A DNA stretch of 64,000 bases from positions 35,913-99,912 of the IMG/VR virus record IMGVR_UViG_3300032240_002557; one strand, given 5' to 3'. Numbering within the stretch: position 1 is the first letter of the stretch; every line of letters starts with the position of its first letter. Under the pieces are notes generated by a model. That model saw nothing but the letters and a program-made list of their open reading frames with translations. It did no database searches and was not told where the DNA came from. Positions 1-64,000 of this stretch are shown piece after piece. The stretch is from a virus. The translations under genes were made by a program, and so were the position numbers.

Positions 1-176
1 AAGATTACGAAGAGGAAGAATGGGAAGAAGAGAACGAAAATGAGCATGAGCACGAAGAACATGAGTCTCATGAAGAAGAGCATGAAGAACACGAGCACGA
101 AGATGACGAAGAAGAAGATGAAATAGAGGGAGCAGAAGAAATTTACAACCCTGCATTCAACAGCTTTTTCAACTAA
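1..176 (+). CDS. 3' end of a truncated gene with a Glu/His-rich low-complexity tail
   Basis: Frame from nt 3 reads DYEEEEWEEENENEHEHEEHESHEEEHEEHEHEDDEEEDEIEGAEEIYNPAFNSFFN, TAA at 174-176; absent from the ORF track because the start is outside the window. Confidence 0.75.
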   Translation, partial: DYEEEEWEEENENEHEHEEHESHEEEHEEHEHEDDEEEDEIEGAEEIYNPAFNSFFN

Positions 177-205
177 TATTTAAATAGTATTATATTATAG
201 GAAAC

Positions 206-234
206 AAGGGATCTTTCGATCCCTTTTTCTTTTT
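206..234 (+). terminator. Intrinsic terminator
   Basis: AAGGGATC-TTTC-GATCCCTT followed by a T-rich run. Confidence 0.8.
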
Positions 235-239
235 ATAGG

Positions 240-247
240 GATATATA
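240..247 (+). promoter_or_regulatory. Late-type promoter GATATATA upstream of the rimK fusion
   Basis: Same 8-mer that precedes structural genes on the minus strand; 18 nt before the ATG. Confidence 0.65.
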
Positions 248-265
248 GGTTAACCTAAGCTATAG

Positions 266-1738
266 ATGGAAAATATACTAGAAGACAATTTCATATTTCA
301 GGGATCTAATAATACAGAGAAAGTTGAAAAAAAACCAATTTCTTTAATAATATTAACTACCAAATTAGAGGCTAAGCAAAAGACGTTAGCACCAACTGTA
401 AAGAAAATGCAGGAAAAGTCTGCTTCTATGGGATTTAAATGTATAGTAATTAATACTTCTCAAGGAGAAATAGAAAAGACAGAAACGGGTAGCTTTTTCA
501 TCAGAAATAAAGGTAGTCAAAACAAGAGTGAAATTGATGTAAAGAACACAATTATTCTTGCTAGAAGATCTGCTATAAATTCAACAGCAGCCGTTAAATT
601 TTTCGAAAAACTAGAATCCTTAGGTTTTGTGTCGGTTAACTCGCTAAAATCCGTTCTTCTTTGCGAAGATAAACTTGACACCGCGCAAAGACTTCAAGAA
701 AAAGGAATACCTGTACCTAGAACAGCACTAATATCATCAGAGGATGATGTTGAAAATGCTATGAAAAAAATCGGGGGATCTTATCCTGTTGTTGTTAAGC
801 TTTTAAATGGAACCAAGGGAATAGGTGTATTTCAAATAGATTCACATGCTTCGTTGCTTTCTACCTTACAAACTATTTGGAAGTTGTCTTCCGAAACCGA
901 ATTAATAGTTCAAGAAAAAATAGACGCAGATTCAGATCTAAGAATACATGTTCTTGGGGCGAGAGATGATAGTTCAGGCTATTCTGTTATTGCTTCAATG
1001 AGAAGAAACAGAATAGAAAACGATTTCAGAACTAATGTTTCTTTAGGAGGTACTGCAGAAGCAATTAATATAGATCCAGAGATTGAAAAAATAGCAATAG
1101 AATCAGCAAAAGCAACAGGATGTTCTTGGTGTGGTGTTGATATTATTGTAGAAAAAAATACAGGCAAACCTTATGTACTTGAGGTTAATGCATCAGCAGG
1201 TACCGATGGAATTGAAAATGCTACGGGATTAGACGTAACTGCTATAATTCTCGATTTTATACTGGACAAAAAGAATTGGAATTATCCAAGAAAACTTGTT
1301 GGATTCCGTGAGATTTTCACAGTGAAAGGTGTCGGCGATTTTATTGGAAAATTAGATACAGGAAACGGGGCAATTGGATGCTCAATTCACGCAGATTATT
1401 CGGAAGAGACTGATGGATTCTTAAATTGGACTATCGGGGGAAAGGAATATAGTCACAGAATAGTAGAATACTCACATGCAGAAGTTGGGGATCAAACCGA
1501 CAAAAGGCCTGTTATTCTAATGGATGTTGAATTTGGGGGAATGGTTTACAAGAAAGTTAAATTCTCTGTTGTTGACAGAACTAACAAGAGTACACCGATG
1601 TTAATCAATAGAACCTTTATGGAGCAAGCAGGTTTAATTGTTGATGCAAGTAAAACATTCTTACTTACAAAAGAACCAAATGGTTATTCACCGCTAGACG
1701 CAAAGGGAGATGCTACTGCGGGTATTACACTATTTTAG
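266..1738 (+). CDS. rimK: RimK-family ATP-grasp ligase fused to a C-terminal retropepsin-like (RimB-type) protease
   Basis: ATP-grasp motifs DKL..Q.L..GIPVPRT, KLLNGTKGIGV, FRTNVSLGG, GVDII..VLEVNAS; C-terminal KLDTGNG, RPVI and MLINR of the RimK-associated aspartic protease family. Confidence 0.85.
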   Translation: MENILEDNFIFQGSNNTEKVEKKPISLIILTTKLEAKQKTLAPTVKKMQEKSASMGFKCIVINTSQGEIEKTETGSFFIRNKGSQNKSEIDVKNTIILARRSAINSTAAVKFFEKLESLGFVSVNSLKSVLLCEDKLDTAQRLQEKGIPVPRTALISSEDDVENAMKKIGGSYPVVVKLLNGTKGIGVFQIDSHASLLSTLQTIWKLSSETELIVQEKIDADSDLRIHVLGARDDSSGYSVIASMRRNRIENDFRTNVSLGGTAEAINIDPEIEKIAIESAKATGCSWCGVDIIVEKNTGKPYVLEVNASAGTDGIENATGLDVTAIILDFILDKKNWNYPRKLVGFREIFTVKGVGDFIGKLDTGNGAIGCSIHADYSEETDGFLNWTIGGKEYSHRIVEYSHAEVGDQTDKRPVILMDVEFGGMVYKKVKFSVVDRTNKSTPMLINRTFMEQAGLIVDASKTFLLTKEPNGYSPLDAKGDATAGITLF

Positions 1739-3164
1739 AATCTAGATATTCGGTATAACCTTCTTGGAAATAATTTAATGCATCTATTCTATATTGGGAT
1801 GCATCTTTTACAATCTTCTCGTTTTTCAGTGGATGCTTTTTACGATCTATTACAGAGTCCGGTATTAAGCCTTTAAACGCACGCTTTAGTATTTCCTTAT
1901 TCTTTCTTAAGTCAAAAGGTAATTGGAGCGCTAGCTGGATTAATTCAAGGTTTAAAAAGGGGTTACGAAGCTCTAGCGTATGTGCCATGCTCATTTTATC
2001 AAGTCTAGGCAGGTGATAATGAGTTAATTCATGAAAAACATCTGATCCTTGAGAATCATATTCGTTTATTCTGCGATAACCTCCAAACATTTCATCAGCT
2101 CCATCCCCAGATAAGACTATTCTTGTATTAGTTCCTTTCTTGATTGCATCGAAGAGAAGATACTGGGGAACTACACTTCCCATATCAATAGGGGATTCGT
2201 TCCATCTAAAATATAATTCAGGTAAGAATTTATCAAATTCTGGGTTATTTGCATCCATTTTATAATCCAAACGATTAACTTTAATACCCCAATACTTTTC
2301 GCATTCCTCGACATATTCGTTGTCCGGTCCATTGTTAATGGTGTACCAACTGACATCTGCACCAAGCTTCATAAGCAATCCGCCTATAATAGAGGAGTCT
2401 AATCCCCCGGAGAGCAAGATAGAGATTGGATAATCCAAGCTTAATAGCCTATTTTTTGTCGATAGCTCAACTTTATTCCAAACCCAATCAAGTAATCCAT
2501 CTTCAGAATCAAATTGAAATATGGGCGCTTTAAATGCGAAATAAGGGCCATATTCTTGTTTGAAAGCCGGAGCAGCAAAATTCCACTTATAAATGAAGTT
2601 TGGCTTTAGCTTTGTGATGTTTTCAAATGGCGTAGATTCATTAGAAACGTATCCCCATTTTCTAACACCCCCCATAAATGATTGATCAACAAAAGAGTCT
2701 TCGTCAATTAATCCTTTCATCTCTGAGCATATTTCGCCCTTGTCGTTATAATAAAGACATTTCTTTCCTAGTGGATCAGTAAAGCAAATAACTTCTTTTT
2801 TGGACATGTCAACTAGACAAATAGCCCAAAATCCATCCCAATTCTTTATATGAGGCTCGTATAATGCAGTAAACATCTCCAAGGATGCAAAGCTGAAGGT
2901 AGAGAACAGATTTACCAAGTATTCTGTGTCGGATCCAAAATCTGGGGGATAATTAAATATTTCCCCATTAAATAATAAATAGCGATCTTTTGATAACTCC
3001 ACTGGTTGGATCCATCCATCACCGATAGCAGTCTGAATTGGTAACCTGTGATGACAAAGGGTTAAACCGCTGGCATCAGAATGTGTGTAATACTCTATCC
3101 CTCTATGAGCTATAGACTTAATTCTCTCCTCTGAAGGATTATGGGCAATAAGGATTCCACACAT
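1725..3164 (-). CDS. asnB: Asparagine synthetase B-like glutamine amidotransferase
   Basis: N-terminal MCGI, HRG, FNGEIFN, LLSGGLDSS, SGDGADEMFGGY, RLDKMSMAHTLELRNPFL. Confidence 0.9.
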   Translation of the reverse strand: MCGILIAHNPSEERIKSIAHRGIEYYTHSDASGLTLCHHRLPIQTAIGDGWIQPVELSKDRYLLFNGEIFNYPPDFGSDTEYLVNLFSTFSFASLEMFTALYEPHIKNWDGFWAICLVDMSKKEVICFTDPLGKKCLYYNDKGEICSEMKGLIDEDSFVDQSFMGGVRKWGYVSNESTPFENITKLKPNFIYKWNFAAPAFKQEYGPYFAFKAPIFQFDSEDGLLDWVWNKVELSTKNRLLSLDYPISILLSGGLDSSIIGGLLMKLGADVSWYTINNGPDNEYVEECEKYWGIKVNRLDYKMDANNPEFDKFLPELYFRWNESPIDMGSVVPQYLLFDAIKKGTNTRIVLSGDGADEMFGGYRRINEYDSQGSDVFHELTHYHLPRLDKMSMAHTLELRNPFLNLELIQLALQLPFDLRKNKEILKRAFKGLIPDSVIDRKKHPLKNEKIVKDASQYRIDALNYFQEGYTEYLDSKIV

Positions 3165-3703
3165 TATTTTAGATTTTTTATTATTGATTGAAAATTAGAA
3201 AGAGATTCGGTGTCGAATTTATTTTCTAGCATAACTATTTTAACCCCCTTAGGAGATAGGTATTCTATGAATTCTAGAAATAGTTCTTTTTCCTCCGGTA
3301 TTCTAGCATCCATATTATCCCAAACGTCTTTGGATCTTTCCTCCGTCGATGTTCCGGTTATGTATACAAATTGGGATCTTTTGAAAAGATCCTGCTCCAC
3401 CATATAATCCAATTCTTTAAAAACAGATTTTTTAGATACTCTCTTGTTTAGTATTCCCCAAACAGAATTAGTGATTACCCCTCTGTCCATAATCAATGGA
3501 CTTAAGAATCCATCTCTGTTTAACTGGTGTACCATTAATTCTTTACCTAGTCCGAGGTGATGCGTTTTATCCCCAGTAGCTGGCAAGCTTAAAGAATTGT
3601 ATAGATTATTAAAGTCGAATTTGAATATAGGAACCCAGCTTTGTGAGTTAACAAAGAATGTCTTTCCTGACTTTCTGGCTCCTTCTACAACAATAAGGGA
3701 CAT
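3164..3703 (-). CDS. Thymidylate-kinase-like P-loop nucleotide kinase
   Basis: IVVEGARKSGKT P-loop and IMDR motif; stop overlaps the asnB start. Confidence 0.65.
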   Translation of the reverse strand: MSLIVVEGARKSGKTFFVNSQSWVPIFKFDFNNLYNSLSLPATGDKTHHLGLGKELMVHQLNRDGFLSPLIMDRGVITNSVWGILNKRVSKKSVFKELDYMVEQDLFKRSQFVYITGTSTEERSKDVWDNMDARIPEEKELFLEFIEYLSPKGVKIVMLENKFDTESLSNFQSIIKNLK

Positions 3704-3714
3704 AAAATTTATAT

Positions 3715-3742
3715 TTTATATCCCTAAATGTATTTATGTTTC
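3715..3742 (-). promoter_or_regulatory. Middle-type promoter GAAAC-N17-TATAAA
   Basis: Matches the recurring two-box motif; upstream of the kinase-asnB pair. Confidence 0.6.
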
Positions 3743-3751
3743 GCGAGAAAA

Positions 3752-5935
3752 CTACGACAGAACTGAGACAAATTTCTTTCTAAAAGCGTCTATATCATCA
3801 TTTACCCCGCCATACCAAGTTGACAATTTACTTGCTAAATGCTTATCTAAAGATTTTGAATATACTGTCTTGTAAGCTTTACTTAAGATGCTAATTGAAT
3901 CACTGCTCCAATTAATACAATCCTTACATGCTCTGCCTGGGTCAGAATCGAATTTACCAAAAGCAACAGCGTATTTAACAGGAACACCCGATTTCATCAG
4001 AATTGATAACCTATCTTTACTGCCATCGTTACCCTTGAATTCATCATTCTTTATGCTATAAAATCCTAGCATCTTATCAAACAATCTTAATGCCGTTCCG
4101 TTTGCATAGAACCTAATTCCATTTGCTGTTGCTACTGCCATTTGACCATTCTTGCCATAATCTGGATTTTCCGTTGCTCCTATCTCTTTAAGTTCTTTAA
4201 CTGCTTGTTCTTTAGACCATTCTTGTTTTGCTTTAGCAACTGCATCATCGATCTGCTTCTTAACAGAGCCTGAAGAAATCTTTGGTGCAGCTTTCATGAT
4301 TTCTTTAGCGTTCTTATTAAGAGTGCTTTTTGCTGCTTTAACATCTTCTTTTGTTGTTGGCTTAGGGCCATCACCGCTGGTTCTTCCAACAGAAGCTTCT
4401 GCAGCTTTCAGATTGAATTCTTCCGAAACAGAAAAGGACTCTTTTAATTTATCGTCATGTGATGAAATCTTATCTATTAATTCTTGCGTGATATCACTAG
4501 ATTTATCCTTAAGCTCAAATCCATTTTTTAGATATTTAATAAGAGCATCTGTTGATTTTCCAAAAATGCCATCTGTACCGTATTTAGCAAATTTGTCATA
4601 TTCTTCAGATTTTCCTTTCAATCCCTTCATTTTGTCAATTGTCAGTTTTTGAAATTTCTTAATGTTATCCTTATCCTTGCTTCCTCTTTTGATTGGTTCT
4701 TTTATCTGAAGATCACTCTTAGTCGTCCCGCCATCTTTCTTACCTGCTTCTTCCTCCTTTTTCTTAGCATCCTCTGCTTGTTTCTTTGCAGTATCAACTT
4801 GGAGTTTAATTTTATAATTATTCATAGCAGTATCTGCCTCAATCTGTAAAGCCTTCTTAGCTCCTTCTGCTCTGTCTAAATGATCTTGCAAAGTAGGGAC
4901 TGCGATTAATACATTAGAATAATCCGCTGATGCTTGTACTTCTGATTTATATGCTGTATTGAACTCTTCTAATTCGTTATTAAACAATGCAACAACAGCA
5001 TTTAATCTCTCTCTTTCAGCCCCCCAATTAACACCCTTTGGATCGATCCCTTCACCAAATTTAGTTTCAAGCGAATTAACTCTCTTGTAAATATTATTGA
5101 AAGCAGCTTCTTTATCTAAAGCTTTTAAATTTCTTTCACCTGGATTATTTCTAGCACTTGCTATTGTGTTCATTACAGAATCAAGTCTAGCTTTTAAAGA
5201 TTCAATATTTGTAATAAAATCTTTTTTATCCCTGTTCGTTTTTCTGTCCTCCTTAGATCCAATTACAAAATCAAAAATACCTTCGTTTACTATTTTAGAA
5301 TATGTTTTAAAATCAACGCAGATGCTGCTATTAGAAAGATGCTCTAAAACGTTATCTGAATTGTATGAAACATCCTGATATGCAGATTCTTGAATTTTTA
5401 TATCGTCGGAAAAAGCCTTGATATATTTTTGAAGAGCTAATTGTACTTCATCAGTCTGCTGTCCTATCACATCTCCAACCTCTTTTGCTTTTTTGGTAAT
5501 ATCATCTATTGCAGCAGTTTCTTCTGCTACCATTTTATTGAACTCTGAAAGCCATTCTTCAAATATTTTAGGATCATATTCTTTCTCTTGAGCAATCTCT
5601 TTTTTAAATCGATCATACTCAGCAACTATACCAGGTAAAACAACACTATTAACCTGAATATCTACGTTTTTAACAGTATCAATTTTAGCTCCAATTGCAG
5701 CTAAATTTGTTTTAAAAGATCTTCTAAAATCCCTTGCAACTTTAGTCGGCGGGTACGTAGACACTGCATATCCGAAATTGCTGATCAATTCTTGAGTTAT
5801 CTTGATCATAGTTCTTGCATAAGCTACATAGCCAAGTCCTTTATCAACGCTTGCTTCAGTAATGCTAGGGTGTACGTAACCTTCAGCTTTTTTTACAAGG
5901 CTTTCAAATAGTGGATTTACGATTTCGTTTCTCAT
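3752..5935 (-). CDS. Putative internal head/ejection protein, coiled-coil, with a peptidoglycan-binding-like motif
   Basis: In a late operon; I/L/V-x-E sites (ITEA, IVNEG, LKES); IKRGS...GTDGIFGKST motif. Confidence 0.5.
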   Translation of the reverse strand: MRNEIVNPLFESLVKKAEGYVHPSITEASVDKGLGYVAYARTMIKITQELISNFGYAVSTYPPTKVARDFRRSFKTNLAAIGAKIDTVKNVDIQVNSVVLPGIVAEYDRFKKEIAQEKEYDPKIFEEWLSEFNKMVAEETAAIDDITKKAKEVGDVIGQQTDEVQLALQKYIKAFSDDIKIQESAYQDVSYNSDNVLEHLSNSSICVDFKTYSKIVNEGIFDFVIGSKEDRKTNRDKKDFITNIESLKARLDSVMNTIASARNNPGERNLKALDKEAAFNNIYKRVNSLETKFGEGIDPKGVNWGAERERLNAVVALFNNELEEFNTAYKSEVQASADYSNVLIAVPTLQDHLDRAEGAKKALQIEADTAMNNYKIKLQVDTAKKQAEDAKKKEEEAGKKDGGTTKSDLQIKEPIKRGSKDKDNIKKFQKLTIDKMKGLKGKSEEYDKFAKYGTDGIFGKSTDALIKYLKNGFELKDKSSDITQELIDKISSHDDKLKESFSVSEEFNLKAAEASVGRTSGDGPKPTTKEDVKAAKSTLNKNAKEIMKAAPKISSGSVKKQIDDAVAKAKQEWSKEQAVKELKEIGATENPDYGKNGQMAVATANGIRFYANGTALRLFDKMLGFYSIKNDEFKGNDGSKDRLSILMKSGVPVKYAVAFGKFDSDPGRACKDCINWSSDSISILSKAYKTVYSKSLDKHLASKLSTWYGGVNDDIDAFRKKFVSVLS

Positions 5936-6792
5936 TGTATTGTTCTTTTTACTTTCATTTTAAGTACGGATAACTTGTTGTTTAAATCAAGTAATGCTCT
6001 TTTATGTGCATCATTTAATTTATTTATTTGTTCTTCTGATAATCTATAAGAAGGTATATCACCACCCCTATAGGCTTTAGTTTTCAAAGATTTAAGATAC
6101 ATGATCTTTTCTTTATGCTTAGCATCAAAATCAACTTTCATAATTTGACCATCTTCAAGCATTTTTGCTAAATCTTTCTTAGGTAATGAATTGATGTCTT
6201 GAATGAATTCATTCAGAGGTTTATCAAACATACCCATAGTATATTCATCGTAATCTTCGTATGAAAATTCTCTATCCGAAAAACTTGGTCTAGAATTAAC
6301 TTTCTGAGCTTGATCGTCCAGCTCTTTCCAGTGATTATAAAATTGTTCTTCATAATTATAATCTTTAAATCTTTTAGATTTTTCGTATGCATATTGAGCT
6401 ATTCTAGAATCTGCCTGAGCTTTCTCTTTATTATAAAAGGCTATTAGATCTGCATTCTTTTTGCATATTCTAGCAGCTTGATTTCCTAGAACCTTTACCT
6501 CTGCTGATTTTGCTGATTTTAGAGCATCTAATGCTCTTCTTGCCATAAATCCTTTATGCTTTGCATCGGTCATTTCTACAGGATTTCCTTTCCTCTGAGA
6601 TTCACTAGAGAATACTATATAATTCAATTCATCAGATTGATCTAAGAATTTCTTTTCAAGCGCTTCCATATTAGAAATAAGGGCTGAAAGCTTTTGCTTG
6701 TCACCTCTAATAAACGAAGCAGCACCGCCTATAAGATCTTTTAATATGCCTTCGTTTATTCTACTTGATATGAAGTCTGAGTATTTCTTCAT
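5932..6792 (-). CDS. Putative internal head protein with a capsid-targeting-like N-terminus
   Basis: Starts MKKYSDFISSRINE/G; helical; paralogous to 6795..7964. Confidence 0.55.
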   Translation of the reverse strand: MKKYSDFISSRINEGILKDLIGGAASFIRGDKQKLSALISNMEALEKKFLDQSDELNYIVFSSESQRKGNPVEMTDAKHKGFMARRALDALKSAKSAEVKVLGNQAARICKKNADLIAFYNKEKAQADSRIAQYAYEKSKRFKDYNYEEQFYNHWKELDDQAQKVNSRPSFSDREFSYEDYDEYTMGMFDKPLNEFIQDINSLPKKDLAKMLEDGQIMKVDFDAKHKEKIMYLKSLKTKAYRGGDIPSYRLSEEQINKLNDAHKRALLDLNNKLSVLKMKVKRTIQ

Positions 6793-6794
6793 TA

Positions 6795-7964
6795 TTACGC
6801 AGCTTGCTTAATTTTTTCTTCAACTTCTGCCAAAACCCCTTCAATATCCGATGCCTCTCTGTAGATATTATCTTTATAATCTTTTATACTATCAGGATTG
6901 TCTGCATTAGGTGTATTCTTAACTGGATACTCAATAAATTTCAATCTACTTACTCTTCTTTCAGCTTCTTTCAGTTTTGTTAGACATTTATCCTTAATCT
7001 GAACGTTTTCATTATCTGCTGTCTTAACTACTGATATTTTAGAAATTGCTATGTTCATCAGATTCATACAAATCTTTTTAAGATCGTCGAATGTTCTTTC
7101 TCTGTTTCTGTATTTATTAATTCCCCAGGCTTTAGTCTCAACAGATTTTTTCATCTCTTCAGATTCTTTCTTAATAAAATCGCTCAATTCTTTAACTGAT
7201 GCTAGGATCTCTTTTGAATAAGTCTCAAACACATTCTTAATTTTCTCAGAAGGCATTTTAGTAGTTTCATCTTTAGCTCCTAAATCTGTTTTGATCTTGT
7301 TTAAATCGTCTTGTGATTTTTTAAGGTCTTCTTCTGCTTTTTTAGGATCGCCTAACATATCCTGTATGCCTTTTAAGTACCCTTCTTCGTCAGAGGCAGC
7401 AACTAATTTCTTTTTAAATTCTGCTCTCATCTTCTTAGTCTCTACTGAATCCTCTGCTCTCTTTAAATTGTAATACTCAGATTTTCTATTATTCTTCTTT
7501 GTTAGAATATTCACTTGTTTTTCTAATTCATCCATAATAGAATTATGCGATGATACTAAATCTTTTAATAACTTTTGGACTTTAACAAGTTTAACCCGAA
7601 TCGAATCAAGTTCTGTTTTATCAGCTTTATCCATTCTTAGCTGAGCAAGTGCAGAGCTTAGCTTATAAAATTTATTCTCTGTTTCATGCTCGTCCTTAAT
7701 GAACTTGATCTCTTCATCTTTCATTTGCTGAAGGATTTTGTCTATCTTACCTATATCACCTCCTAAATTCTTGGAAAGAAAATTCATAATTTTATCCCCA
7801 ATACCCTCGTTAATTCTATAAAGATTTTCACAAAGTACATCTTCATCAACTTTTGAATATTTACCGTTCATCAACTTCATCTTGGCAATATCAACGTTAC
7901 CGTATGATTCAATGATTGCTTTTTTACAATCTTCGTAAAAATTAAAATTTTCTAATAATTCCAT
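6795..7964 (-). CDS. Putative internal head protein, coiled-coil
   Basis: RINE/GI at residue 53; late promoter directly upstream; next to the capsid gene. Confidence 0.5.
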   Translation of the reverse strand: MELLENFNFYEDCKKAIIESYGNVDIAKMKLMNGKYSKVDEDVLCENLYRINEGIGDKIMNFLSKNLGGDIGKIDKILQQMKDEEIKFIKDEHETENKFYKLSSALAQLRMDKADKTELDSIRVKLVKVQKLLKDLVSSHNSIMDELEKQVNILTKKNNRKSEYYNLKRAEDSVETKKMRAEFKKKLVAASDEEGYLKGIQDMLGDPKKAEEDLKKSQDDLNKIKTDLGAKDETTKMPSEKIKNVFETYSKEILASVKELSDFIKKESEEMKKSVETKAWGINKYRNRERTFDDLKKICMNLMNIAISKISVVKTADNENVQIKDKCLTKLKEAERRVSRLKFIEYPVKNTPNADNPDSIKDYKDNIYREASDIEGVLAEVEEKIKQAA

Positions 7965-7980
7965 CTTACAACTTTTTCTT

Positions 7981-7988
7981 TATATATC
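7981..7988 (-). promoter_or_regulatory. Late promoter GATATATA
   Basis: 16 nt upstream of the 7964 ATG, just past a terminator. Confidence 0.75.
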
Positions 7989-8011
7989 CCAACCCCAAAG
8001 GGAAAGGCAAT

Positions 8012-8040
8012 AAAAAACCCCTGATCTCTCAGGGGTTTTT
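8012..8040 (-). terminator. Intrinsic terminator after the major capsid gene
   Basis: AAAAACCCCTGA-GAGA-TCAGGGGTTTTTT. Confidence 0.9.
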
Positions 8041-8064
8041 CTATTTTAGGTGAATCGATTAAGA

Positions 8065-9807
8065 TTAAGCGATACCGCCTGCTGGCACTTGAGCGAAGAA
8101 AGTCAAGTACATAGTTTGAGGGTGGTGTCCAGCCTCTACTAATGCATATCTTGATTTTACTGCGATCTTTGGTGACATTGTACCTTCAGAGATAGTCTGA
8201 ATTGATTCAGCCATCATGTAAGGCATAAATTTGATACCTGGTTCGTCATCAGCACCTTTTCTTCCAATCAATACTCTCGTATCTCCGAAAGACATGTTTT
8301 GATCAACATAAACAGTCATACCAGCGATTGAACCAACTGGGTATAAAGTACCGTTATTTTGAGTTAACGTGTTTGTGAAAGGAGCGAATGTGAATTGGCT
8401 GATATCTTGTAAAGCAGAAGCTACTTGAGAGTTAGTAACGATGAAGTTAGCAGGTCCTCTTCTTCCTCTGTTTGCTACTACGTTAGCAGCAGCTAAGATT
8501 CTTGAGAATAATCTTCTTTGAATAGTTGATTGGTTCTCGTATCCGCCTGAAGCAGGTCCATCAGGTTGGTTGATAGTAACTGATCCGTTATCCTTACCGA
8601 TGTAAGACTTATCGTTACCAGATCCACCGATCTCTAATGTGATGTTTAATGAGTTGTTAGATGCACCACCTAATTCAGTGTTTGCAAACTCATAGTGGTT
8701 AGACCATCCTAAAGCAAATGCTCTAGATAAGATGTGCTTGTTAATAGCTTGAGAAACCTCGTTAACAAGTGCGTTCTCGATCATAGAAACTACGTCGATA
8801 CCGAATTGCTTGTTCAAATCTTGGATTTGCTCAGTAGTAACAGAAGCAGCAACTTGGAATGTACCAGCCTCTACAAACTTAGTGAATGTAGAAAGACCTA
8901 ATGACTTGAAGTAAGTGCTTTCTGCAGTTCCTCTTGACATTGGATCGTAAGCCTTAGTACCATCTACGTATGGTCCTTGCCATGCTGCTGTGTTATCTAA
9001 ACCAGCACCAGTAAATCCTTGTACGTGATCTTCTAAAGTTTTAACTAAAGTAGCCGCGCCATTTGAATAACCTGCTGTTGCAGAAGCTGTGAAGCTTGAA
9101 CCGCCCCAAGTACCTGAATAGATAACAGAGTTAGCGTTAACTGCATCAGCGATTGAATAACCAGCAGATAATGCAGTAACTTGGAAAATAGGGAAACCGT
9201 CAATTCTTGAATTACCGATGAACTTAGCAACTAATTTGCTAGTACCACCTGTAACTGATACAGAACCTGATAATCCGCTAGCACCGATCAAATAGTTTGT
9301 ACCAACTGTTAAACCAACAACTGGAGAAGCTACTGATGTAGGAACTTTGATTAAATCAGGAGCGTTAGCTGTGTTAGGAGATGTAGTATCAGTACCGGTT
9401 AATTTACCGCCTGCATATACATAATCTAAGTAAGATAATACGCCTGTAGGACCAGACATTGGGATAACTGGAACGATATCAAAACCTACTGTTTTAGCAG
9501 CTACTTGAATAGCTAAAGGTAAAAGAGAAGGGAATTTATCGCCAGAACCAAGACCTGTTCCAGAATAAGAACCGCCAGCATAGAAACCAGCAGCACCACC
9601 GTTCAAACCTACGTTTGAAGCTGGAGATACTTGGCCCATACCGTTTAATACGCCTAGAGAGTTATACGCTCCGGCAGATTCGTTTAGAGAGTGATAGTGG
9701 CAATATGTTGTTAACCAGTCTAATTTTCCTCTCTCTTGAATACCTGTTTTGCTCTCTAAGATAGGAGCCCAGGTTTCATAGATTTCATGTTTGTTAATTA
9801 GTTGCAT
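8065..9807 (-). CDS. gp23: Major capsid protein, T4 gp23-like
   Basis: WAPILE, VIPMSGPTG, TTEQIQDL..QFGID, GPANFIV, FMPY, PKIAVKSRYAL; likely propeptide cleavage at LNE43. Confidence 0.95.
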   Translation of the reverse strand: MQLINKHEIYETWAPILESKTGIQERGKLDWLTTYCHYHSLNESAGAYNSLGVLNGMGQVSPASNVGLNGGAAGFYAGGSYSGTGLGSGDKFPSLLPLAIQVAAKTVGFDIVPVIPMSGPTGVLSYLDYVYAGGKLTGTDTTSPNTANAPDLIKVPTSVASPVVGLTVGTNYLIGASGLSGSVSVTGGTSKLVAKFIGNSRIDGFPIFQVTALSAGYSIADAVNANSVIYSGTWGGSSFTASATAGYSNGAATLVKTLEDHVQGFTGAGLDNTAAWQGPYVDGTKAYDPMSRGTAESTYFKSLGLSTFTKFVEAGTFQVAASVTTEQIQDLNKQFGIDVVSMIENALVNEVSQAINKHILSRAFALGWSNHYEFANTELGGASNNSLNITLEIGGSGNDKSYIGKDNGSVTINQPDGPASGGYENQSTIQRRLFSRILAAANVVANRGRRGPANFIVTNSQVASALQDISQFTFAPFTNTLTQNNGTLYPVGSIAGMTVYVDQNMSFGDTRVLIGRKGADDEPGIKFMPYMMAESIQTISEGTMSPKIAVKSRYALVEAGHHPQTMYLTFFAQVPAGGIA

Positions 9808-9820
9808 TGTTTTATGTAAC

Positions 9821-11218
9821 TTATTTTTTAAATCTAACTTCTAGTGCTTCTGAAAGATTTTTTAAATACTCGCTGGAAACACCTTTTGGTTGATTCTCTT
9901 GTTTTTGGGATTCGTCTATTCTTTCGACGTTTGCCTTAGATGCACCGATACCTCTTGTTGCCCAGAAATTCTGGATTTGATAAGGTGTGTCTAATTTATA
10001 GAATTTGCTCTGTGCCATGATTGAAGCTTTTTGACCCTCATTCATTGACTCCCAAGAGTTTCTATATTTTTCTGGCATAAGATCTAGGAATTTTTCACCT
10101 GATTGATTTTGCTCATTTAAGGTTTTACCCATGATATCAATTACCTCTTTTTCGGATGAGTAATTGCTCTCGTTAAGTGCTTTTGCTGCCTTTTGTTTTT
10201 GGCCTTCGTGCATTGCTAAGAATTGATCTTGATTCTCTTTGCTCATAAGCTTTAAGAAAGGATAATTTTTTTGCTCTGCTATTTGTTCTGTCTTTTGTTT
10301 ATTGACAGTTTCTAACAAGTTGTCTATTTTAGAAGAAATTCCAGTGTAATCACCAGCAAATCCTGAAGTGTTTGCACTTTCAGAAATAGCTTTAGTTACT
10401 GCTTCTTTAACTTCTTTTGTTCCGTTAGCTGTATTCACTGTTTCAGCAATGTATTCAGCATAACTAATATTGTTAGCTAATTTCTCAGCTAAGTATTCAC
10501 TGTAATGAAGTGATTTGTCTAAATTCTCACCTAAGTAATCAGAGTAAGCTAAACCTTTATCTAGGTTTTCTGCTAAGTACTCAGAATAAGAGATATTCTT
10601 ATCTAAGTTCTCTGCTAGGTATTCAGAATAAGCTAAACCTTTATCTAGGTTTTCTGCTAAGTACTCAGAATAAGAGATATTCTTATCTAAGTTCTCTGCT
10701 AAGTATTCTGCATAAGAAATGTTCTTATCTAAATTCTCAGCTACGTATTCTGTATATTTAATGTTTTTGTCTACGTTCTCTGCTACGTATTCTGCATAAG
10801 CAATAGATTGATCAACTTTCTCTGTTAAACCTTTAACTGCTGACATGTTGCTATCAACATTCTCTGCAATATACTCAGAATAAGAAATGTTATTGTCTAA
10901 ATGCTCTGCTAAATATTTAGCATAAGAAATAGATTTATCAAGATTTTCAGCAAGATATTTTGAATATGAAGTTGTGTCTTCTAAGCTTTCAGCTAAGTAT
11001 TCGCCATACTTAATAGAAGCTTCAAGGTTTTCTGCCAAATAATCAGCATATCTCTCTAACTTTTCTACTCTTTCCTCAAGGGAAGAACTTGCTTGTGTTT
11101 TAGAAGATTCTTTAACGCCTCTTAATGATTCAATAGACCCTTTAATAGTGTCCATTTCTTTTTTAATTAGCTTAGAATATCCATTCATTTCTTCCGCTGT
11201 AACGAAATTATTTTCCAT
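9821..11218 (-). CDS. Nested in-frame scaffold protein (465 aa, starts MENNFVTAEE)
   Basis: Internal ATG at 11218 in A/T-rich context after the protease domain; GATATATA at 11281-11288. Confidence 0.6.
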   Translation of the reverse strand: MENNFVTAEEMNGYSKLIKKEMDTIKGSIESLRGVKESSKTQASSSLEERVEKLERYADYLAENLEASIKYGEYLAESLEDTTSYSKYLAENLDKSISYAKYLAEHLDNNISYSEYIAENVDSNMSAVKGLTEKVDQSIAYAEYVAENVDKNIKYTEYVAENLDKNISYAEYLAENLDKNISYSEYLAENLDKGLAYSEYLAENLDKNISYSEYLAENLDKGLAYSDYLGENLDKSLHYSEYLAEKLANNISYAEYIAETVNTANGTKEVKEAVTKAISESANTSGFAGDYTGISSKIDNLLETVNKQKTEQIAEQKNYPFLKLMSKENQDQFLAMHEGQKQKAAKALNESNYSSEKEVIDIMGKTLNEQNQSGEKFLDLMPEKYRNSWESMNEGQKASIMAQSKFYKLDTPYQIQNFWATRGIGASKANVERIDESQKQENQPKGVSSEYLKNLSEALEVRFKK

Positions 11219-11893
11219 GATTAAATTCTTATTTGGCTCCTTATTTAGAAGCTTTTGTATCTTTTCTTGATCTTTTATTCTATATATCTTAAAATTAGAG
11301 TTTTCCTCTATTCCTAAGCTTTCATTCATTAAAGGAAGACCTTTTAAAATAGATTCATTTTTAATTTTTTCACTAACTTCGTGTCCAAGACTTTCATATA
11401 CTCTTTCTAATTGAGCATTTTCAAATCCAGGGTCAGCAACTAGATCGTAAGTAAAGATCTTCTTGATTTGTACTTTTTTGTTCTCTAACACATTACCAGC
11501 TGCTCTTGAAGAGATTGAAACTGGAATACCTGCATCAACTAAAGATTTAGCAATTTTACCTGCTGGTGTATCTAAAAGTCTTACTTTAATCCTTAATGTT
11601 CTATCGTTTTGATCATAGTTAAGTTCTTCAACTAGGTGAGAGATGTTCTTCAAAGAAACATCAAACTCTTTTGGGTGATCTAATTCACCTACTAATCTTT
11701 TTTGCTCTATCTTTTCTTTTAAATATTGCAAATGTGGAAGATACTCTCTTTCCTCGTAGATTCTTTGATTAGAATTCTCCTTACCGAAAACTGCTGCTAT
11801 CCCCTCAAGGAAATAGTCATTACCTGATTTTTCAGTCTTCAGGTTTTGCGAAGATTTTTCTAAGACTAAAACGAATTCGTTATTAAGGTTCAT
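9821..11893 (-). CDS. gp21: Prohead protease (gp21-like) fused to a scaffold/core protein
   Basis: LEGI, NQRIY, GELDHP, LDTPAGKI, ISSRAAG, TYDLVADPGF in the first ~165 aa, followed by 14-aa coiled-coil repeats. Confidence 0.9.
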   Translation of the reverse strand: MNLNNEFVLVLEKSSQNLKTEKSGNDYFLEGIAAVFGKENSNQRIYEEREYLPHLQYLKEKIEQKRLVGELDHPKEFDVSLKNISHLVEELNYDQNDRTLRIKVRLLDTPAGKIAKSLVDAGIPVSISSRAAGNVLENKKVQIKKIFTYDLVADPGFENAQLERVYESLGHEVSEKIKNESILKGLPLMNESLGIEENSNFKIYRIKDQEKIQKLLNKEPNKNLIMENNFVTAEEMNGYSKLIKKEMDTIKGSIESLRGVKESSKTQASSSLEERVEKLERYADYLAENLEASIKYGEYLAESLEDTTSYSKYLAENLDKSISYAKYLAEHLDNNISYSEYIAENVDSNMSAVKGLTEKVDQSIAYAEYVAENVDKNIKYTEYVAENLDKNISYAEYLAENLDKNISYSEYLAENLDKGLAYSEYLAENLDKNISYSEYLAENLDKGLAYSDYLGENLDKSLHYSEYLAEKLANNISYAEYIAETVNTANGTKEVKEAVTKAISESANTSGFAGDYTGISSKIDNLLETVNKQKTEQIAEQKNYPFLKLMSKENQDQFLAMHEGQKQKAAKALNESNYSSEKEVIDIMGKTLNEQNQSGEKFLDLMPEKYRNSWESMNEGQKASIMAQSKFYKLDTPYQIQNFWATRGIGASKANVERIDESQKQENQPKGVSSEYLKNLSEALEVRFKK
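10433..11050 (-). repeat. About 15 tandem 42-bp (14-aa) repeats, consensus YSEYLAENLDKNIS
   Basis: Visible in the translation; 10545-10617 and 10629-10701 are identical over 73 bp at an 84-bp offset. Confidence 0.95.
11281..11288 (-). promoter_or_regulatory. Intragenic late promoter GATATATA
   Basis: Exact motif 62 nt upstream of the internal scaffold ATG. Confidence 0.6.
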
Positions 11894-11913
11894 TCTAAGT
11901 TTTTTTATTTAAG

Positions 11914-11921
11914 TATATATC
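11914..11921 (-). promoter_or_regulatory. Late promoter GATATATA
   Basis: 20 nt upstream of the gp21 ATG. Confidence 0.8.
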
Positions 11922-11939
11922 CGTTTTTCGTTAAGCTTT

Positions 11940-14531
11940 TTATGGTTTAGGCATATTTGATGCCTCGGGTGCTTTCGAAGTAGATTTTTTGCCTTCTTCT
12001 TCGCTCTCTCCTTTTTTAACTATTTTAACACCCTGGTTAGCTAGATCAAGTTGTTCTTCTGTAATATCTTTGATATTTTCTGCTAGTTTACTCTCATTTG
12101 AGTTCAATCTATCAATAGCTTCTTTAACAAGTGTTAATCCATCAGAATAATTAACAGTATCTCCTTCCTCTAAACTTTTTGCATCAAAATCTGGGAAATT
12201 GTGGCAGTCTCTTTTTAGAGTTGAATGAATTTCTTCTATCTCTGATTCAAAAGTTTGCTCTTCACTTTTTGCGTACCTTTCTTTAAAATCTGCCCAAGCA
12301 GATATTGCTGCTGTTCTTTCTTTATTAGCGGTCCATGCACCTTTTAGTAAACAAAGTGTAGCCATAATTGCTTGAAGATCTTCTCTTGAAACGAATCCGT
12401 CTATTGTATTAATCATTCCTCTTGTTATCTTAAGCATACCTGCTCTTGAAATAAATCCATTACCAACTGATATTGCTACCTTTGTTCTGGTTCCCCACCA
12501 AGCTGTTCCCATTCCTGATAATGCGCCTGCTCCTACTGCTATAGGTACTGATCCAACTGCAAGTGCTGCTCCCCCACTAGCTGCTGCAGCTACCGTTGAG
12601 CCTAATCCAAGTGAAAGAGCTAAACCCCCTGTTGATGCTGCTGCAGAAGTTGCTGCTGCTCCCATTAAAGCACCAGATCCTGTTGTTACCGCTCCTATTG
12701 CACCGCCTACGCCTGTTGCTGTTCCTGCAGCTACTGCTGGAACTGCAGCACCTAATGTAAGTGCACTAGCAATTACAATTGCTGTTACAGCTCCTGTAAC
12801 TTCAGCAACCTGTAAGGCTGCCTCACCCGATGATTCGTCATAATTAATGACATAAATTCCGTTGTCTGCTGGTTTTAATCCTTGCCATTTCTTTTCCTCA
12901 ACTTTCTTATTATCATCATTATCTACTATTACGTCTTGAATTATTTTATCATCTTTATAAGTAGAACATACAGCATCAGCTATAGAAAGTTTATTTTTAT
13001 CGCTACTTCCTTCACCACTTACCTGAGGCTTGCTACCGACATTTTTTGCTTTATCAACTAAAGATTTTTCAGCATCTTTCACTGCGTCAAACACGCCTTC
13101 ATTAAGTATCTTAGAGAAACTATCAAAAGAAACGACTGATGTTCCTTCATTATATTCTGCTTCAAATATTTTGCTTTCTAATACTTTACTGTAATCTAAA
13201 GAATCTTTTACTGGTTTAACAGGTGCATCAATTGTTTGTATTACTCTTTGTCCTCCTACGATCTTATTGTGCATGTCCTGTGTTAATTCACCGGTTGCAC
13301 TAAATGCGGATGATTTTGTCAAGTAAGCATAATAAATATTAGCTAACTTAGATGTTACCTTACCGTATTTACCATCTGCTCCTCCTGCTTTGTTAATCAA
13401 TTCAGCAACACAAGGTCCAAGCTTCATTAAAGCCTCTTGTACCTCAACTACAACATCGCATTTAGTACTACTAATTTGAATAGGGAAAGCACAATCTGTT
13501 GTTGTAACAACATTATCATCTCCAGTTTTCTTCTTCTTTTTCTTCTTTTTGTTCGGATCAACTGTTGTTTCTGCTCCTTCTACACCTGTACTTGACTGTG
13601 CTAAAGCAACGCATTTTCCTTTATTAGGATCGTATGCTTGACCAACAGGACAAATAACTATAGGTTGTGGAGGTGTAGGAACGTTTCCTATTCTATATTT
13701 AAGCTTATTAAATTCTTCTCTCTGTCTTGTTATCTCTGTAAGAATGTTTTGTACTTGTACTTTAAAATCCGATCTTTTTAAATTTCCAGAAGCTGTAGGA
13801 ACCTTACCAGCTCCGAATAAACCTTTATTACCACCAATTGGCTGAATTTTTCTAGCTTTATCTAAGAGCTGTTGTGCTTGGTCTGAAAATCTTTGGATGT
13901 CTGCATTTCCTGCATATGCCTTATTGCCCATTGCTGCTGAGGTTTCACCAGCAAACGATGTTGCAGCATCTAAAGCATTCTTAGCATACTGTAAGAATTT
14001 ATTGTCTACTCTAACGTCTTGGGTTTGTCCTTCCTCACCGGTTAAGTCTGTTTGTTGCTCAGAAAGATATTTAGTTAAAAGACTTTCGTTTTGTTGAAGT
14101 TGAGCTTTATTAGCTTGTAAAGCAGAGATTGTAGTTCCTGCGTAAGCATTCATATCATCTAAAACCTTTTTAAAGTTTTTAGCGTCTTCCCCAACTAAAG
14201 GTTTTAATTGATCAAATAAAGTCCCTAAATATGTCTTTGTTTGTTGATAAGCAGCTTCTTGAGCTTTATCTTTCATAGCGTATTCGTCAATCTTCTTAAT
14301 AAATTCTTGTCTAAGACCATCGATAGAGCTAACTTGTAATAGTTTATCTACAAAAACTTTAAATCCATCAGGAGTTTTAATTGACTCGTCTGATCCCATA
14401 AGAATAACATTAACAAGAGTATCATAGATAGTTCTGCTAATTAATCCTGGGTTGTTTTTGGTCTCCTGTTCGTATAACTCTTTCTTTAGAGATTCGAAAA
14501 TAGGATTGTATCCGTTGTAAATTCCTGACAT
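11940..14531 (-). CDS. Large putative ejection/internal protein with a PG-binding-like motif and a long Gly/Ala hydrophobic segment
   Basis: GADGKYGKVT motif; ~110-aa nearly uncharged Ala/Gly/Val/Thr stretch; LYEQ, LSEQ, ILNEG sites; K8 run. Confidence 0.5.
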   Translation of the reverse strand: MSGIYNGYNPIFESLKKELYEQETKNNPGLISRTIYDTLVNVILMGSDESIKTPDGFKVFVDKLLQVSSIDGLRQEFIKKIDEYAMKDKAQEAAYQQTKTYLGTLFDQLKPLVGEDAKNFKKVLDDMNAYAGTTISALQANKAQLQQNESLLTKYLSEQQTDLTGEEGQTQDVRVDNKFLQYAKNALDAATSFAGETSAAMGNKAYAGNADIQRFSDQAQQLLDKARKIQPIGGNKGLFGAGKVPTASGNLKRSDFKVQVQNILTEITRQREEFNKLKYRIGNVPTPPQPIVICPVGQAYDPNKGKCVALAQSSTGVEGAETTVDPNKKKKKKKKTGDDNVVTTTDCAFPIQISSTKCDVVVEVQEALMKLGPCVAELINKAGGADGKYGKVTSKLANIYYAYLTKSSAFSATGELTQDMHNKIVGGQRVIQTIDAPVKPVKDSLDYSKVLESKIFEAEYNEGTSVVSFDSFSKILNEGVFDAVKDAEKSLVDKAKNVGSKPQVSGEGSSDKNKLSIADAVCSTYKDDKIIQDVIVDNDDNKKVEEKKWQGLKPADNGIYVINYDESSGEAALQVAEVTGAVTAIVIASALTLGAAVPAVAAGTATGVGGAIGAVTTGSGALMGAAATSAAASTGGLALSLGLGSTVAAAASGGAALAVGSVPIAVGAGALSGMGTAWWGTRTKVAISVGNGFISRAGMLKITRGMINTIDGFVSREDLQAIMATLCLLKGAWTANKERTAAISAWADFKERYAKSEEQTFESEIEEIHSTLKRDCHNFPDFDAKSLEEGDTVNYSDGLTLVKEAIDRLNSNESKLAENIKDITEEQLDLANQGVKIVKKGESEEEGKKSTSKAPEASNMPKP

Positions 14532-14542
14532 TTTAATTTTTT

Positions 14543-15295
14543 TTATTCGCTATAAATTTTGTCGTAAGAAGCTGATATTAGGTCGATCAGTTTCTGTATA
14601 TATCCTTCGTTTCTGAGCTTTTTGAATACCAAATTCTCTACGGAGAATTCCCCCCTCTCTGCTAATCCTTCTTTACGCATCTTCATGATCTGGCTTTTAA
14701 CTTTTTCTGAGTGTTCGTATAATTCTCTAGGGGTAATATCCGATTGATCGCTAGTCCCGTTTAGTAATGCCTGTAATTGATTTACATCATTAACAATACC
14801 TTCAAATTTGGTCTGTACGTCTCTCTCGTCTATCTGTGGAGGATTGTACTTAGGTACCCTGATCCAATCATTGTTTAATAGGGAGAATAGACCTGATGCA
14901 ACGTGTTGCTCTCTAATATCCTGGAGATAAAGCTCAACATCGTGCCCTCTTATAATTACGTTATGCCTTAGATTCCAAATGAATCTTTGACCGTCTACTG
15001 ATTTTTTAACTAAATCTATGTCCGGATTAATTTTAGAGAAGTCTATTAGAACATGAACGTCAAGATCTGATTTTTCTGTCCAATTATAATTTGCAAGAGA
15101 TCCTGTAAGTTGGATGTCTTCAATAGGAATGTCAAGTTTAAAAACTGCGTAAAATTCTTCAGCAATCTTAAGAAGCTTAGCTCTGACGCTTTGGTCAAAG
15201 TTTAAATTCTCCCAAAAGAGTGTATTCAATTCCCCTTGATAGAATTGATCCTCATTTAAAACCCAATTAGTAAAATTTTTGATGCGACTACCCAC
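14543..15295 (-). CDS. Pol-beta-superfamily nucleotidyltransferase with a capsid-targeting-like N-terminus
   Basis: LTGSLANYNW...SDLDVH (GS + DxD) and VELY; N-terminus IKNFTNWVLNE; GTG start. Confidence 0.75.
   Translation of the reverse strand: MGSRIKNFTNWVLNEDQFYQGELNTLFWENLNFDQSVRAKLLKIAEEFYAVFKLDIPIEDIQLTGSLANYNWTEKSDLDVHVLIDFSKINPDIDLVKKSVDGQRFIWNLRHNVIIRGHDVELYLQDIREQHVASGLFSLLNNDWIRVPKYNPPQIDERDVQTKFEGIVNDVNQLQALLNGTSDQSDITPRELYEHSEKVKSQIMKMRKEGLAERGEFSVENLVFKKLRNEGYIQKLIDLISASYDKIYSE
14597..14604 (-). promoter_or_regulatory. Intragenic late promoter GATATATA for 11940..14531
   Basis: Exact motif 65 nt upstream of the next ATG. Confidence 0.6.
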
Positions 15296-15311
15296 CTGAA
15301 TATTTTAGTAC

Positions 15312-15319
15312 TATATATC
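15312..15319 (-). promoter_or_regulatory. Late promoter GATATATA
   Basis: 16 nt upstream of the nucleotidyltransferase start. Confidence 0.75.
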
Positions 15320-15335
15320 CAGTAAGGGTTTATTG

Positions 15336-16040
15336 TTAGTCGAAAGAGAAAGATTCGTAGCACTTTATCAAGTACTTAACATCCATTTCGCAGTATTTCT
15401 TAATCTCTTCTATTCTTCCTGAGTGGAAATATGGGTGAACCATAGATCCGTCCATGTCATCTTTAGGTGATTCGTGGCCGAAAACAGAACACATTAGATC
15501 TAGAGATGAATGGGTTTGTCCATAACCACCAAAGGCAAAAACCTCTGAGATATCAATAACAGGAGAATCCCACGGTTTTCTGTTTAATTGGCCTATAATA
15601 GGGGAAGGATCTATTTTATTAATTATCATTCTTTTACCAACAAAAGGAATGTCAAAATTCTTAATCGTATGACCTCCTAATTTCCAACCTTTTGTCACTG
15701 CATTATTAAAGATCTTATTAGCATTGCTAAGGAGTTCGTTTTCTTCGCCAATGATTGATTGAATCTTAACATCATCTCCGCTGTATGCACCGAAGCTAAT
15801 GCAAACAACTTTAGCAAATTCTGGATGTAAGGAAGATTTTTCTAACCAAAGTTGATCCTCTGTAGCATCTTTGTATTCCTCGCCTGAATTCTTTCTAAGC
15901 CAAACACATCTTTTTTCCCAGATCTTAGCAAGCCTAGGATCCTCAGATTTTAAATCAGAAAAATTTTCATAGATACCTGCTGTCTCTATATCAAAATAGA
16001 GAATCTTTTTAAGTGTGCCTTTACTTATCATATTAGCCAT
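15336..16040 (-). CDS. Stand-alone DEDDy 3'-5' exonuclease (PolB-exonuclease-like)
   Basis: FDIET, GHTIKNFDIPF, YCEMDV. Confidence 0.8.
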   Translation of the reverse strand: MANMISKGTLKKILYFDIETAGIYENFSDLKSEDPRLAKIWEKRCVWLRKNSGEEYKDATEDQLWLEKSSLHPEFAKVVCISFGAYSGDDVKIQSIIGEENELLSNANKIFNNAVTKGWKLGGHTIKNFDIPFVGKRMIINKIDPSPIIGQLNRKPWDSPVIDISEVFAFGGYGQTHSSLDLMCSVFGHESPKDDMDGSMVHPYFHSGRIEEIKKYCEMDVKYLIKCYESFSFD

Positions 16041-16852
16041 TTTTTATCGATCCAAAAATTACGATCTTGTTTATCTTTAATAGGAACACAATTTTCTTTG
16101 TTAAAATAGAATTGCATCCATGCTTGAAATTCTTTACTCTTCTTCTTTTCTAAGTCTGCTTGGTTATACCAATCTTTGAATTGACCCCCTCCAAGCTCAT
16201 ATGATTCAACTATTATCTTCTCGGTCATATTGAAAAATTTCTCTCCAGCCCTGATAATATAATCACCGGCGGATAATCTTGGATCTAAATCTATTCTACC
16301 TAGAATTTCAGCTCTTAAATAATTTCCAACCCCGTTGAAATATTTTTGATTCATCATTACCTCATAAATAGGCTTTTGGAAGATTCTGTCTTTCATTAGA
16401 TTTCCTAGAATGTCCTTCTTGAAAAGTTCTGTCTCCTGAACAGGATCATGGCCTCTTTCAGGATTCCAACTGCGCCAATCCCAACGGGCAAATCTTCTGA
16501 CATCATTCATTCCTAAAACACCTCCGTCGCAATCCATAATCATGAAATGTGTATGCTTAGGTATTTCGAACATGCTTTTTGAATAATTCCAGTTCCCGCT
16601 CATACCCATTGTGAAAGTAAGATACTTGGAAGGATATGGTTTAAAGTTGCTTTTGGTTGATGCATCGATAAAATCTAGTCTTAATTCTTTCCCTCTAGAT
16701 TCTGCTCTGATTTGAAATTTTTGATATGGAGGGGTTAAATCTGTTTTGCTTTTATGCTCTGGATTTTTACCCATTCCGAGAAAATAATCAACGCCAGAAG
16801 CTACATTATTTATAAATTCTGACATAATCTTTACTTCACTGATTTCTGGCAT
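16028..16852 (-). CDS. nei: Fpg/Nei-family DNA glycosylase, NEIL1-like
   Basis: N-terminal MPE, RGKEL, GMSG, DVRRFARW, H2TH motif NQKYFNGVGNYLRAEIL; no 4-Cys zinc finger. Confidence 0.88.
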   Translation of the reverse strand: MPEISEVKIMSEFINNVASGVDYFLGMGKNPEHKSKTDLTPPYQKFQIRAESRGKELRLDFIDASTKSNFKPYPSKYLTFTMGMSGNWNYSKSMFEIPKHTHFMIMDCDGGVLGMNDVRRFARWDWRSWNPERGHDPVQETELFKKDILGNLMKDRIFQKPIYEVMMNQKYFNGVGNYLRAEILGRIDLDPRLSAGDYIIRAGEKFFNMTEKIIVESYELGGGQFKDWYNQADLEKKKSKEFQAWMQFYFNKENCVPIKDKQDRNFWIDKKWLI

Positions 16853-16868
16853 CTTTGTAGTGTTTTTA

Positions 16869-16903
16869 CAAATATAAAGAAAATCCCCGTGAAATTAAAA
16901 TGC
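16869..16903 (-). promoter_or_regulatory. Early (host sigma) promoter GCATTTT-N20-TATATTTG
   Basis: TATATTTG fits the Bacteroidota -7 consensus TAnnTTTG; identical spacing in four copies. Confidence 0.75.
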
Positions 16904-17673
16904 TATGGTTCAGGAAGGCGATTGTCGAAGACAAAATCAAGTTCTAGCCCAAAGGGTCTAGTATCTTCCCCGTCCAATTTAGTGCTGCCTGGAAGATATA
17001 CAAAGATAGGATTAACAGTTCTTTTCCATGTTGATGCAGCAAGGAAAAGTGATTCATTAAGTGTTAAATTTCCTTGGTTAGTGGGATATGCTGTGGATCT
17101 AAAAACAATTGGGATTTTAATTCTGTAAAAAACCCCAGGTAGTAAATCCTTTACCGAGAAAAGACTTGGCTTTTCGTCATTCACAACTGCAAGTCTTTTA
17201 ATATCTTCTTGAAGAAAAAGTGCTTCTACTTTTTTACAAAAATCGTCCATTGTTCCCCTTCTGTCACCTTTTGCCCCACCAATATGAAGAACGATTGGCA
17301 TTTCTTGATATTCTTTGACATCAAAGTTTTTTATGAATTCTAAACAGAGAACAATTTGGGAGTGAGCATCAGTAATCTCTTCGTCAGAATCTGATGTTAA
17401 ATACTTTTTGCCTTTTATGTAAAATGCTACCCTAACACCTTTGTCGTTAATATAATTATTCATAGACGATTTTGCGCTCTCCGATACATTGAAATCAAGC
17501 ACATCAAAATCATCATCTGTTATCTCAAAAACGAAGCATTCATATCCTATATTAATTCCTTCTGAAATCTTATTAAGAACAAAATCACAGAATGGTATAG
17601 TATAAGATATTTTCTTCCCCTTCTTAGAAGCAAGAGGAAATCTGACTAATATGCCGTTCTTTTGGTTACTCAT
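16903..17673 (-). CDS. Degenerate UV-damage endonuclease (UvsE/UVDE-like), probably inactive
   Basis: IVLHIGG, RLAVVNDEK..FSVKDL and IPIVF align with UvsE, but the metal ligands are replaced. Confidence 0.6.
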   Translation of the reverse strand: MSNQKNGILVRFPLASKKGKKISYTIPFCDFVLNKISEGINIGYECFVFEITDDDFDVLDFNVSESAKSSMNNYINDKGVRVAFYIKGKKYLTSDSDEEITDAHSQIVLCLEFIKNFDVKEYQEMPIVLHIGGAKGDRRGTMDDFCKKVEALFLQEDIKRLAVVNDEKPSLFSVKDLLPGVFYRIKIPIVFRSTAYPTNQGNLTLNESLFLAASTWKRTVNPIFVYLPGSTKLDGEDTRPFGLELDFVFDNRLPEP

Positions 17674-17677
17674 CCCT

Positions 17678-17706
17678 ATTATAATTTTTTGTTGCTAAAT
17701 AGTTTC
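17678..17706 (-). promoter_or_regulatory. Middle-type promoter GAAAC-N18-TATAAT
   Basis: -10 box ends 4 nt before the ATG, which suggests a leaderless mRNA. Confidence 0.65.
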
Positions 17707-18381
17707 GAATTCCTCAAGTGTCATCTTGGGCCAAGATTCAATCATACTTTCGGTTGAAAGGTTAGCTATTTTTACTCCTTTGGCTATTAGTGCTTTACCA
17801 AGTTCTGAATATTCGGTCACAGTCTGATCTATCTGTCTATTAACTATATGTGTTCCAGTTTCAGCAAAGAAATGATTTTGCGTGAAATCAACACCAACCA
17901 TAGCTATTTTAGATGCACCCATTTGGTATGCTATTATGATAGCCATATATGGTGAATTTGTTGTGTAGTCTATGAATCCATAATTTTGTAAATCCACACC
18001 CCCATATTTTCCAAGATTTAAAATCACCTTTTTAGAATCATCTATGGGTAAATTTGATAAATGAGTAAAAACCCATTCCGAAGTATTATCCTTTACGTAT
18101 TTCCAGCGATCCCACTTGAAAGTATTTGGTGTATTTACAACAACTAAATATTTACACCATACTTGCCTTCCTGCATCATTAACACCGATCGTAATATGAT
18201 TGTCAAAGCTATCGAAATTTTTTAAAGATGCGCCACACCCGCAAATAACAAAAGATCCATCCTTGTGGGCATTTATAAAATCCTTAAATCTTCCTAGATC
18301 TTTATGTTGAACCGAATTTTCAACCGGATTTATGTTCTCTTCTGGAAATGAAAGTTTTCTTCTAATTCTTTCTATTGACAT
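17695..18381 (-). CDS. Maf/DUF115-like putative glycosyltransferase
   Basis: ICGCGASL, IGVND, SPYMAIIIAYQMGASKIAMVGVDF, IANLS. Confidence 0.6.
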   Translation of the reverse strand: MSIERIRRKLSFPEENINPVENSVQHKDLGRFKDFINAHKDGSFVICGCGASLKNFDSFDNHITIGVNDAGRQVWCKYLVVVNTPNTFKWDRWKYVKDNTSEWVFTHLSNLPIDDSKKVILNLGKYGGVDLQNYGFIDYTTNSPYMAIIIAYQMGASKIAMVGVDFTQNHFFAETGTHIVNRQIDQTVTEYSELGKALIAKGVKIANLSTESMIESWPKMTLEEFETI

Positions 18382-18384
18382 CTT

Positions 18385-19302
18385 TTATCTTTGAGGTAGG
18401 TATTCACTCATTGATGGAACTAATTCGTCTGCAGCTTCACCGTAAGAAACACCATGCTTCTTCATAAAGTTGGAAGCTATGATTTTATATGCTTCTTTCA
18501 GTCCTTTGTTTCTAAGGATCTGAGCAGCTAAAAGATCACTATACTTTTCGTCAATACTTTTATTTTTGGTTAAAGCTTTTGCAGCTTCTACTGCTTCTAT
18601 CACTGTTAAATGGTTGTCATTAAACTTAGAAAAATTTTCATCATTTCTGTTGATATAGATTGCTTTATTTTCGGGAACCGAATAAATTGGGCCTAATTTT
18701 TTAAAATTCTCTATATGATGTTCATAATCAGGATGATTAGTGTCTATTAAAACAACTTGAATATTTGGGTCAATAAATCCAGGCCTTTCCATAACGCCAG
18801 TTCCTTCCTGAAGTAATAGATCTGTTTTTATGTTAGCACTCTTTGATTCTAAAGATCCCCAGATAAAATTACCATTGTTATATTTTAACGCAGTCATAAA
18901 TTTTTGTTTATTACTTATAGTTGATGCTCCCATTTCTTTTTTTAATATATTACCATTATCTGAGTGTGGTTCTACTGCATAGCTAGGAACTGTATAGATT
19001 TTACTCGTTTTAATACTTCTTACTTTTAAGATAGTATCCTTTCCGTTTGCAGTCCTTGATGTTGAAACAACCTCAGCGATAATTTTATTTTTATTAACGC
19101 CTCTTAGTTGTGCTTTAACAATATCCCCTGTTTGGTATTGTTCTCCCTTAACATAATCGTATGGATTTACGTCTCTGCCAACTGCTTTAGACAAATCATC
19201 GAAAGATTTATATTTAACTTTAAATACACCGTTTGAGCTATTAAATCCGTCACCGGAAAAAGTCTGCGCAAATTGTTCGTTTATTTTTTTGATCTTTGTC
19301 AT
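18385..19302 (-). CDS. Hypothetical putative head protein with SH3-like and degenerate peptidase-like regions
   Basis: N-terminus MTKIKKINE/Q; GDIVKA beta motif; IEAVEAAK...DEKYSD. Confidence 0.4.
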   Translation of the reverse strand: MTKIKKINEQFAQTFSGDGFNSSNGVFKVKYKSFDDLSKAVGRDVNPYDYVKGEQYQTGDIVKAQLRGVNKNKIIAEVVSTSRTANGKDTILKVRSIKTSKIYTVPSYAVEPHSDNGNILKKEMGASTISNKQKFMTALKYNNGNFIWGSLESKSANIKTDLLLQEGTGVMERPGFIDPNIQVVLIDTNHPDYEHHIENFKKLGPIYSVPENKAIYINRNDENFSKFNDNHLTVIEAVEAAKALTKNKSIDEKYSDLLAAQILRNKGLKEAYKIIASNFMKKHGVSYGEAADELVPSMSEYLPQR

Positions 19303-19826
19303 TTTCTTTTGTTAAGTTCTTCTATTACATCCCTTAGCTTTCCTGCTAGTATATAATCTTCTTTCTCGATAGACTCTTTTAATTTATCCTCAAGATTTAA
19401 ACCGCCTTCTATTTCAAATTTAAATTCTGGAATGTCTAATTCTTCTGTCATTGTAGCACTTTGTGCTATAAATAAAACTTGAAGTTTGGATTCTAAAATA
19501 GGAATTACTATCTCTTCGACAGGTTCTTCTTCGTTTTCTGTCTGAATTATTTCTATATTCTCCCATGCACCATTAATCCAAAGAATTAGCCAACATCCGT
19601 AACTAAGCTCTGTTAAATCATTCTCTATTACATACTCTAAAACTTTTTCTAATTCTTCCTTAGCACCATCAAGAGTAACTTTACCCCTTGTGATTCCTTT
19701 TATTTTAAGCTGCTCGTAACCAACTCTTCTGTCAAGAACCTTATAAAATTTTAGAACTTGATCCCAGTCAATAGTAGAAATAATACCATCGATTAATTTT
19801 TTATCTGTTTCCGTTATCTTAGACAT
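19299..19826 (-). CDS. Hypothetical protein with a C-terminal UvrB/UvrC (UVR) motif
   Basis: LKESIEKEDYILAGKLRDVIEEL. Confidence 0.55.
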   Translation of the reverse strand: MSKITETDKKLIDGIISTIDWDQVLKFYKVLDRRVGYEQLKIKGITRGKVTLDGAKEELEKVLEYVIENDLTELSYGCWLILWINGAWENIEIIQTENEEEPVEEIVIPILESKLQVLFIAQSATMTEELDIPEFKFEIEGGLNLEDKLKESIEKEDYILAGKLRDVIEELNKRK

Positions 19827-19830
19827 AAGC

Positions 19831-22161
19831 TTAGTCTTTCTTTAATAAGTTTTTTAATTCTTCTATTTGAATTTGTTGCTCTTTGATTCCCTGAATCAAT
19901 AATGAAACTATATTACCGTAAGAAACCATTAATGTTCCATCTTCTTTAGTCGTAATAACTTCAGGTAGTACCCTTTGTATCTCTTGTGCTATTACCCCTG
20001 CTCTTCTTGATTTGTCATCAGAATCTGTTCTAACAAAAGTGACACCTCTTATTTGCATAATCTTTTCTAGTGCATCTTTTATCTCTTCAACGTTCTCTTT
20101 TACTGATTCGTCGGAATAAGCAGCTATATCACCAGATGCGTAAATTGATACGCCACTTACGTCCCCTTCTACGTGTATCGGCCATCCAGGGGAAGCCGTA
20201 TTATATCCAAGTCTTTGAGAGGATGCATTCCAATAAAGTTTAGTTGTTGATTCAATATTAGTGCTACTTGTAAAGTATGCTAAATATGGGGTTGTCCCTG
20301 AATTTGTACCAGGTCCTACTGCTCCTTGAGCTCCTGTATATCCCTGAGCCCCTGCTGCTCCTTGTGATCCCGTTGCTCCTTGAGCTCCTGTTACACCCTG
20401 AGCTCCCTGAGCTCCTGTTCCACCCTGTGCCCCTTGAGTTCCAGTTGCTCCTTGAGCTCCTGTTGCTCCTTGAGCCCCGTTAACCCCAGATCTTCCCGAA
20501 GATCCCGAAGTTCCAGCATTTCCTGAAGTTCCTGCTGTCCCTGCTGGTCCAACTGCACCATCTAGATTTAGATTCCATATATCAGTAGAAATATAGCTAT
20601 TTGCCCCTGTTACTGCATCGATTTTAATGTCTAAATAGCCATTAGCTTTAATAAATCCGATTACAGTACCTGTTATGAAATTATCAGCATCGATTGCAAG
20701 AACTACACTTTGTGCTACAGTATATGAAAGGTTTTGCGATATGGTGTTAAAATATGCATTAGTACCTAATAAACTTTGAGATAGAGTTATAGACCCACCA
20801 GTATTGTGGGTAAGATCCGTCAAATAAGCAGTGTCTGCATATTTGTCCCCGGCTATTCCAGAACTACCTGAAGTACCTGTAGTTCCTGACGTTCCTGTTG
20901 TTCCTGAAGATCCAGAGGATCCTGCTCTTCCTGAAGATCCTGAGGTACTACTAGTTCCAGAAGAGCCTGATGACCCATCTTTACCTGATGAACCTGCTGA
21001 TCCTGAAGTACCCGTTGATCCTGAAGTACCCGTTGATCCTGATGTTCCAGTTCTCCCAGAAGATCCTGAAGTACCAGTTGATCCTGATGTTCCGTTCATT
21101 CCAGAAGTTCCTGAACTTCCACTTGCTCCTTGAGCACCCTTAGGTCCGATTGTTCCCGATTCACCAGAAGTTCCTGATGTGCTGCTGGTTCCTGAAGATC
21201 CTGATGTTCCTGTTCTACCTGAAGATCCTGCACTTCCTGATGTTCCATTATTACCGTTATCACCATTAGCTCCTGATGTACCTGCTGATCCAGATGTCCC
21301 CGAAGATCCATTAGGAGGTCCAGGTTCACCTTGTGCTCCTTGTGCACCCTGTGCTCCTGAAGCTCCCGTTGCACCATGTGCTCCTGAGAAAGTTATCCAA
21401 TCTGTAACACCATCAATACCTCCTGACATTTCTCCACCGTCTTCTAAAAGTGTTATTCCTGTTAATTCAAAAGTTATCGCTGCTCCGTTTAGGTATTCAG
21501 CATATCCACTTACTGATTTAAGTGTGACTGTAGTTGCGTCTGAGATAGCTTCTATTTTAGTATTAGAAGATAAAACTATATCTGCTACTATTTGCTGTCC
21601 TGTTTTGTAAACAACGTCTTGACACGTTGAAGTAACTAGAAGTACTCCGTCAACATAAATCTTAATAGTACCACCTAGTACAACACCAAGTATAGTAAAA
21701 GTAAATGACGAGGGGGTTTCTCCACTATAAGCGTATCCCTGGAAATCTTTTCCTGTAAATCTAATTTGTCCAGGTACTGAAGGTTTTGTTAGCTCTGTGT
21801 TTCGATCTGGTCTAAGTCTTACCCTACCACCGTCTCCTTTCTTGTTATAAACATCAATATCTCCACCAACAAAAAGATCTTTAGAAAGATTAGTAGAAGA
21901 AGCTGTAATTCCTCCGTTATTTCCGTCCATCACTATTTTAGCTACTCCTGTTGCAGGAAGTTGGACTGAATTTGCTCTAAGTATGTTTACAAAGAAATCT
22001 GCGCTCTTTGCGTCCATGCCTGGTATTTCTATAGTAATACCAAAAGTGGACTGTAAAAGCGCTATAGCGTCTTTTAACTGCTTAAAATTTTGATCTATTG
22101 TTAGATCTTTGGTATTCGATGTCGAAACCGGCTGTATGGTTAAATCTGTTAGTTCTGTCAT
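19831..22161 (-). CDS. Tail fibre with Gly-X-X repeats and a C-terminal intramolecular chaperone (peptidase S74)
   Basis: (GSS/GTS)n and (GAQ/GAT)n tracts; YSDESVKENV..IKDALEKIMQIRGVTF...GVIAQE...VSYGNIVSLLIQGIKE. Confidence 0.85.
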   Translation of the reverse strand: MTELTDLTIQPVSTSNTKDLTIDQNFKQLKDAIALLQSTFGITIEIPGMDAKSADFFVNILRANSVQLPATGVAKIVMDGNNGGITASSTNLSKDLFVGGDIDVYNKKGDGGRVRLRPDRNTELTKPSVPGQIRFTGKDFQGYAYSGETPSSFTFTILGVVLGGTIKIYVDGVLLVTSTCQDVVYKTGQQIVADIVLSSNTKIEAISDATTVTLKSVSGYAEYLNGAAITFELTGITLLEDGGEMSGGIDGVTDWITFSGAHGATGASGAQGAQGAQGEPGPPNGSSGTSGSAGTSGANGDNGNNGTSGSAGSSGRTGTSGSSGTSSTSGTSGESGTIGPKGAQGASGSSGTSGMNGTSGSTGTSGSSGRTGTSGSTGTSGSTGTSGSAGSSGKDGSSGSSGTSSTSGSSGRAGSSGSSGTTGTSGTTGTSGSSGIAGDKYADTAYLTDLTHNTGGSITLSQSLLGTNAYFNTISQNLSYTVAQSVVLAIDADNFITGTVIGFIKANGYLDIKIDAVTGANSYISTDIWNLNLDGAVGPAGTAGTSGNAGTSGSSGRSGVNGAQGATGAQGATGTQGAQGGTGAQGAQGVTGAQGATGSQGAAGAQGYTGAQGAVGPGTNSGTTPYLAYFTSSTNIESTTKLYWNASSQRLGYNTASPGWPIHVEGDVSGVSIYASGDIAAYSDESVKENVEEIKDALEKIMQIRGVTFVRTDSDDKSRRAGVIAQEIQRVLPEVITTKEDGTLMVSYGNIVSLLIQGIKEQQIQIEELKNLLKKD
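20317..20553 (-). repeat. 9-bp-period collagen-like GAQ/GAT repeat
   Basis: Visible in the translation. Confidence 0.85.
20847..21384 (-). repeat. 9-bp-period GSS/GTS repeat tract
   Basis: Visible in the translation. Confidence 0.85.
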
Positions 22162-22180
22162 TTCTAGTGGATACTTTTCT

Positions 22181-22188
22181 TATATATC
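22181..22188 (-). promoter_or_regulatory. Late promoter GATATATA
   Basis: 19 nt upstream of the fibre ATG. Confidence 0.8.
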
Positions 22189-22207
22189 CATAGAAAAAAG
22201 AACCAGA

Positions 22208-22606
22208 TTAACCTATCTGCTCAGAAATCGATTTACAAAAATCTTTAAATTCTTTAGGGTAAAATTTGCTCAGTTCAGATATCTCTCGATCAGAGATTTC
22301 GTATTTCCTTTTTATTATTTCTGCAACTTCCTCAGGAGGGGTAAAGTTTTTAATCTTATCTTTCTTAATAGTTGCAGTATAGAACCAACCAGGAACTGTT
22401 TTATATTTCAGATTTAATGTCGCTCTCCAGTAATCTATGACAGAAACTGGATCTATTTTAGTGTTATTAAAAGCATTTGCTTGTAATGGAAATGAAATTG
22501 ACATGATCCTATTGATCATGAAGAAATTTTTCCCTTTCTCAATCTTAGAAATCTCGTCCCATTTCTTCTGGGTAAAGAAGCATTTTAGTATATCAAATAA
22601 TTCCAT
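22208..22606 (-). CDS. Probable clamp loader small subunit (gp62-like)
   Basis: FFMINRIMS and IIKRKYEIS motifs, expected size, same operon as gp44. Confidence 0.5.
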   Translation of the reverse strand: MELFDILKCFFTQKKWDEISKIEKGKNFFMINRIMSISFPLQANAFNNTKIDPVSVIDYWRATLNLKYKTVPGWFYTATIKKDKIKNFTPPEEVAEIIKRKYEISDREISELSKFYPKEFKDFCKSISEQIG

Positions 22607-23745
22607 TATTTCTTTTTAAAGCTCATAAAAGGATTAAAAGCAGATGGTGCTTCATATTTGTCCCATCTGGATCTTCCAATTAAATTTGTCTTATCTGTCA
22701 GTGTTGGCTTTATTTCAAGGTCAGTATTTGAATAGGAAAATTCCATTGCTGCTAGTACTTCTTCAGGTATTACATGTTCAGATAGCCATACCAGTTGAGC
22801 ATTCTCGTGATAATTGTTTGCAACCTCTTGTCTATTAGCTGCTGTGTCAGTATATGAAAGTGATCTTAAAACATATCCAGAAACCCAATCTTTAAATTCA
22901 TCATTCTTCCAAATATCTTCTAATCTAGAATTACCCCATCCGGATTGTTTAAAATTCTCGTAGATGGAAGCAGATTTTGCTGGTGTTAGTTTAAATATCT
23001 TACCAGGTGTTTTTTCGTAAGAAAATATGCTAGGAACGTTATCTCCTTTATCCCCAGTTAAGATCTTTTCAAAAATTAATTTATCCTTATTCACTATTTC
23101 TAGTGTTGCAGATGCTGCAAGATTGGCTATTTTCTCTTTTTCACTATTCTGAACAAAATCTAGATTGAAAATAGAAACATCTTCTTCTTTTTCTAAATAA
23201 TCTGATTTCCAATTCTTATCACAGAATATTTTATTATTCTTAGAATTAGCATTCCAACAGATCGTCCATCTTCCATTTTCACATTCAACCAATTGGTGGC
23301 TGTCTTTATCACCTGAATAAATTATGACGTTATGCCCTTGTTCTTTTAATTTCTTATTCCAAAACCATAAAAGATCATCACCTTCTGCTCCCTGAGCTTT
23401 AGAATAGATGTAGCCGTTTAATTCTAAGAATTTACCAAACTCCTCCATCAGAATAAAAAAAGATCCCCAATCTACAGTTTCACTCTTAACCCTTCCTGAT
23501 TTATATTCTTCTCTCTTAATGTCTAAGTTTTTTCTCCAAGATCTAGAATCCTTACAGAATATAACATATCCTGTTGTGGGTATTTGATTCAGTGAATAAC
23601 AAATATCTGTCATGATTTTTCTCATAAACATTCCTTGTTCTTCATTTCTGGAAAGAACTTCCCCGGGCTGTTTAGAACCAAAATCGGAGAATATTGCAAA
23701 TGTTTTGTGGAAAAGATAATTTCCGTCTATTATAACGCTAGTCAT
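22606..23745 (-). CDS. rnh: 5'-3' exonuclease / T4 RNase H-like flap nuclease
   Basis: IIDGN, SWRK, YKSGR, EGDD, SGDKD, LTGDKGDNVPSI. Confidence 0.85.
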   Translation of the reverse strand: MTSVIIDGNYLFHKTFAIFSDFGSKQPGEVLSRNEEQGMFMRKIMTDICYSLNQIPTTGYVIFCKDSRSWRKNLDIKREEYKSGRVKSETVDWGSFFILMEEFGKFLELNGYIYSKAQGAEGDDLLWFWNKKLKEQGHNVIIYSGDKDSHQLVECENGRWTICWNANSKNNKIFCDKNWKSDYLEKEEDVSIFNLDFVQNSEKEKIANLAASATLEIVNKDKLIFEKILTGDKGDNVPSIFSYEKTPGKIFKLTPAKSASIYENFKQSGWGNSRLEDIWKNDEFKDWVSGYVLRSLSYTDTAANRQEVANNYHENAQLVWLSEHVIPEEVLAAMEFSYSNTDLEIKPTLTDKTNLIGRSRWDKYEAPSAFNPFMSFKKK

Positions 23746-23746
23746 A

Positions 23747-24226
23747 TTAAAAGTCTTGATTTGTTACCCTCATATCATAGTTGGAAAATTCGAAAAAATC
23801 CTGATCGTCTGCTTCTATCCTACGATCTACAGAATCTGCGTCTTTCCTTTGAAGTAATCTTTGTTTTATAATTTCTTTTGGCGGATCTATGAAAATGACA
23901 AAACATTTTTCTCTATCTTCTGCCTTAATATTATTTACCCCTCTAGGTGTCATAATAAATAAATTTGATCTTTTAAAATCGTCAATTAGTGTTCCGTATT
24001 TCCATCCATTAAATTCGTCTACTTCGTAGAAGTTAATAGAATTATTTTCAAAAAATTGAAAGTCTGTAAATTTATAATCCTTACCTTCTTGTTCTCCTTC
24101 CCTAATTGGTCTACTTGTATGGGAAACACAATACCTAAATCCCCTTGCTTCAAATTTTTTGCGAAGAAAATCCTTACCTGACCCACCACGACCAACTATA
24201 ACTATTTTACAATCATCGGTAATCAT
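23747..24226 (-). CDS. gmk: Guanylate kinase
   Basis: GRGGSGK, VSHTSRPIREGEQEGKDYKF, WKYGT. Confidence 0.88.
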   Translation of the reverse strand: MITDDCKIVIVGRGGSGKDFLRKKFEARGFRYCVSHTSRPIREGEQEGKDYKFTDFQFFENNSINFYEVDEFNGWKYGTLIDDFKRSNLFIMTPRGVNNIKAEDREKCFVIFIDPPKEIIKQRLLQRKDADSVDRRIEADDQDFFEFSNYDMRVTNQDF

Positions 24227-25170
24227 TACTGTGTTAATTTTTGTATTGAATAGAATAATGAGAGCAAACTAACAACCGGATCTATAACTTGAGTTCTTTG
24301 TGCTTGGTGCTGTGCAACAAGAATAAGAACCGCAGGAATTATCTGAATCTTATCTGACTTCTTCTCTCTTATCCATTCTATAAATTCACGTCCTAAAGAT
24401 TCCATAACTTCACCGACCGAATTAGAATATTGTCCTGCTATAACCTGATAGCTTTTTACTGGATCTAATTTTTGAAAAAGCATTTCGTAAAGTTCTTCGT
24501 AATCCCAAGACGATTCCGAGACCTTCTCCTCTGTGATCTCTGTAGTTCCTTGAATCTGCCATCTTTGCATACAATTTAGTGCAGATCTCATGTCTGGATA
24601 AAACTTCTTTACGAAAGATTTAGTTGCTCTATCATCAATAGAGATATTAAGCTTACTCAGGATAAGAACTATTCTTTTTTCCCATTCGTCTCTAAGTTCT
24701 TGTTCTTCTTCTTTGTTTACCGGATCAAAGATAAAAACTTCGAATCTACTTTTCATAGGATCTGGTACTTTATTGATCCAATTACAAGTAGCTACGAATC
24801 TAGTGTTCTTTGCAAACTTCTCCATTGTTCCGCGGAGTGCTTTGTAGAATTGATCAGATGCGCCGTCAAACTCATCCAACACCACAACTTTCATGGCATT
24901 AGTATCATCCATAATAGAAATAGTTGAGCAGAATCCAGTGATCTTGTCCCGAACGGTATCAACAGAACTTTCGTCCGATACGTTAATGAATAATCTTGGT
25001 GAATCGTTGGACAGAATCTTAGCTAAAGATGTTTTACCAGAACCTGGTGTTCCGGTTAATAAAACATTCTGCTGAAGCCCGTTAGCAAAAGCATCTTTGA
25101 TTCTCTTTGGAAGAATCATGTGCTCCAATTTCTTAGGTCTTAATTTCTCTGTTAAAAGGCTGTTTATCAT
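24226..25170 (-). CDS. gp44: Clamp loader large subunit (gp44/RFC-like AAA+)
   Basis: EKLRPK, GTPGSGKT, VVLDEFD, ATCN, SRF. Confidence 0.9.
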   Translation of the reverse strand: MINSLLTEKLRPKKLEHMILPKRIKDAFANGLQQNVLLTGTPGSGKTSLAKILSNDSPRLFINVSDESSVDTVRDKITGFCSTISIMDDTNAMKVVVLDEFDGASDQFYKALRGTMEKFAKNTRFVATCNWINKVPDPMKSRFEVFIFDPVNKEEEQELRDEWEKRIVLILSKLNISIDDRATKSFVKKFYPDMRSALNCMQRWQIQGTTEITEEKVSESSWDYEELYEMLFQKLDPVKSYQVIAGQYSNSVGEVMESLGREFIEWIREKKSDKIQIIPAVLILVAQHQAQRTQVIDPVVSLLSLFYSIQKLTQ

Positions 25171-26489
25171 TTCTTTTTGTTAAATCTAATTACTAAATCT
25201 TCTGGTTCTGTTTTATCACTTCTTACTTCAATAAATCTAGGAAGGAATAAAGATTTATTCCCGTGCTTATCTTCTATAGGAACATTGTATTGGATTGTTA
25301 CAATTTTTCCAATATAAGAATCTGGGTCTTTAGAAAGCATTTTTAAATCTGATTCTGTGAATCCTGAACCTACCTTTACTTGGTATTGCCCGGAAAGATC
25401 TTTACAATCAAATCCGCCTATAAATCCTTCCCTCTTGCCCTCTCCTGGGTACCATCCAGTAACTACTAAATCGCAATCTTCTACCTCCTTGAATTTAATC
25501 CAAGACTTAGATCTTTTGCATTCATAAACGTGTGAAGGATCTTTCATAATAACTCCCTCACCTCCGTTAGCTACTATTTGTTCGTAAATAGGCATTAATT
25601 CTTCCTTAGTCTTAGCTTCCCATTTTCTTGCCAAAACCACGTTAGGAGTTTCACCGCTTGTTTCAAAAACTCTTTCAAGTGTTTGTCTTCTTATTGTATA
25701 GGGTGCGGTTCCTTTTCCTTCTCTGATAGATGACATACCATCAATATCAAAAACATTAAAAAGTAGATCATCACCGATTAATTCCTTAGGAGATCCTTTT
25801 AGAATCTGATTAACTTTACCACTTACGCTTTTTCTGTCTTTATCTGTTAGCTCGCCATCAAAGAATATGTTACCAAGATCTCTACTTAAATGCTTAAGCT
25901 GGTCTGCTATTTTAGTTAGATACTTGACATCTAGTTCATTAAATGCTCTGGTGTAAAATTTGGCCTTTCCCCCTTCGATTGAGCAAATAACCCTAACACC
26001 GTCATATTTCTCCTCGCATACAATAGAATCCCATTTATCAATAGCTTTGTGGTCATCCTCAGCGAGCATTAAGCTAGGATCAGGGATTAGCTCCTTTCCT
26101 ACTGCTTTATTAATAAGCTTAGCACCTACCCCTATGTTCATTCGCTTTGTAAGCACTTTAGCAAGCACTTTATTTAATTCTGTATGATAACCAGTGGATT
26201 CAACCAATCGTTCAGCTTTGGACCTTAAATTGTCGTTTATAGCTGGTGCTTTTTTAAGCTCCTCACATAGATTTACAAATTCCTTGAATAATTCGGGATT
26301 TTCATTGCTGGCTGCATCGCCATATTCTAATTTATGAAGTTTTGTTGTGACGAAGGGGTCAAAACAGATAGAGAGAATATATTCCAGTTCTGGGGATAAA
26401 TTGTCAGCAATTAATTGCTGTTTTTTCTTTTGTGATCCGTCCCCAGTGGAGCTTTCAATTTCTAAGAGTAACTCAAGTTCTTTCCTCAT
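25167..26489 (-). CDS. gp30: ATP-dependent DNA ligase
   Basis: EEKYDGVR, FDGEL, EGVIMK, KRSKSWIKFK, KVGSGF, LFLPRF. Confidence 0.95.
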   Translation of the reverse strand: MRKELELLLEIESSTGDGSQKKKQQLIADNLSPELEYILSICFDPFVTTKLHKLEYGDAASNENPELFKEFVNLCEELKKAPAINDNLRSKAERLVESTGYHTELNKVLAKVLTKRMNIGVGAKLINKAVGKELIPDPSLMLAEDDHKAIDKWDSIVCEEKYDGVRVICSIEGGKAKFYTRAFNELDVKYLTKIADQLKHLSRDLGNIFFDGELTDKDRKSVSGKVNQILKGSPKELIGDDLLFNVFDIDGMSSIREGKGTAPYTIRRQTLERVFETSGETPNVVLARKWEAKTKEELMPIYEQIVANGGEGVIMKDPSHVYECKRSKSWIKFKEVEDCDLVVTGWYPGEGKREGFIGGFDCKDLSGQYQVKVGSGFTESDLKMLSKDPDSYIGKIVTIQYNVPIEDKHGNKSLFLPRFIEVRSDKTEPEDLVIRFNKKK

Positions 26490-26507
26490 TTGATTTTATT
26501 TAGAGAT

Positions 26508-26542
26508 CAAATATATGAAAACTTCTCGGGTTTAAAAAATGT
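26508..26542 (-). promoter_or_regulatory. Early promoter ACATTTT-N20-TATATTTG
   Basis: Upstream of the ligase-clamp loader-gmk-rnh operon. Confidence 0.75.
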
Positions 26543-26549
26543 TTCGGTC

Positions 26550-28232
26550 TTAAGCCTCCGGTGCTGGTGTTTCAGCAGCGGGCTCTGCAGCAGGCTCGGC
26601 AGCAGGTTCAGCAGCAGGTTCAGCAGCAGGCTCTGCAGCAGGTTCAGCTGCAGGGGTAGCCCCCCCTTCAGTAGCAGTAGTTGCTGATTCCTTACCTTCC
26701 TCCTCCTCTTTCTTCTTGTATATGTCATTAACCCTTCTGTCCTCATTGGTTAATCCTAAGAACTTATCTATAAGGAATCCCTGGTCAAAGAAAGGAAGTT
26801 CTTCCTCTCCAACTTTTTCTTTAATGTCAGAAAGTCCTGCTATAAAATCTATCTTTTTAATTAATTGCTCTATCTCTTTAGATTCCCCAAATTGATTATC
26901 GGAATTAAATTTAATTCCTAATTGGGATCTAAAGATTGGATCCTCACCTAATTCCGGATGATCTAATGTCATCTGAATCCACAAAGGCTTAAGGAGAATT
27001 TCTTGATAGATCGATCTAATTCTATTAATGAATTTATTATATCTAATTTCGTCTCTTTCTGCGGATTCAGCACCAATCTTATAAGTACCAACTGTACCCC
27101 CGGATCTTGCAGCAAATCTGTTAAAAGGAATTTTAGAATCTGCTTTCAATTTATTGAAGAAATAAACTACAGCATCAATAACATTAAGATTTGGACCTGC
27201 GTTATTTATTGTTTCAACCTTAGGAGATTCCCCACCTTGCACAGGAAAAAGATAGTTTTTATAAAACTGAAGTTCTGGTCTACCATTAATACTTAATTGG
27301 CCGGAATCTGTGTTTAAATTGATGTCTTCTTTATACATGCTCATCAATTCGCCTAGGGTTTCTTTTGCTTTTTGCGGTGATCTAGATCCAACAGGAATTG
27401 TCATCTTAATTCTGAAAGAAGCATTCATTACGTTCCAGATAATTCTGGTATGCTCCATAATCTTTAGTAAGTTATGGGATCTAATTAATCTTTCAACATA
27501 ACTGGATCTGCTTGCACTATTTCCTTTAGTAAAAGAGATATAAATTACTTGTGCATCGTATAATCTTCTTTCTTTGGTTGAATCACCATAGTATTGATAC
27601 CAAACTTGTTCTGCCTGTCCTTTAGCGTTTCTTTCAATAGAAGGTGTTAATGAAATTGGATCTAATTCTTTAAATCCTACAATATCTTTTCCTGTATCTG
27701 AATAAACTATTTCAAATGCAAGAAATCCTTCAATCAAAAATTGTCTAAAATATTGCCACGCAGAAATTCCATTATTGAATCCATGAAGAATATACATTTT
27801 TCTAAAATTCTCCCTAAGTGAATCTGCAACTTCATCAGTTAAATCCATATTAACTAACGAAAGATTACAACAGAAATTTCTATCATCATAAACAATCGCT
27901 TCGTCTGCTAAGATATCTAGGATCCATTCTATTTCTGCATTCAAAGAAAAACTTCTTAAAAAATCTCTTTTGAAAGGATAATCCTTATCAAAATAAGCAA
28001 TGTATTTTCTGTTATATGTGTCTTGAGAAGCTAGGCTGAAAATAAAATCTTCATCAGAATCAGTAATAGCTAATTTCTGTCTTAGCATAGCTTCAGAAAC
28101 CCCAATAGCTTGTGAATTTTTGACAACAAGATCTTTGTACTCCATTCCGAAGCTACCAATTTTGCTAACCGCCTTAAGTATACGACCTAGGTTAGGGTTG
28201 CTTATCGAAAAATTGTCTATAAATCCTGCCAT
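26550..28232 (-). CDS. gp20: Portal protein paralogue B (gp20-like) with a C-terminal AAEP repeat
   Basis: EIEWILDILADEAIV, FLIEGFLAFE, ELDP, SYVERLIRSHNLLKIME, KIPFNRF, RDEIRYNKFINRIR. Confidence 0.88.
   Translation of the reverse strand: MAGFIDNFSISNPNLGRILKAVSKIGSFGMEYKDLVVKNSQAIGVSEAMLRQKLAITDSDEDFIFSLASQDTYNRKYIAYFDKDYPFKRDFLRSFSLNAEIEWILDILADEAIVYDDRNFCCNLSLVNMDLTDEVADSLRENFRKMYILHGFNNGISAWQYFRQFLIEGFLAFEIVYSDTGKDIVGFKELDPISLTPSIERNAKGQAEQVWYQYYGDSTKERRLYDAQVIYISFTKGNSASRSSYVERLIRSHNLLKIMEHTRIIWNVMNASFRIKMTIPVGSRSPQKAKETLGELMSMYKEDINLNTDSGQLSINGRPELQFYKNYLFPVQGGESPKVETINNAGPNLNVIDAVVYFFNKLKADSKIPFNRFAARSGGTVGTYKIGAESAERDEIRYNKFINRIRSIYQEILLKPLWIQMTLDHPELGEDPIFRSQLGIKFNSDNQFGESKEIEQLIKKIDFIAGLSDIKEKVGEEELPFFDQGFLIDKFLGLTNEDRRVNDIYKKKEEEEGKESATTATEGGATPAAEPAAEPAAEPAAEPAAEPAAEPAAETPAPEA
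26570..26655 (-). repeat. 12-bp tandem repeat encoding (AAEP)6
   Basis: Visible in DNA and translation. Confidence 0.9.
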
Positions 28233-28234
28233 AC

Positions 28235-29830
28235 TTAAAGTTTGATTTCTCCTTCGGTTTCAGCTGCTGCTTCGCCACCGCCTGCAGCTGCTTCTTCCTC
28301 TTTCTTTTTCTTAGTTAATTCTTTTGCTTTTTCGTTTGCTATCTTGTCATCGTCAGTCATTCCTAAATATTTGTCTAAAACATATTTCAGTGAGAAATAA
28401 GGCTTTCCGTCTGCATCTAGTAGTCCTGCTATTTTAGATACTTGATCCTTCCTAGCATTCAGGATTTCCATGTATCTTGTTTCAGCAAAAGAGTTATCCT
28501 TAACATAATCTAAACCAAATTGACTCTTAATCATAAAATCCTTAGAATGCTCTGGAAAATCTAAACAGAACTGAATCCAAAGAGGTTTTAAAAGTATGTC
28601 TTGGAAAATTGATCTTAATCTAGTTATAAATTTAAAGAATCTTATTTCTTCCTGGTCTAGTCCTTCTGCGTTACCGCTAAAAGTTCCCATTGTTCCCCTA
28701 TCATCCCTATCGAATCTAGAATAAGGAATTTTAGAATCTAATTTCAATTTATCAGCAAAATATGCTAATGCTTTAAGGTCACTAAAAGGCGTAGCATCTC
28801 CGCTACCTGTTAGAGGTGTAATATCCGGCGTTCCGTTAGGTGTTGATGGCATTAAATAGTTCTTAAAGAACTGAATATTTGGTTTACCGTTTACAAATAA
28901 TTCTCCGCTATCCTGATCTAATCTAATATCTTCCTTATAGATGCTCATTAATTCAGCTAAGCTCTGTTTTGCCTTTTGCGGGGATTTAGTTCCTATTGGA
29001 ACTGTCATAGTCATACGGAAAGAAGAATTCATTACGTTCCAGATAACCCTAGTGTGCTCCATAATTCTAAGGAGATTAAAAGATCTAATTAATCTTTCAA
29101 CGTAGCTAACCCTAGAAATAGTATTTCCTTTAGCGTATGAAATATAAAGAATTTGAGAATCGTAAAGTTTTCTTGTTAAAGAAGGATTGTCAGGATATTG
29201 AATCCAGATCTCAACGAAATTACCGTCTATTTGTTTTTCAACGGAAGGGAGTAAAGACTGAGGATCTAATTCTTTAAATCCGATAATATTTTTACCTCTG
29301 CTATCAAAAACTATTTCAAAAGCAAGTATACCATCTATTAATAGACTTCTAAAGAAATGCCATCCTGAAATATCTTCATTGAATCCAAAAAGATTATAGA
29401 TCTGTTTATACCTCTCGTGGATTTTTGCTTCTTTTTCCTCGCCAAGGCCTTTAATATCAGTATTAGTGAAATATGAGAAAAAATTCTTATCGTCATAAAC
29501 AATTGCCTCGTCACAAACTGTATCTAGGATGAATTCAATCTCCGGATTAAGTGCAAAGTTTCTTAGGTAAGTTTTTTTGTTGGCATAATCCCTATCAAAG
29601 TATGCGATATACTGCTTAGCGGTTGTATCTGCTTTCTTTAATGCATAAAGTAGGCTTTCGTCAGTAATTCCCCCTGTTCTAATAACTGCGCTTTCTGAGG
29701 GCCCAATGGCTTGAGAGTTTTTAACTACCATGTCCCCGTAGCTCATCCCAAAGGATCCTATCCTCTTAAGGGAGTTCATCAAATTACTGAAAAACGGGTT
29801 GGTTCTATTATCTTCTAAAAATCCTGCCAT
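28235..29830 (-). CDS. gp20: Portal protein paralogue A (gp20-like)
   Basis: PEIEFILDTVCDEAIV, LIDGILAFE, ELDP, SYVERLIRSFNLLRIME, KIPYSRF, EEIRFFKFITRLR. Confidence 0.88.
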   Translation of the reverse strand: MAGFLEDNRTNPFFSNLMNSLKRIGSFGMSYGDMVVKNSQAIGPSESAVIRTGGITDESLLYALKKADTTAKQYIAYFDRDYANKKTYLRNFALNPEIEFILDTVCDEAIVYDDKNFFSYFTNTDIKGLGEEKEAKIHERYKQIYNLFGFNEDISGWHFFRSLLIDGILAFEIVFDSRGKNIIGFKELDPQSLLPSVEKQIDGNFVEIWIQYPDNPSLTRKLYDSQILYISYAKGNTISRVSYVERLIRSFNLLRIMEHTRVIWNVMNSSFRMTMTVPIGTKSPQKAKQSLAELMSIYKEDIRLDQDSGELFVNGKPNIQFFKNYLMPSTPNGTPDITPLTGSGDATPFSDLKALAYFADKLKLDSKIPYSRFDRDDRGTMGTFSGNAEGLDQEEIRFFKFITRLRSIFQDILLKPLWIQFCLDFPEHSKDFMIKSQFGLDYVKDNSFAETRYMEILNARKDQVSKIAGLLDADGKPYFSLKYVLDKYLGMTDDDKIANEKAKELTKKKKEEEAAAGGGEAAAETEGEIKL

Positions 29831-30402
29831 TAACTATATTTGCTGTATATATCGTTTAGTGTAGCCCCCTCAATAGATTTAGTGTCTAGGTAAAATATGT
29901 ATTTCCATTCTTCCAACGGAATTTCCTTTAAACCCTTAATTTTTTCTATCTTGTAGCCACGATATGCATGATTATACTTGATACCAGACATAATAGTTTC
30001 TAAAAATGGGACATCAAATTTGAGTGGCATCCTTGCAGAAGCTTCTTTTGCCTCGTTTTGTTCCATTATTTTCCCATAAACCGCATTGATCTTAACTAAG
30101 AAATTAGTTCGGTTCCTTGGGGTCATTAGAATAAGATCTATTCCTTTTATAATGCTTCTTGTAGGTGTTATGTCTCTGGCTTCAAAGAAAATAACTGGTC
30201 TTCTGTTAACAAAGTCTTTTTCGCTCTTAGGCATAGAATCATAGAAAAAGGTGTAAATCTTCCCAGGTACTAAGCTTCTTAAAGAGTCTGAAGATTTTAG
30301 AACCGAATAATTTTCTCGATAATGCAAAAAGCTTTCCTCTGTCAATCTGGCAGGTGATCCCGATTTCTCTATTGCATCCCTGACCATTTTTCTAATATCC
30401 AT
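29830..30402 (-). CDS. DNA end protector-like protein (gp2-like)
   Basis: PGKIYTFFYD, RPVIF, GIDL, AYRGY, IPLEEW; adjacent to gp4 as in T4-like phages. Confidence 0.65.
   Translation of the reverse strand: MDIRKMVRDAIEKSGSPARLTEESFLHYRENYSVLKSSDSLRSLVPGKIYTFFYDSMPKSEKDFVNRRPVIFFEARDITPTRSIIKGIDLILMTPRNRTNFLVKINAVYGKIMEQNEAKEASARMPLKFDVPFLETIMSGIKYNHAYRGYKIEKIKGLKEIPLEEWKYIFYLDTKSIEGATLNDIYSKYS
29846..29853 (-). promoter_or_regulatory. Late promoter GATATATA for the portal pair
   Basis: Inside the 3' end of the gp2-like gene, 15 nt before the portal ATG. Confidence 0.7.
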
Positions 30403-30896
30403 TATCTAAAAATGAAATTTTCATCAATAGCACCAAATTTGTAGCCATTGTTCTTTGCAAATCCCATAGCAGCATCAAATTTAGCCCTATTTACTATCCA
30501 GACCTTCATTTGCTCGTTATGAGCTCTTATTCTCTTCTCTGTCAAATTGCCTTTTAGTTCTGGCTTTTTGTCCAGCTGATACTGTGCAGCTGGTTTAATC
30601 TCTATAATCCAATCCTCTATAGTTCCGTCCGTCTTTTGAACCTTTATGTAATAATCAGGATGATATATGTGAGTTTTTTTGTCTATCGGATTCCAATATT
30701 CAATCTGAACAGCTTCCGAAGCCCATTTTAAAATGTTTGGGTTTCTGTCACAGTACTGACAGAATCTTCCTTCCCAGGATGATCTGTAAATAATGTTGTG
30801 AATATCTCCAATGTATTTTTCAGGACTTTGAGGTACGAATTTTCCAGATTTGAACCTCCCGTTAGGTATAACATTTTTTATATTAACCTTAGACAT
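30402..30896 (-). CDS. gp4: Head completion nuclease (gp4-like, TnsA-type)
   Basis: PEKYIGD, IYRSSWE, WASE, YHPDY, IEIKP, NRAKF. Confidence 0.9.
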   Translation of the reverse strand: MSKVNIKNVIPNGRFKSGKFVPQSPEKYIGDIHNIIYRSSWEGRFCQYCDRNPNILKWASEAVQIEYWNPIDKKTHIYHPDYYIKVQKTDGTIEDWIIEIKPAAQYQLDKKPELKGNLTEKRIRAHNEQMKVWIVNRAKFDAAMGFAKNNGYKFGAIDENFIFR

Positions 30897-31245
30897 TGTA
30901 ATTTTGATTATCGTCTTTAGTTAATCGAGAAAATGGGATCGTTTTAATTGATCTGGTTGAATGTATCTTTTTCCATCCTTTTTGCATACCATTCTTTGCA
31001 ATTTGTGAAATAAAAGCAAATGGATTATCGGATTTAGCTGGGTCAAATCTGTCCCAATATTTAATTAAATCTTCTAGTCCGAATGCTATACAATCTTCTT
31101 TATCTTCGATGTCCCTATAAGATTTTGTCTTTGAAAGACCGTTTACGATTAGTGTAAACATTTTAACAGTCTCAGGAGTTAACCTTCCCTTCTCTTTAGA
31201 TTCTAGTAGCGCCCTCTTTAAATCTTTGTTTTTTACATACTCCAT
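30889..31245 (-). CDS. gp55: Late-transcription sigma factor (gp55-like, minimal)
   Basis: YVKNKDL, KYWDRFDPAKSDNPFAFISQIAKN. Confidence 0.85.
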   Translation of the reverse strand: MEYVKNKDLKRALLESKEKGRLTPETVKMFTLIVNGLSKTKSYRDIEDKEDCIAFGLEDLIKYWDRFDPAKSDNPFAFISQIAKNGMQKGWKKIHSTRSIKTIPFSRLTKDDNQNYNV

Positions 31246-31442
31246 TATGGTTGTTGGAAATTATTTTCTAGACTGCTGATTTGTCTTTCAACATCGTCTT
31301 CTAGGACAGCAAGATTTTTTAATGAATCTTCAATGGCCTTCAATCCTATTTTATGATTAAAATGGCTACTTGTTTCTAATTCTTTTAATTTACCTATGGT
31401 TTGTTTCAGTTCCTCCTGAAAATGAAAAAGTTCGTTACCCAT
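31245..31442 (-). CDS. Short coiled-coil ORF, probably the -1 frameshift extension of 31484..33805
   Basis: Frame stays open back to the A9G run at the upstream stop; its AUG lies in a hairpin loop. Confidence 0.55.
   Translation of the reverse strand: MGNELFHFQEELKQTIGKLKELETSSHFNHKIGLKAIEDSLKNLAVLEDDVERQISSLENNFQQP
31348..31376 (-). promoter_or_regulatory. Middle-type promoter GAAAC-N18-TAAAAT for gp55
   Basis: Intragenic two-box match ~100 nt upstream of the gp55 ATG. Confidence 0.6.
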
Positions 31443-31463
31443 TTCTTCGGCAACGAACTCTTC
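31425..31463 (-). other. 15-bp RNA hairpin (terminator or frameshift-related)
   Basis: GAAGAGTTCGTTGCC-GAAGAAATG-GGTAACGAACTTTTT with three G-U pairs. Confidence 0.65.
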
Positions 31464-31483
31464 ACTATGTTCTAGAATTGTTT

Positions 31484-33805
31484 TTACTTTTTTTTTGCAG
31501 CTGGAGCTTTAGCTAAAGTTGCTCTGTTCAATGGCTCGTGATCTTTCTTACCATTTTTATTATGATTACCTGGTGCTTCAGCTAATTGTGCCTTCTTAGT
31601 TCCAGTTTTTTTAACCTTCAATTTTTTAGCTTTAGGAGCTGGTGCTTTCTCGTAATTAACATTATTTTGAGATTCTGCTAGATTATGATCATTTAAATCT
31701 TCAATAAACTTAGAAGCGTTTGGTGCAGTACCACCTGGTGCATCAGCTAAATTAAAATTTTTCTCATTTTGAATAAACTTCTTATCTTTTCCAGCTTTTG
31801 CGCTAGGTGCTTCTGATAACTCATGATTGCCACTTACTCCTTTAGGATCTTTTGATTTAGAAGAAGTTCTTGCTGGAGCTTCCGCTAATGAATGATCTTT
31901 AAGATTTTCTACGTCTGCTGCAGAACCTGAAGCTTTACCCCCTGGTGCTTTAGCTAAATTTGCATTCTTATTGTTTTCAACAAATTTCTTATCTTTTCCA
32001 GATTTTCCTAATGGTGCTTCTGCTAATTCCATATCAGCATCTAAACCTTCGTTAGTTTCATCATCTTCTGTTAAATCACCAGCTACTTCTAATTTAGCGT
32101 TGCTGATTTCATCAGATATATTGATAACATCGTTGTAGAAAAATTCGCCTGTTCTTCCGTTCTCAAACATTACTGTGTAAGTTTTAGAATTACCATTTAC
32201 ACCTACTACTGTTCCTTTTTCTCCATTTCTTTTAACTTTAACTTCTGTATTAATTTCGTATCCTTCGCTTTCGTTTACTTTACTAATTTTCTTTGCACCT
32301 TTTTCAAATCTTTCTATTTCAACATTGATTTGATTCCATTTTGCTTTTAATTCTGTTGATTCTTTAACCAACATATCTTTTGCTTCTTTAACTTCTTCAG
32401 AATCAGCTAAACGTGGATTAAGTTCGATTGCTTTATTAATCTTGTTCATTTCGTTTTCAACGATTGATAGATTAGCCTTAATCGCCTCTTTGTCATTCTT
32501 CATGATAGAAAGAACTTGAGCTTCTTTTTCTAAAACGTTAGTCATAGATTCAGAAATATCAAATCCTAAGAATTCTTTAACTAAATTAACTGCTTGGCTT
32601 CCGTTTCCTTCTAAAAGTTCATTCTTCTTCATAGCAGGATTTACTCTGTGAACATAAACTTTTTCACCAAATTTAAAGATGTTAGCTTCTACGCCTTCAT
32701 AAACTCTAGAAACGATTTTCTTACCAAAATCAACTTCAGAAAGATAATCAGCTGCAGCTACTACTTCAGTTGCTTGTTCTACAACAGCAGCAGAAGATTG
32801 AAACGAATTTCTCAATTCGAAAGAAAGAACAAATCCTAATTTTTCTTGAGGAATTCTTTTTTCGTTTAAGAATACTGCTTTAGTATCTGTTTCGCTTTCA
32901 AAAACAACAGATAATTTATTTTTACCAATATACATGTCTAATCCGCTTTCGTTAATTTTAACGTTAGGATTAGAAAGTGCTAAAACTGCTTTTAAGAATT
33001 TACCAGGTAATTTAGATGCGTCTGCTCTTTCTAAAACAGATACGCCATTCTCTGTTGCTCTAAAGAACCTATTAGAAGTAACAAAGATTGAAGAATTCTC
33101 AGCAACTAAGCTAGGAGCTATAATGCTCTTAACATCACAATTTTCAGATTTAACTTTGATGCTAAATTTGTTTTGGTTGTTGCTTTCTAAATAGTTAATT
33201 CTTTCAACTAAAGTTCTAACAGTAGGATTGAATCCCCATTTGTTAAGACCTTTTAAAAGCTTTTCAGAAACTTTATCATCTGATGTTAACCAGTTTCTCA
33301 TTGCTTCTGTGATAGTAGAGAAAAGATCTTTACCGCCTGATCTATTGATTTCCTCAATAGCTTTAGCTACTTCAATTTCTCTTCTATTGCTCTCGTATGT
33401 TTTCTTAAGATTATCTAATGCATGTTTAGCATTTTTTTCCCAAGCAAAGTTTTCCAATTCTTGAATCATCCCCTCAATTAAGAATGCCTCTGAAATTCCT
33501 TTAATAGCAACGTGGTTGATGTATTTTTCTGCAAGTACTTTAGCTTCTGCAAGTTCAACAAAACTAGTTTGTTTTAATGCCATTGCAGTTTCAAGCACTC
33601 CAACAGAGAATGATGGCTTAACCATCTTAATATCTTCTGATGAGATTTGTTCTATTTCTTTTTGTCTGCCATCTACATAAGATCCAGCAGCACCTGGATT
33701 AAATCCTTGGTTTCCTCCCCAGCTCTCGTTAAGAAACGCTGCAGCAGCCTTGGCCTTTTCCATTTTTATCTGTGACAGATTATCGTCAAAGTTCATTTTA
33801 TCCAT
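31484..33805 (-). CDS. Large putative head protein with a KOW/SH3-like domain and a Lys-rich LAEAP-repeat tail
   Basis: FLNES, KINES, KVNES sites; EVKVKRNGEKGTVVGV; repeated LA(E/K/D)AP; three late promoters upstream. Confidence 0.55.
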   Translation of the reverse strand: MDKMNFDDNLSQIKMEKAKAAAAFLNESWGGNQGFNPGAAGSYVDGRQKEIEQISSEDIKMVKPSFSVGVLETAMALKQTSFVELAEAKVLAEKYINHVAIKGISEAFLIEGMIQELENFAWEKNAKHALDNLKKTYESNRREIEVAKAIEEINRSGGKDLFSTITEAMRNWLTSDDKVSEKLLKGLNKWGFNPTVRTLVERINYLESNNQNKFSIKVKSENCDVKSIIAPSLVAENSSIFVTSNRFFRATENGVSVLERADASKLPGKFLKAVLALSNPNVKINESGLDMYIGKNKLSVVFESETDTKAVFLNEKRIPQEKLGFVLSFELRNSFQSSAAVVEQATEVVAAADYLSEVDFGKKIVSRVYEGVEANIFKFGEKVYVHRVNPAMKKNELLEGNGSQAVNLVKEFLGFDISESMTNVLEKEAQVLSIMKNDKEAIKANLSIVENEMNKINKAIELNPRLADSEEVKEAKDMLVKESTELKAKWNQINVEIERFEKGAKKISKVNESEGYEINTEVKVKRNGEKGTVVGVNGNSKTYTVMFENGRTGEFFYNDVINISDEISNAKLEVAGDLTEDDETNEGLDADMELAEAPLGKSGKDKKFVENNKNANLAKAPGGKASGSAADVENLKDHSLAEAPARTSSKSKDPKGVSGNHELSEAPSAKAGKDKKFIQNEKNFNLADAPGGTAPNASKFIEDLNDHNLAESQNNVNYEKAPAPKAKKLKVKKTGTKKAQLAEAPGNHNKNGKKDHEPLNRATLAKAPAAKKK

Positions 33806-33827
33806 TTTGAGGGATTTTATTTGTATG

Positions 33828-33889
33828 TATATATCTAAGTCGTAAAACCATTTTTTAATGTTTATCTATTTAAACCTATCATATCTATC
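33828..33889 (-). promoter_or_regulatory. Cluster of three late-type motifs
   Basis: GATATATA 33828-35, AATAGATA 33863-70, GATAGATA 33882-89 in a 117-bp intergenic gap. Confidence 0.65.
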
Positions 33890-33922
33890 TCATTGTGCTA
33901 TTTTCCAGCAAGCTGTAAAAAA

Positions 33923-34489
33923 TTAAGACATGTTTAATTCTATATAATCAACCCAGGGTCCATGATTACCGTTCCAATATCCTGTATCTATACCTGTTAA
34001 TTGAACATTTACTGATGCTATTGTATCGAACGTTGCAGGAATTTCGCTTCTATTTAAAGTTAATGCTATATCAGTATAGTCTGAAGGTGCAATAGATGTT
34101 CCCGTTGTTTTTGTCGCAATCGTTGTTCCGGCTGAGTTTTTAAACAGTAATACAAAATTATACGTGTCCCTTTGAGACGGAAGACCCCTTTGATTCTCCT
34201 CCTTAATATTGACAACACCAGTGAAGGAATTTGCTGAAGAAATAGAACCGCTTACATCTACAGACTGGGAAACTGTTCTACTTACAAATGTGAAGTATAA
34301 GACGCCATTTAAAACTGCAACCTGATTAGATGAATAGTATGACCACGTTCCAAATCCCCCACTTGCAGTCCATCCAGCTGTTCCTGAATCAAAATCAGGA
34401 TTAGTTAATAATTGTGTTGCTGGAGGGGGAGGTCCTGGTGGAGGTCCTGGCAAAGAATCTTTAAAAAACGAGACTGGAAATGTTATCAT
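33923..34489 (-). CDS. Putative carbohydrate-binding jelly-roll virion protein with a Pro linker
   Basis: LLTNPDFDSGTAGWT...VSQSVDV...GYWNGNHGPWVDYIEL. Confidence 0.5.
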   Translation of the reverse strand: MITFPVSFFKDSLPGPPPGPPPPATQLLTNPDFDSGTAGWTASGGFGTWSYYSSNQVAVLNGVLYFTFVSRTVSQSVDVSGSISSANSFTGVVNIKEENQRGLPSQRDTYNFVLLFKNSAGTTIATKTTGTSIAPSDYTDIALTLNRSEIPATFDTIASVNVQLTGIDTGYWNGNHGPWVDYIELNMS

Positions 34490-34495
34490 ATTGAA

Positions 34496-35920
34496 TTAAG
34501 AAAAATTTTGAAGATATGACCCAAAGTACTTAGAATCAACATAAACAAATGTATACACATCATATTTATTTGCTCCTGCTGTCATAGTTGGGGTTGAAGC
34601 CCATGTCACAGATCCTGGCCAACCGACTGTGTATCCTCCAGCAGCTCCTTGTTTAACAACTAATATGTATGTTCCACCAGCTTTTCCGTCGTTGAAAGTG
34701 AATGTTGTTGCGCCGGTTAAAGTGTAAAACTGAACATTCCCATTATCCCAATCTATTGTTGCTGATGATGCTGTGTAAGAATTTGCCCAAGCTTGACCGT
34801 TTACCTGTATATTTCCTGTATAAGGACTTAAGAAAGAAGAGCCAGAAGAGCCAGAAGAGCCAGAAGTACCTGACGAGCCATTAGGAGCACCTTGTTTCCA
34901 GTATACTTTACCTGTAGGATCCCCAGGATTGAAAGGATTTGGGTCCCAAACTAAATACTTATCCAATGCTGGGCCTTGTGTAATACCCGAAAGATAAATT
35001 TCACCATCTACGCTAAGATCTGCCTGAGAATGAACACCATATTCATCAATATGAGCTTTCCATATATTCCCAACCAAAAATTGGTGTTGATACCCATCAG
35101 GAACGTGATTTTCTACGTACCCTTCCCATGGTTGACCAGGTAATCCTTGTCTAACTAAAATACCTGCAGTTCCTGATGTTCCATCTTCATGAGTTATTAT
35201 CTTAAAAGTATTGTCCCCTAATGGTGTATAAAATTCTGGATTTATAATAAGTGTATTCCCATCAAATCTGAGATTTGGATTAGCCTCTGCAACAGATCCA
35301 TCAGAATTTGATGTTAAGATAGCATTAGCACTAGGACTGTTTATTGTTACTCCTGGTCCTACTGAACCCTGAGCTCCGTGTACACCCTGAGCTCCTTGAG
35401 CTCCTTGAGCTCCAGTTCTACCATCAAGATTTACTGTCCATTGGTTGTATGTACCAGTTCCGATTTTTTCATTAACCTTCATCACTAAAGTACCGTTCGG
35501 GTTATATGAAACTATTTCCCCGTGAAAATGGTTAAAATCATCCCTTGCTACTATTAAGTTTTGTCCCGGAGAATATTCTAAGCTATGATCTGCTACCATA
35601 GTTATTTGATTTCCTACAACAAGGGTTGAAAGATTTATTGATCCATTTATAAAACCTCTATACTTAGCGCTAACCCCAGATGATCCTGATGACCCTGAAG
35701 TTCCGTGCGTTCCTGATGTTCCAGAGGATCCAGAGGATCCGGATGATCCAGATGTTCCAGATTCCCCAGAGGATCCATCTGTTCCTGATGTTCCTGAGGT
35801 TCCTGATAAAACTAAATCCTTGCCTATTTTTGAAGTCACGTTTCCAACAACACCAACTAACCAATCACCGGGATTAAAAGATGTTGCTATTGGTAAGGCT
35901 GTTATTCTTATTCCTGCCAT
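34496..35920 (-). CDS. Second Gly-X-X fibre/tail accessory protein
   Basis: SGTSG and GAQ tracts; shares a module with 19831..22161; C-terminal IDWDNGNVQ..TL..GGTYILVVKQ..WP domain. Confidence 0.7.
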   Translation of the reverse strand: MAGIRITALPIATSFNPGDWLVGVVGNVTSKIGKDLVLSGTSGTSGTDGSSGESGTSGSSGSSGSSGTSGTHGTSGSSGSSGVSAKYRGFINGSINLSTLVVGNQITMVADHSLEYSPGQNLIVARDDFNHFHGEIVSYNPNGTLVMKVNEKIGTGTYNQWTVNLDGRTGAQGAQGAQGVHGAQGSVGPGVTINSPSANAILTSNSDGSVAEANPNLRFDGNTLIINPEFYTPLGDNTFKIITHEDGTSGTAGILVRQGLPGQPWEGYVENHVPDGYQHQFLVGNIWKAHIDEYGVHSQADLSVDGEIYLSGITQGPALDKYLVWDPNPFNPGDPTGKVYWKQGAPNGSSGTSGSSGSSGSSFLSPYTGNIQVNGQAWANSYTASSATIDWDNGNVQFYTLTGATTFTFNDGKAGGTYILVVKQGAAGGYTVGWPGSVTWASTPTMTAGANKYDVYTFVYVDSKYFGSYLQNFS

Positions 35921-35933
35921 TTTTTTAATTATA

Positions 35934-36524
35934 TTATTGTATCAAATAATCTCCGTCTGGTAGAAGTATATCACCTACCTGTGAAATTATTGGTATTTCT
36001 CCTTTAGTTACCCCTTGAATTGCTGACGAAGCTATAAGTATTTTTAAATCTACTATACCTGAATGTGGATTATGTAAAACAAGTCCTCCCTTAGAAAAAT
36101 AAGGACTTGATAACCCAACGCCATTAGTATTTAAAATTATACCTCTTCCTTGATCGGTATCATTAGGCTCACCTGACCAAATAGTTACTTCTCCCATTGG
36201 ATATGTCTTATCCGCATAGATTAAATTAATATATTTGTCAGAATCTTTTGTGAATGTTGAAGAATATGTTGCTTTTATTAAAACAAATTTTACCTCGCCA
36301 AAAGAATTGGAAATTCCGCCATCATCAACTAAGAAAGCCATTCCGCCTTTTAATCTAACTGTCTGTGAAAAGAATTCATCAATGTCCATAGAAAAATCAC
36401 AGAAATTAAAGGAATTAACTAATCCATTGTCCTTAGTGATCTTAAAAGTACATCTATCAAAATGACCAGATTGTATTAACGTATTTGCTATATCCGCTTG
36501 ACATATGATCGGTGCTTTTGCCAT
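35934..36524 (-). CDS. Hypothetical beta-rich structural protein (paralogue of 36524..37084)
   Basis: GEVKFVLIKATYS...GGLVLHNP; late operon. Confidence 0.5.
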   Translation of the reverse strand: MAKAPIICQADIANTLIQSGHFDRCTFKITKDNGLVNSFNFCDFSMDIDEFFSQTVRLKGGMAFLVDDGGISNSFGEVKFVLIKATYSSTFTKDSDKYINLIYADKTYPMGEVTIWSGEPNDTDQGRGIILNTNGVGLSSPYFSKGGLVLHNPHSGIVDLKILIASSAIQGVTKGEIPIISQVGDILLPDGDYLIQ

Positions 36525-37084
36525 TAATTCATTACTAATATTTGAATCTCAACCTCTTCAGTAGTTGGGTTACTTATCAAAATGCCACCAAAACCAAAAT
36601 CTGGTTCTGTTGGCATAGGACTAATAATAGGTGAGAATTCCGGACTAGCTTGATTGTCTGTCCAAGGTTCTAAATCCCATCCATGATGTTTAATGTGATC
36701 TAATGTTTTTCCTGTTACGAAGTGTATATTTTTACAAGGAAATATAGATCCATTATATTCTAAAGTTATTAATTTGTCCTGATCTACTAATTTTTTTGAG
36801 TAGCTAACCCTAATTATAATCATAGAAACCTCGCCCTGGTCTTGAGAAATATTTCCTCCATATAAAGTGTACATAGCATTTGGTGAAAGATAAAATCTTT
36901 TAACAAAGCTACCGCCATTTTCAGAAGCAGGATGAAAAAACCCTGAGAAATCAACAGCATCTAAAACTTGAGATCCCTGAATTACTTTTAGAGAAGACCC
37001 TTCAAAAACAAGTTTCTTCTGCTTTTCTGGGTTACAATCAACATATTTGATGTATCTAGAATCTGTACTTTGTATATTAGGCAT
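36524..37084 (-). CDS. Hypothetical beta-rich structural protein (paralogue of 35934..36524)
   Basis: GEVSMIIIRVSYS...GGILISNP. Confidence 0.5.
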   Translation of the reverse strand: MPNIQSTDSRYIKYVDCNPEKQKKLVFEGSSLKVIQGSQVLDAVDFSGFFHPASENGGSFVKRFYLSPNAMYTLYGGNISQDQGEVSMIIIRVSYSKKLVDQDKLITLEYNGSIFPCKNIHFVTGKTLDHIKHHGWDLEPWTDNQASPEFSPIISPMPTEPDFGFGGILISNPTTEEVEIQILVMN

Positions 37085-37090
37085 CTTTTC

Positions 37091-38497
37091 TTAGTTTAAT
37101 ATAGTTGGATTGCTACTTGCTGGGTGATCTATTTGATGAACATGTTGCTCCTCGTCAAAAACTTGTCTTCTTGGCTTTGGCTCATTGTTATACACATTGC
37201 CTAATCTATACCCTCCGAATTCCCCGTCCTCTCTAGGTTCTTGAGGTACATCTGCATCTTCTACAGTTTCAGCAGCAGTTTCTTCCACTATTGGTTCCTC
37301 TACTGTTTCTTCTATTTCCTCCTCCTCAATAGGTTGTTCTTCTGTTACATGCTCTTCTATCTCTTCTTCAACCGGTTGTTCTTCTATTACAGGTTCTTTT
37401 TCTAATACTTCCTCTCTCTCTTCTTCAACTGGTTGTTCTTCTGTTACAGTCTCTATAACTTCAACAACTGGCTCTTCTAAAATTTCAGGAACTTCTTCCA
37501 TAGCGTAATCATCCATAAAATATGGATCTTCTAGGATTTGCTTTATATCTTCTTCTTGAATTGCTGGTTCTTCAACAATAGCAGGGGGAATTGGTGCTTC
37601 TCCTATAATAAATTTATTTTCTTCTATTTTTTCTTTCGGATCTTCTTCGGTGTTTTTTGCATTCTTTTTTCTCTCCTCTTCCTCTTCTTTCCTTTTATTA
37701 GCAACATACTCAAACACGAAGTTAGCAGCAACAACTAAAGCTATTGCTAACGGGTCAAATACGAGCATTAGAGCGATGATAAACCAGTTTACCACTTGAT
37801 CTAAAGATTTACCAGTTATCTTAGCTAAGTACTTTAATGGACCGATTTCATTAGCAAGCTCGTTGTTTGAGCTTTTATCTAAAATCTCCATATCCAAAGC
37901 ATTGATTTGCTGTGTTTTAGAAGCTATGGTATCTTGTAAAACCTTAATGTCATTATCTAAAGCTTTACTCTCCGCACCTAAAGAGTTCATTTGTGATCTA
38001 ACTGAACTTGCAGATTTGTTCTGTGCTATTAGATTGTCTGCATTTGTTTGCTGTCTATTTCTCATATCAGACAGTGTATTCTGCCTGGTACTTTTCATTT
38101 CAAGCTGTTTCTCTGCTTGGGTCAATTGAGTTTGGATCATTTCCTTTTTCTTGGAGATAACCGCTGTATTCTTATCTACGTTTTCTACTTTATTTGCAGT
38201 TTCTTGGTATGCTGAAGACAAGAATCCGTAAATACCAGCTGATGTGATCATAATAAGGATCACACAGGCTACTGCTAAATAAGTTCTTAGTGTTTTATTT
38301 ACGTCATCCCAGAATCTATATAAAAATGATGCTATTACAAGTTTTGCAAACTCCAAACTTGCAGCCATCACCATAACATTATTTGCTGCGCCAGCAAACA
38401 TCTTACCAATACCAAATATTGAATAGAAAGCGGCAGAAAAAGAAATGCTGGCTGCAGCTATTGCTACTACCCAGGGGAAAAATTTGTTTTCTTTCAT
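37091..38497 (-). CDS. Membrane protein: 3 TM helices, coiled coil, a further TM helix and a Glu-rich repeat tail
   Basis: Hydrophobic segments; EIGPLKYL...VFDPLAI; repeated EEQPVEEE. Confidence 0.65.
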   Translation of the reverse strand: MKENKFFPWVVAIAAASISFSAAFYSIFGIGKMFAGAANNVMVMAASLEFAKLVIASFLYRFWDDVNKTLRTYLAVACVILIMITSAGIYGFLSSAYQETANKVENVDKNTAVISKKKEMIQTQLTQAEKQLEMKSTRQNTLSDMRNRQQTNADNLIAQNKSASSVRSQMNSLGAESKALDNDIKVLQDTIASKTQQINALDMEILDKSSNNELANEIGPLKYLAKITGKSLDQVVNWFIIALMLVFDPLAIALVVAANFVFEYVANKRKEEEEERKKNAKNTEEDPKEKIEENKFIIGEAPIPPAIVEEPAIQEEDIKQILEDPYFMDDYAMEEVPEILEEPVVEVIETVTEEQPVEEEREEVLEKEPVIEEQPVEEEIEEHVTEEQPIEEEEIEETVEEPIVEETAAETVEDADVPQEPREDGEFGGYRLGNVYNNEPKPRRQVFDEEQHVHQIDHPASSNPTILN

Positions 38498-38522
38498 TTT
38501 TGTTAATTACTTCTTTAATCCT

Positions 38523-38530
38523 TATATATC
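38523..38530 (-). promoter_or_regulatory. Late promoter GATATATA
   Basis: Between a terminator and the 38497 ATG. Confidence 0.75.
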
Positions 38531-38536
38531 TACACG

Positions 38537-38563
38537 AAAAAGGCCCACTGTTTAAAGTGGGCC
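38537..38563 (-). terminator. Intrinsic terminator
   Basis: GGCCCACT-TTAAAC-AGTGGGCC-TTTTT. Confidence 0.85.
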
Positions 38564-38594
38564 AATATATGTGTAAAAATTACAAAAAAGTCTA

Positions 38595-39044
38595 TTATTC
38601 TGCCTCTAAGCCTTGTTGAGCAGCTGCTAAATCTTGCTTAAGTGATCCTAATTCTTTATTATCCTCAGCAATATTTGAAAGTGCTGCTTCGAAGGAAGTA
38701 AATAATTTAATAAATCTTTCTGCAATTTCACTTCCTGAAGTTTCGTATCTGTTGAAGAAGTAATGACTAGCTTCAATTTCTAATGCTCCTAAGAAAGCAA
38801 CATTATTAGAAATGCCTTTCTCTTTGATTGAATCGATCTTTTTAAAGATCTCAACAATTCCTAATGCTTCCTTACCTTTCCATTGAATTGTTTCCATTAC
38901 CTCTGCGTATGTCTGTAATAATGATTCATTCATTTCAACAGCATAAACTTTCTTAGATAATTCAGCTTCTTTAGCCTCTACTTTTTTTTGTAATGCTTCT
39001 ACTTTTTCTTGGTCGATAACAACGTGTAATACTTCTGCTTCCAT
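38595..39044 (-). CDS. Hypothetical helical protein
   Basis: 149-aa ORF with its own promoter and terminator. Confidence 0.6.
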   Translation of the reverse strand: MEAEVLHVVIDQEKVEALQKKVEAKEAELSKKVYAVEMNESLLQTYAEVMETIQWKGKEALGIVEIFKKIDSIKEKGISNNVAFLGALEIEASHYFFNRYETSGSEIAERFIKLFTSFEAALSNIAEDNKELGSLKQDLAAAQQGLEAE

Positions 39045-39063
39045 TTTGTTTAATTATATTTTT

Positions 39064-39091
39064 ATTTTAGATTCTAAAGTTGTTTAGTTTC
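39064..39091 (-). promoter_or_regulatory. Middle-type promoter GAAAC-N17-TAAAAT
   Basis: Intergenic two-box match. Confidence 0.65.
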
Positions 39092-39095
39092 AATC

Positions 39096-39839
39096 CTAAA
39101 TTGAATTTAGTTCTCTAAATTCCGCAAGTAAACCTAAGAATTGTTTCAGATATACTTTAAATTCGTCTTTAGATACTATAAATCTTTGAATCTCAGACTT
39201 TTTTTCATTGGAGATCCAAATTTCTCCCCTTGCAGGGATGACCCCGTATCTTTCAGCGTATGCAAACATATATGCAGCAATCTGCATTCTGTATGAAAGT
39301 ATATCTTCGCCATCCTTAGGTGATGATGAAGATTTAAAATCTATTACTACGTGATCGCCGTTATAGTCTTCAAATATGAAATCTGTTGCACCTGCCCATC
39401 CACCTCTAAAATCGCTCCAAAGAAAAAGCTCGTTGTGAAGTACAACCTTTATATTCTCCCAGAAATTTTCATGATAGAAATTCCAAAATAGATCTCTCCC
39501 TCTTTTGATTAGATCAGCATTTTCTGGCTCTGCTGTCTCGACATCCCTTGCGGTGTCTTGTGCAATTTGTAGGCATTTTTCTATCGATCTAGAGTTAGAA
39601 AATTCTAATAAAAAATTCTCTAACATACTGTGCATCACTGTTCCTCTATAGGAAGCATCGTCGAGTATTTTTTGCCATCTTTTCTCCCCGAACTTTTCTC
39701 TTAAAGGTTTGAATTTTGGTTCAGTGATGAGCTTTAAAACTGTGGTTACGGAGGGTAAAACAAGATCCCCGCTCTCTTTACTAACAACATATGCTCTACC
39801 CCACGGGAATGCCTTTCTCTCTATTTTAAAATTTTCCAA
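39096..39839 (-). CDS. PD-(D/E)xK exonuclease
   Basis: LPSVTTVL, RGTVMH, AGATD, IDFKSS, QIAAY. Confidence 0.85.
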   Translation of the reverse strand: MENFKIERKAFPWGRAYVVSKESGDLVLPSVTTVLKLITEPKFKPLREKFGEKRWQKILDDASYRGTVMHSMLENFLLEFSNSRSIEKCLQIAQDTARDVETAEPENADLIKRGRDLFWNFYHENFWENIKVVLHNELFLWSDFRGGWAGATDFIFEDYNGDHVVIDFKSSSSPKDGEDILSYRMQIAAYMFAYAERYGVIPARGEIWISNEKKSEIQRFIVSKDEFKVYLKQFLGLLAEFRELNSI

Positions 39840-40319
39840 TTAGAATAATGATATTGCCCACTTAAAGAAATGTGAGAACCAGTGGGTTTTGCTCTCTATA
39901 ACGTAAACACCAATCCAAAAGAAAGTTCTTGAAAAAAACCACCAAAAGCTTAAAGCTCTGAAATATGGTGTATAGATTAACAGGTAAGATGTTGAATCTG
40001 GTATTTCTTTATATTCCGGGGTAATTATTTCATGAAGATTTAGTGATGTTAGATATTCGTTTAAACCCTTGCTTTGATCTATTAGATAAGCAGGATATAA
40101 TTCTCTGGGTAGATCTGGAGACATAGTCACCTCTGGAGGTAAATTCATAACTGTATAGATCCTACCTATCCAATCATATCTCAAATTGTGTCTGACCCAA
40201 AGTGGTGAATTTATTTTCTCTTTCTTAATTGTTCTTCTAAGAAAAAGATAATTCTTGACGTCAATGATAACATTGAAGATCTTAAAGATGCTAGAAAAAA
40301 GCTGTTTCATATTAATCAA
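39840..40319 (-). CDS. Hypothetical protein with an aromatic/hydrophobic C-terminus
   Basis: 159-aa ORF overlapping the sigma gene end; LRYDWIGRIYTVMNLP. Confidence 0.55.
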   Translation of the reverse strand: MINMKQLFSSIFKIFNVIIDVKNYLFLRRTIKKEKINSPLWVRHNLRYDWIGRIYTVMNLPPEVTMSPDLPRELYPAYLIDQSKGLNEYLTSLNLHEIITPEYKEIPDSTSYLLIYTPYFRALSFWWFFSRTFFWIGVYVIESKTHWFSHFFKWAISLF

Positions 40320-40938
40320 TAAAATTTAATTTGATACCAGGGAACATTTCTCTGATTTTAATTCTTGCTCTTCTAATTCTTGTTGCAACTGCACGTTTTT
40401 TCATTCCGTACTTATCAGCAATATCTTGGTACTTCATCTTGTGCAATTCCCTATCAATTAGAATGTCTTTATAAATTGCTGGTAAATTTTTAATCTTACA
40501 AACTACGTCTTCGTAAAGATCGTCAAATCCTCCTTCCCTATTATCTATCTCCCATTCAGGTTCAGAAAATATATCCTCTGGTGTAATCGATGATAGAGGA
40601 ATAAATTCATCATAATCTCTTCCGTCTAATTCAACTGATTCATAAACTAGAGGAGTGAATTTTTTAGAATTCTTTTTGATCAGTAACGATTCATTTCTTG
40701 CAATATTGTAAGCCCATGTAGAAAAATTTCCTCTTGCTGGATCATACTGAGCAACTTTAACCCAAATCTTTTCGAATGTTTTAGATACTGCATCTTGTGC
40801 AACTTCCTCATCTATCAAAATAGATTTACAGTGATTCAATAAACCAGGTTTAATTCTGTCGTAAAGAGATTTAAAATCTTTTTCGTGTGTCGTCTCTAAG
40901 AATTTTTCTGCCAATTCTTGGATGCTCTTTGATGCCAT
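40312..40938 (-). CDS. Phage-encoded ECF-type sigma-70 factor
   Basis: Region 2: AQDAVSKTFEKIW...YDPARGNFSTWAYNIARN; region 4: LPAIYKDIL...MKYQDIADKYGM..AVATRIRRAR. Confidence 0.9.
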   Translation of the reverse strand: MASKSIQELAEKFLETTHEKDFKSLYDRIKPGLLNHCKSILIDEEVAQDAVSKTFEKIWVKVAQYDPARGNFSTWAYNIARNESLLIKKNSKKFTPLVYESVELDGRDYDEFIPLSSITPEDIFSEPEWEIDNREGGFDDLYEDVVCKIKNLPAIYKDILIDRELHKMKYQDIADKYGMKKRAVATRIRRARIKIREMFPGIKLNFID

Positions 40939-40958
40939 AGGTTAGTTTGGTTTAAAGG

Positions 40959-41423
40959 TTATAAATTTATATAAACAATTTCAATCCCTGCTTGGTTGAG
41001 CAGCTCTAAAGATTCAAGTTTTCTGTATAGTTCAGAAAAAACTATTCTCTTTATTCCGGATTGAATGATCAGTTTAGCACAATCAAAACATGGTGACAGA
41101 GTAACATACAGCGTACTTCCTATAGAACTAGCAGTATTCATGGCAAGCTTTGTTATAGCATTTGCTTCTGCATGAAGTACGATAGGCAATGTGTTATTAT
41201 CTTCATCCTCGCAAATATTAGGAAATCCTGTCGGAGTTCCGTTATATCCATCAGAAATAATTGTTTTATTTTTCACGACCAAGCATCCAACTTGACTTCT
41301 TTTAGAATGGGAATTTGCTGCCCATTCTTTCGCCATTTTAAGATAAACTACATCAAATTTGTATTGCTTCTCGTCTGGGCAATTATCTATCGAATGCTCT
41401 TCAAAAAAATTATTTGTTTTCAA
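40959..41423 (-). CDS. dCMP deaminase
   Basis: GYNGTP, HAEANAI, TLSPCFDC. Confidence 0.92.
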   Translation of the reverse strand: MKTNNFFEEHSIDNCPDEKQYKFDVVYLKMAKEWAANSHSKRSQVGCLVVKNKTIISDGYNGTPTGFPNICEDEDNNTLPIVLHAEANAITKLAMNTASSIGSTLYVTLSPCFDCAKLIIQSGIKRIVFSELYRKLESLELLNQAGIEIVYINL

Positions 41424-41655
41424 CCTCCTCTATTTTTAGGTTTCCTCTAAATTCGTTAATTATTGGATACACTGAATACGCTGGAAACTTACCAAGGAGA
41501 GAAATTATTTGATTGATTTCCTCGATCGTTAAAGAATCTCTATTTCTAAGAAGATCCAATGTTTCTTTAGTGTTGTCGAAAGGATTTTCGAGGTAATCTA
41601 TAATAGACTGCCTCAATTCTGAAGTTATCTTGAAAATTTTTTCCTTTTCTGACAT
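41410..41655 (-). CDS. Hypothetical protein; likely start MSEKEK at 41655
   Basis: The ORF-track start (41697) lies inside the promoter; the ATG at 41655 follows it. Confidence 0.55.
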   Translation of the reverse strand: MSEKEKIFKITSELRQSIIDYLENPFDNTKETLDLLRNRDSLTIEEINQIISLLGKFPAYSVYPIINEFRGNLKIEEVENK

Positions 41656-41668
41656 GGCTTTTCTGTAT

Positions 41669-41709
41669 ACTATACAAATATACAAAAAAAGTTTCAAAAA
41701 ATAAAATGC
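41669..41709 (-). promoter_or_regulatory. Composite early + middle promoter for the ECF sigma operon
   Basis: GCATTTT-N20-TATATTTG (41709..41675) interleaved with GAAAC-N16-TATAGT (41695..41669). Confidence 0.7.
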
Positions 41710-41711
41710 GA

Positions 41712-43298
41712 TTAGTGGAAATTATGCTTGCTGTCAGTTACAATTAAAGGAGATTGTAACGTCGATAAAACTTGACGCATAACGTTTAAAAGATCATTGT
41801 TTGATTTTGTAAGTTCATCCATTTTAGTCAGCATCTCCTTGTTTGTTTCATTATTAGCATTTTCTGCGGAGCTTTTAGTTGTTTCCCCGCTTTTTGCTGG
41901 CTCTTTTTGGGATTCTTTAGATTTTTCCTCGGATGATGTTTCTTCTTTCTTAGTCTCTGCTGTAGGCGTAGGTGTAGGAGCCGGAGTTGGCGAAGCTGGT
42001 GGGCTAGTTGCTAGTTTAACTGGCTCAGAGACTGACGTTGTTTTAGAAACTGATGAGGTAGTCTCAGGAGTTTTAACAGGCTCTGTAGCAGGTGTAGCAA
42101 TAGTTGTCATTGATGATGCACTGGTAGATCCTTCGCTATTAAAAGATGATTCGTCCAAAGCTTTTTGAACAACACTTATATCTGCTCCGTTAAAAGCATT
42201 TTTTATATCAGCATCAGAAATTCCCATTGCTTTTAATACAGAAAAATCTCCACCAGAAGCATTAGACCCAGATCCAGCTAAATTAAGAACTTGTGATTTT
42301 TGTTCCTGTCTTGCTGGTGGTGTTGGTGTAGGCGGTGTTACAGCAACTGCTTGTGTTGCTGGAGGTGGTGCAGGTGTTTCAGTCTTAGCAACGGGTGTAG
42401 CTTCAGTGACAGAACTAGCTGCCGGTGCAGCTGCTGGTGTAGCTGCCGGTGCAGGTGTTGGTGTAGCTGCTGGTGTAGCTTCCGTTTTTTTGATCTCAGC
42501 TTCTTTAATTGGCTCTGGCTTAGATGTAGCAATTTTTGCACCATCTTTACTAGTAATAGCAGCATCCATTAATGCCTCTTCCTTTCTGGCCTTTTCCAAT
42601 CTGGCCATATACTCAGGATCCTCTGCTGTATTTAATTTGGATGGATCTAATTTTTTAGTTGCCGGTGCTTCTTCCTTCGGTATTTTTGAAATTGCTTGCT
42701 CTGCACGGTCAAGGTATTGTTTATCTCTTTCCTCGTCTTCTCTCTTTAGTCCAATTTCTTTAATAAACTTAATTACTGTTGAATCAAGTAATGCACTTAT
42801 ATCCTCAGGTTTTAAATTTTTAAAAGCAGATTTTCCCTCAAAAGGATCTTCTGCTTCTTTATCATTAGCTGCAATTGCTTCTTCAACGTCTGCTAATCCG
42901 GATCTAACATTTTCGAAGGACATCTTTGTAACACCAAGCAGATCATTAACAGCTTTTGAATCATCAAATCCTTTGAATGTGTCTATTCCCCTCTGCATTA
43001 GATCCTCCGGGGAATCTTTTTGTAGGCTTGAAATAAATCTAGCAGCACCAAATATTACTTTTTCTGCAGTATCCTCTATCTTTTTAGGATCTCCCATTGG
43101 ATTACCAGGCTCTTCTGGAAAGTTTATCATTCCAAACGGAGGGAAGGCACTCTGCAATGCATACCTTCTTGCTATATCAAAAGCAGCAGGTGGTACCTCT
43201 GCAACTTCAGGTTTTGATTCTTTTAGTTCCTTTACCTTTTCGTTGAAGTAATCTACTCTTTTAGTACCGTTACTTAAATCTTTGTATTCTTCTGCCAA
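41712..43298 (-). CDS. Hypothetical late protein with Pro/Ala/Thr/Ser-rich linkers, possibly tail or baseplate associated
   Basis: Follows the gp26/gp51-like pair; AATATATA at 43317-43324. Confidence 0.45.
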   Translation of the reverse strand: MAEEYKDLSNGTKRVDYFNEKVKELKESKPEVAEVPPAAFDIARRYALQSAFPPFGMINFPEEPGNPMGDPKKIEDTAEKVIFGAARFISSLQKDSPEDLMQRGIDTFKGFDDSKAVNDLLGVTKMSFENVRSGLADVEEAIAANDKEAEDPFEGKSAFKNLKPEDISALLDSTVIKFIKEIGLKREDEERDKQYLDRAEQAISKIPKEEAPATKKLDPSKLNTAEDPEYMARLEKARKEEALMDAAITSKDGAKIATSKPEPIKEAEIKKTEATPAATPTPAPAATPAAAPAASSVTEATPVAKTETPAPPPATQAVAVTPPTPTPPARQEQKSQVLNLAGSGSNASGGDFSVLKAMGISDADIKNAFNGADISVVQKALDESSFNSEGSTSASSMTTIATPATEPVKTPETTSSVSKTTSVSEPVKLATSPPASPTPAPTPTPTAETKKEETSSEEKSKESQKEPAKSGETTKSSAENANNETNKEMLTKMDELTKSNNDLLNVMRQVLSTLQSPLIVTDSKHNFH

Positions 43299-43330
43299 TT
43301 CGGGATTTATTTCCTCTATATATTAAAGGA

Positions 43331-43550
43331 CTAGGACTTACCTAAATTAAATATAGACACCATACCTTCGTTTTCTTCTCTGACCTTTTTGTTCTTCTCT
43401 TCGATTTCTTCATTGATTTTATCAAGAATTATCTGAAATTCGAAATAAGGCATTTTTTCTAGTTCAGAGAAAGATATGTTATAATCCCTAGAAAATTTGT
43501 ACTTAATATCAAAGTAGTTGTCCAAAGATATCTGAAATAATGTAAAGGGA
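43331..43550 (-). CDS. gp51-like/tail-chaperone C-terminal ORF in the +1 frame, overlapping the upstream gene
   Basis: SLDNYF...SELEKMPYFE motif; no ATG before the motif. Confidence 0.55.
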
Positions 43551-44486
43551 TCTGATTCCGCCTGGAAATCGAATGGGTGCAGTGACCTCAGCACTGCATT
43601 TGCTACATTGAACCGAAAGGGTGCTTTTAGTAGCAAAAGTTATTTCTTTAGAAATGCTATCAGCTAAAACGAATTGCGTGTACGTCCACGTTTTAGATAA
43701 CCTCTCATACTCGTCATATGATTTTTCTGTCAAATCCCTCCAATTAGGAATTATATAAGGCGATATTTTAGCAAATGGCTCGTCGTATTTTTTACCAGCA
43801 TCCATTTTATCTTTTAAGATTTTTCTTATCTTTTGGGCAACCCCGATTGTCGGTATAAATAATTGAATTCCAGGATCTCCATTTTTTGGGACTAAATTGA
43901 AGAATCCATTATCGTGGTCATAATACTTGAATAATTTTGGATCTAATTTAAAATTAGTTAAAACATTGGATGTTAATTCTATTTGATCTGGTATTGGGCA
44001 TTCACCATTTCCGCACGTTTTAGCTATAGGTACAAAGAGTCTATTCTCTCCTTTAATAAATGTTAAATCTCTAATAGCCATAAAGATGTAAAATCTATCC
44101 TCCTGATAAATATCAAGGTAGCTTAATGTTCCGCCACTAAATTTAAATGTAGAGCATTTAGAGATAACGAAATTCATTTTATCGTCTAGATCTATTGGAT
44201 CATTATCGTCAATAGTTGAAAAATGTCTAATCTCTCCGACTTCTGCCGATCGGATCATTAATTCTGTTCCTTCGGGGTATCCAAATCCTGTAGATGGTAG
44301 ATTTGTAAGTGGAATTTTTTTCCACGGTGTTTCCATTCCGGGAAATTCTAAAATCTCCTCAACAAATGATGCTTTTCCTAATGATTTGGGTTCTTCCTTA
44401 GTACTTACTACATCATATTCAATTTCGCTTTGCTTTTCTAATTGTGCTAAATGATCTAGCCCTATTTCATCAAAATTATTGCTCAT
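43509..44486 (-). CDS. Baseplate hub assembly / tail chaperone protein (gp26/gp51-like)
   Basis: LPSTGFGYP, DRFYIFMAIRDLTF, C..C pairs, C-terminal CSKC; GATAGATA at 44504-44511. Confidence 0.65.
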   Translation of the reverse strand: MSNNFDEIGLDHLAQLEKQSEIEYDVVSTKEEPKSLGKASFVEEILEFPGMETPWKKIPLTNLPSTGFGYPEGTELMIRSAEVGEIRHFSTIDDNDPIDLDDKMNFVISKCSTFKFSGGTLSYLDIYQEDRFYIFMAIRDLTFIKGENRLFVPIAKTCGNGECPIPDQIELTSNVLTNFKLDPKLFKYYDHDNGFFNLVPKNGDPGIQLFIPTIGVAQKIRKILKDKMDAGKKYDEPFAKISPYIIPNWRDLTEKSYDEYERLSKTWTYTQFVLADSISKEITFATKSTLSVQCSKCSAEVTAPIRFPGGIRSLYIISDIFGQLL

Positions 44487-44552
44487 AAATGGATTTTATA
44501 TTTTATCTATCATTACTTCTAGTAGTCAGAGTAAAATTGTATCCAAAAATGC

Positions 44553-44819
44553 TTAAGATTTTTTAATATCTTGTTTATTTAAATATCTCGTAAGTAAGAT
44601 ATAGGACAACCAAAAACAACCGGAAATTGAATAAAAAACGAAATCTGCTACCCAATACGAACCACTCAAATCCATTATTAATTTGAATAGGGCATCGTAC
44701 CCAAAAGGGAGAAAGAACATCGCTAACATTAAAGATGTATCTTTGTAAAGCATTAGACGCTTTTCTTTCTGCTTGTATTTTTTGATTGTTTTTACTACCA
44801 CCTTCGTCCATATTAACAT
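44553..44819 (-). CDS. Small two-TM membrane protein (alternative start 44753)
   Basis: LMLAMFFLPFGY and WVADFVFYSISGCFWLSYILL; basic termini. Confidence 0.55.
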   Translation of the reverse strand: MLIWTKVVVKTIKKYKQKEKRLMLYKDTSLMLAMFFLPFGYDALFKLIMDLSGSYWVADFVFYSISGCFWLSYILLTRYLNKQDIKKS

Positions 44820-44849
44820 CGAGTTGCTTTTTGCTGCGTCGTGGGCAAG

Positions 44850-44880
44850 AAAAAAGGCTTATCGGTAGGATAAGCCTTTT
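44850..44880 (-). terminator. Intrinsic terminator after the tail tube genes
   Basis: AAAAGGCTTATC-CTACC-GATAAGCCTTTTTT; GATATATA (44880-44887) abuts its 5' arm. Confidence 0.9.
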
Positions 44881-44899
44881 ATATATCTTGTTTTGTCTA

Positions 44900-45478
44900 T
44901 TAGTTAAAAGTGTCTTCGAAATAATCTGCTCTAAATGTAGCAGTGATCTGGTACATACCGCCTGGGTTATCATAGCTTAATGGCATAGGAGTAATAGCAT
45001 CAATAGGGAAACAGTTTAAGAATTTAATTCTTCTGAAAACGTCTCCTTGCTTATTAAACATACTAACTAAGATGTAAGTTCCACCAGCATATGTGCTCTT
45101 TATTCCCATTGCTCCAGTTAACGGATTGTAAACTAGGTCAGACCATTGTCTAAGGGTTTTGTGAACATAGTTTGAGTTGTTATCGTCTAGGTTAGTCTCA
45201 AAAACTACTCTTACTCTAGCACCAGTGTCGTCAACAGCACCACTAGCATATCTTCTGTTTGCAAACTTATATGTTTGTACAACTGGTGTTGGTGTTTTTT
45301 CTACTTCTAAACCTGATATAGAAAGAATGTTTTCAACTAGTAAAGTCCTACCAGCATTTCCAGCTGGGTTTGAAACCGCAGCAGGAGGCTGAATGATAAC
45401 CTCAAACTGGTTTAAATAAACCGGTTCGTATAGGCTCACTGCCGCTTTTGCACTAGTAAAATGTGGTAATCCTGCCAT
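44900..45478 (-). CDS. gp19: Tail tube protein paralogue B (gp19-like)
   Basis: EPVYLNQFEV, RQWSDLVYNPLTG, NCFP; downstream of the sheath. Confidence 0.8.
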   Translation of the reverse strand: MAGLPHFTSAKAAVSLYEPVYLNQFEVIIQPPAAVSNPAGNAGRTLLVENILSISGLEVEKTPTPVVQTYKFANRRYASGAVDDTGARVRVVFETNLDDNNSNYVHKTLRQWSDLVYNPLTGAMGIKSTYAGGTYILVSMFNKQGDVFRRIKFLNCFPIDAITPMPLSYDNPGGMYQITATFRADYFEDTFN

Positions 45479-45487
45479 TTTTTATTT

Positions 45488-46060
45488 TTATATAAATACG
45501 TCGTCGAAATGATCTACAGCATATCTTGCTTGTAATTGCCATATATTTTGTCCGGTGTAGTTAAGATCCATAAGGCTTAGATTAGCCATTAAAAATGCAT
45601 CTTTACATGTTATCCTTCTAAAAACGTCTCCTGCCTTATTAAAAACACTAATTACGATAGTTCCTGTATAATCCTTTTTTAAACCCATTGCTCCTGTCAA
45701 TGGGTTATAGATTAAATCACCCCATTGTCTCATAGTTTTAAAAACATACATCGAATTATTCTCGTCTAAGTTTACTTCGAATGTTATTCCTAATTCAAAT
45801 CCAGTACTGTCTGGTCTTGCTCCAGCATAGTATCTTTTAGCATTCTTGTATGATTGAGCAACCTCTCTAGCGGTTCTTTCAGGGGCTAAACCATCAATAG
45901 ATTTAACTTGTTCTAAAAGAATATTTCCATTATTAGGATTTCCCCTAGGAGGAACCACTGCACTCGGAGGTGTGATCATAACTTCAAACTGGTTGGTAAA
46001 AACCGGTTCGAATTTATTAACCGATGCCTTAGCTGATGAAAAGTGTGGTAATCCTGCCAT
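45488..46060 (-). CDS. gp19: Tail tube protein paralogue A (gp19-like)
   Basis: EPVFTNQFEV, RQWGDLIYNPLTGAMGLKKDY; AATATATA at 46070-46077. Confidence 0.8.
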   Translation of the reverse strand: MAGLPHFSSAKASVNKFEPVFTNQFEVMITPPSAVVPPRGNPNNGNILLEQVKSIDGLAPERTAREVAQSYKNAKRYYAGARPDSTGFELGITFEVNLDENNSMYVFKTMRQWGDLIYNPLTGAMGLKKDYTGTIVISVFNKAGDVFRRITCKDAFLMANLSLMDLNYTGQNIWQLQARYAVDHFDDVFI

Positions 46061-46100
46061 TTTTTATTTTATATATTTCTCTTTAGTGTTTTTAATCAAA

Positions 46101-49100
46101 TTAACTGAATTGAATAAATCCACCTGAAGCGATACCACCTGTTCTAGCAACTGTCATTCTGTTAATGAATTTGTGAATACCTCTAGCTGGTTCGATGATG
46201 ATATCGATAATACCGATATTTTGATCTATAATAGCTGGTGTATTATTAGACGAATCCATAATTGTTGCAAAGTTGTAAATACCACCTACGCTTCTAACAC
46301 CGCTTAAGTAGTTATCAACTATAGTCTTAATCTCAAGTCTGATAGAATCTTCGTTGAAATCGAACGTGTAATTTGCTAAGATATCTTCTACACTCTCTTC
46401 TAATGTGATAAGTAAATCTCTAACGTGTAAGTTATTGAATGCTGAATTAGTTCTTTGGTAGCTTGTTTGGTTACCGAAGATAACTAAACCGATATTTCTC
46501 TTTCTTACGATAGGGTTAATACCAAATGGTTCTAAGTAATCTCTGTCATCTTGTGAGAAATCATACTCTAATCCTACTAGGTTAGACCCCGAAAGCACTC
46601 CTCTTTTTTGTCCTGCGACAATTGAATAAGGCTCTCCGATAACAAACTTTCTAATAAAGTTATTACTTACATATGCTGCTGGTGGAACGTGAACGTTCTT
46701 ACCATTTTCTCTAATTGTTACAAAAGGTGCAAATACACCGCTGAATTTAGCTCCTGTGTCTTCATCAGGCAATGTAAATCTGAATGAAGGATTAAGAGAT
46801 AAATTTCCTCCGTCTGCAATGTATTTAGCATTTAATAACGGTGCTGGTTCAGTAGCTGTAGGAGCATCTGTGAATCTTGGATCTATTGATTCCTTAAACT
46901 TCTGCATTGAAGGAGCATTAATAATAGCTAAGCATTTTTGTCTCAATTTAGCTAAAGAAGCTAATTGTGATTTACTGTTAGTTTTAATCTGTCCGTCAAA
47001 TGTATCTACAATGTATCTGAACGTGATGATATTTCTATCAGATAATGTTCTACCGATATTAGTATCAGTAAGCATGTTTAAGATCTCATCGATTCTAGAA
47101 TCTGTTCCGTTTGGCTTATGTGAAGCCTTTAGTTCAAATCCAGGAAGATATGTAAACTTAAAGTTATCAATAAATTGATGGATCGCTTTAAATTTATTTA
47201 CTTTATTACCTGGATATGTTTGTATAGGTCTGTCTGTTTTAACATGAATCATGTATTGTCCAGGACTTCCTACAATTGCCTTTCTCTTAACTTCAGTGAT
47301 TTTAGTCAATCTATTAAGTTGATTTCCTACAGCGTTAGTGAACATATCTAAATCGGTAGTTACTAAATAATCACCAACTTTAACATTAGAGTTTGCAACC
47401 TGAGATACTGTCATTACAACTTCGTTTGATAAAGGATTTCCAGTGTTATCTGTTGCAAATACCTCAAAATCAACATATTCGTTCAAATTGCCTGCTAAAG
47501 AAACTATGTTTATAGCATTCGCTCCGTCTGTATAGTTATCGATAGTATCTGATGGTCCTGAAGCTACTGATCTGTAGCTTAAGTTGTAATCAACAACTGC
47601 TTCTTCCGTAGTTAAAGCTGAATCAACGTAAGCTTTTAAAGCAAGATTTTCAAATCCGTCTCTGTCTACTGATTTCTCAAATTTAACATATTGAAGAGAA
47701 GAACCGTCGTAAGCTGTATGAATAACATCTCCTTCGCTAACTATTCCCTTAGAGTAGTCTAAATAAAGCTTAGATTCGCCGTATCCATAATAGTTGTAAT
47801 TTCCAACTATCTGTGGAGAAATCACTACTGGACTTCCTTGTGATCCTGGCGATGTTTCTAAAGGATCTATTTTATCAAAGTAATCAGCTTTACCAAATTG
47901 ATAAGCATATTGAGTGAAATTTGTTTCGGAATATGGTTCTACTAAAGGTGAATTAGCCTTGAATAATGGATGAGACCATTTAATTCTAAGCTGAACATTT
48001 CCTGGGCTAACAGTTATTTGTTTTACCTCTTCTATTTTTAATTTAACTAAATCACCAGTGGCAAAATATTTTTTAGCTTCAACGTTTCCTGTTAAAGAAC
48101 CAGAAACTATACCTATAATGAACTTTTTAGCTGGGGAATCTGAGCTAGAAGCTAAGAAATCTTTAAGCTGTGAAAGTCTACCTGCTGCATCAGCACCTTG
48201 AAAGTTAGTTTGTAAGAAAGGTAATCCATTATCTAGATGTGAAGAACTATATGCATCAAAATCCGTATCATAAACTCCGTAATCTCCTCCCATCGTTACG
48301 TCTTGGTACAAAGTACCAACTTCCATAAGTTCAGAGTTCATATTATTTTGATCGTAAGCGGTATTGCTGTTTTGTGTATACGTAAGATCAGCAGTCAAAG
48401 GAGAATTGTAACTTAAGAAATCAATTTGATTCAAAGTAGGATTAGCTGGATCTAAAGCACCCGTAAGGTGATGACCAACTAAATCTATATAAGAATATTC
48501 TCCAGAATCAAGATCGTCTAAACCTTCTTCGTTAACAGCGCAAAGAATACCTGTACTTCCAACTTCATTGTTAACCAATGTTTTAATGTATTGGGCAATT
48601 CCGTTTTGGTCAATAAAGTCTGGTATTAAACATCCAGTGATTGAAAGTACAACGTTAACTTCTTTTAAAGATAGGAAATCATCTATTTTAGCCTTGTTAA
48701 ATCCTTTAGTGGTAAAATAATTACTGTATAAAGGATCTTGAGCTAATTGTGAGTATTTTGTCCAGTTACCACTTACTACAATCACATCAAGGAAATAATC
48801 CGAAACGTAATCATAAGGATTAACAAACGGTGGAACGTTATTTGCTCCAAAATATTCTAAAGCAGTGATATCAAAACCTTTAATAGGCAAACGAGAATCG
48901 ATTGATTTTTTAACAATCACACTCACCGGGTTTTGACTCAAGTTAACTATACTAAATAATTTGGACTTATCCGTAGTATCTACTGTGGCAAGAAGCATGT
49001 TAGGATCCGGGTACCAAAATTTCTCTTTATTATAGTATGATGAAACCAATTTATCTTGCTTAGGCAATAATGAATTAGTCTTTGTGTATTCGTCTGATGA

Positions 49101-49499
49101 GTTAAGGCCATTAGCCTCTTCAGTATCAAGTGAGAATGCTCTATATCTAGCAACATCTGCGCCATTTGCTACGTCAGGGGTTTCTGTCTCAGTAACTGAG
49201 TTGTTTAGTCTCAATAAGTTTAAAGCGAAAACAGGTCCACTGTTTAAGCATGTAAATATTGATCTATGAAAGAATGATCCTTTTTTCTCTAACGCTCTGT
49301 CTATGTCACCAAAAACTTTAAGTGCGGTCTGAACATCTGGTACATAAACCGGAGTGTTAAAAGGACCAGTTGAGGAGAAGCCTACAACTAATCTAACAGT
49401 CTGAGGATTTACTACAATGTTTTCAGAAGCATCAAATTCTAAGGTATAAACACCAGAACTTTTAAAAACGGATAGATCCAGAGTTAACTTCTTTGCCAT
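46101..49499 (-). CDS. gp18: Contractile tail sheath protein (gp18-like, 1132 aa)
   Basis: SGVYTLEFD, GPFNTPV, VPPAAYV, AGQKRG, DRDYL...INPI, LHVRDLLI, NNTPAIID. Confidence 0.92.
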   Translation of the reverse strand: MAKKLTLDLSVFKSSGVYTLEFDASENIVVNPQTVRLVVGFSSTGPFNTPVYVPDVQTALKVFGDIDRALEKKGSFFHRSIFTCLNSGPVFALNLLRLNNSVTETETPDVANGADVARYRAFSLDTEEANGLNSSDEYTKTNSLLPKQDKLVSSYYNKEKFWYPDPNMLLATVDTTDKSKLFSIVNLSQNPVSVIVKKSIDSRLPIKGFDITALEYFGANNVPPFVNPYDYVSDYFLDVIVVSGNWTKYSQLAQDPLYSNYFTTKGFNKAKIDDFLSLKEVNVVLSITGCLIPDFIDQNGIAQYIKTLVNNEVGSTGILCAVNEEGLDDLDSGEYSYIDLVGHHLTGALDPANPTLNQIDFLSYNSPLTADLTYTQNSNTAYDQNNMNSELMEVGTLYQDVTMGGDYGVYDTDFDAYSSSHLDNGLPFLQTNFQGADAAGRLSQLKDFLASSSDSPAKKFIIGIVSGSLTGNVEAKKYFATGDLVKLKIEEVKQITVSPGNVQLRIKWSHPLFKANSPLVEPYSETNFTQYAYQFGKADYFDKIDPLETSPGSQGSPVVISPQIVGNYNYYGYGESKLYLDYSKGIVSEGDVIHTAYDGSSLQYVKFEKSVDRDGFENLALKAYVDSALTTEEAVVDYNLSYRSVASGPSDTIDNYTDGANAINIVSLAGNLNEYVDFEVFATDNTGNPLSNEVVMTVSQVANSNVKVGDYLVTTDLDMFTNAVGNQLNRLTKITEVKRKAIVGSPGQYMIHVKTDRPIQTYPGNKVNKFKAIHQFIDNFKFTYLPGFELKASHKPNGTDSRIDEILNMLTDTNIGRTLSDRNIITFRYIVDTFDGQIKTNSKSQLASLAKLRQKCLAIINAPSMQKFKESIDPRFTDAPTATEPAPLLNAKYIADGGNLSLNPSFRFTLPDEDTGAKFSGVFAPFVTIRENGKNVHVPPAAYVSNNFIRKFVIGEPYSIVAGQKRGVLSGSNLVGLEYDFSQDDRDYLEPFGINPIVRKRNIGLVIFGNQTSYQRTNSAFNNLHVRDLLITLEESVEDILANYTFDFNEDSIRLEIKTIVDNYLSGVRSVGGIYNFATIMDSSNNTPAIIDQNIGIIDIIIEPARGIHKFINRMTVARTGGIASGGFIQFS

Positions 49500-49516
49500 T
49501 TTGTATTTTTTACTTG

Positions 49517-49570
49517 TATATATCTTTTCGGAGAGAGAACTCCAAGGAGCTAAATCTCTAACTATATATC
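49517..49570 (-). promoter_or_regulatory. Two tandem late promoters GATATATA (49517-24, 49563-70)
   Basis: Intergenic, upstream of the sheath gene, with a small hairpin between them. Confidence 0.75.
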
Positions 49571-49580
49571 AAATTCTATA

Positions 49581-51392
49581 CTAAAAGAAGTCCTTAAAAA
49601 CGTTATAGGTTTCCATTTCCCTCGACGAAGGGTCAGAACTACCGCCAAGTTCTGAGTTTTCTGCCATTTTTTTATTTATGGCATTTTTGTATTTATCTGG
49701 TAAAGTGTCAAATATATCCATTACAGTATAAGCAAAATCCTGATATTCAAACACTGCATTTGCGTTTACGAGGGTCATTGCAATATCATCATTCCCTATT
49801 TGGCTCTGGTAAATACCCCTGCTAGTTTCACCAAAATTGCTCAATTCCATAATCGTAGATCTTTCAGTAGGAATTATTCTGGAGTTCCTTGTATTAATTT
49901 TTAAGTCCTCGCAATACTTCTCTTTTGTCTTTGGTGTCACTTTAACTCCTGCCTTGACTTGTTTAGAACTTTCTGTATGTTTTGTGTAGACGAACATTTC
50001 TGCAAAGAATTTTTCACCTGAAATTAATTTCTCAATTAAATATTCTCCTCTGTAGTCTACCTCTACCACAACCCTCAATTGTTCAGGATTAAAGACCTCA
50101 GTGCAAAGGATCTCTAAAAATACCTTTAATTCCTCTATTTGAATTGTATTAGATTTAAAGAGACCAACTTGTAAGAGCGAGAAAAAATCTGATTCATCTT
50201 CGAAAAATTTCTTTTCCTCAATCATATTCAAAGGTTTAGGCGAAATCTTTAGAATGTTAACTACACTATAGTCTCCCCCTCCCCCGCCTGCAGTATCGAC
50301 AGAAACTACAAATCTTTTACCCTCCCCGTCTTCCCACATATTAGTTGGATCAAAATTAGGATGCCATTTAAGATTACCGTAATCAACTATTGAATTTTGA
50401 AATGGATATAATTCTTTATGTACGAAATCAACTTCGGTCTTTTTAAGTTTTTTGAGCGTATATGAATCTAATAGAAGTTTAGAAGAGCTTAAAAATTGAT
50501 TTCCATATTCCTGATTAAAATCCTCTTCCGATCCTAAGTTTGCAATTTCTTTTCTTTTCCACTCCTCGTCTCTACCTGGAACTTGCCACCAATCCACACG
50601 AATCGGGTTAAATTCATTCTCACCATCTATAGCTGATTTATAAATTTCATAGAATTTATTCATCCCATTTGGCGTTGATGTAATAATGATCCTTGATATT
50701 TTAGAGGAGGAGATTGTCGGATATACTGATTTAAAGAATTGACCGATGAAATTTGGATTAATATGTGCAAACTCATCCATGTATAGGAAGTGAACAGTAA
50801 AACCGATAGATGACTGTTTAGTTGTAGTCTTAGCCATGATTCTACATCCATTGTCGAATTTCATGGTCATAACGTTATAAACAAGTACACCTGGTTTCAA
50901 GAAGAAAGGTAATCCCTTCATAATAATCTTGATCTTGTCCATCAATTCTGTTGCAGTATCACCAATATTAGCAAGAATCATGGCATTTTTATCAAAATTA
51001 AAAAGAAGATACCACAGAAGAAAAATTGAAGAAGTTACGGTCTTACCGCTCTGTCTTGGACTTAAAAAGATATTAAATCTGTGCTCCTGATATTGACTTA
51101 AAATTTGTTCTTGGTAGTCCCTTAAAGTGATTTTTCTAATCCCCTCATCGGTCATTGCATTACAATAAGTATTAGCAAAATATCTAACATCAGATGCACA
51201 TTTTTTAATTTCAGAAATCTCTTCCTCTGTGTATTCGAAAAGAATTCCACCCCTTCTTAGTTCCGGATCATTCTCGTGGAATGGGTTATCAACATCTTTG
51301 AAATCTATACCGTTTTCGTCGGCATTATTGATTATCTTATTGATACGTTCAGTCGTCCAATAATTACTGGACTGTTTTTCCTCTGCTGCCAT
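49581..51392 (-). CDS. gp17: Terminase large subunit
   Basis: LRDYQ, PRQSGKT, LYMDEFAH, ITSTPNG, VDTAGG..DYS, NDDIAM; no intein visible. Confidence 0.95.
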   Translation of the reverse strand: MAAEEKQSSNYWTTERINKIINNADENGIDFKDVDNPFHENDPELRRGGILFEYTEEEISEIKKCASDVRYFANTYCNAMTDEGIRKITLRDYQEQILSQYQEHRFNIFLSPRQSGKTVTSSIFLLWYLLFNFDKNAMILANIGDTATELMDKIKIIMKGLPFFLKPGVLVYNVMTMKFDNGCRIMAKTTTKQSSIGFTVHFLYMDEFAHINPNFIGQFFKSVYPTISSSKISRIIITSTPNGMNKFYEIYKSAIDGENEFNPIRVDWWQVPGRDEEWKRKEIANLGSEEDFNQEYGNQFLSSSKLLLDSYTLKKLKKTEVDFVHKELYPFQNSIVDYGNLKWHPNFDPTNMWEDGEGKRFVVSVDTAGGGGGDYSVVNILKISPKPLNMIEEKKFFEDESDFFSLLQVGLFKSNTIQIEELKVFLEILCTEVFNPEQLRVVVEVDYRGEYLIEKLISGEKFFAEMFVYTKHTESSKQVKAGVKVTPKTKEKYCEDLKINTRNSRIIPTERSTIMELSNFGETSRGIYQSQIGNDDIAMTLVNANAVFEYQDFAYTVMDIFDTLPDKYKNAINKKMAENSELGGSSDPSSREMETYNVFKDFF

Positions 51393-51394
51393 AA

Positions 51395-52192
51395 TTAAAA
51401 TAGATCTTCGTCAAGTTCGATCTTAGTCTCGTCTTCTATTTGTCTTTTTAGCTCATTTTCTGGAGTAATTGAATCTTTCATCTTAGGGTCAATTAATGTC
51501 CTATCTGGTCCTTCTACTACCTGCGCTTTCTTTATTATGACCTCAGTTTTGATTACATTTTGCAATCCTTCCATTAAAGATTTATTACCTCTAACCTTAA
51601 CATTTCCGCCTTCCCCAGATATTCCTGGGATAACTACTGCATTACCATCATCCCCAGTTAAAATTGGTTGTTTGGTATTATCTTGCATTTTAGCCTCTGT
51701 GTTAAGTCCTTTGTAGGTTTTTTCCATTTCTGTTAAATAAGCTTGAAATTTAGCAGGCATTTGCATTAATTGATTTTGCATTGTTGCTAAAACCTCAAAA
51801 TTTCTTGCTTGATACTGTCCACCTGCATCGATTTCATCTAGCATTTTTGTAACAGCGTGTTGGGCAGTTCTAATCTGAAATGCCATGGTAGAAATAGAAA
51901 GAGCATCTATCTTAGCTCTGAAAGTGATATAATCTTTATCGTCTAGTATATCTGAATCAACATAAAATTTAACTAATGATCCTAATATGTTTTTAGCCTC
52001 GTTCTCAACCTCCGTTTTAAGTGTATCAAAATTCATCACTCTAGAAGGTTTCATTGCTGGTATATCAGGCGAACCTAATCCATCTAATACGTCATTATTG
52101 AAGATAAGATCCTCTAACTCTTGTTTTTTCCTAAGTGCATCTTCCTTAGTTAAAGCTGATTCTACTTTATTTTTTACCGGTCTTCTTGGCAT
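51395..52192 (-). CDS. Hypothetical protein, candidate terminase small subunit
   Basis: Directly upstream of gp17; ARNFEVLATM resembles the gp16 R.fEV motif. Confidence 0.45.
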   Translation of the reverse strand: MPRRPVKNKVESALTKEDALRKKQELEDLIFNNDVLDGLGSPDIPAMKPSRVMNFDTLKTEVENEAKNILGSLVKFYVDSDILDDKDYITFRAKIDALSISTMAFQIRTAQHAVTKMLDEIDAGGQYQARNFEVLATMQNQLMQMPAKFQAYLTEMEKTYKGLNTEAKMQDNTKQPILTGDDGNAVVIPGISGEGGNVKVRGNKSLMEGLQNVIKTEVIIKKAQVVEGPDRTLIDPKMKDSITPENELKRQIEDETKIELDEDLF

Positions 52193-52195
52193 ATA

Positions 52196-54364
52196 TTATC
52201 TATTTTTAGCGATCTTTGGTAATCTTAATACAGGTTTAGCATTATCTATTACGATTGCTAATTGTGAATCACCCACCACGTTTTGGTTTAGCAGTGCGGA
52301 TTGCTTCTCTTTTTCTATCATATATTCAAAAATCCTTAAATTTGTTAAAAATAGAGGACTTCCTAGAACTTTATATGAGTTATTTTGGGTGTTCCAATAA
52401 ACACTTTGATTGTCAGTATCTTTCTCTGAAGTTAGAGAAAATGAATATTTTGAAGCATTTATTCCCTCTTTGGAATGAATTAACCCAAGATCTGATGTCT
52501 GTGCAGTAGGGTCATCAGGATTATAAAGCATCGCCCACACGTCAATAGAGTGCTGTTTAAAGACGTTAGAAAAATTGAAGACAAAACCATACCAATCGTC
52601 TAAAGATGGTATAAATTGACCTATAGATGACGTAGTACCAGCTCCAAAAGGTGATAGGATCTCTAGGTCGTTTACTAGAATTCTGAATGAACCAGTTTGA
52701 AGATATTCATTACTAGTTTCGGAGGTATTTGTACCAGACCAAATCATTTGAATTGAAATTCCTTGTCCATCTTTCATCCCATAAAGGAAAGTTCTAGCTT
52801 GAGCCTTTTGGGCTTTCCAAGTTGCAATCGATCCATTGATCGGTGCTCCTGAATCTCTAACGGTGAATTTATAAGCATCTTCAATTCCTAATACTTTAAA
52901 ACCTCCTGATTTTGTTCCATCTGCTAAAATCGAAACATATCCTTCTGGATTTGTTCCCATGGTTAACTTGTGTGCAATAGGATATGTTGAATATGTTATA
53001 ACCCCATCACCCTGCTCATAAGACGTTATTGCAACTTTAGATGCAGGTCTATTTACTAGTCTTGTTTTATCAATATAATTTCTAGTCTTAAACCAACAGG
53101 TGAAGGAAACCTCGCCGTCTTCACCTAGGAAAGGCAAAGATTTGTATCTAATAGCTTGTCTTTGCTCATCTTGTTTTGCACTTGCTGTTGGATCATCATA
53201 TAAAAACTTCTCTAAATCGTAATAGCTGTTAGCTACTATAGTCCAGTTATTGTTTAAATCGTGTTCTATAATAGGTAAATAATGATCGATGTAATCCCTA
53301 GTAGGATCTTCATTTCTCCTTTGTGAAGAAACATAATACTGTTGTTTCTTAGTTACTTTTTCTATTTCATCTTTTGTCTCTGCTCCAAAAAGATCCTCAG
53401 TATTAACAGTATAGTCTTTAAGTTCTTTTTCCGCTACCGGATTATTAAATACTGTATTTTTCTTAACTTCATACTTCATCAATTGACATTTGAAGTATAC
53501 TGGATACAGATTAAAATCCCTGTGCAAGTATGTTGATTCTATCTGATAGATCCTATTTGTTAGGGGGAAAAATATAATATCTCTTTTTCTTGGCGCTGAT
53601 CCTTTTCCAAAAAATCCTTCGAAATATTTTCTATCAATATGAATTTCCAAAGGTTGTTCAAATTGAATCCCGAATGTATCGTAGATTGGTTTGTTATCAG
53701 GGAAGTTATTCCCGGGTACCATTACTTTAATGCATTTCTCGTCAACGACATCGAATAGACTATATTCCTTTAAAACAACGTCTTTTCCTCTTCCTGCAGG
53801 CTGAACCGAATAATAATTAACGTCGTGTCCGAATAATGTATTTACAGTTTTACTTAAATCCTGGTAGATATTAATACCTCTATTTACATCATAAGGTTTA
53901 AAAAGTTTATCCGGAGCACAATCGTTAAATATAACAGATTTAGTGTAAAGCTCATTTGAGCACAATACAGTAGGTTTAGTTACAAGATCTCTATAGTCTA
54001 TAACTTTATATGCTAAATCTGGTTCAAAATTTTCTAAAGAAATCGGCGTATCTAATTTCGCACCTTCTGGATAACTTGGACTAGCATGTTCATCAGAAAC
54101 CGCTGTAAATTTGAATTCTAAATAAAGATCCTTGTCTGGATTTAATTCCAAAGCTTGCACACTTTCTTCGGTCAAAGGTTGGTATAAGGACCAGTTGCTA
54201 TTATTCAAGCTCCATCTGAATTCCTTATTTAAATAGATACTTTGCCCGCTCTCTCCAGCAGTATCAATAACCCATCCTCTAAACTTCTCAACTAGCTTAA
54301 AAGGAGCGTTGTAGCTTATAATTCTGTAGTTTCCTACATTAGAAAAATTGATTGCTTCGGTCAT
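52196..54364 (-). CDS. Neck protein (gp14-like core) with extra N- and C-terminal domains
   Basis: FGHDVNYY..KDVVLKEY..FGIQF..PRKRDIIFFPLTNRIYQI; C-terminal LamG-like SFTCWF..DWYGFV..NLRIF. Confidence 0.65.
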   Translation of the reverse strand: MTEAINFSNVGNYRIISYNAPFKLVEKFRGWVIDTAGESGQSIYLNKEFRWSLNNSNWSLYQPLTEESVQALELNPDKDLYLEFKFTAVSDEHASPSYPEGAKLDTPISLENFEPDLAYKVIDYRDLVTKPTVLCSNELYTKSVIFNDCAPDKLFKPYDVNRGINIYQDLSKTVNTLFGHDVNYYSVQPAGRGKDVVLKEYSLFDVVDEKCIKVMVPGNNFPDNKPIYDTFGIQFEQPLEIHIDRKYFEGFFGKGSAPRKRDIIFFPLTNRIYQIESTYLHRDFNLYPVYFKCQLMKYEVKKNTVFNNPVAEKELKDYTVNTEDLFGAETKDEIEKVTKKQQYYVSSQRRNEDPTRDYIDHYLPIIEHDLNNNWTIVANSYYDLEKFLYDDPTASAKQDEQRQAIRYKSLPFLGEDGEVSFTCWFKTRNYIDKTRLVNRPASKVAITSYEQGDGVITYSTYPIAHKLTMGTNPEGYVSILADGTKSGGFKVLGIEDAYKFTVRDSGAPINGSIATWKAQKAQARTFLYGMKDGQGISIQMIWSGTNTSETSNEYLQTGSFRILVNDLEILSPFGAGTTSSIGQFIPSLDDWYGFVFNFSNVFKQHSIDVWAMLYNPDDPTAQTSDLGLIHSKEGINASKYSFSLTSEKDTDNQSVYWNTQNNSYKVLGSPLFLTNLRIFEYMIEKEKQSALLNQNVVGDSQLAIVIDNAKPVLRLPKIAKNR

Positions 54365-54370
54365 CTTACG

Positions 54371-54378
54371 TATATATC
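54371..54378 (-). promoter_or_regulatory. Late promoter GATATATA
   Basis: 6 nt before the ATG, which suggests a leaderless mRNA. Confidence 0.7.
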
Positions 54379-54386
54379 AGTAAGAT

Positions 54387-55214
54387 TTACCTTATGGTAT
54401 TCTTAGAGATGTTTAAGGTACTCTTAAGGATTGAACTATTATCAGGAGGTGCTACTCCGTAATCAATAGAAACCTTAATACCACCCTGCATCAAATTACC
54501 CCTAAATCTTTCAGTACTAAGATCTAACTGTGGTAAATAAGTCTCTGCATTCACAGTTAAACTTAGGGTTACACCCTCGCCTCTGCTACTTCCGTAACTG
54601 AAATTAAATTGATTTGGGGTCTTTTCCGGAATCTGATCGGGTAAAGAAACCTGAACTGGTATTCTAAATCCATTGTATTCATAATAATAAACAAAGTTTT
54701 TAAATAAAACCTCAATAACTCTTGCCTGGATCTTAAGAGCATCAGTAACAGTATCTACTTTTATCTTCAAGTTGAATGATGCATCTATTGGGATAGGTGA
54801 CAAATAAGATGAATATGCTTTTACCTCTGCTCCCCCGTTAGCTTGAACTATATTTTTTTCATAGGTTCCCCTTACATACTTATTTGTTGAAGAGGATGTA
54901 TTAATTCTAGAACTTGTATATTCAATGATACCCCTAGGAATAACATCATAATTTCCTTCAGCAAAAGCTGGATTACCGTCGCAATCTCCATAATTCAAAT
55001 AAAAATCCTGTAAAAAAGATTCATCACCAGCTAAAGAATAGAAGAAGGGAATGAATATTTCCTGGACTTTTCCTGAGCTAGTTGTTTGGAAATATGTTAT
55101 TTTCTCATTAAGAGATTTTAACATTCCGATGATTAATCCCCTGAAGAAAATATCATCACTATTAAATTTGTCTAAAAAATTCATATATTTTTTAAATATT
55201 TCTACTTTGGTCAA
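54387..55214 (-). CDS. Tail terminator / sheath stabiliser (gp15-like)
   Basis: IPFFY, IPRG, PIPIDASFNL, ETYLP; adjacent to the gp14-like gene. Confidence 0.6.
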   Translation of the reverse strand: MTKVEIFKKYMNFLDKFNSDDIFFRGLIIGMLKSLNEKITYFQTTSSGKVQEIFIPFFYSLAGDESFLQDFYLNYGDCDGNPAFAEGNYDVIPRGIIEYTSSRINTSSSTNKYVRGTYEKNIVQANGGAEVKAYSSYLSPIPIDASFNLKIKVDTVTDALKIQARVIEVLFKNFVYYYEYNGFRIPVQVSLPDQIPEKTPNQFNFSYGSSRGEGVTLSLTVNAETYLPQLDLSTERFRGNLMQGGIKVSIDYGVAPPDNSSILKSTLNISKNTIR

Positions 55215-55509
55215 CAGTAACGGTAACCACAGGAACTAGAGTATATTTGAACTTAATCAGTTCGTTTTTCTGATTTCTGTAAGTTGGGTGTGTAAACAAC
55301 TCTTTAAAATAAAAATCGTCGCTCATCTCGTAAACCTCGGTAGTATAAGGGTCAGTCAAGAATTCTTTTCCCCTTGCAGCAGATACTGGATTTTCAAATT
55401 TGTAAACAAAAAATTCACTCTGCTTTAAACTAGAATGAATTCTTTTATTGTTTTTAACAACAAAGAAATATGAATATCTGGATATTTCGTTTCTTGATAA
55501 TGTAGCCAT
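55192..55509 (-). CDS. Hypothetical protein
   Basis: 105-aa ORF; AATATATA at 55515-55522. Confidence 0.5.
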   Translation of the reverse strand: MATLSRNEISRYSYFFVVKNNKRIHSSLKQSEFFVYKFENPVSAARGKEFLTDPYTTEVYEMSDDFYFKELFTHPTYRNQKNELIKFKYTLVPVVTVTVDQSRNI

Positions 55510-55528
55510 ATCCGTATATATTGATTTT

Positions 55529-57193
55529 TTAAACTTTCTCTATAAGCAGATCTGAGAAATTGTTTCTCTTTTGAATCTCCATTTTATAATCAAAGATTTC
55601 AGTAGGCATAGGTGCGTGGTTAATTACAAAGACATTTAATCCTAGATCATCACATATTTTTCTCAATGTGTTTAGGATCGTGTATACGCCGTCAGGATCT
55701 ACAGAACTAAATATTTCATCCAGGAAAAGCAAGTTTATAGAACTAAATCTTATCTTCATTAGCTTAATAACAGAAAGTAAAACTGCAAAATCTACTTTTT
55801 TCATCTCTCCGGTACTCAATGTTGATATAGATATTTCCTCTCCCATGTGGATAACAGATGCATTAAAATCCTCATCAAAAGTAACAGTGTATGAAAGATG
55901 GAGTGAATTCATCAATTCAGCAATATTGTTATTAAGTGAGGGGAGAATAGTTTTTAAAGCTAATTGTTTAATTCCCTTATCTCCTAGAATATCTTCTATT
56001 TTCTTAACCCATTCGTTCTTTCTGTCCTCTTTAGCCCTATCGTCAGTGTACTCTTGGATTGCAGTTCTTGTGTCTTCCGCTAATTTGCTCAAAGAAGATA
56101 ATCCGCTTGCTGCTGTATTTGATTTTAATTTCTTAAGTTCTTCTTTAGCTGAATTTATGTTTACCGTGATCTTATTTCCCTTTGTTGAAATATCTGCTTT
56201 CTGTGCTTTTAACTCTCCTTCTTGATTTGTTGCATTATCGTAATTCTCCTGAGCTTGTTTTATTTGCCCATCAAATTCACCTATCTGCTTAAATAATTCG
56301 TCCTTTACCCCTTGATGAAAAGCCCCAGACAAATCACCTGAGCAAGTAGGACATTTATCCTGTTCGTATAATCTTAATTTCTGTTCAATGGATCTTTTGG
56401 ATTCTTTTGCAGAAGTAAGTAATCGATATGAATTTCTAACTTCTTGAATTACGTCAGATTCAAGTGCACTAAATTCTTTTGCTTTCTTATTATGTAGTTC
56501 CATTAAGGAAGAAAACTTGGATATTTTATCTTCTATCTCTGATATCTTTTCCTTCGAATCCTCTTTTATTTTTTCTGATAAGGATTCGAGTTCTTCTTGT
56601 GTTCTTGTTAATGTTTTTCCGAGAGCTGAAATCTCACCATTTAATCTAATTAGATTCTCTTTAATTGCTTTGGATTCTTCTTTTAATAAATCTCTCATTT
56701 CATTAATGACGTAAAATCCAAATATTTTATCTATGATAGATTTCTTATCAGCAGGTGTCATTTTAAGAAAACTCTTAAAATCGTTAATCGAAAGAGAAAT
56801 TGTATTATTGAATACGTAATTAGGTATTTGTATAATATCATCTGTTAGATAATCTTGAACAGATCTTGCACCTGCTTTATCATAAAGTGATCCACCAACA
56901 TAGAGATTAAAGACAGAAGGGTCTAATCCTCTTTCAACAGAATATTCTTCACCGTTTGAGATAAATGTTATTTTAACCCAAGCATTTCCGTTTATTCTAT
57001 TTGGAATATCCTTAAGTTTCTTCCCCTCTAATTTTCCATAAAGGCCAAAAGTTATAACATCTGAAATAGTCGATTTACCTGCTCCATTTTCTCCAACTAC
57101 TAAGTATAGCCCTGTTTCTTCGTTAAAAGAAAGTGTTTGAAGCTTATTGCCGTAAGAAGCAAAATTTCTCCACTCTATTTTAGTTAATTTCAT
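55529..57193 (-). CDS. gp46: Recombination ATPase (gp46/Rad50/SbcC-like)
   Basis: GENGAGKST, CPTC zinc hook, LSTGE, LFLDE. Confidence 0.93.
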   Translation of the reverse strand: MKLTKIEWRNFASYGNKLQTLSFNEETGLYLVVGENGAGKSTISDVITFGLYGKLEGKKLKDIPNRINGNAWVKITFISNGEEYSVERGLDPSVFNLYVGGSLYDKAGARSVQDYLTDDIIQIPNYVFNNTISLSINDFKSFLKMTPADKKSIIDKIFGFYVINEMRDLLKEESKAIKENLIRLNGEISALGKTLTRTQEELESLSEKIKEDSKEKISEIEDKISKFSSLMELHNKKAKEFSALESDVIQEVRNSYRLLTSAKESKRSIEQKLRLYEQDKCPTCSGDLSGAFHQGVKDELFKQIGEFDGQIKQAQENYDNATNQEGELKAQKADISTKGNKITVNINSAKEELKKLKSNTAASGLSSLSKLAEDTRTAIQEYTDDRAKEDRKNEWVKKIEDILGDKGIKQLALKTILPSLNNNIAELMNSLHLSYTVTFDEDFNASVIHMGEEISISTLSTGEMKKVDFAVLLSVIKLMKIRFSSINLLFLDEIFSSVDPDGVYTILNTLRKICDDLGLNVFVINHAPMPTEIFDYKMEIQKRNNFSDLLIEKV

Positions 57194-58284
57194 TCTTGTG
57201 AATCTTTATCTGTTGTTCTTTTATAAAGTACCTTGATCGTCTTTTTCATTTTATCCTTCACCTCGTCAGGTTCATCTAGCGTTTCGATGTATTCGTCTGC
57301 AAAATCTAGAATTGAAAAGTTTCTACCATCAAGATTAAATAGTGTTTCGTCTACACTCTCGCTCTGTCTATTATCAGTTATCGGCGTAAAGGTTGTTTTA
57401 AGCTGCGTAGCTACCATTTCAGTTAATATCCCTAATGAAGCTTTGACAGCAAGTTTAGGATCGATTAAAACATCTACAAAGTTGTTTCTAAATAGATCCT
57501 CTAATTCGTTAGGTGTTTTTTCCAGAACTGAATCAAATCCTATTCTAATAAACTTAGGTGAGAAATCATTATCGAAAAGAATCTCTTCTTCCGATTCAAG
57601 ATCCAAAAGGAGTATAGCTTTTCTATTATCCATATCTGATCTTGTCAATTGATACGGGGAACCTAACATTCTTACCTTTCCAAAATTTTGAGAATAGTGA
57701 ATATGTCCAGAATAGACTCTTTTAAAGTTTTCTAGTTTATTGTATCCTATGCCATCCTCGATCTTAGTAAATTTATTAAAGCTTAATCCTCTAATATCGG
57801 TGTGACAAAATAAATAATCATGTTCTGGGATTTCAGAAAGTAGTTCAGCAGCTGCTTCTTCGTTAGTTCTCCACGGCATTAAGAAAGCTTTTCTTTCACC
57901 AAATTGAATACTGATTGGCTCCTCGTAAACTTTTATGCCCGGAATAAATTTTAAAGAAGTTAATGAATTGATATCATTGGATTCTTTAGAATAACAATCA
58001 TGATTGCCTGCAATGATAAAAATACCATCTTTAAAAATTGTTGATAATTCACCAAAAATCTCTACGCAAAGATTTAGAACTTTTAAATTTATACTTTGCC
58101 TTGAATCGTAAACATCACCAAGATGAACCAGGACATCCCCTGGTTTATATTCTTTTTTAACTAGCGGAATAAACCATTCGAAAAAATACTTTCTCATTAT
58201 CTGTATCCACTCTTCTGAACTGTTTCTGACACCTAAATGCGTGTCAGTAATCATCCATAATCTTTTTGCGTTTGGTAAATTCAT
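57190..58284 (-). CDS. gp47: Recombination nuclease (gp47/Mre11/SbcD-like)
   Basis: TDTHLG, LGDVYD, GNHD, SGHIH. Confidence 0.93.
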   Translation of the reverse strand: MNLPNAKRLWMITDTHLGVRNSSEEWIQIMRKYFFEWFIPLVKKEYKPGDVLVHLGDVYDSRQSINLKVLNLCVEIFGELSTIFKDGIFIIAGNHDCYSKESNDINSLTSLKFIPGIKVYEEPISIQFGERKAFLMPWRTNEEAAAELLSEIPEHDYLFCHTDIRGLSFNKFTKIEDGIGYNKLENFKRVYSGHIHYSQNFGKVRMLGSPYQLTRSDMDNRKAILLLDLESEEEILFDNDFSPKFIRIGFDSVLEKTPNELEDLFRNNFVDVLIDPKLAVKASLGILTEMVATQLKTTFTPITDNRQSESVDETLFNLDGRNFSILDFADEYIETLDEPDEVKDKMKKTIKVLYKRTTDKDSQE

Positions 58285-58285
58285 C

Positions 58286-58744
58286 CTAGAATATTTTCTT
58301 GATTTTCTTTTTAGAAACTATACCAAATTTTTGGTCCATTTCATTAACTATTGTTTCCTTATATTTCATATGAATTAATTCATACGCTTTTAAATAACCT
58401 ACATTCATAAAATCACAAATCGAAACAAACTTTTCAACCATTGTGAATTCAGTTCCGTCCATTTCTTCCAAAAGATCTTGAAAAAGAAAGGGTATAAGAT
58501 CCTTCGGTATTTTTTTGTTTGGACCTAATGCACACCAACGGGATCTATGAAAGATGTCATACACTAAAGAATTAAGAGCTGAAAGGTGCCTGTAATTTTC
58601 ATCGTCTTCATCTTTAGATGCTTTGAATGATCTATAATCTCTTGTAGTATCTTCAATTTGCAAATATTCTTCGTGTATTGGGGTTACTTCTTCGGTGGTA
58701 GATTCGTCTTTAACTTCCTCCTCGATCAATTTCTTTTGTTTCAT
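58286..58744 (-). CDS. Hypothetical protein
   Basis: 152-aa ORF coupled to the helicase stop. Confidence 0.55.
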   Translation of the reverse strand: MKQKKLIEEEVKDESTTEEVTPIHEEYLQIEDTTRDYRSFKASKDEDDENYRHLSALNSLVYDIFHRSRWCALGPNKKIPKDLIPFLFQDLLEEMDGTEFTMVEKFVSICDFMNVGYLKAYELIHMKYKETIVNEMDQKFGIVSKKKIKKIF

Positions 58745-60048
58745 TAATTTTCATTCATTATTTGGGAGTTGGGATCTTCTGCGATCCTCATATAACTATA
58801 ATCAACTGTGAATTTTTTATAAGAATTTTTATATCCTTCGTCTCTGTTTGCTAATACCTTTAATTTGTATTCGTTGTTGGTATACATTAAAGGATCCTGA
58901 ATAATACCAAACATACCATCAACTGTTGCTACTAGACCGGAAGATTCTGATGCTGAGTTCATCGAAAGATCTGTTGCATCAAATTCGGATTGTTTAGTCT
59001 GTGTTGCTGTGACGATAGCCCACTGGTTTCTTTGTCCCATTGCTCTTAGATCCTCTGCAATCTGCTTGATCTTCATGTAAGTGTTTTCACTGTTTGGATT
59101 TCTCCAGTTCTTCATGATATTAATATAGTCAATAACAACTATTTTAAATTTCATCCCTTTTACTTCCTCTGTCTTTCTTAACCATTTTTCGACATCAAGA
59201 ACTGAAGCCTGACTAGTACCAAATTCTTTAATGAAAAGCTGACCTGGTGTTGATAGGTTATCGAATGCTAAATTTCTAATCTTCTTCTTTATTATCTCTC
59301 CGTCTTCAGTAGCATTGTTATACTCCGACATTTTAATTCCAAGAAGATTGGCACCTACCCTTTTCATATATTTTCTATCACCAAGCTCTAATGTGATGAT
59401 AGCAACATTGTTAGATGCTCTAATTGCTTGTGCTGCTATATTTCCTAGCCATAATGTTTTACCAACTTTAGGTTGTCCAAGAAATACGTAAAGATTTTTT
59501 GCTGAAAATCCACCACCTAATACAAGATCTATGAAATCATACCCCGAAGAGAAAGTACTAGATTTAGGTTGCTTATGATTGTCTGGATCTGTAAAATCTA
59601 AACCTAAATCAAAAGAGAAATCTAAGCTATTTCTTTCGTTGATTATAGTTTTAAATGTATTAACTACATCCTTAATATTTTCAGGGGTAACTTCTGTAGA
59701 TTTGATGTATGTAATAGAATCCATAGCGCTTTGCTCCAGATTCTTCCATTCGATCCAAGCCTCGGTATTTTCCCTTAGCCATTCAGGATCGTACTCATTT
59801 AATTTAATATCAAATATCGTTTCAACCTGTGCTACTGGTAGTTTATCCTCTAACTTAAGAATTTTAACTATCTCTTTAACTTGTTGAGCTGACGGTATTT
59901 GAGAATATTTTTTCCAGAAAGATTTTACGATTTTAAAAGCCTCCTGGTATCTCACATCCCTAAAGAATGAAGGTTTACCAGATTCAACGTAAATTGGATC
60001 TGAAACTATACTACAAAACCAAACATTCTCTAAATGCGTGTTATTCAT
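58744..60048 (-). CDS. gp41: Replicative helicase (gp41/DnaB-like)
   Basis: GQPKVGKT, ITLE, IDYINI, IAEDLR, TATQT, SES. Confidence 0.93.
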   Translation of the reverse strand: MNNTHLENVWFCSIVSDPIYVESGKPSFFRDVRYQEAFKIVKSFWKKYSQIPSAQQVKEIVKILKLEDKLPVAQVETIFDIKLNEYDPEWLRENTEAWIEWKNLEQSAMDSITYIKSTEVTPENIKDVVNTFKTIINERNSLDFSFDLGLDFTDPDNHKQPKSSTFSSGYDFIDLVLGGGFSAKNLYVFLGQPKVGKTLWLGNIAAQAIRASNNVAIITLELGDRKYMKRVGANLLGIKMSEYNNATEDGEIIKKKIRNLAFDNLSTPGQLFIKEFGTSQASVLDVEKWLRKTEEVKGMKFKIVVIDYINIMKNWRNPNSENTYMKIKQIAEDLRAMGQRNQWAIVTATQTKQSEFDATDLSMNSASESSGLVATVDGMFGIIQDPLMYTNNEYKLKVLANRDEGYKNSYKKFTVDYSYMRIAEDPNSQIMNEN

Positions 60049-60051
60049 ATT

Positions 60052-60345
60052 CTAATAATGGGGATTGTCTTTAATTTTATAAACTGAGGTTCCGTCTTTT
60101 TTAGTCTTTTGTTTCTCAAAAATCCCCTTTTCTATTAAGGATCTTACTGCTTCTCCGTGTTTTTTATCCTCCCATCCTACAGGAAAAAAAGAATTGAAGG
60201 TCTGCTCAGAGAATTCACCCCCGGGTCTCCCGTCTCTTACTAGATAACTATTCAATTCGAAGATTATATCTTCCTCACAAGGATAGGAAGGGAGTTCCTT
60301 CCATATTCCCATGTGATATTTCATTTTCAATTTATTCTTCTCCAT
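60052..60345 (-). CDS. Hypothetical protein, possibly winged-helix
   Basis: 97-aa ORF between uvsX and gp41. Confidence 0.5.
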   Translation of the reverse strand: MEKNKLKMKYHMGIWKELPSYPCEEDIIFELNSYLVRDGRPGGEFSEQTFNSFFPVGWEDKKHGEAVRSLIEKGIFEKQKTKKDGTSVYKIKDNPHY

Positions 60346-61513
60346 CTTCTTCTGTTTCTTCTTCCCCGTTAATTACTGCATCAAGCTCATTCATATCGAA
60401 TAAATCAGGTAATAAGAAGTGTGGCTTAATTGCTTTTTCATCTATTTTTCTTAAAACATCCTCTGTGAATACCTCTGGGGTGAATAATTGAGAAGAGAAA
60501 ATAGATTTACCTAAGTGAGCAATTGCCCATTTGGTGGAAGATGCACTTGCAGTGAATTCCAATTCACCAGTCTTTTTATCAACCTCTAATTTACCTCTTT
60601 CAATTCCGCAAGTTTCCCAAGAAACGAATTCTTCCAATCCTACGTATGGATTCATACCGTTGATAAATGAAATATGGAATTTAGTAGGATAAGGTCTAGT
60701 GAATCTTGTTTTCTTTGGTGTTGATGTAACAATAATACCTGTTTTCTTATCGTTGCTATCCTTAAGCTGAGCTTTAGATAGCATAATAACATTACTCATA
60801 GAGAAAATAGGTCCATCACCCCCGGAAGCTTCTTTAGTTGTCATAAAGCTTCCAATTCCTGCTGTGGTTGTGTGATTAGTACAGATTAAAGGAATTCTAA
60901 CACCAGTTAAATCTAATGTGATTTCTCTAAATAAACCTCTCATTTCCTTAGATCTAATACCCATATCCATTACCGTTTTACCTTTTAAGGCATCAGCAGA
61001 CTCTTTCATAGTTGTAAGCATACCTAAAGAATCCAGAACTAATAAGATCTTAGGATCTGCTCCTTCTTTTCTAGCTTTCTTGATCTGGTCAACCAAATTA
61101 GCAACAAATATTTTAAAATCAGAAATAGATTTAATTGGCTGATATCTAACAGTATTTGTGTCTATACCGAATTTTTTTGCCATTGTTCTATCAATAGCTC
61201 CTTCAGTATCACAATAGATAACGTTGTATCCTTGTTTTTGTGATTCTCTCACTATATTCATACAAAGAAAGCTCTTTCCTGTTTGTGGATCACCTGCTAT
61301 TCCCATCGATCTATTATTAGCTACACCTCCAAAAAGACTTCCTGAAAGCTGTGCATTTAAAACATAATTACCAGTCCCGATCCAGTCAGTAACCTCTGAA
61401 AATTCGTTTTCTTCTAAAATTGATCCTGCCTCAAATCCTTCAATCTTTGAAAGTTGTTTGTCTAAATCTAAAAATGAGAATTCTTTTTTACTAGTTGATT
61501 TTTCCTTAGCCAT
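60332..61513 (-). CDS. uvsX: RecA-like recombinase
   Basis: LNAQLSG, GDPQTGKS, DTE, LDSLG, TNH, acidic tail. Confidence 0.92.
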   Translation of the reverse strand: MAKEKSTSKKEFSFLDLDKQLSKIEGFEAGSILEENEFSEVTDWIGTGNYVLNAQLSGSLFGGVANNRSMGIAGDPQTGKSFLCMNIVRESQKQGYNVIYCDTEGAIDRTMAKKFGIDTNTVRYQPIKSISDFKIFVANLVDQIKKARKEGADPKILLVLDSLGMLTTMKESADALKGKTVMDMGIRSKEMRGLFREITLDLTGVRIPLICTNHTTTAGIGSFMTTKEASGGDGPIFSMSNVIMLSKAQLKDSNDKKTGIIVTSTPKKTRFTRPYPTKFHISFINGMNPYVGLEEFVSWETCGIERGKLEVDKKTGELEFTASASSTKWAIAHLGKSIFSSQLFTPEVFTEDVLRKIDEKAIKPHFLLPDLFDMNELDAVINGEEETEEDGEE

Positions 61514-61533
61514 AATTCATTAATTATTTGATT

Positions 61534-61561
61534 ATTATAGACTACAGTTAGATTAGATTTC
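61534..61561 (-). promoter_or_regulatory. Middle-type promoter GAAAT-N17-TATAAT
   Basis: Upstream of the uvsX-gp41-gp47-gp46 operon. Confidence 0.65.
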
Positions 61562-61594
61562 CGATTTTTAGTAGTCATTTTGCATTAACCCCAC

Positions 61595-61622
61595 AAAAAA
61601 AGCAGGTTTAAACCTGCTTTTA
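61595..61622 (-). terminator. Intrinsic terminator (palindromic)
   Basis: AAAAGCAGGTTTAAACCTGCTTTTTTT. Confidence 0.85.
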
Positions 61623-61639
61623 TAAATTAATAGACTTAA

Positions 61640-61846
61640 TTATTTAACTTCTTCAGTTTTTCCTTCCTTTAAAGGTGCAGATGTTGTTACACTATCCGCT
61701 GGGATTTGAGCAGTTGTTGAATCTGTAGCTGATACTGCAGATGAATCAACTTGAGCAGCTGTTGAATCTGTTGTTGTTTCTTTTGTAGATCCGTTTCCGC
61801 ATGATGTTAATGCTAAAACTGATAAAATAACGAATACTTTTTTCAT
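61640..61846 (-). CDS. Small lipoprotein, Ser/Thr/Ala/Asp-rich
   Basis: MKK, hydrophobic core and LTSC lipobox; repeated DST/DSS/DSV. Confidence 0.8.
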   Translation of the reverse strand: MKKVFVILSVLALTSCGNGSTKETTTDSTAAQVDSSAVSATDSTTAQIPADSVTTSAPLKEGKTEEVK

Positions 61847-61870
61847 ACTTGTTTTTTTTTTAATTTAGGT

Positions 61871-61899
61871 ATTATATCTCGATTTCCTCGATTTGTTTC
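61871..61899 (-). promoter_or_regulatory. Middle-type promoter GAAAC-N18-TATAAT
   Basis: Upstream of the lipoprotein gene. Confidence 0.65.
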
Positions 61900-62353
61900 A
61901 TCTGCAAAGTTCATTAGCAACGCTAATTGCTATAAGTGTTTCTGGTTTTATTGCATAGTTATAACCTAAGCTTTCCATATAACCAATAGCGGTCTTTACA
62001 ATCATATTAGATTTGTGTTTCGGATTATTGTTATAATCTAAATCTATTTGATGTATGTTAATACCGCCTTCTATCCTAAGGTAACCCGCTATATCTATGG
62101 ATCTTTGTAATTCACCCCAGAGTTTAGTCCACATATCCTTAACTTTAGGAACTGTTTCTTTTCTGTAAATAACATGTGCACCCCTTTTATCATACCTGAA
62201 TACCACTGTTGTAACGTAATTGGTCTTAGTCGAATAGCTTTGGCTGTCACAACCGACGTGGATTTTAGTTTCAGGATATTTTTCCAAAATTATTTTCACG
62301 TAGCTTAAAAGGTCCACAGTCTCGTCTGTGCCTATTTTTTTAAAAATCCTCAT
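61898..62353 (-). CDS. YkuK/DUF458-family RNase H-like protein
   Basis: IHVGCDSQ, GAHVIY, KLWGE, IDLDYN. Confidence 0.75.
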   Translation of the reverse strand: MRIFKKIGTDETVDLLSYVKIILEKYPETKIHVGCDSQSYSTKTNYVTTVVFRYDKRGAHVIYRKETVPKVKDMWTKLWGELQRSIDIAGYLRIEGGINIHQIDLDYNNNPKHKSNMIVKTAIGYMESLGYNYAIKPETLIAISVANELCR

Positions 62354-62625
62354 TATGCTTTTCTGATAAACTCTTTGCTAAGAAAATTTCCATCAACAAA
62401 ATAGATAGATTCGTCTAATGGTTTTTTAAGCAAAAAAGTGGCATCGCTAACTTGACCAATTAAAGAAAATTCTTCGTCCTCTTTAATAAAGATCGATCCT
62501 ATAGCATTGGCTTTATAATCCCATTTAGAGAAAAACTTAGTTGCATTTCTTTCATAGTACTTTTGATAGTAATCTAAAAGTTCTTTACTAATGTTCTTAA
62601 CTTTTCTAAAATCTCTATTAATCAT
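62353..62625 (-). CDS. Hypothetical protein
   Basis: 90-aa ORF coupled to the next gene. Confidence 0.5.
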   Translation of the reverse strand: MINRDFRKVKNISKELLDYYQKYYERNATKFFSKWDYKANAIGSIFIKEDEEFSLIGQVSDATFLLKKPLDESIYFVDGNFLSKEFIRKA

Positions 62626-62640
62626 AGTTTTTATTTAAAT

Positions 62641-62678
62641 GTTATACAATAAAAAAGCCCCGGGTTTCCGAGGCTTTT
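62641..62678 (-). terminator. Intrinsic terminator overlapping a middle-type promoter GAAAC-N17-TATAAC
   Basis: AAAAGCCTCGG-AAAC-CCGGGGCTTTTTT; the GAAAC box forms the loop. Confidence 0.75.
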
Positions 62679-62703
62679 AAGATATTATTAAAAATATTTC
62701 TTT

Positions 62704-63078
62704 TTAGTCCTTGTATTTGTAATAATTGTAAACTTCCTCTACATCATCTGCTGATGTTGTGATATGATCAACTGCCCATGGTTCAACCTCACTTCCTTGG
62801 CTAATCAATCCGATAAGCTGATTTGCTTGATCTGCTATTTTCTTTAGATTAGTTATTACCATGTATGGTTTAAAGTTCCCTGAATGTGCTGGTGCTTCTG
62901 CAGGAGCTGGTGTTTCTTCCATGTCCATTGTATCATCAGCTGGTTCTTCCTCCATGCCTAATTGATCAACTGCTGCTGCATCTGCTGGATCCATCTCCAT
63001 ATTATCAACCTCTGGTTGTTCTTGTACTTTGGCTTTAGCTTCTTTTTTATAAGCTTCCATTGGTTTTAAGTTCTGCAT
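62704..63078 (-). CDS. Hypothetical acidic late protein
   Basis: AATATATA at 63105-63112; EPWAVDHITTSADDVEEV. Confidence 0.55.
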   Translation of the reverse strand: MQNLKPMEAYKKEAKAKVQEQPEVDNMEMDPADAAAVDQLGMEEEPADDTMDMEETPAPAEAPAHSGNFKPYMVITNLKKIADQANQLIGLISQGSEVEPWAVDHITTSADDVEEVYNYYKYKD

Positions 63079-63144
63079 AGTAATTTTTTATATTTCTTAC
63101 GCCTTATATATTCCTTCTGCTTATAAATTCCACCAAAAATCGGG

Positions 63145-63390
63145 CTATCTTTTGTATTTTTTTAAAATATTGTAAAGAAATGCACATTTTTCATATTCCT
63201 CCAGATCCTGGAAGAACTGAAGCATCTCCTCTACATTCTCTACCATACCTTCCATTACCATCACTCTATCTAAATTTATATCCTGAAGCTCCTCGTAAAT
63301 GCTATTATAGGAAAGACTAAGACCTTTCTGAATTGCATCGTCTATTCTAGCCTCGTCCGTTATTTTTTTGATGTCATTATCTTCGTCCAT
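63145..63390 (-). CDS. Hypothetical early protein with a UVR-like EEYEKCA motif
   Basis: 81-aa ORF behind an early promoter. Confidence 0.55.
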   Translation of the reverse strand: MDEDNDIKKITDEARIDDAIQKGLSLSYNSIYEELQDINLDRVMVMEGMVENVEEMLQFFQDLEEYEKCAFLYNILKKYKR

Positions 63391-63409
63391 ATCTTATTTT
63401 TTTACAATA

Positions 63410-63444
63410 CAAATATATGGATATTCCCCGCTAATAAAAAATGC
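63410..63444 (-). promoter_or_regulatory. Early promoter GCATTTT-N20-TATATTTG
   Basis: Fourth copy, directly after a terminator. Confidence 0.75.
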
Positions 63445-63448
63445 AAAC

Positions 63449-63472
63449 AAAAAACCCACCAGTAAGGTGGGT
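63449..63472 (-). terminator. Intrinsic terminator
   Basis: ACCCACC-TTACT-GGTGGGT-TTTTT. Confidence 0.8.
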
Positions 63473-63495
63473 CTTTCGCCACGAGTTAAAACAAT

Positions 63496-63999
63496 TTAGA
63501 ATTTATTACCACAGGTTGGACAAAATTTCCAATCTTGCTTATTTCTGGTACCGCATTCTGTGCAGTATGATCTGATTTCCTTAGCTTCTATATTCTTCTG
63601 AGCGATTGGAAGGATTTGATACTCGACCACATTCGAAGGATATGAATTGAAATTACCTTGGCCATTTTGAAAATCTTGATCCGATTTAGGCCCATGCTCT
63701 ACCCTTCCTGTTTCCATCGAGGTTGATCTTTTATTTGTAAGATCCAATGATCCACCTACTGAGGATGTATAAGTAGAAGAATTGGTATTGAAAACACTAT
63801 TTGTAGTAATACTGGAAGATCCTGTAAGATTGTGGTTATAGAATGTTCCTGTATTAGACCATAGATTAGGAGTAGTGTATGTAATTGTACTACCCGAATA
63901 AATTGATGGGGAGTACTCATCATAAAAATCGATCTTTACTAAACCGTTATTCTCTATTGCTTCTTTAGCTTCCCTCGAATTGTTTACTTTATAGGTAGA
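63496..63999 (-). CDS. 3' part of a zinc-ribbon protein; start lies outside the window
   Basis: Frame open to the window edge (STYKVNNSREAKEAIENNG...); ends YCTECG..WKFCPTCG. Confidence 0.7.
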   Translation of the reverse strand, partial: STYKVNNSREAKEAIENNGLVKIDFYDEYSPSIYSGSTITYTTPNLWSNTGTFYNHNLTGSSSITTNSVFNTNSSTYTSSVGGSLDLTNKRSTSMETGRVEHGPKSDQDFQNGQGNFNSYPSNVVEYQILPIAQKNIEAKEIRSYCTECGTRNKQDWKFCPTCGNKF

Positions 64000-64000
64000 G

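Follow-up and report, generated by a model that had tools for sequence, protein, structure and literature searches.

Which factors would carry a huge, uncultured phage from its early genes through to its virion genes is the question raised by a locus that holds two sigma-family genes of different types and three kinds of promoter-like motif. We analyzed the window, a 64 kb stretch of DNA comprising bases 35913-99912 of a 99,912-bp IMG/VR viral contig, and compared it across six related genomes (G000-G005; G004 is 79% complete). Three promoter classes are enriched, occupy defined positions and are connected to the two sigma genes in a conserved manner. From this arrangement we infer which factor reads each class and in what temporal order; our preferred reading, to which we assign a probability of about 0.6, is a three-class feed-forward sigma cascade with an extracytoplasmic function (ECF) sigma as the predicted middle tier and a gp55-like sigma as the predicted late tier.

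The phage, its host and its two sigma genes

The contig is partial (completeness of approximately 35% by CheckV; related near-complete contigs are 219 and 245 kb, and at least 55 IMG/VR contigs are related) and most of the genome carries no annotation. Almost all genes lie on the minus strand, with 91 of the 99 contig genes in this orientation. What looked like a stretch with few genes at the start of the contig proved to be an ORF-calling artefact; it contains a 1359-codon open frame that runs off the contig end. A nucleotide search of a phage collection returned no matches; both sigma proteins have their nearest named-phage matches in the Prevotella Lak megaphages, alongside metagenomic huge phages, at 25-44% identity.

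The sequence supports assignment of the window to a T4-superfamily phage with a predicted Bacteroidota host. The host had been claimed previously, and the claim is supported by the TAnnTTTG -7 box, the near absence of Shine-Dalgarno motifs (a Shine-Dalgarno-like 4-mer is present in just 5 of 99 contig genes) and the relatives; the A-rich composition upstream of contig genes, combined with this scarcity, also fits a Bacteroidota host. A non-Bacteroidota host, for which the middle class would be the sigma-70 promoter, was rejected because the GAAAY -35 has no conserved TTG, Shine-Dalgarno motifs are nearly absent, and the TAnnTTTG class heads early-type genes.

The product of the first sigma gene (Table 1) matched Pfam Sigma70_r2 (E 7e-13, residues 25-84) and r4_2 (E 8e-9, residues 145-194), and passed the TIGR02937 sigma70-ECF model with 68.7 bits (cut-off 42.9). 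With approximately 200 aa, and regions 2 and 4 without region 1 or 3, it has the architecture of an ECF (group 4) sigma-70 factor. Its best subfamily model is the Bacteroidetes ECF model TIGR02985, at a score below that model's cut-off, and its closest solved relative is Bacillus subtilis SigW (E 5e-6, full-length alignment). All six genomes retain the gene in synteny, and it resides in an operon with the order 81-aa gene, dCMP deaminase, ECF sigma, 159-aa gene and PD-(D/E)XK nuclease; no minus-strand terminator was found between 41675 and 38563. The 159-aa hydrophobic protein, encoded next to the sigma gene in 6/6 genomes, is a possible partner or anti-sigma factor of the ECF sigma; it matched none of the families searched, anti-sigma families included, and yielded no atlas lead.

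The second sigma gene encodes a protein matching phrog_234, late sigma transcription factor (E 2e-16), whose region-2-like domain aligns to residues 26-112 of T4 gp55 (7d7c_F, E 1e-4). Late sigmas of the gp55 type have a C-terminal tail that binds the sliding clamp, and act with gp33 and gp45. The protein here ends at 118 aa, and the alignment covers those gp55 residues only; the gp45 C-domain had no match in the partial contig. Downstream of the gene lie a gp4-like head completion gene, a gp2-like end protector gene and two portal homologues.

Table 1 Positions of sigma genes and of putative promoter elements in the window.
Feature	Position	Strand	Context
Phage ECF-type sigma factor, 208 aa	40312..40938	-	Pfam Sigma70_r2, r4_2; TIGR02937
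159-aa hydrophobic protein, possible partner or anti-sigma	39840..40319	-	overlaps sigma stop codon by 8 nt
gp55-like late sigma, 118 aa	30889..31245	-	phrog_234; T4 gp55 alignment
Early promoter cGCATTTT-N20-TATATTTG	41675..41709	-	heads ECF sigma operon
Early promoter CATTTT-N20-TATATTTG	26508..26541	-	before DNA ligase, clamp loader and exonuclease genes
Early promoter CATTTT-N20-TATATTTG	16869..16902	-	before 16028-16852 and 3'-5' exonuclease gene
Early promoter CATTTT-N20-TATATTTG	63410..63443	-	before 81-aa gene 63145-63390
Middle box GAAAC-N18-TAAAAT	31348..31376	-	103 nt before gp55-like ATG, inside 65-aa ORF 31245-31442
Middle box GAAAC-N17-TAAAAT	39064..39091	-	20 nt from start of 149-aa gene 38595-39044
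Middle box GAAAT-N17-TATAAT	61534..61561	-	21 nt from UvsX start; continues into helicase, SbcCD
Middle box GAAAC-N18-TATAAT	61871..61899	-	25 nt from start of 68-aa gene 61640-61846
Middle box GAAAC-N18-TATAAT	17678..17706	-	ends 4 nt before ATG of 16903-17673
Middle-class box GAAAC-N18-TAAAAT	41821..41849	-	inside upstream gene, ~110 nt before sigma-operon early promoter
Late box GATATATA	38523..38530	-	26 nt from start of 37091-38497; preceded by terminator 38563-38542
Late box GATATATA	33828..33835	-	23 nt from start of 773-aa gene 31484-33805
Late box GATATATA	29846..29853	-	16 nt from start of portal gene 28235-29830 (phrog_213)
Late box	22181..22188	-	before tail fibre gene 19831-22161
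Late box	11914..11921	-	before prohead protease gene 9821-11893, then capsid gene 8065-9807
Late box	49517..49524	-	before tail sheath gene 46101-49499; second copy 49563-49570
Late box	46070..46077	-	before tail tube gene 45488-46060
Late box	54371..54378	-	before neck-like gene 52196-54364 (weak head-closure Hc2 match)
Late box	43317..43324	-	before 41712-43298
Further late boxes	240-247 (+), 7981-7988, 14597-14604, 15312-15319, 44880-44887, 55515-55522, 63105-63112		

Three promoter classes and the genes behind them

The early class, CATTTT-N20-TATATTTG, is of the Bacteroidota sigma-A type: flavobacterial sigma-A has TAnnTTTG as its -7 box (PMC9723704), and four boxes in the window combine it with a T-rich -33 element approximately 20 nt upstream. 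On both strands of the window, CATTTT-N19-21-TAnnTTTG occurs five times, against 0.19 expected from shuffles; 4 of the 5 copies are on the gene strand, and these are all intergenic, spaced by exactly N20 and located 17-21 nt before a start codon. A generic sigma-70 promoter scan showed no enrichment (55 vs 50.2).

The middle class, GAAAY-N17/18-TAWAAT, was observed seven times in the window versus 1.95 expected, a count reached by none of 100 shuffles. A spacing scan, which holds composition constant, revealed, for the contig gene strand, 4 matches with an N17 spacer and 7 with N18, compared with approximately 0.9 for each other spacing. Summed over the six genomes, and counting only matches within 60 nt of a start, the scan gave 10 at N17 and 23 at N18, compared with 0-8 elsewhere (mean of approximately 2.5); the sharp spacing peak is present in all six related genomes. 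Among 13 gene-strand matches in the contig with spacers of 16-18 nt and a TAnAAT -10, 8 end 5-47 nt before a start. The genes downstream of middle boxes encode UvsX (followed by helicase and SbcCD), the 149-aa and 68-aa proteins, a UvdE-like protein and a sugar epimerase, with some unknowns besides. When dyads were counted de novo in upstream windows, the middle class did not emerge unaided, AT-rich DNA being too noisy, and a relaxed form of the pattern is common, with a chance density of 0.23-0.36 per kb, so that single middle instances may be chance.

Several of these boxes recur in the related genomes. Before UvsX, a middle box with a diverged spacer is found in five genomes, and a degenerate version was recognized by eye in G002. 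Orthologues of the 149-aa gene likewise have a middle box in five genomes; in G002, all that could be made out by eye is a degenerate GAAAC-N18-TAAATA next to a late box. The arrangement at 17678-17706 is repeated at the syntenic gene in G004. By position, G001 and G005 also have boxes at that distance from a start codon. The -10 of the class varies as well, with GTATAAT in G002 against CTAAAAT.

The late element, GATATATA, lacks a conserved -35 and is found at a median distance of 19 nt before starts. No other word is nearly as enriched upstream of genes as ATATATA: on the contig minus strand, 24 of its 25 copies fall in the 70 nt preceding a start codon (P 3e-27). Ranked by upstream enrichment, GATATATA is one of the leading 8-mers in each of the six genomes and takes first place in five, the exception being G002, where ATAAATAA is placed immediately ahead of it. 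As in gp55-type late promoters, this -10 octamer stands alone before the portal, sheath, tube, fibre and protease genes.

The earlier note had written the late motif as RATA(T/G)ATA and placed it before capsid, portal, sheath, tube, neck and fibre genes. In that form the pattern is too loose, with 30 copies versus 23.7 expected and hence no enrichment; the portal, sheath, tube, neck-like and fibre genes do have a late box in the form of GATATATA, and the capsid gene, 13 nt after the protease gene, has none of its own. The companion statement, that the three motifs sort cleanly by gene function, is roughly right: a RimK-like gene and several unknowns also stand behind late boxes, and the middle set consists mostly of unknowns, with the recombination genes among them.

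Conserved wiring and the reading of the middle class

Both connections between promoter classes and sigma genes that had been read from this one stretch proved real and conserved, with an early box before the ECF operon in every clade and a middle box before the gp55-like gene in 6/6 genomes. Every element of the earlier note is on the minus strand at the coordinates given there, the early box heading the sigma operon included. In 12 of 13 relatives' loci, which cover every clade of the sigma (91%, 83%, ~60% and 47% identity), a TATATTTG box is located 630-740 nt before the sigma ATG. The middle box reported about 100 nt upstream of the gp55-like gene was also found as described, inside an ORF of 65 aa that is itself conserved. 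Across 17 relatives, its GAAAC is invariant, TAA(A/G)AT varies at one position, and the spacer is variable; in the six genomes the box takes the form GAAAY-N17/18-TAA(A/G)A(T/A). As the DNA here encodes part of that ORF in this phage, constraint on the peptide may contribute to the conservation of the box. The region before the gp55-like gene of G002 and G003 is non-coding, and it retains a GAAAY-N17-TAAGAT or TAAAAA box (the G002 box was read by eye).

We consider it very improbable that the middle motif is no promoter at all and simply reflects A-rich coding strands and the conservation of peptides. The position of the 31348 box within an ORF, the matches deep inside genes (47299, for example) and the frequency of the relaxed pattern are what such an origin would produce; however, it would not produce a sharp N17/18 peak with composition held constant, boxes 5-50 nt before starts, or orthologous boxes with variable spacers, some of them in non-coding DNA.

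In the proposed cascade, host RNA polymerase with host sigma-A would read CATTTT-N20-TATATTTG and thereby express replication and nucleotide-metabolism genes together with the ECF sigma operon. The ECF sigma would redirect the host core polymerase to GAAAY-N17/18-(C)TAWAAT, and this middle tier would supply the UvsX, helicase and SbcCD recombination genes, several unknowns and the gp55-like gene. The gp55-like protein would read the -10-only GATATATA before virion genes.

The pairing of the ECF sigma with the middle class is proposed because analogy with T4 points to gp55 for the late class, leaving the ECF sigma for the middle one. G000, G004, G001 and G003 each contain exactly two sigma-family genes and two promoter classes of non-host type, and on grounds of parsimony two sigma genes for two such classes would favor this pairing. 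G005 encodes two additional ECF-type sigmas, which shows that a single sigma per class is not the rule everywhere. Chryseobacterium phage MA9V-1 was tried as an ECF-lacking negative control and discarded; because it has an ECF-type sigma and quite different upstream k-mers, it is neither a negative nor a positive control.

The sequence of the middle boxes bears on the pairing in both directions. SigW, with its TGAAAC, exemplifies the AAC-type -35 of ECF sigmas. The promoters of such sigmas pair an AAC-containing -35 with a CGT-type -10. The GAAAY -35 fits an ECF sigma, and the agreement of GAAAC with the -35 type of SigW, the nearest solved relative, counts for the pairing. The TAWAAT -10 is atypical for ECF sigmas, resembling a housekeeping -10 rather than the usual CGT type (PMC9723704), and counts against it. 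This -10 and the 17-18 nt spacing, which look primary-sigma rather than ECF (PMC9723704), would be accounted for if the middle class were read by host sigma-A holoenzyme remodelled by phage factors in the manner of MotA/AsiA, with the ECF sigma serving another, smaller regulon or host-gene targets; a genome that is mostly unannotated, on a partial contig, leaves room for this. We nevertheless regard such remodelling as unlikely. AsiA had no match in the five genomes searched, Bacteroidota sigma-A uses TAnnTTTG and not TATAAT, and the ECF sigma would be left without a detectable class when the three classes cover nearly all intergenic spacers. MotA was not found either, in a search that had no positive control.

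The resemblance to TIGR02985, below cut-off as it is, implies that the phage sigma may share specificity with a host sigma. This would suit a host alternative ECF-type sigma as the reader of the middle class, with the phage ECF sigma as a competing or supplementing homologue, which we hold to be quite improbable: a lytic programme that depended on a stress-induced host sigma would be fragile, and the phage sigma is retained at a syntenic position in 6/6 genomes, where it is found behind an early promoter. The middle-class box at 41821-41849 hints at possible feedback or autoregulation of the sigma operon. Similar boxes lie upstream of this operon in many relatives; since the box has no counterpart in G004 or G002, and considering the chance density given above, it could be chance.

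Extended beyond this phage, we give slightly better than even odds to a picture, drawn from the sequences, in which an ECF-type sigma replaces T4 MotA/AsiA throughout a widespread Lak-related huge-phage lineage, reads GAAAY-N17/18-TAWAAT, which would be an unusual ECF promoter with a housekeeping-like -10, and directly activates the gp55-like gene; this would constitute a fully phage-encoded two-sigma relay on the host core polymerase. The transcription programmes of uncultured huge Bacteroidota phages (gut and freshwater Lak-related lineages) are essentially undescribed, and a testable regulatory map can now be proposed from sequence alone. With the three promoter consensuses, genes of unknown function in hundreds of metagenomic phage genomes could be assigned to temporal classes, and the ECF sigma with its promoter is a candidate orthogonal pair for Bacteroidota.

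Comparison with known phage transcription systems

In T4, host sigma-70 directs early transcription, MotA/AsiA middle transcription, and gp55, gp33 and gp45 late transcription. The phage described here is like T4 in its T4-type virion and replication genes, its gp55 homologue, a late promoter that is a single AT-rich -10 octamer without a -35 (GATATATA here, TATAAATA in T4), and a late-sigma gene apparently driven by the preceding promoter class. It is unlike T4 at the middle stage, where T4 uses MotA/AsiA on host sigma, neither of which was found here (for MotA, in the search without a positive control); the middle class here combines a -35 and a -10 of its own, and its reader is probably a distinct ECF sigma. 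It also differs in its gp55-like protein (118 aa vs 185 aa in T4) and in a host promoter of the Bacteroidota TAnnTTTG type. If the ECF reading is true, T4-like phages would have found another solution to the middle-gene problem.

The phages phiEco32 and 7-11 encode a sigma-like factor that switches host polymerase to later phage promoters. Unlike the phage described here, both are small podophages; each has a single phage sigma and lacks a gp55 tier. Their factor is a small phage protein similar to a bacterial sigma subunit (PMC8948821). In Bacillus phage SPO1, host sigma-A is followed by gp28 and then gp33/34; the sigmas replace one another on the host core polymerase, each tier encoding the next (PMC13401047). 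Successive sigma replacement on the host core polymerase, which we propose here from sequence, would be shared with SPO1, whereas the sigma families (ECF-type and gp55-type), the phage lineage and the host phylum are different.

A literature search turned up no description of a sigma relay or of promoter classes for this lineage. Group 2 jumbo phages are described by Iyer et al. 2021 (PMC7824862) as carrying a minimal gp55-type sigma and a fuller cellular-type sigma, and PMC12619734 introduces moraphages as Lak-related Bacteroidota phages with sigma genes among their shared genes. The relevant passages of these two papers already note the gene content; promoter classes and wiring do not appear in them, and here both are described and their conservation is demonstrated. 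Lak phages, with predicted Bacteroidota hosts, hold homologues of both sigma proteins of this window. Taken together, the wiring is well supported, and the mechanism that we infer from it would make this cascade a variation on known phage sigma cascades.

Small genes beside the two sigma genes

The ECF sigma gene and the gp55-like late sigma gene each adjoin a small reading frame (Table). Next to the ECF sigma gene lies a gene for a 159-aa protein that is hydrophobic at both ends; the two genes are adjacent in six of six genomes (the source contig and five related viral genomes), and a search for a family match to the protein returned none. We regard it as a candidate anti-sigma or membrane partner. 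Ahead of the gp55-like gene, a 65-aa coiled-coil ORF, joined to it through a TAATG overlap, is kept in three relatives (G004, G001 and G005) with 47–66% identity, and its product could be a late sigma partner. One of these relatives, G005, carries two ECF-type sigma genes on top of the syntenic copy.

Features located in the window, in a relative and in a cultured phage.
Feature	Location	Detail
RimK-like ATP-grasp gene	266-1738 (+)	phrog_2599
Exact GATATATA	11281-11288	within protease/scaffold gene 9821-11893
Middle-type box	17678-17706	-10 ends 4 nt upstream of ATG
Portal homologue 1	26550-28232	phrog_213, phage portal match
Portal homologue 2	28235-29830	phrog_213, phage portal match
65-aa coiled-coil ORF	31245-31442	stop overlaps gp55-like ATG
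159-aa protein gene	39840-40319	8-nt overlap at the stop codon of the ECF sigma gene
Terminator-like hairpin, GAAAC in loop	62626-62703	TATAAC 17 nt after the GAAAC
Extra ECF-type sigma gene	G005:C1:1095-1775	
Extra ECF-type sigma gene	G005:C1:26075-26764	
MA9V-1 ECF-type sigma and gp55-like genes	OR050627.1 23620-24204 and 116938-117441	

Further promoter-type boxes

In the relatives, the late box often directly follows the early -7 box, e.g. TATATTTGgATATATA (G004, about 208–216 kb; also G002, G003 and G005), and this arrangement suggests dual early/late promoters. The GATATATA copy inside the protease/scaffold gene is distant from every called start codon and may be an internal late promoter. 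The RimK-like gene, on a strand with few genes, is preceded by a late box of its own (240-247), and a single late box precedes a tandem pair of diverged portal homologues (E = 1e-57 and 2e-60) separated by 2 nt.

Because the middle-type box at 17678-17706 ends so close to the ATG, its position points either to an mRNA that is leaderless or nearly so, or to a mis-called start codon. The syntenic gene of G004 has a box placed in the same way; G001 and G005 also have boxes 4 nt from a start codon, in front of genes that are not necessarily orthologues. The hairpin region may represent an overlap of a terminator with a middle promoter, and G004 has TATAAT in place of TATAAC.

A cultured phage with both sigma types

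Chryseobacterium phage MA9V-1, a cultured Bacteroidota jumbo phage, likewise encodes a gp55-like protein in addition to an ECF-type sigma, and could serve as a bench model of the two-sigma design; its enriched upstream words, ATACATAC and TCATATGT, are unlike those of the source phage.

Follow-up and report, generated by a model that had tools for sequence, protein, structure and literature searches.

A probable programmed -1 recoding site upstream of a gp55-like late sigma factor gene in uncultured T4-like phages

Results

This analysis indicated that the run of nine A, one further base and a stop codon (A9-N-stop) closing a 773-aa gene in a 64,000-nucleotide stretch of phage DNA (hereafter the window) is very probably a programmed -1 recoding site, giving rise to a second form of the protein that would be 80 residues longer. 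A -1 shift leading to a second, 853-aa isoform had been proposed in the original prediction, and this proposal was strengthened by the exactness of the site, by an open frame devoid of a start and by a coding signature found across about 50 distinct relatives. The gene usually ends at the TAA directly following GCA AAA AAA AAG, while a fraction of decoding events would pass into the -1 frame, and the 80 added residues would attach a linker and a two-helix hairpin module to the end of a long disordered tail.

Checking of the sequence confirmed GCA AAA AAA AAG TAA, with its 9-A run, at the end of the 773-aa ORF (31484..33805, minus strand, as for all features given below). The recoding site (31487..31496) is made up of the A9 run (31496..31488) and a G (31487). 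It contains, in frame, a slippery heptamer of the X_XXY_YYZ type, A_AAA_AAG (31493..31487), ending in AAG, AAC, AAT or AAA in relatives, and it is abutted by the zero-frame TAA (31484..31486), in the position of a 'shifty stop'. The coding-strand A9 also has the length, about 9 or more A/T, of the homopolymers on which transcriptional slippage occurs. Runs of at least nine A are depleted in the window, with 2 sites (3 overlapping matches) vs. about 14 matches expected; the A9 described here is the only intragenic one, and in-frame A-runs are avoided elsewhere in the phage. Its presence before the stop is beyond chance.

The -1 frame extension (31245..31487) comprises 80 codons and a TAA (31247..31245). 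Read from 31487, it gives VKTILEHSEEFVAEE, then an M at 31442, and runs on to this stop, so that the 773 zero-frame residues and the extension add up to the 853 aa originally predicted, the frame being open through the annotatable 65-aa ORF (31245..31442) which starts at that ATG. Either route of shifting would yield the same junction, ..AKKK-VKT.., and the peptide TILEHSEEFVAEEMGNELFHFQEELK spans or follows it. The extension consists of an 11-residue linker followed by the two-helix module, predicted with confidence as a helical hairpin. PHROG and Pfam searches with the extension returned nothing meaningful, and no gp33-like match. As an observation apart, a free-standing 65-aa product could also arise from the ATG at 31442.

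Conservation of the site was then evaluated among relatives. In IMG/VR, these relatives escaped a scan with a single protein and an alignment was required, while a DNA search of curated phage records gave no match. The run was kept in 68 of the 76 loci, every one of them reading exactly A9-N-stop (A10 where N is A), with TAA, TAG or TGA as adjacent stop in every slip-site locus. In the 46 distinct contexts, run length was always exactly A9, codons -3 and -2 were always AAA (background 74%), and the third base of codon -4, a synonymous position, was always A (background 37%), the codon itself being ACA, TCA, GCA, AGA or CTA. The last Lys codon was AAG in 37/38 cases, against a background of 26%. 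Anchoring the comparison on the downstream hairpin alone gave A9 in 24 of 26 contexts, and the homologous gene bodies of the 46 contexts contained no second A-run of at least 9. The deepest split of the family tree has the slip site on either side, and two separate nested clades lack it, a distribution pointing to two losses. In the 8 loci devoid of the run, the -1 frame is closed and there is no copy of the extension. Homologues bearing the slip site keep the open -1 frame as well, as the original prediction had asked of them.

An assembly or sequencing error was also to be considered, homopolymers being error-prone in some sequencing chemistries: with A10 as the real sequence, the 853 aa would form a single uninterrupted protein. 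However, independent assemblies by the dozen, made from different samples at different centres, read A9-N-stop and not A10, and such an error is extremely improbable. Another reading, that of a contingency locus, supposes that DNA polymerase slips on A9 and that an A10 sub-population encodes the fusion, in a heritable and reversible phase variation. Homopolymer tracts of at least 6 bases do mutate faster in phages (bioRxiv 10.1101/2025.10.21.683753), and two length variants were seen, A11 in one short contig (L139) and A8 as implied by one public protein call (P0146), but neither puts the extension in frame. No in-frame A10 fusion consensus was present in about 70 independent contexts, nor any fused protein among the 120 homologues (425-1353 aa); an extension-profile search of proteins of 150-2000 aa likewise showed no in-frame fused form, which is weak evidence. 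Homologues of 843-849 aa, considered as candidate fusions, were ruled out by a different C-terminus and the lack of a slip site. Tract length showed no ON/OFF polymorphism between genomes, and purifying selection would be hard to sustain if only rare mutants expressed the extension, so that phase variation is very improbable.

Coding capacity of the extension was clearly indicated by comparison of the frames. In slip-site loci, the -1 frame stays open for 57-86 codons while +1 closes within 7. Within the 8 codons after the zero-frame stop, 44 contexts gave no stop in -1, 30 in frame 0 and 76 in +1; in shuffles, a mean of 24.8 contexts had a stop (minimum 15), vs. 0 observed in the -1 frame. 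The pN/pS ratio was 0.50 in the extension frame vs. 0.85 and 1.32 in the other frames. In a distant clade with a different extension, codon positions 1/2/3 vary in 28/17/46 of 57 columns. The linker directly after the site displayed no third-position bias. Part of the conservation of the extension is due to overlapping nucleotide elements, namely the hairpin, the promoter-like box and the gp55 leader described below.

This overlap lends some weight to the view that nothing is translated past the stop, in which case the region would have regulatory functions only (terminator, gp55 promoter, gp55 leader) and its open frame would be a by-product of conserved nucleotide elements. Indeed, non-coding spacers of relatives also conserve the hairpin, the GAAAC..TAAAAT box and the AAAATAATTYCC element, and these elements coincide with the most conserved peptide stretches. 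Yet the coding signature remains outside the regulatory blocks (pN/pS 0.49 vs. 0.77 and 1.39 in the other frames), several synonymous codons are used for invariant residues, and the fold prediction is confident; an 80-codon frame is open in 46 distinct AT-rich contexts, where equivalent non-coding spacers of relatives have stops in all frames. A regulatory role for the whole region would moreover leave the invariant A9-stop without a function, and we consider it less probable still than phase variation.

The downstream ORF could otherwise be an independent small gene, 65 aa long in the window, with its own start, the A-run being incidental in an AT-rich genome, as a Lys-rich C-terminus, or an A-rich leader of the type found in hosts devoid of SD sites. 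Gene callers do call such ORFs (44 to 113 aa in public gene calls of the extension ORF), an ATG is available in the window, the KKK end shows protein-level conservation, and this phage makes little use of SD sites and has A-rich leaders. Against this, 30 of the 46 distinct extensions contain no ATG and 3 contain neither ATG, GTG nor TTG, most relatives having ATA, ATC, ATT, ACA or other codons at the position of the window ATG. No stop interrupts the frame from the very first codon past the slip site onwards, which a downstream start would not need. The run is fixed at its synonymous positions, and the window ATG lies inside the loop of a stable hairpin. There is accordingly very little probability to be given to a separate gene. 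The comparisons show instead a -1 frame which is kept open beyond the stop, beginning at the shift site, and under selection at the protein level in relatives lacking a start.

Downstream of the site, an RNA hairpin (31422..31465) was predicted inside the extension ORF, with a stem formed by 31465..31449 and 31439..31422, a 12-bp core (31460..31449 with 31439..31428) and a 9-nt loop (31448..31440). As originally described, the AUG of the 65-aa ORF falls in this loop, ATG 31442..31440 being its 3' end. The hairpin is more stable than shuffled sequences (z = -3.6), conserved and covarying: 94.7% of cells are paired vs. about 40% in slid controls, and 6 of the 12 pairs change on both sides. It is the stable covarying stem-loop expected of an intrinsic terminator. 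The stem is followed on its 3' side by a U-rich but interrupted stretch (TTTTTCATTTTC; TTTTGTTTTA in relatives), with synonymous constraint towards T after the stem (TTT in 34/34, GTT in 19/19). The terminator scan gave no flag because the loop of the hairpin exceeds 8 nt. At this position, canonical terminators are found in relatives devoid of the slip site, and the hairpin looks like a terminator located inside the extension ORF. Searches in Rfam gave sub-threshold noise only.

This stem begins 21 nt past the slip site, and its conserved core 26 nt past it, so that it is no classical stimulator, no structure being present 5-9 nt downstream of the heptamer. The reservation originally expressed, that this hairpin was too distant and might be a terminator, was well founded. 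In the distant clade sharing the same slip site, no significant hairpin was detected. Upstream of the run, the relatives compared displayed no hairpin, no SD-like stimulator and no conserved element.

The extension stop is shared with the ATG of the next gene (TAATG), in agreement with the overlap described originally. This gene (30889..31245) encodes a gp55-like late sigma factor, with phrog_234 and Sigma70_r2 matches. A promoter-like box for gp55, GAAAC-N18-TAAAAT (31348..31376), lies within the ELETSS..KI codons of the extension. It was found in 40/40 distinct extensions of the coiled-coil type, 97-120 nt before the gp55 ATG, and also in the non-coding spacers of relatives lacking the slip site, 69-73 nt before this ATG. 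A loose GAAAC-N15-19-TANNNT pattern was not enriched across the whole window, and it is only conservation upstream of gp55 that argues for this putative promoter. An A-rich element of the gp55 leader, AAAATAATTTCC (31256..31267), encodes in addition the conserved NNF(P) with which the extension ends, and also precedes the gp55 ATG in the non-coding spacers of relatives lacking the slip site. SD sites were present in 2 of the 52 phage genes, leaders being A-rich, and the host of this phage probably makes no use of SD sites. It had been suggested that frameshifted ribosomes couple translation to gp55. Such coupling is possible but unnecessary, gp55 being served by a conserved promoter-like box of its own and stop/start overlaps being the norm in this genome.

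In an AF2 model of the zero-frame protein, residues 1 to about 570 are folded, and the remaining tail of some 200 residues, with repeated xL[AS]xAP motifs and the KKK terminus, is disordered. The label of head protein given to it originally found no backing: PHROG and Pfam searches returned nothing meaningful, Foldseek gave no fold match in PDB, ESM Atlas gave no usable match, the matches in BFVD are uncharacterised myovirus proteins only, and the 120 homologues are all unnamed. Neither sequence nor fold revealed likeness to a T4-type head protein, whether prohead core or internal. Upstream of the gene, the octamer GATATATA (33828..33835) ends 22 nt before the ATG. Copies of this octamer precede about ten start codons, that of the portal gene among them, by 7-28 nt (mostly 15-21), and 14 of the 15 copies are on the gene strand; we infer from this distribution a late-promoter-like motif.

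Discussion

From a mechanistic point of view, two routes may lead to the same 853-aa protein. The ribosome may slip back by one base on A_AAA_AAG, with the stop codon waiting in the A site, or RNA polymerase may insert one extra A when copying the nine-A run. We lean slightly towards the polymerase: its slippage acting alone comes close to an even chance, ribosomal slippage alone appears possible but rather doubtful, and a contribution of both somewhat more doubtful. The efficiency of the shift could be very low. The downstream hairpin would most likely terminate or stabilise the transcript, and the full long form would therefore be made from read-through transcripts only.

The extension frame may also have been laid over a former intergenic control region of gp55, with the level of shifting tuning both read-through and gp55 synthesis. 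Shifted ribosomes would then cross the terminator hairpin, the gp55 promoter and its leader, and stop on the gp55 ATG, the level of shifting being set by A9 slippage or by the speed of termination. Late-gene translation would thereby be tied by feedback to the late sigma factor gp55, a scheme which we regard as unlikely.

Programmed recoding at the end of the 773-aa gene would extend the known natural recoding signals by one that is deeply conserved and unusually minimal (A9, one base, stop). The uncultured T4-like phages that carry it form a lineage related to megaphages infecting Bacteroidota, and their hosts are probably SD-less. Annotation would be corrected across the protein family: what is called a small "hypothetical protein" ahead of gp55 would be the C-terminus of a trans-frame isoform. 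The site would also offer a clean test case for ribosomal vs. polymerase slippage, and an example of one coding frame coexisting with a terminator-like hairpin, a promoter-like box and a translation leader.

Several known systems resemble this site in part. In Escherichia coli, dnaX tau/gamma are produced by -1 ribosomal frameshifting at A_AAA_AAG, while Thermus thermophilus dnaX relies on transcriptional slippage at an A/T run of 9 bases, and in some dnaX candidates the shift site is followed at once by a zero-frame stop (PMC5009743). The phage site shares with dnaX a slippery A_AAA_AAG, here within A9, and two products of one gene with a common N-terminal part, and with some of these candidates the stop directly after the shift site. 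By contrast, the gene family is unrelated, the shifted frame of the phage gives the longer product, and the phage site has neither an upstream SD-like element nor a stem-loop 5-9 nt downstream, its host being probably SD-less.

Programmed transcriptional slippage on runs of 9-10 A/T operates in IS elements and in Shigella type III secretion genes (see also PMC5009743). As in these systems, the run has the length of the RNA:DNA hybrid (9), is conserved including at a synonymous position, and is followed by a base that varies freely (G, C, T, A). Unlike them, the phage has an invariant adjacent stop, which that mechanism does not need.

In T2, T4 and other phages, homopolymers at least 6 bases long have been reported to mutate at a raised rate (bioRxiv 10.1101/2025.10.21.683753). 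The tract described here is also inside a phage gene, but differs from such contingency loci in that natural genomes display no ON/OFF length polymorphism and that the downstream frame is under purifying selection.

There is also a likeness in layout to structural isoforms created by frameshifting at the 3' end of phage genes, cited in PMC10885494 and PMC5009743 for capsid 10A/10B of T7, gpG/gpGT of lambda and the major head protein of Lactobacillus phage A2. There as here, the shift site lies just where the upstream frame ends, the extended form is (or would be) the minor one, and the extension itself lacks a start codon. Those isoforms are structural, whereas the present protein is uncharacterised; in the phage studied here, a 9-A homopolymer abuts the stop and the extension overlies the regulatory region of the next gene.

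Conservation of the Probable Slip Site

The window belongs to an IMG/VR virus record of 99.9 kb. In this part of the window, the minus strand is the coding strand of all genes. The 773-aa ORF (31484..33805, minus strand) ends in GCA AAA AAA AAG TAA, with an A9 run at 31496..31488, followed by G at 31487 and the stop at 31486..31484. The -1 frame from 31487 begins VKTILEHSEEFVAEE, then M at 31442, and extends over 80 codons to a TAA (31247..31245) which overlaps, as TAATG, the ATG of a short gp55-like late sigma factor gene (phrog_234, Sigma70_r2), with gp4, gp2 and two portal genes downstream. A stable hairpin (z = -3.6; stem 31465..31449 with 31439..31422, minus strand) holds in its loop the ATG of an annotatable 65-aa ORF. 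As all these elements were found in the window, the original prediction described the gene end accurately, and its coordinates check out. The adjacent genes 26550-28232 and 28235-29830 (minus strand) are both matched by phrog_213, the portal family of T4 type (E = 1e-57 and 1e-60).

A large protein collection yielded 120 homologues of the 773-aa protein, all unnamed and none fused to the downstream ORF; the C-terminus is ..APxxKKK or ..KKN in nearly all of them. A separate alignment-based scan of IMG/VR yielded 80 loci, 76 of which (window included) were readable through the gene end. The predicted combination of slip site and open -1 frame was indeed found in 68 of these 76 loci: the gene ends in NNA AAA AAA AAN plus stop, with a run of exactly 9 (10 if the last base is also A), the -1 frame is open for 57-86 codons and the +1 frame closes within 7 codons. 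In the 8 loci without the run, the -1 frame closes after 3-24 codons. In all 46 distinct contexts, codons -3 and -2 are AAA (74% AAA in gene bodies), and codon -4, itself variable (ACA, TCA, GCA, AGA, CTA), has A at its third position (background 37%). AAG serves as the last Lys codon in 37 of 38 contexts, vs. a 26% background. No further A-run of at least 9 was found in the gene bodies of the 46 contexts; in-frame A-runs are avoided in general, and runs of at least 9 are depleted in the window, where the A9 site is the sole one within a gene. The only other one is an A10 in an intergenic leader (61852-61861, minus strand), which precedes the ATG at 61846 by 6 nt.

A second, unbiased sample, anchored on the hairpin arms only, gave 26 distinct contexts, with A9 in 24, A13-C-A9 in one and A11 in one short contig (L139, Ga0007753_1397729, 1.2 kb). 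An A8 variant was inferred from one public protein call (P0146). These rare A11 and A8 variants in public assemblies may be sequencing errors or true heterogeneity. An assembly error hiding an A10 run, envisaged with the original prediction, is not supported, in-frame A10 being absent from the 76 IMG/VR loci and the 26 hairpin-anchored contexts. Phage contingency loci have been described (bioRxiv 10.1101/2025.10.21.683753), which makes A9/A10 heterogeneity at the DNA level a relevant rival; the lack of any A10 genome argues against it.

Probable Translation of the -1 Frame

Within the first 8 codons past the stop, 44 contexts contained 0 stops in the -1 frame, 30 in frame 0 and 76 in the +1 frame, while in shuffled controls the number of contexts with a stop averaged 24.8 and was at least 15. 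The -1 frame is thus shielded right from its first codon. Its pN/pS was 0.50 (the other two frames gave 0.85 and 1.32), and several synonymous codons are used for invariant residues. ATG is absent from 30 of the 46 distinct extensions and from the first 30 codons in 39, and 3 have no ATG, GTG or TTG at any codon. Judged by these sequences, most relatives have no means of initiating the extension ORF, called as 44 to 113 aa by public gene callers, independently. The extension is predicted to fold as a two-helix module, with an 11-residue linker, then helices 13-44 and 49-76 (core pLDDT >90), and no copy of it was found in relatives without the slip site.

The conserved A9-stop, the start-less open -1 frame, the coding signature and the predicted fold support the proposal that two isoforms are made. 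On comparative evidence, we consider it highly probable that the gene end harbors a genuine -1 recoding site, both ancient and well conserved, at which a fraction of decoding events would continue in the -1 frame past the TAA, yielding a C-terminally extended isoform of the 773-aa protein.

Hairpin and Possible Routes of Slippage

The 12-bp core of the hairpin is paired in 94.7% of cells, vs. ~40% in slid controls; six core pairs vary on both sides, and some covarying changes swap the encoded residues (F/E to S/R) yet preserve pairing. The hairpin starts 21-26 nt past the slip site, in contrast to classical stimulator hairpins, located 5-9 nt downstream. No significant hairpin was found in the distant clade (L069-L080), which has the site. 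Canonical terminators occur at the equivalent position in relatives without the slip site, and post-stem codons are biased to T (TTT 34/34, GTT 19/19). The hairpin is hence probably a terminator or a 3'-stabilising element inside the extension frame, in line with the caveat initially expressed about its distance.

Ribosomal -1 slippage and RNA polymerase slippage on A9 would both yield an identical protein. Candidate ribosomal slippage at A9-N-stop is favored by the strong preference for G at N, contrary to codon usage, and by the invariant adjacent stop, a "shifty stop" arrangement. SD-like cores precede 2 of 52 main ORFs and leaders are A-rich, which suggests a Bacteroidota-like host, probably not using Shine-Dalgarno sites; judged by its portal protein, the phage is closest to huge uncultured phages and Prevotella Lak phages. 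In Bacteroidota there are usually two species of tRNA-Lys, a situation that would disfavor A_AAA_AAG slippage. Counting for the ribosomal route, this heptamer is the most shift-prone in E. coli (PMC5009743). Polymerase slippage, the other candidate, is favored by conservation of the entire 9-A run, including a purely synonymous position, and not of the heptamer alone, by the free variation of the following base (G, C, T, A), and by the absence of a canonical stimulator, neither an upstream stimulator nor a classical downstream hairpin having been found at the slip site. Moreover, nine A/T fit the RNA:DNA hybrid length and slip efficiently in vivo (PMC5009743), and three in-frame A_AAA_AAG heptamers are tolerated in other genes (37670, 39204 and 45680, minus strand). 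With -1 frames open for only 16, 1 and 8 codons, the latter are probably not programmed.

Probable gp55 Control Region Under the Extension

A GAAAC-N18-TA(A/G)(A/G)AT box, at 31348-31376 (minus strand) in the window, is present in all 40 distinct extensions of the coiled-coil type, within their most conserved peptide stretch (ELETSS..GKI), and ends 97-120 nt before the gp55 ATG. A closely similar box precedes gp55 in the non-coding DNA of slip-site-less relatives, at a distance of 69-73 nt from the ATG, and likewise in that of the distant clade. GAAAC-N17/18-TAAAA(T/A/C) was seen upstream of gp55 in every configuration (window; spacers of L015, L016, L018 and L019; L069 and L073). The box probably serves as the gp55 promoter, and the phage's own ECF-like sigma factor (40312..40938) may recognize it. 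Relatives also share an A-rich element, AAAATAATTYCC, immediately upstream of the gp55 ATG; within the extension, it encodes the conserved NNF(P) end. Because the coding signature holds outside these blocks (pN/pS 0.49 vs. 0.77 and 1.39), the extension frame is both coding and regulatory.

Since box and leader are shared with non-coding spacers, gp55 is most likely expressed from a promoter and leader of its own, independently of frameshifted ribosomes. The suggested coupling of gp55 translation to such ribosomes may occur but is not needed to explain the data; stop/start overlaps are also routine in this genome.

Main Protein and Age of the Site

The 773-aa protein is modeled as a folded part of ~570 residues and a disordered tail of ~200 (residues ~570-773; 31484-32100, minus strand), with about eight xL[AS]xAP motifs spaced 20-25 residues apart. 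This motif carries on in the -1 extension of the distant clade (VWAFAP, MSVAP). The "head protein" label was not borne out, no family or PDB fold match being found; in BFVD, it matched uncharacterised proteins of myoviruses, Tenacibaculum phages among them. A GATATATA motif, common to portal and other genes, ends 22 nt upstream of the ATG, which suggests late expression. It precedes many start codons by 7-28 nt (mostly 15-21), with 14 of 15 copies on the gene strand (minus strand: 7981, 11914, 15312, 22181, 29846, 33828, 38523, 49517, 54371 and others), and is a candidate late promoter, the counterpart of TATAAATA in T4.

A quick maximum-likelihood tree built from the main protein, rooted at the midpoint only, places the site on both sides of the deepest split (stem branches of 1.28 and 0.63 substitutions per site). 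The two slip-site-less groups form separate nested clades, most simply explained by two losses. The distant clade keeps A9-C/T-stop, with a different extension of 57-62 aa which has a coding signature. More distant still, a 617-aa homologue in a 462-kb uncultured phage (L241, LR756500.1, 2015-4264), without disordered tail or slip site, lies directly upstream of a gp55 homologue, 21 nt away. Synteny of this pair far past the recoding family hints at a functional link between main protein and gp55.

Comparison With Known Systems

Full-text literature searches returned no description of this site or family. Such frameshifts are well known, as in dnaX, T7 10A/10B, lambda G/GT and phage A2 (PMC5009743, PMC10885494). 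To judge from its sequence, the present site is most likely a -1 recoding of this kind, unusual in two respects: its signal, A9-N-stop, is minimal, and the extension frame covers a promoter-like box and a terminator-like hairpin as well as the late sigma factor gene's leader.
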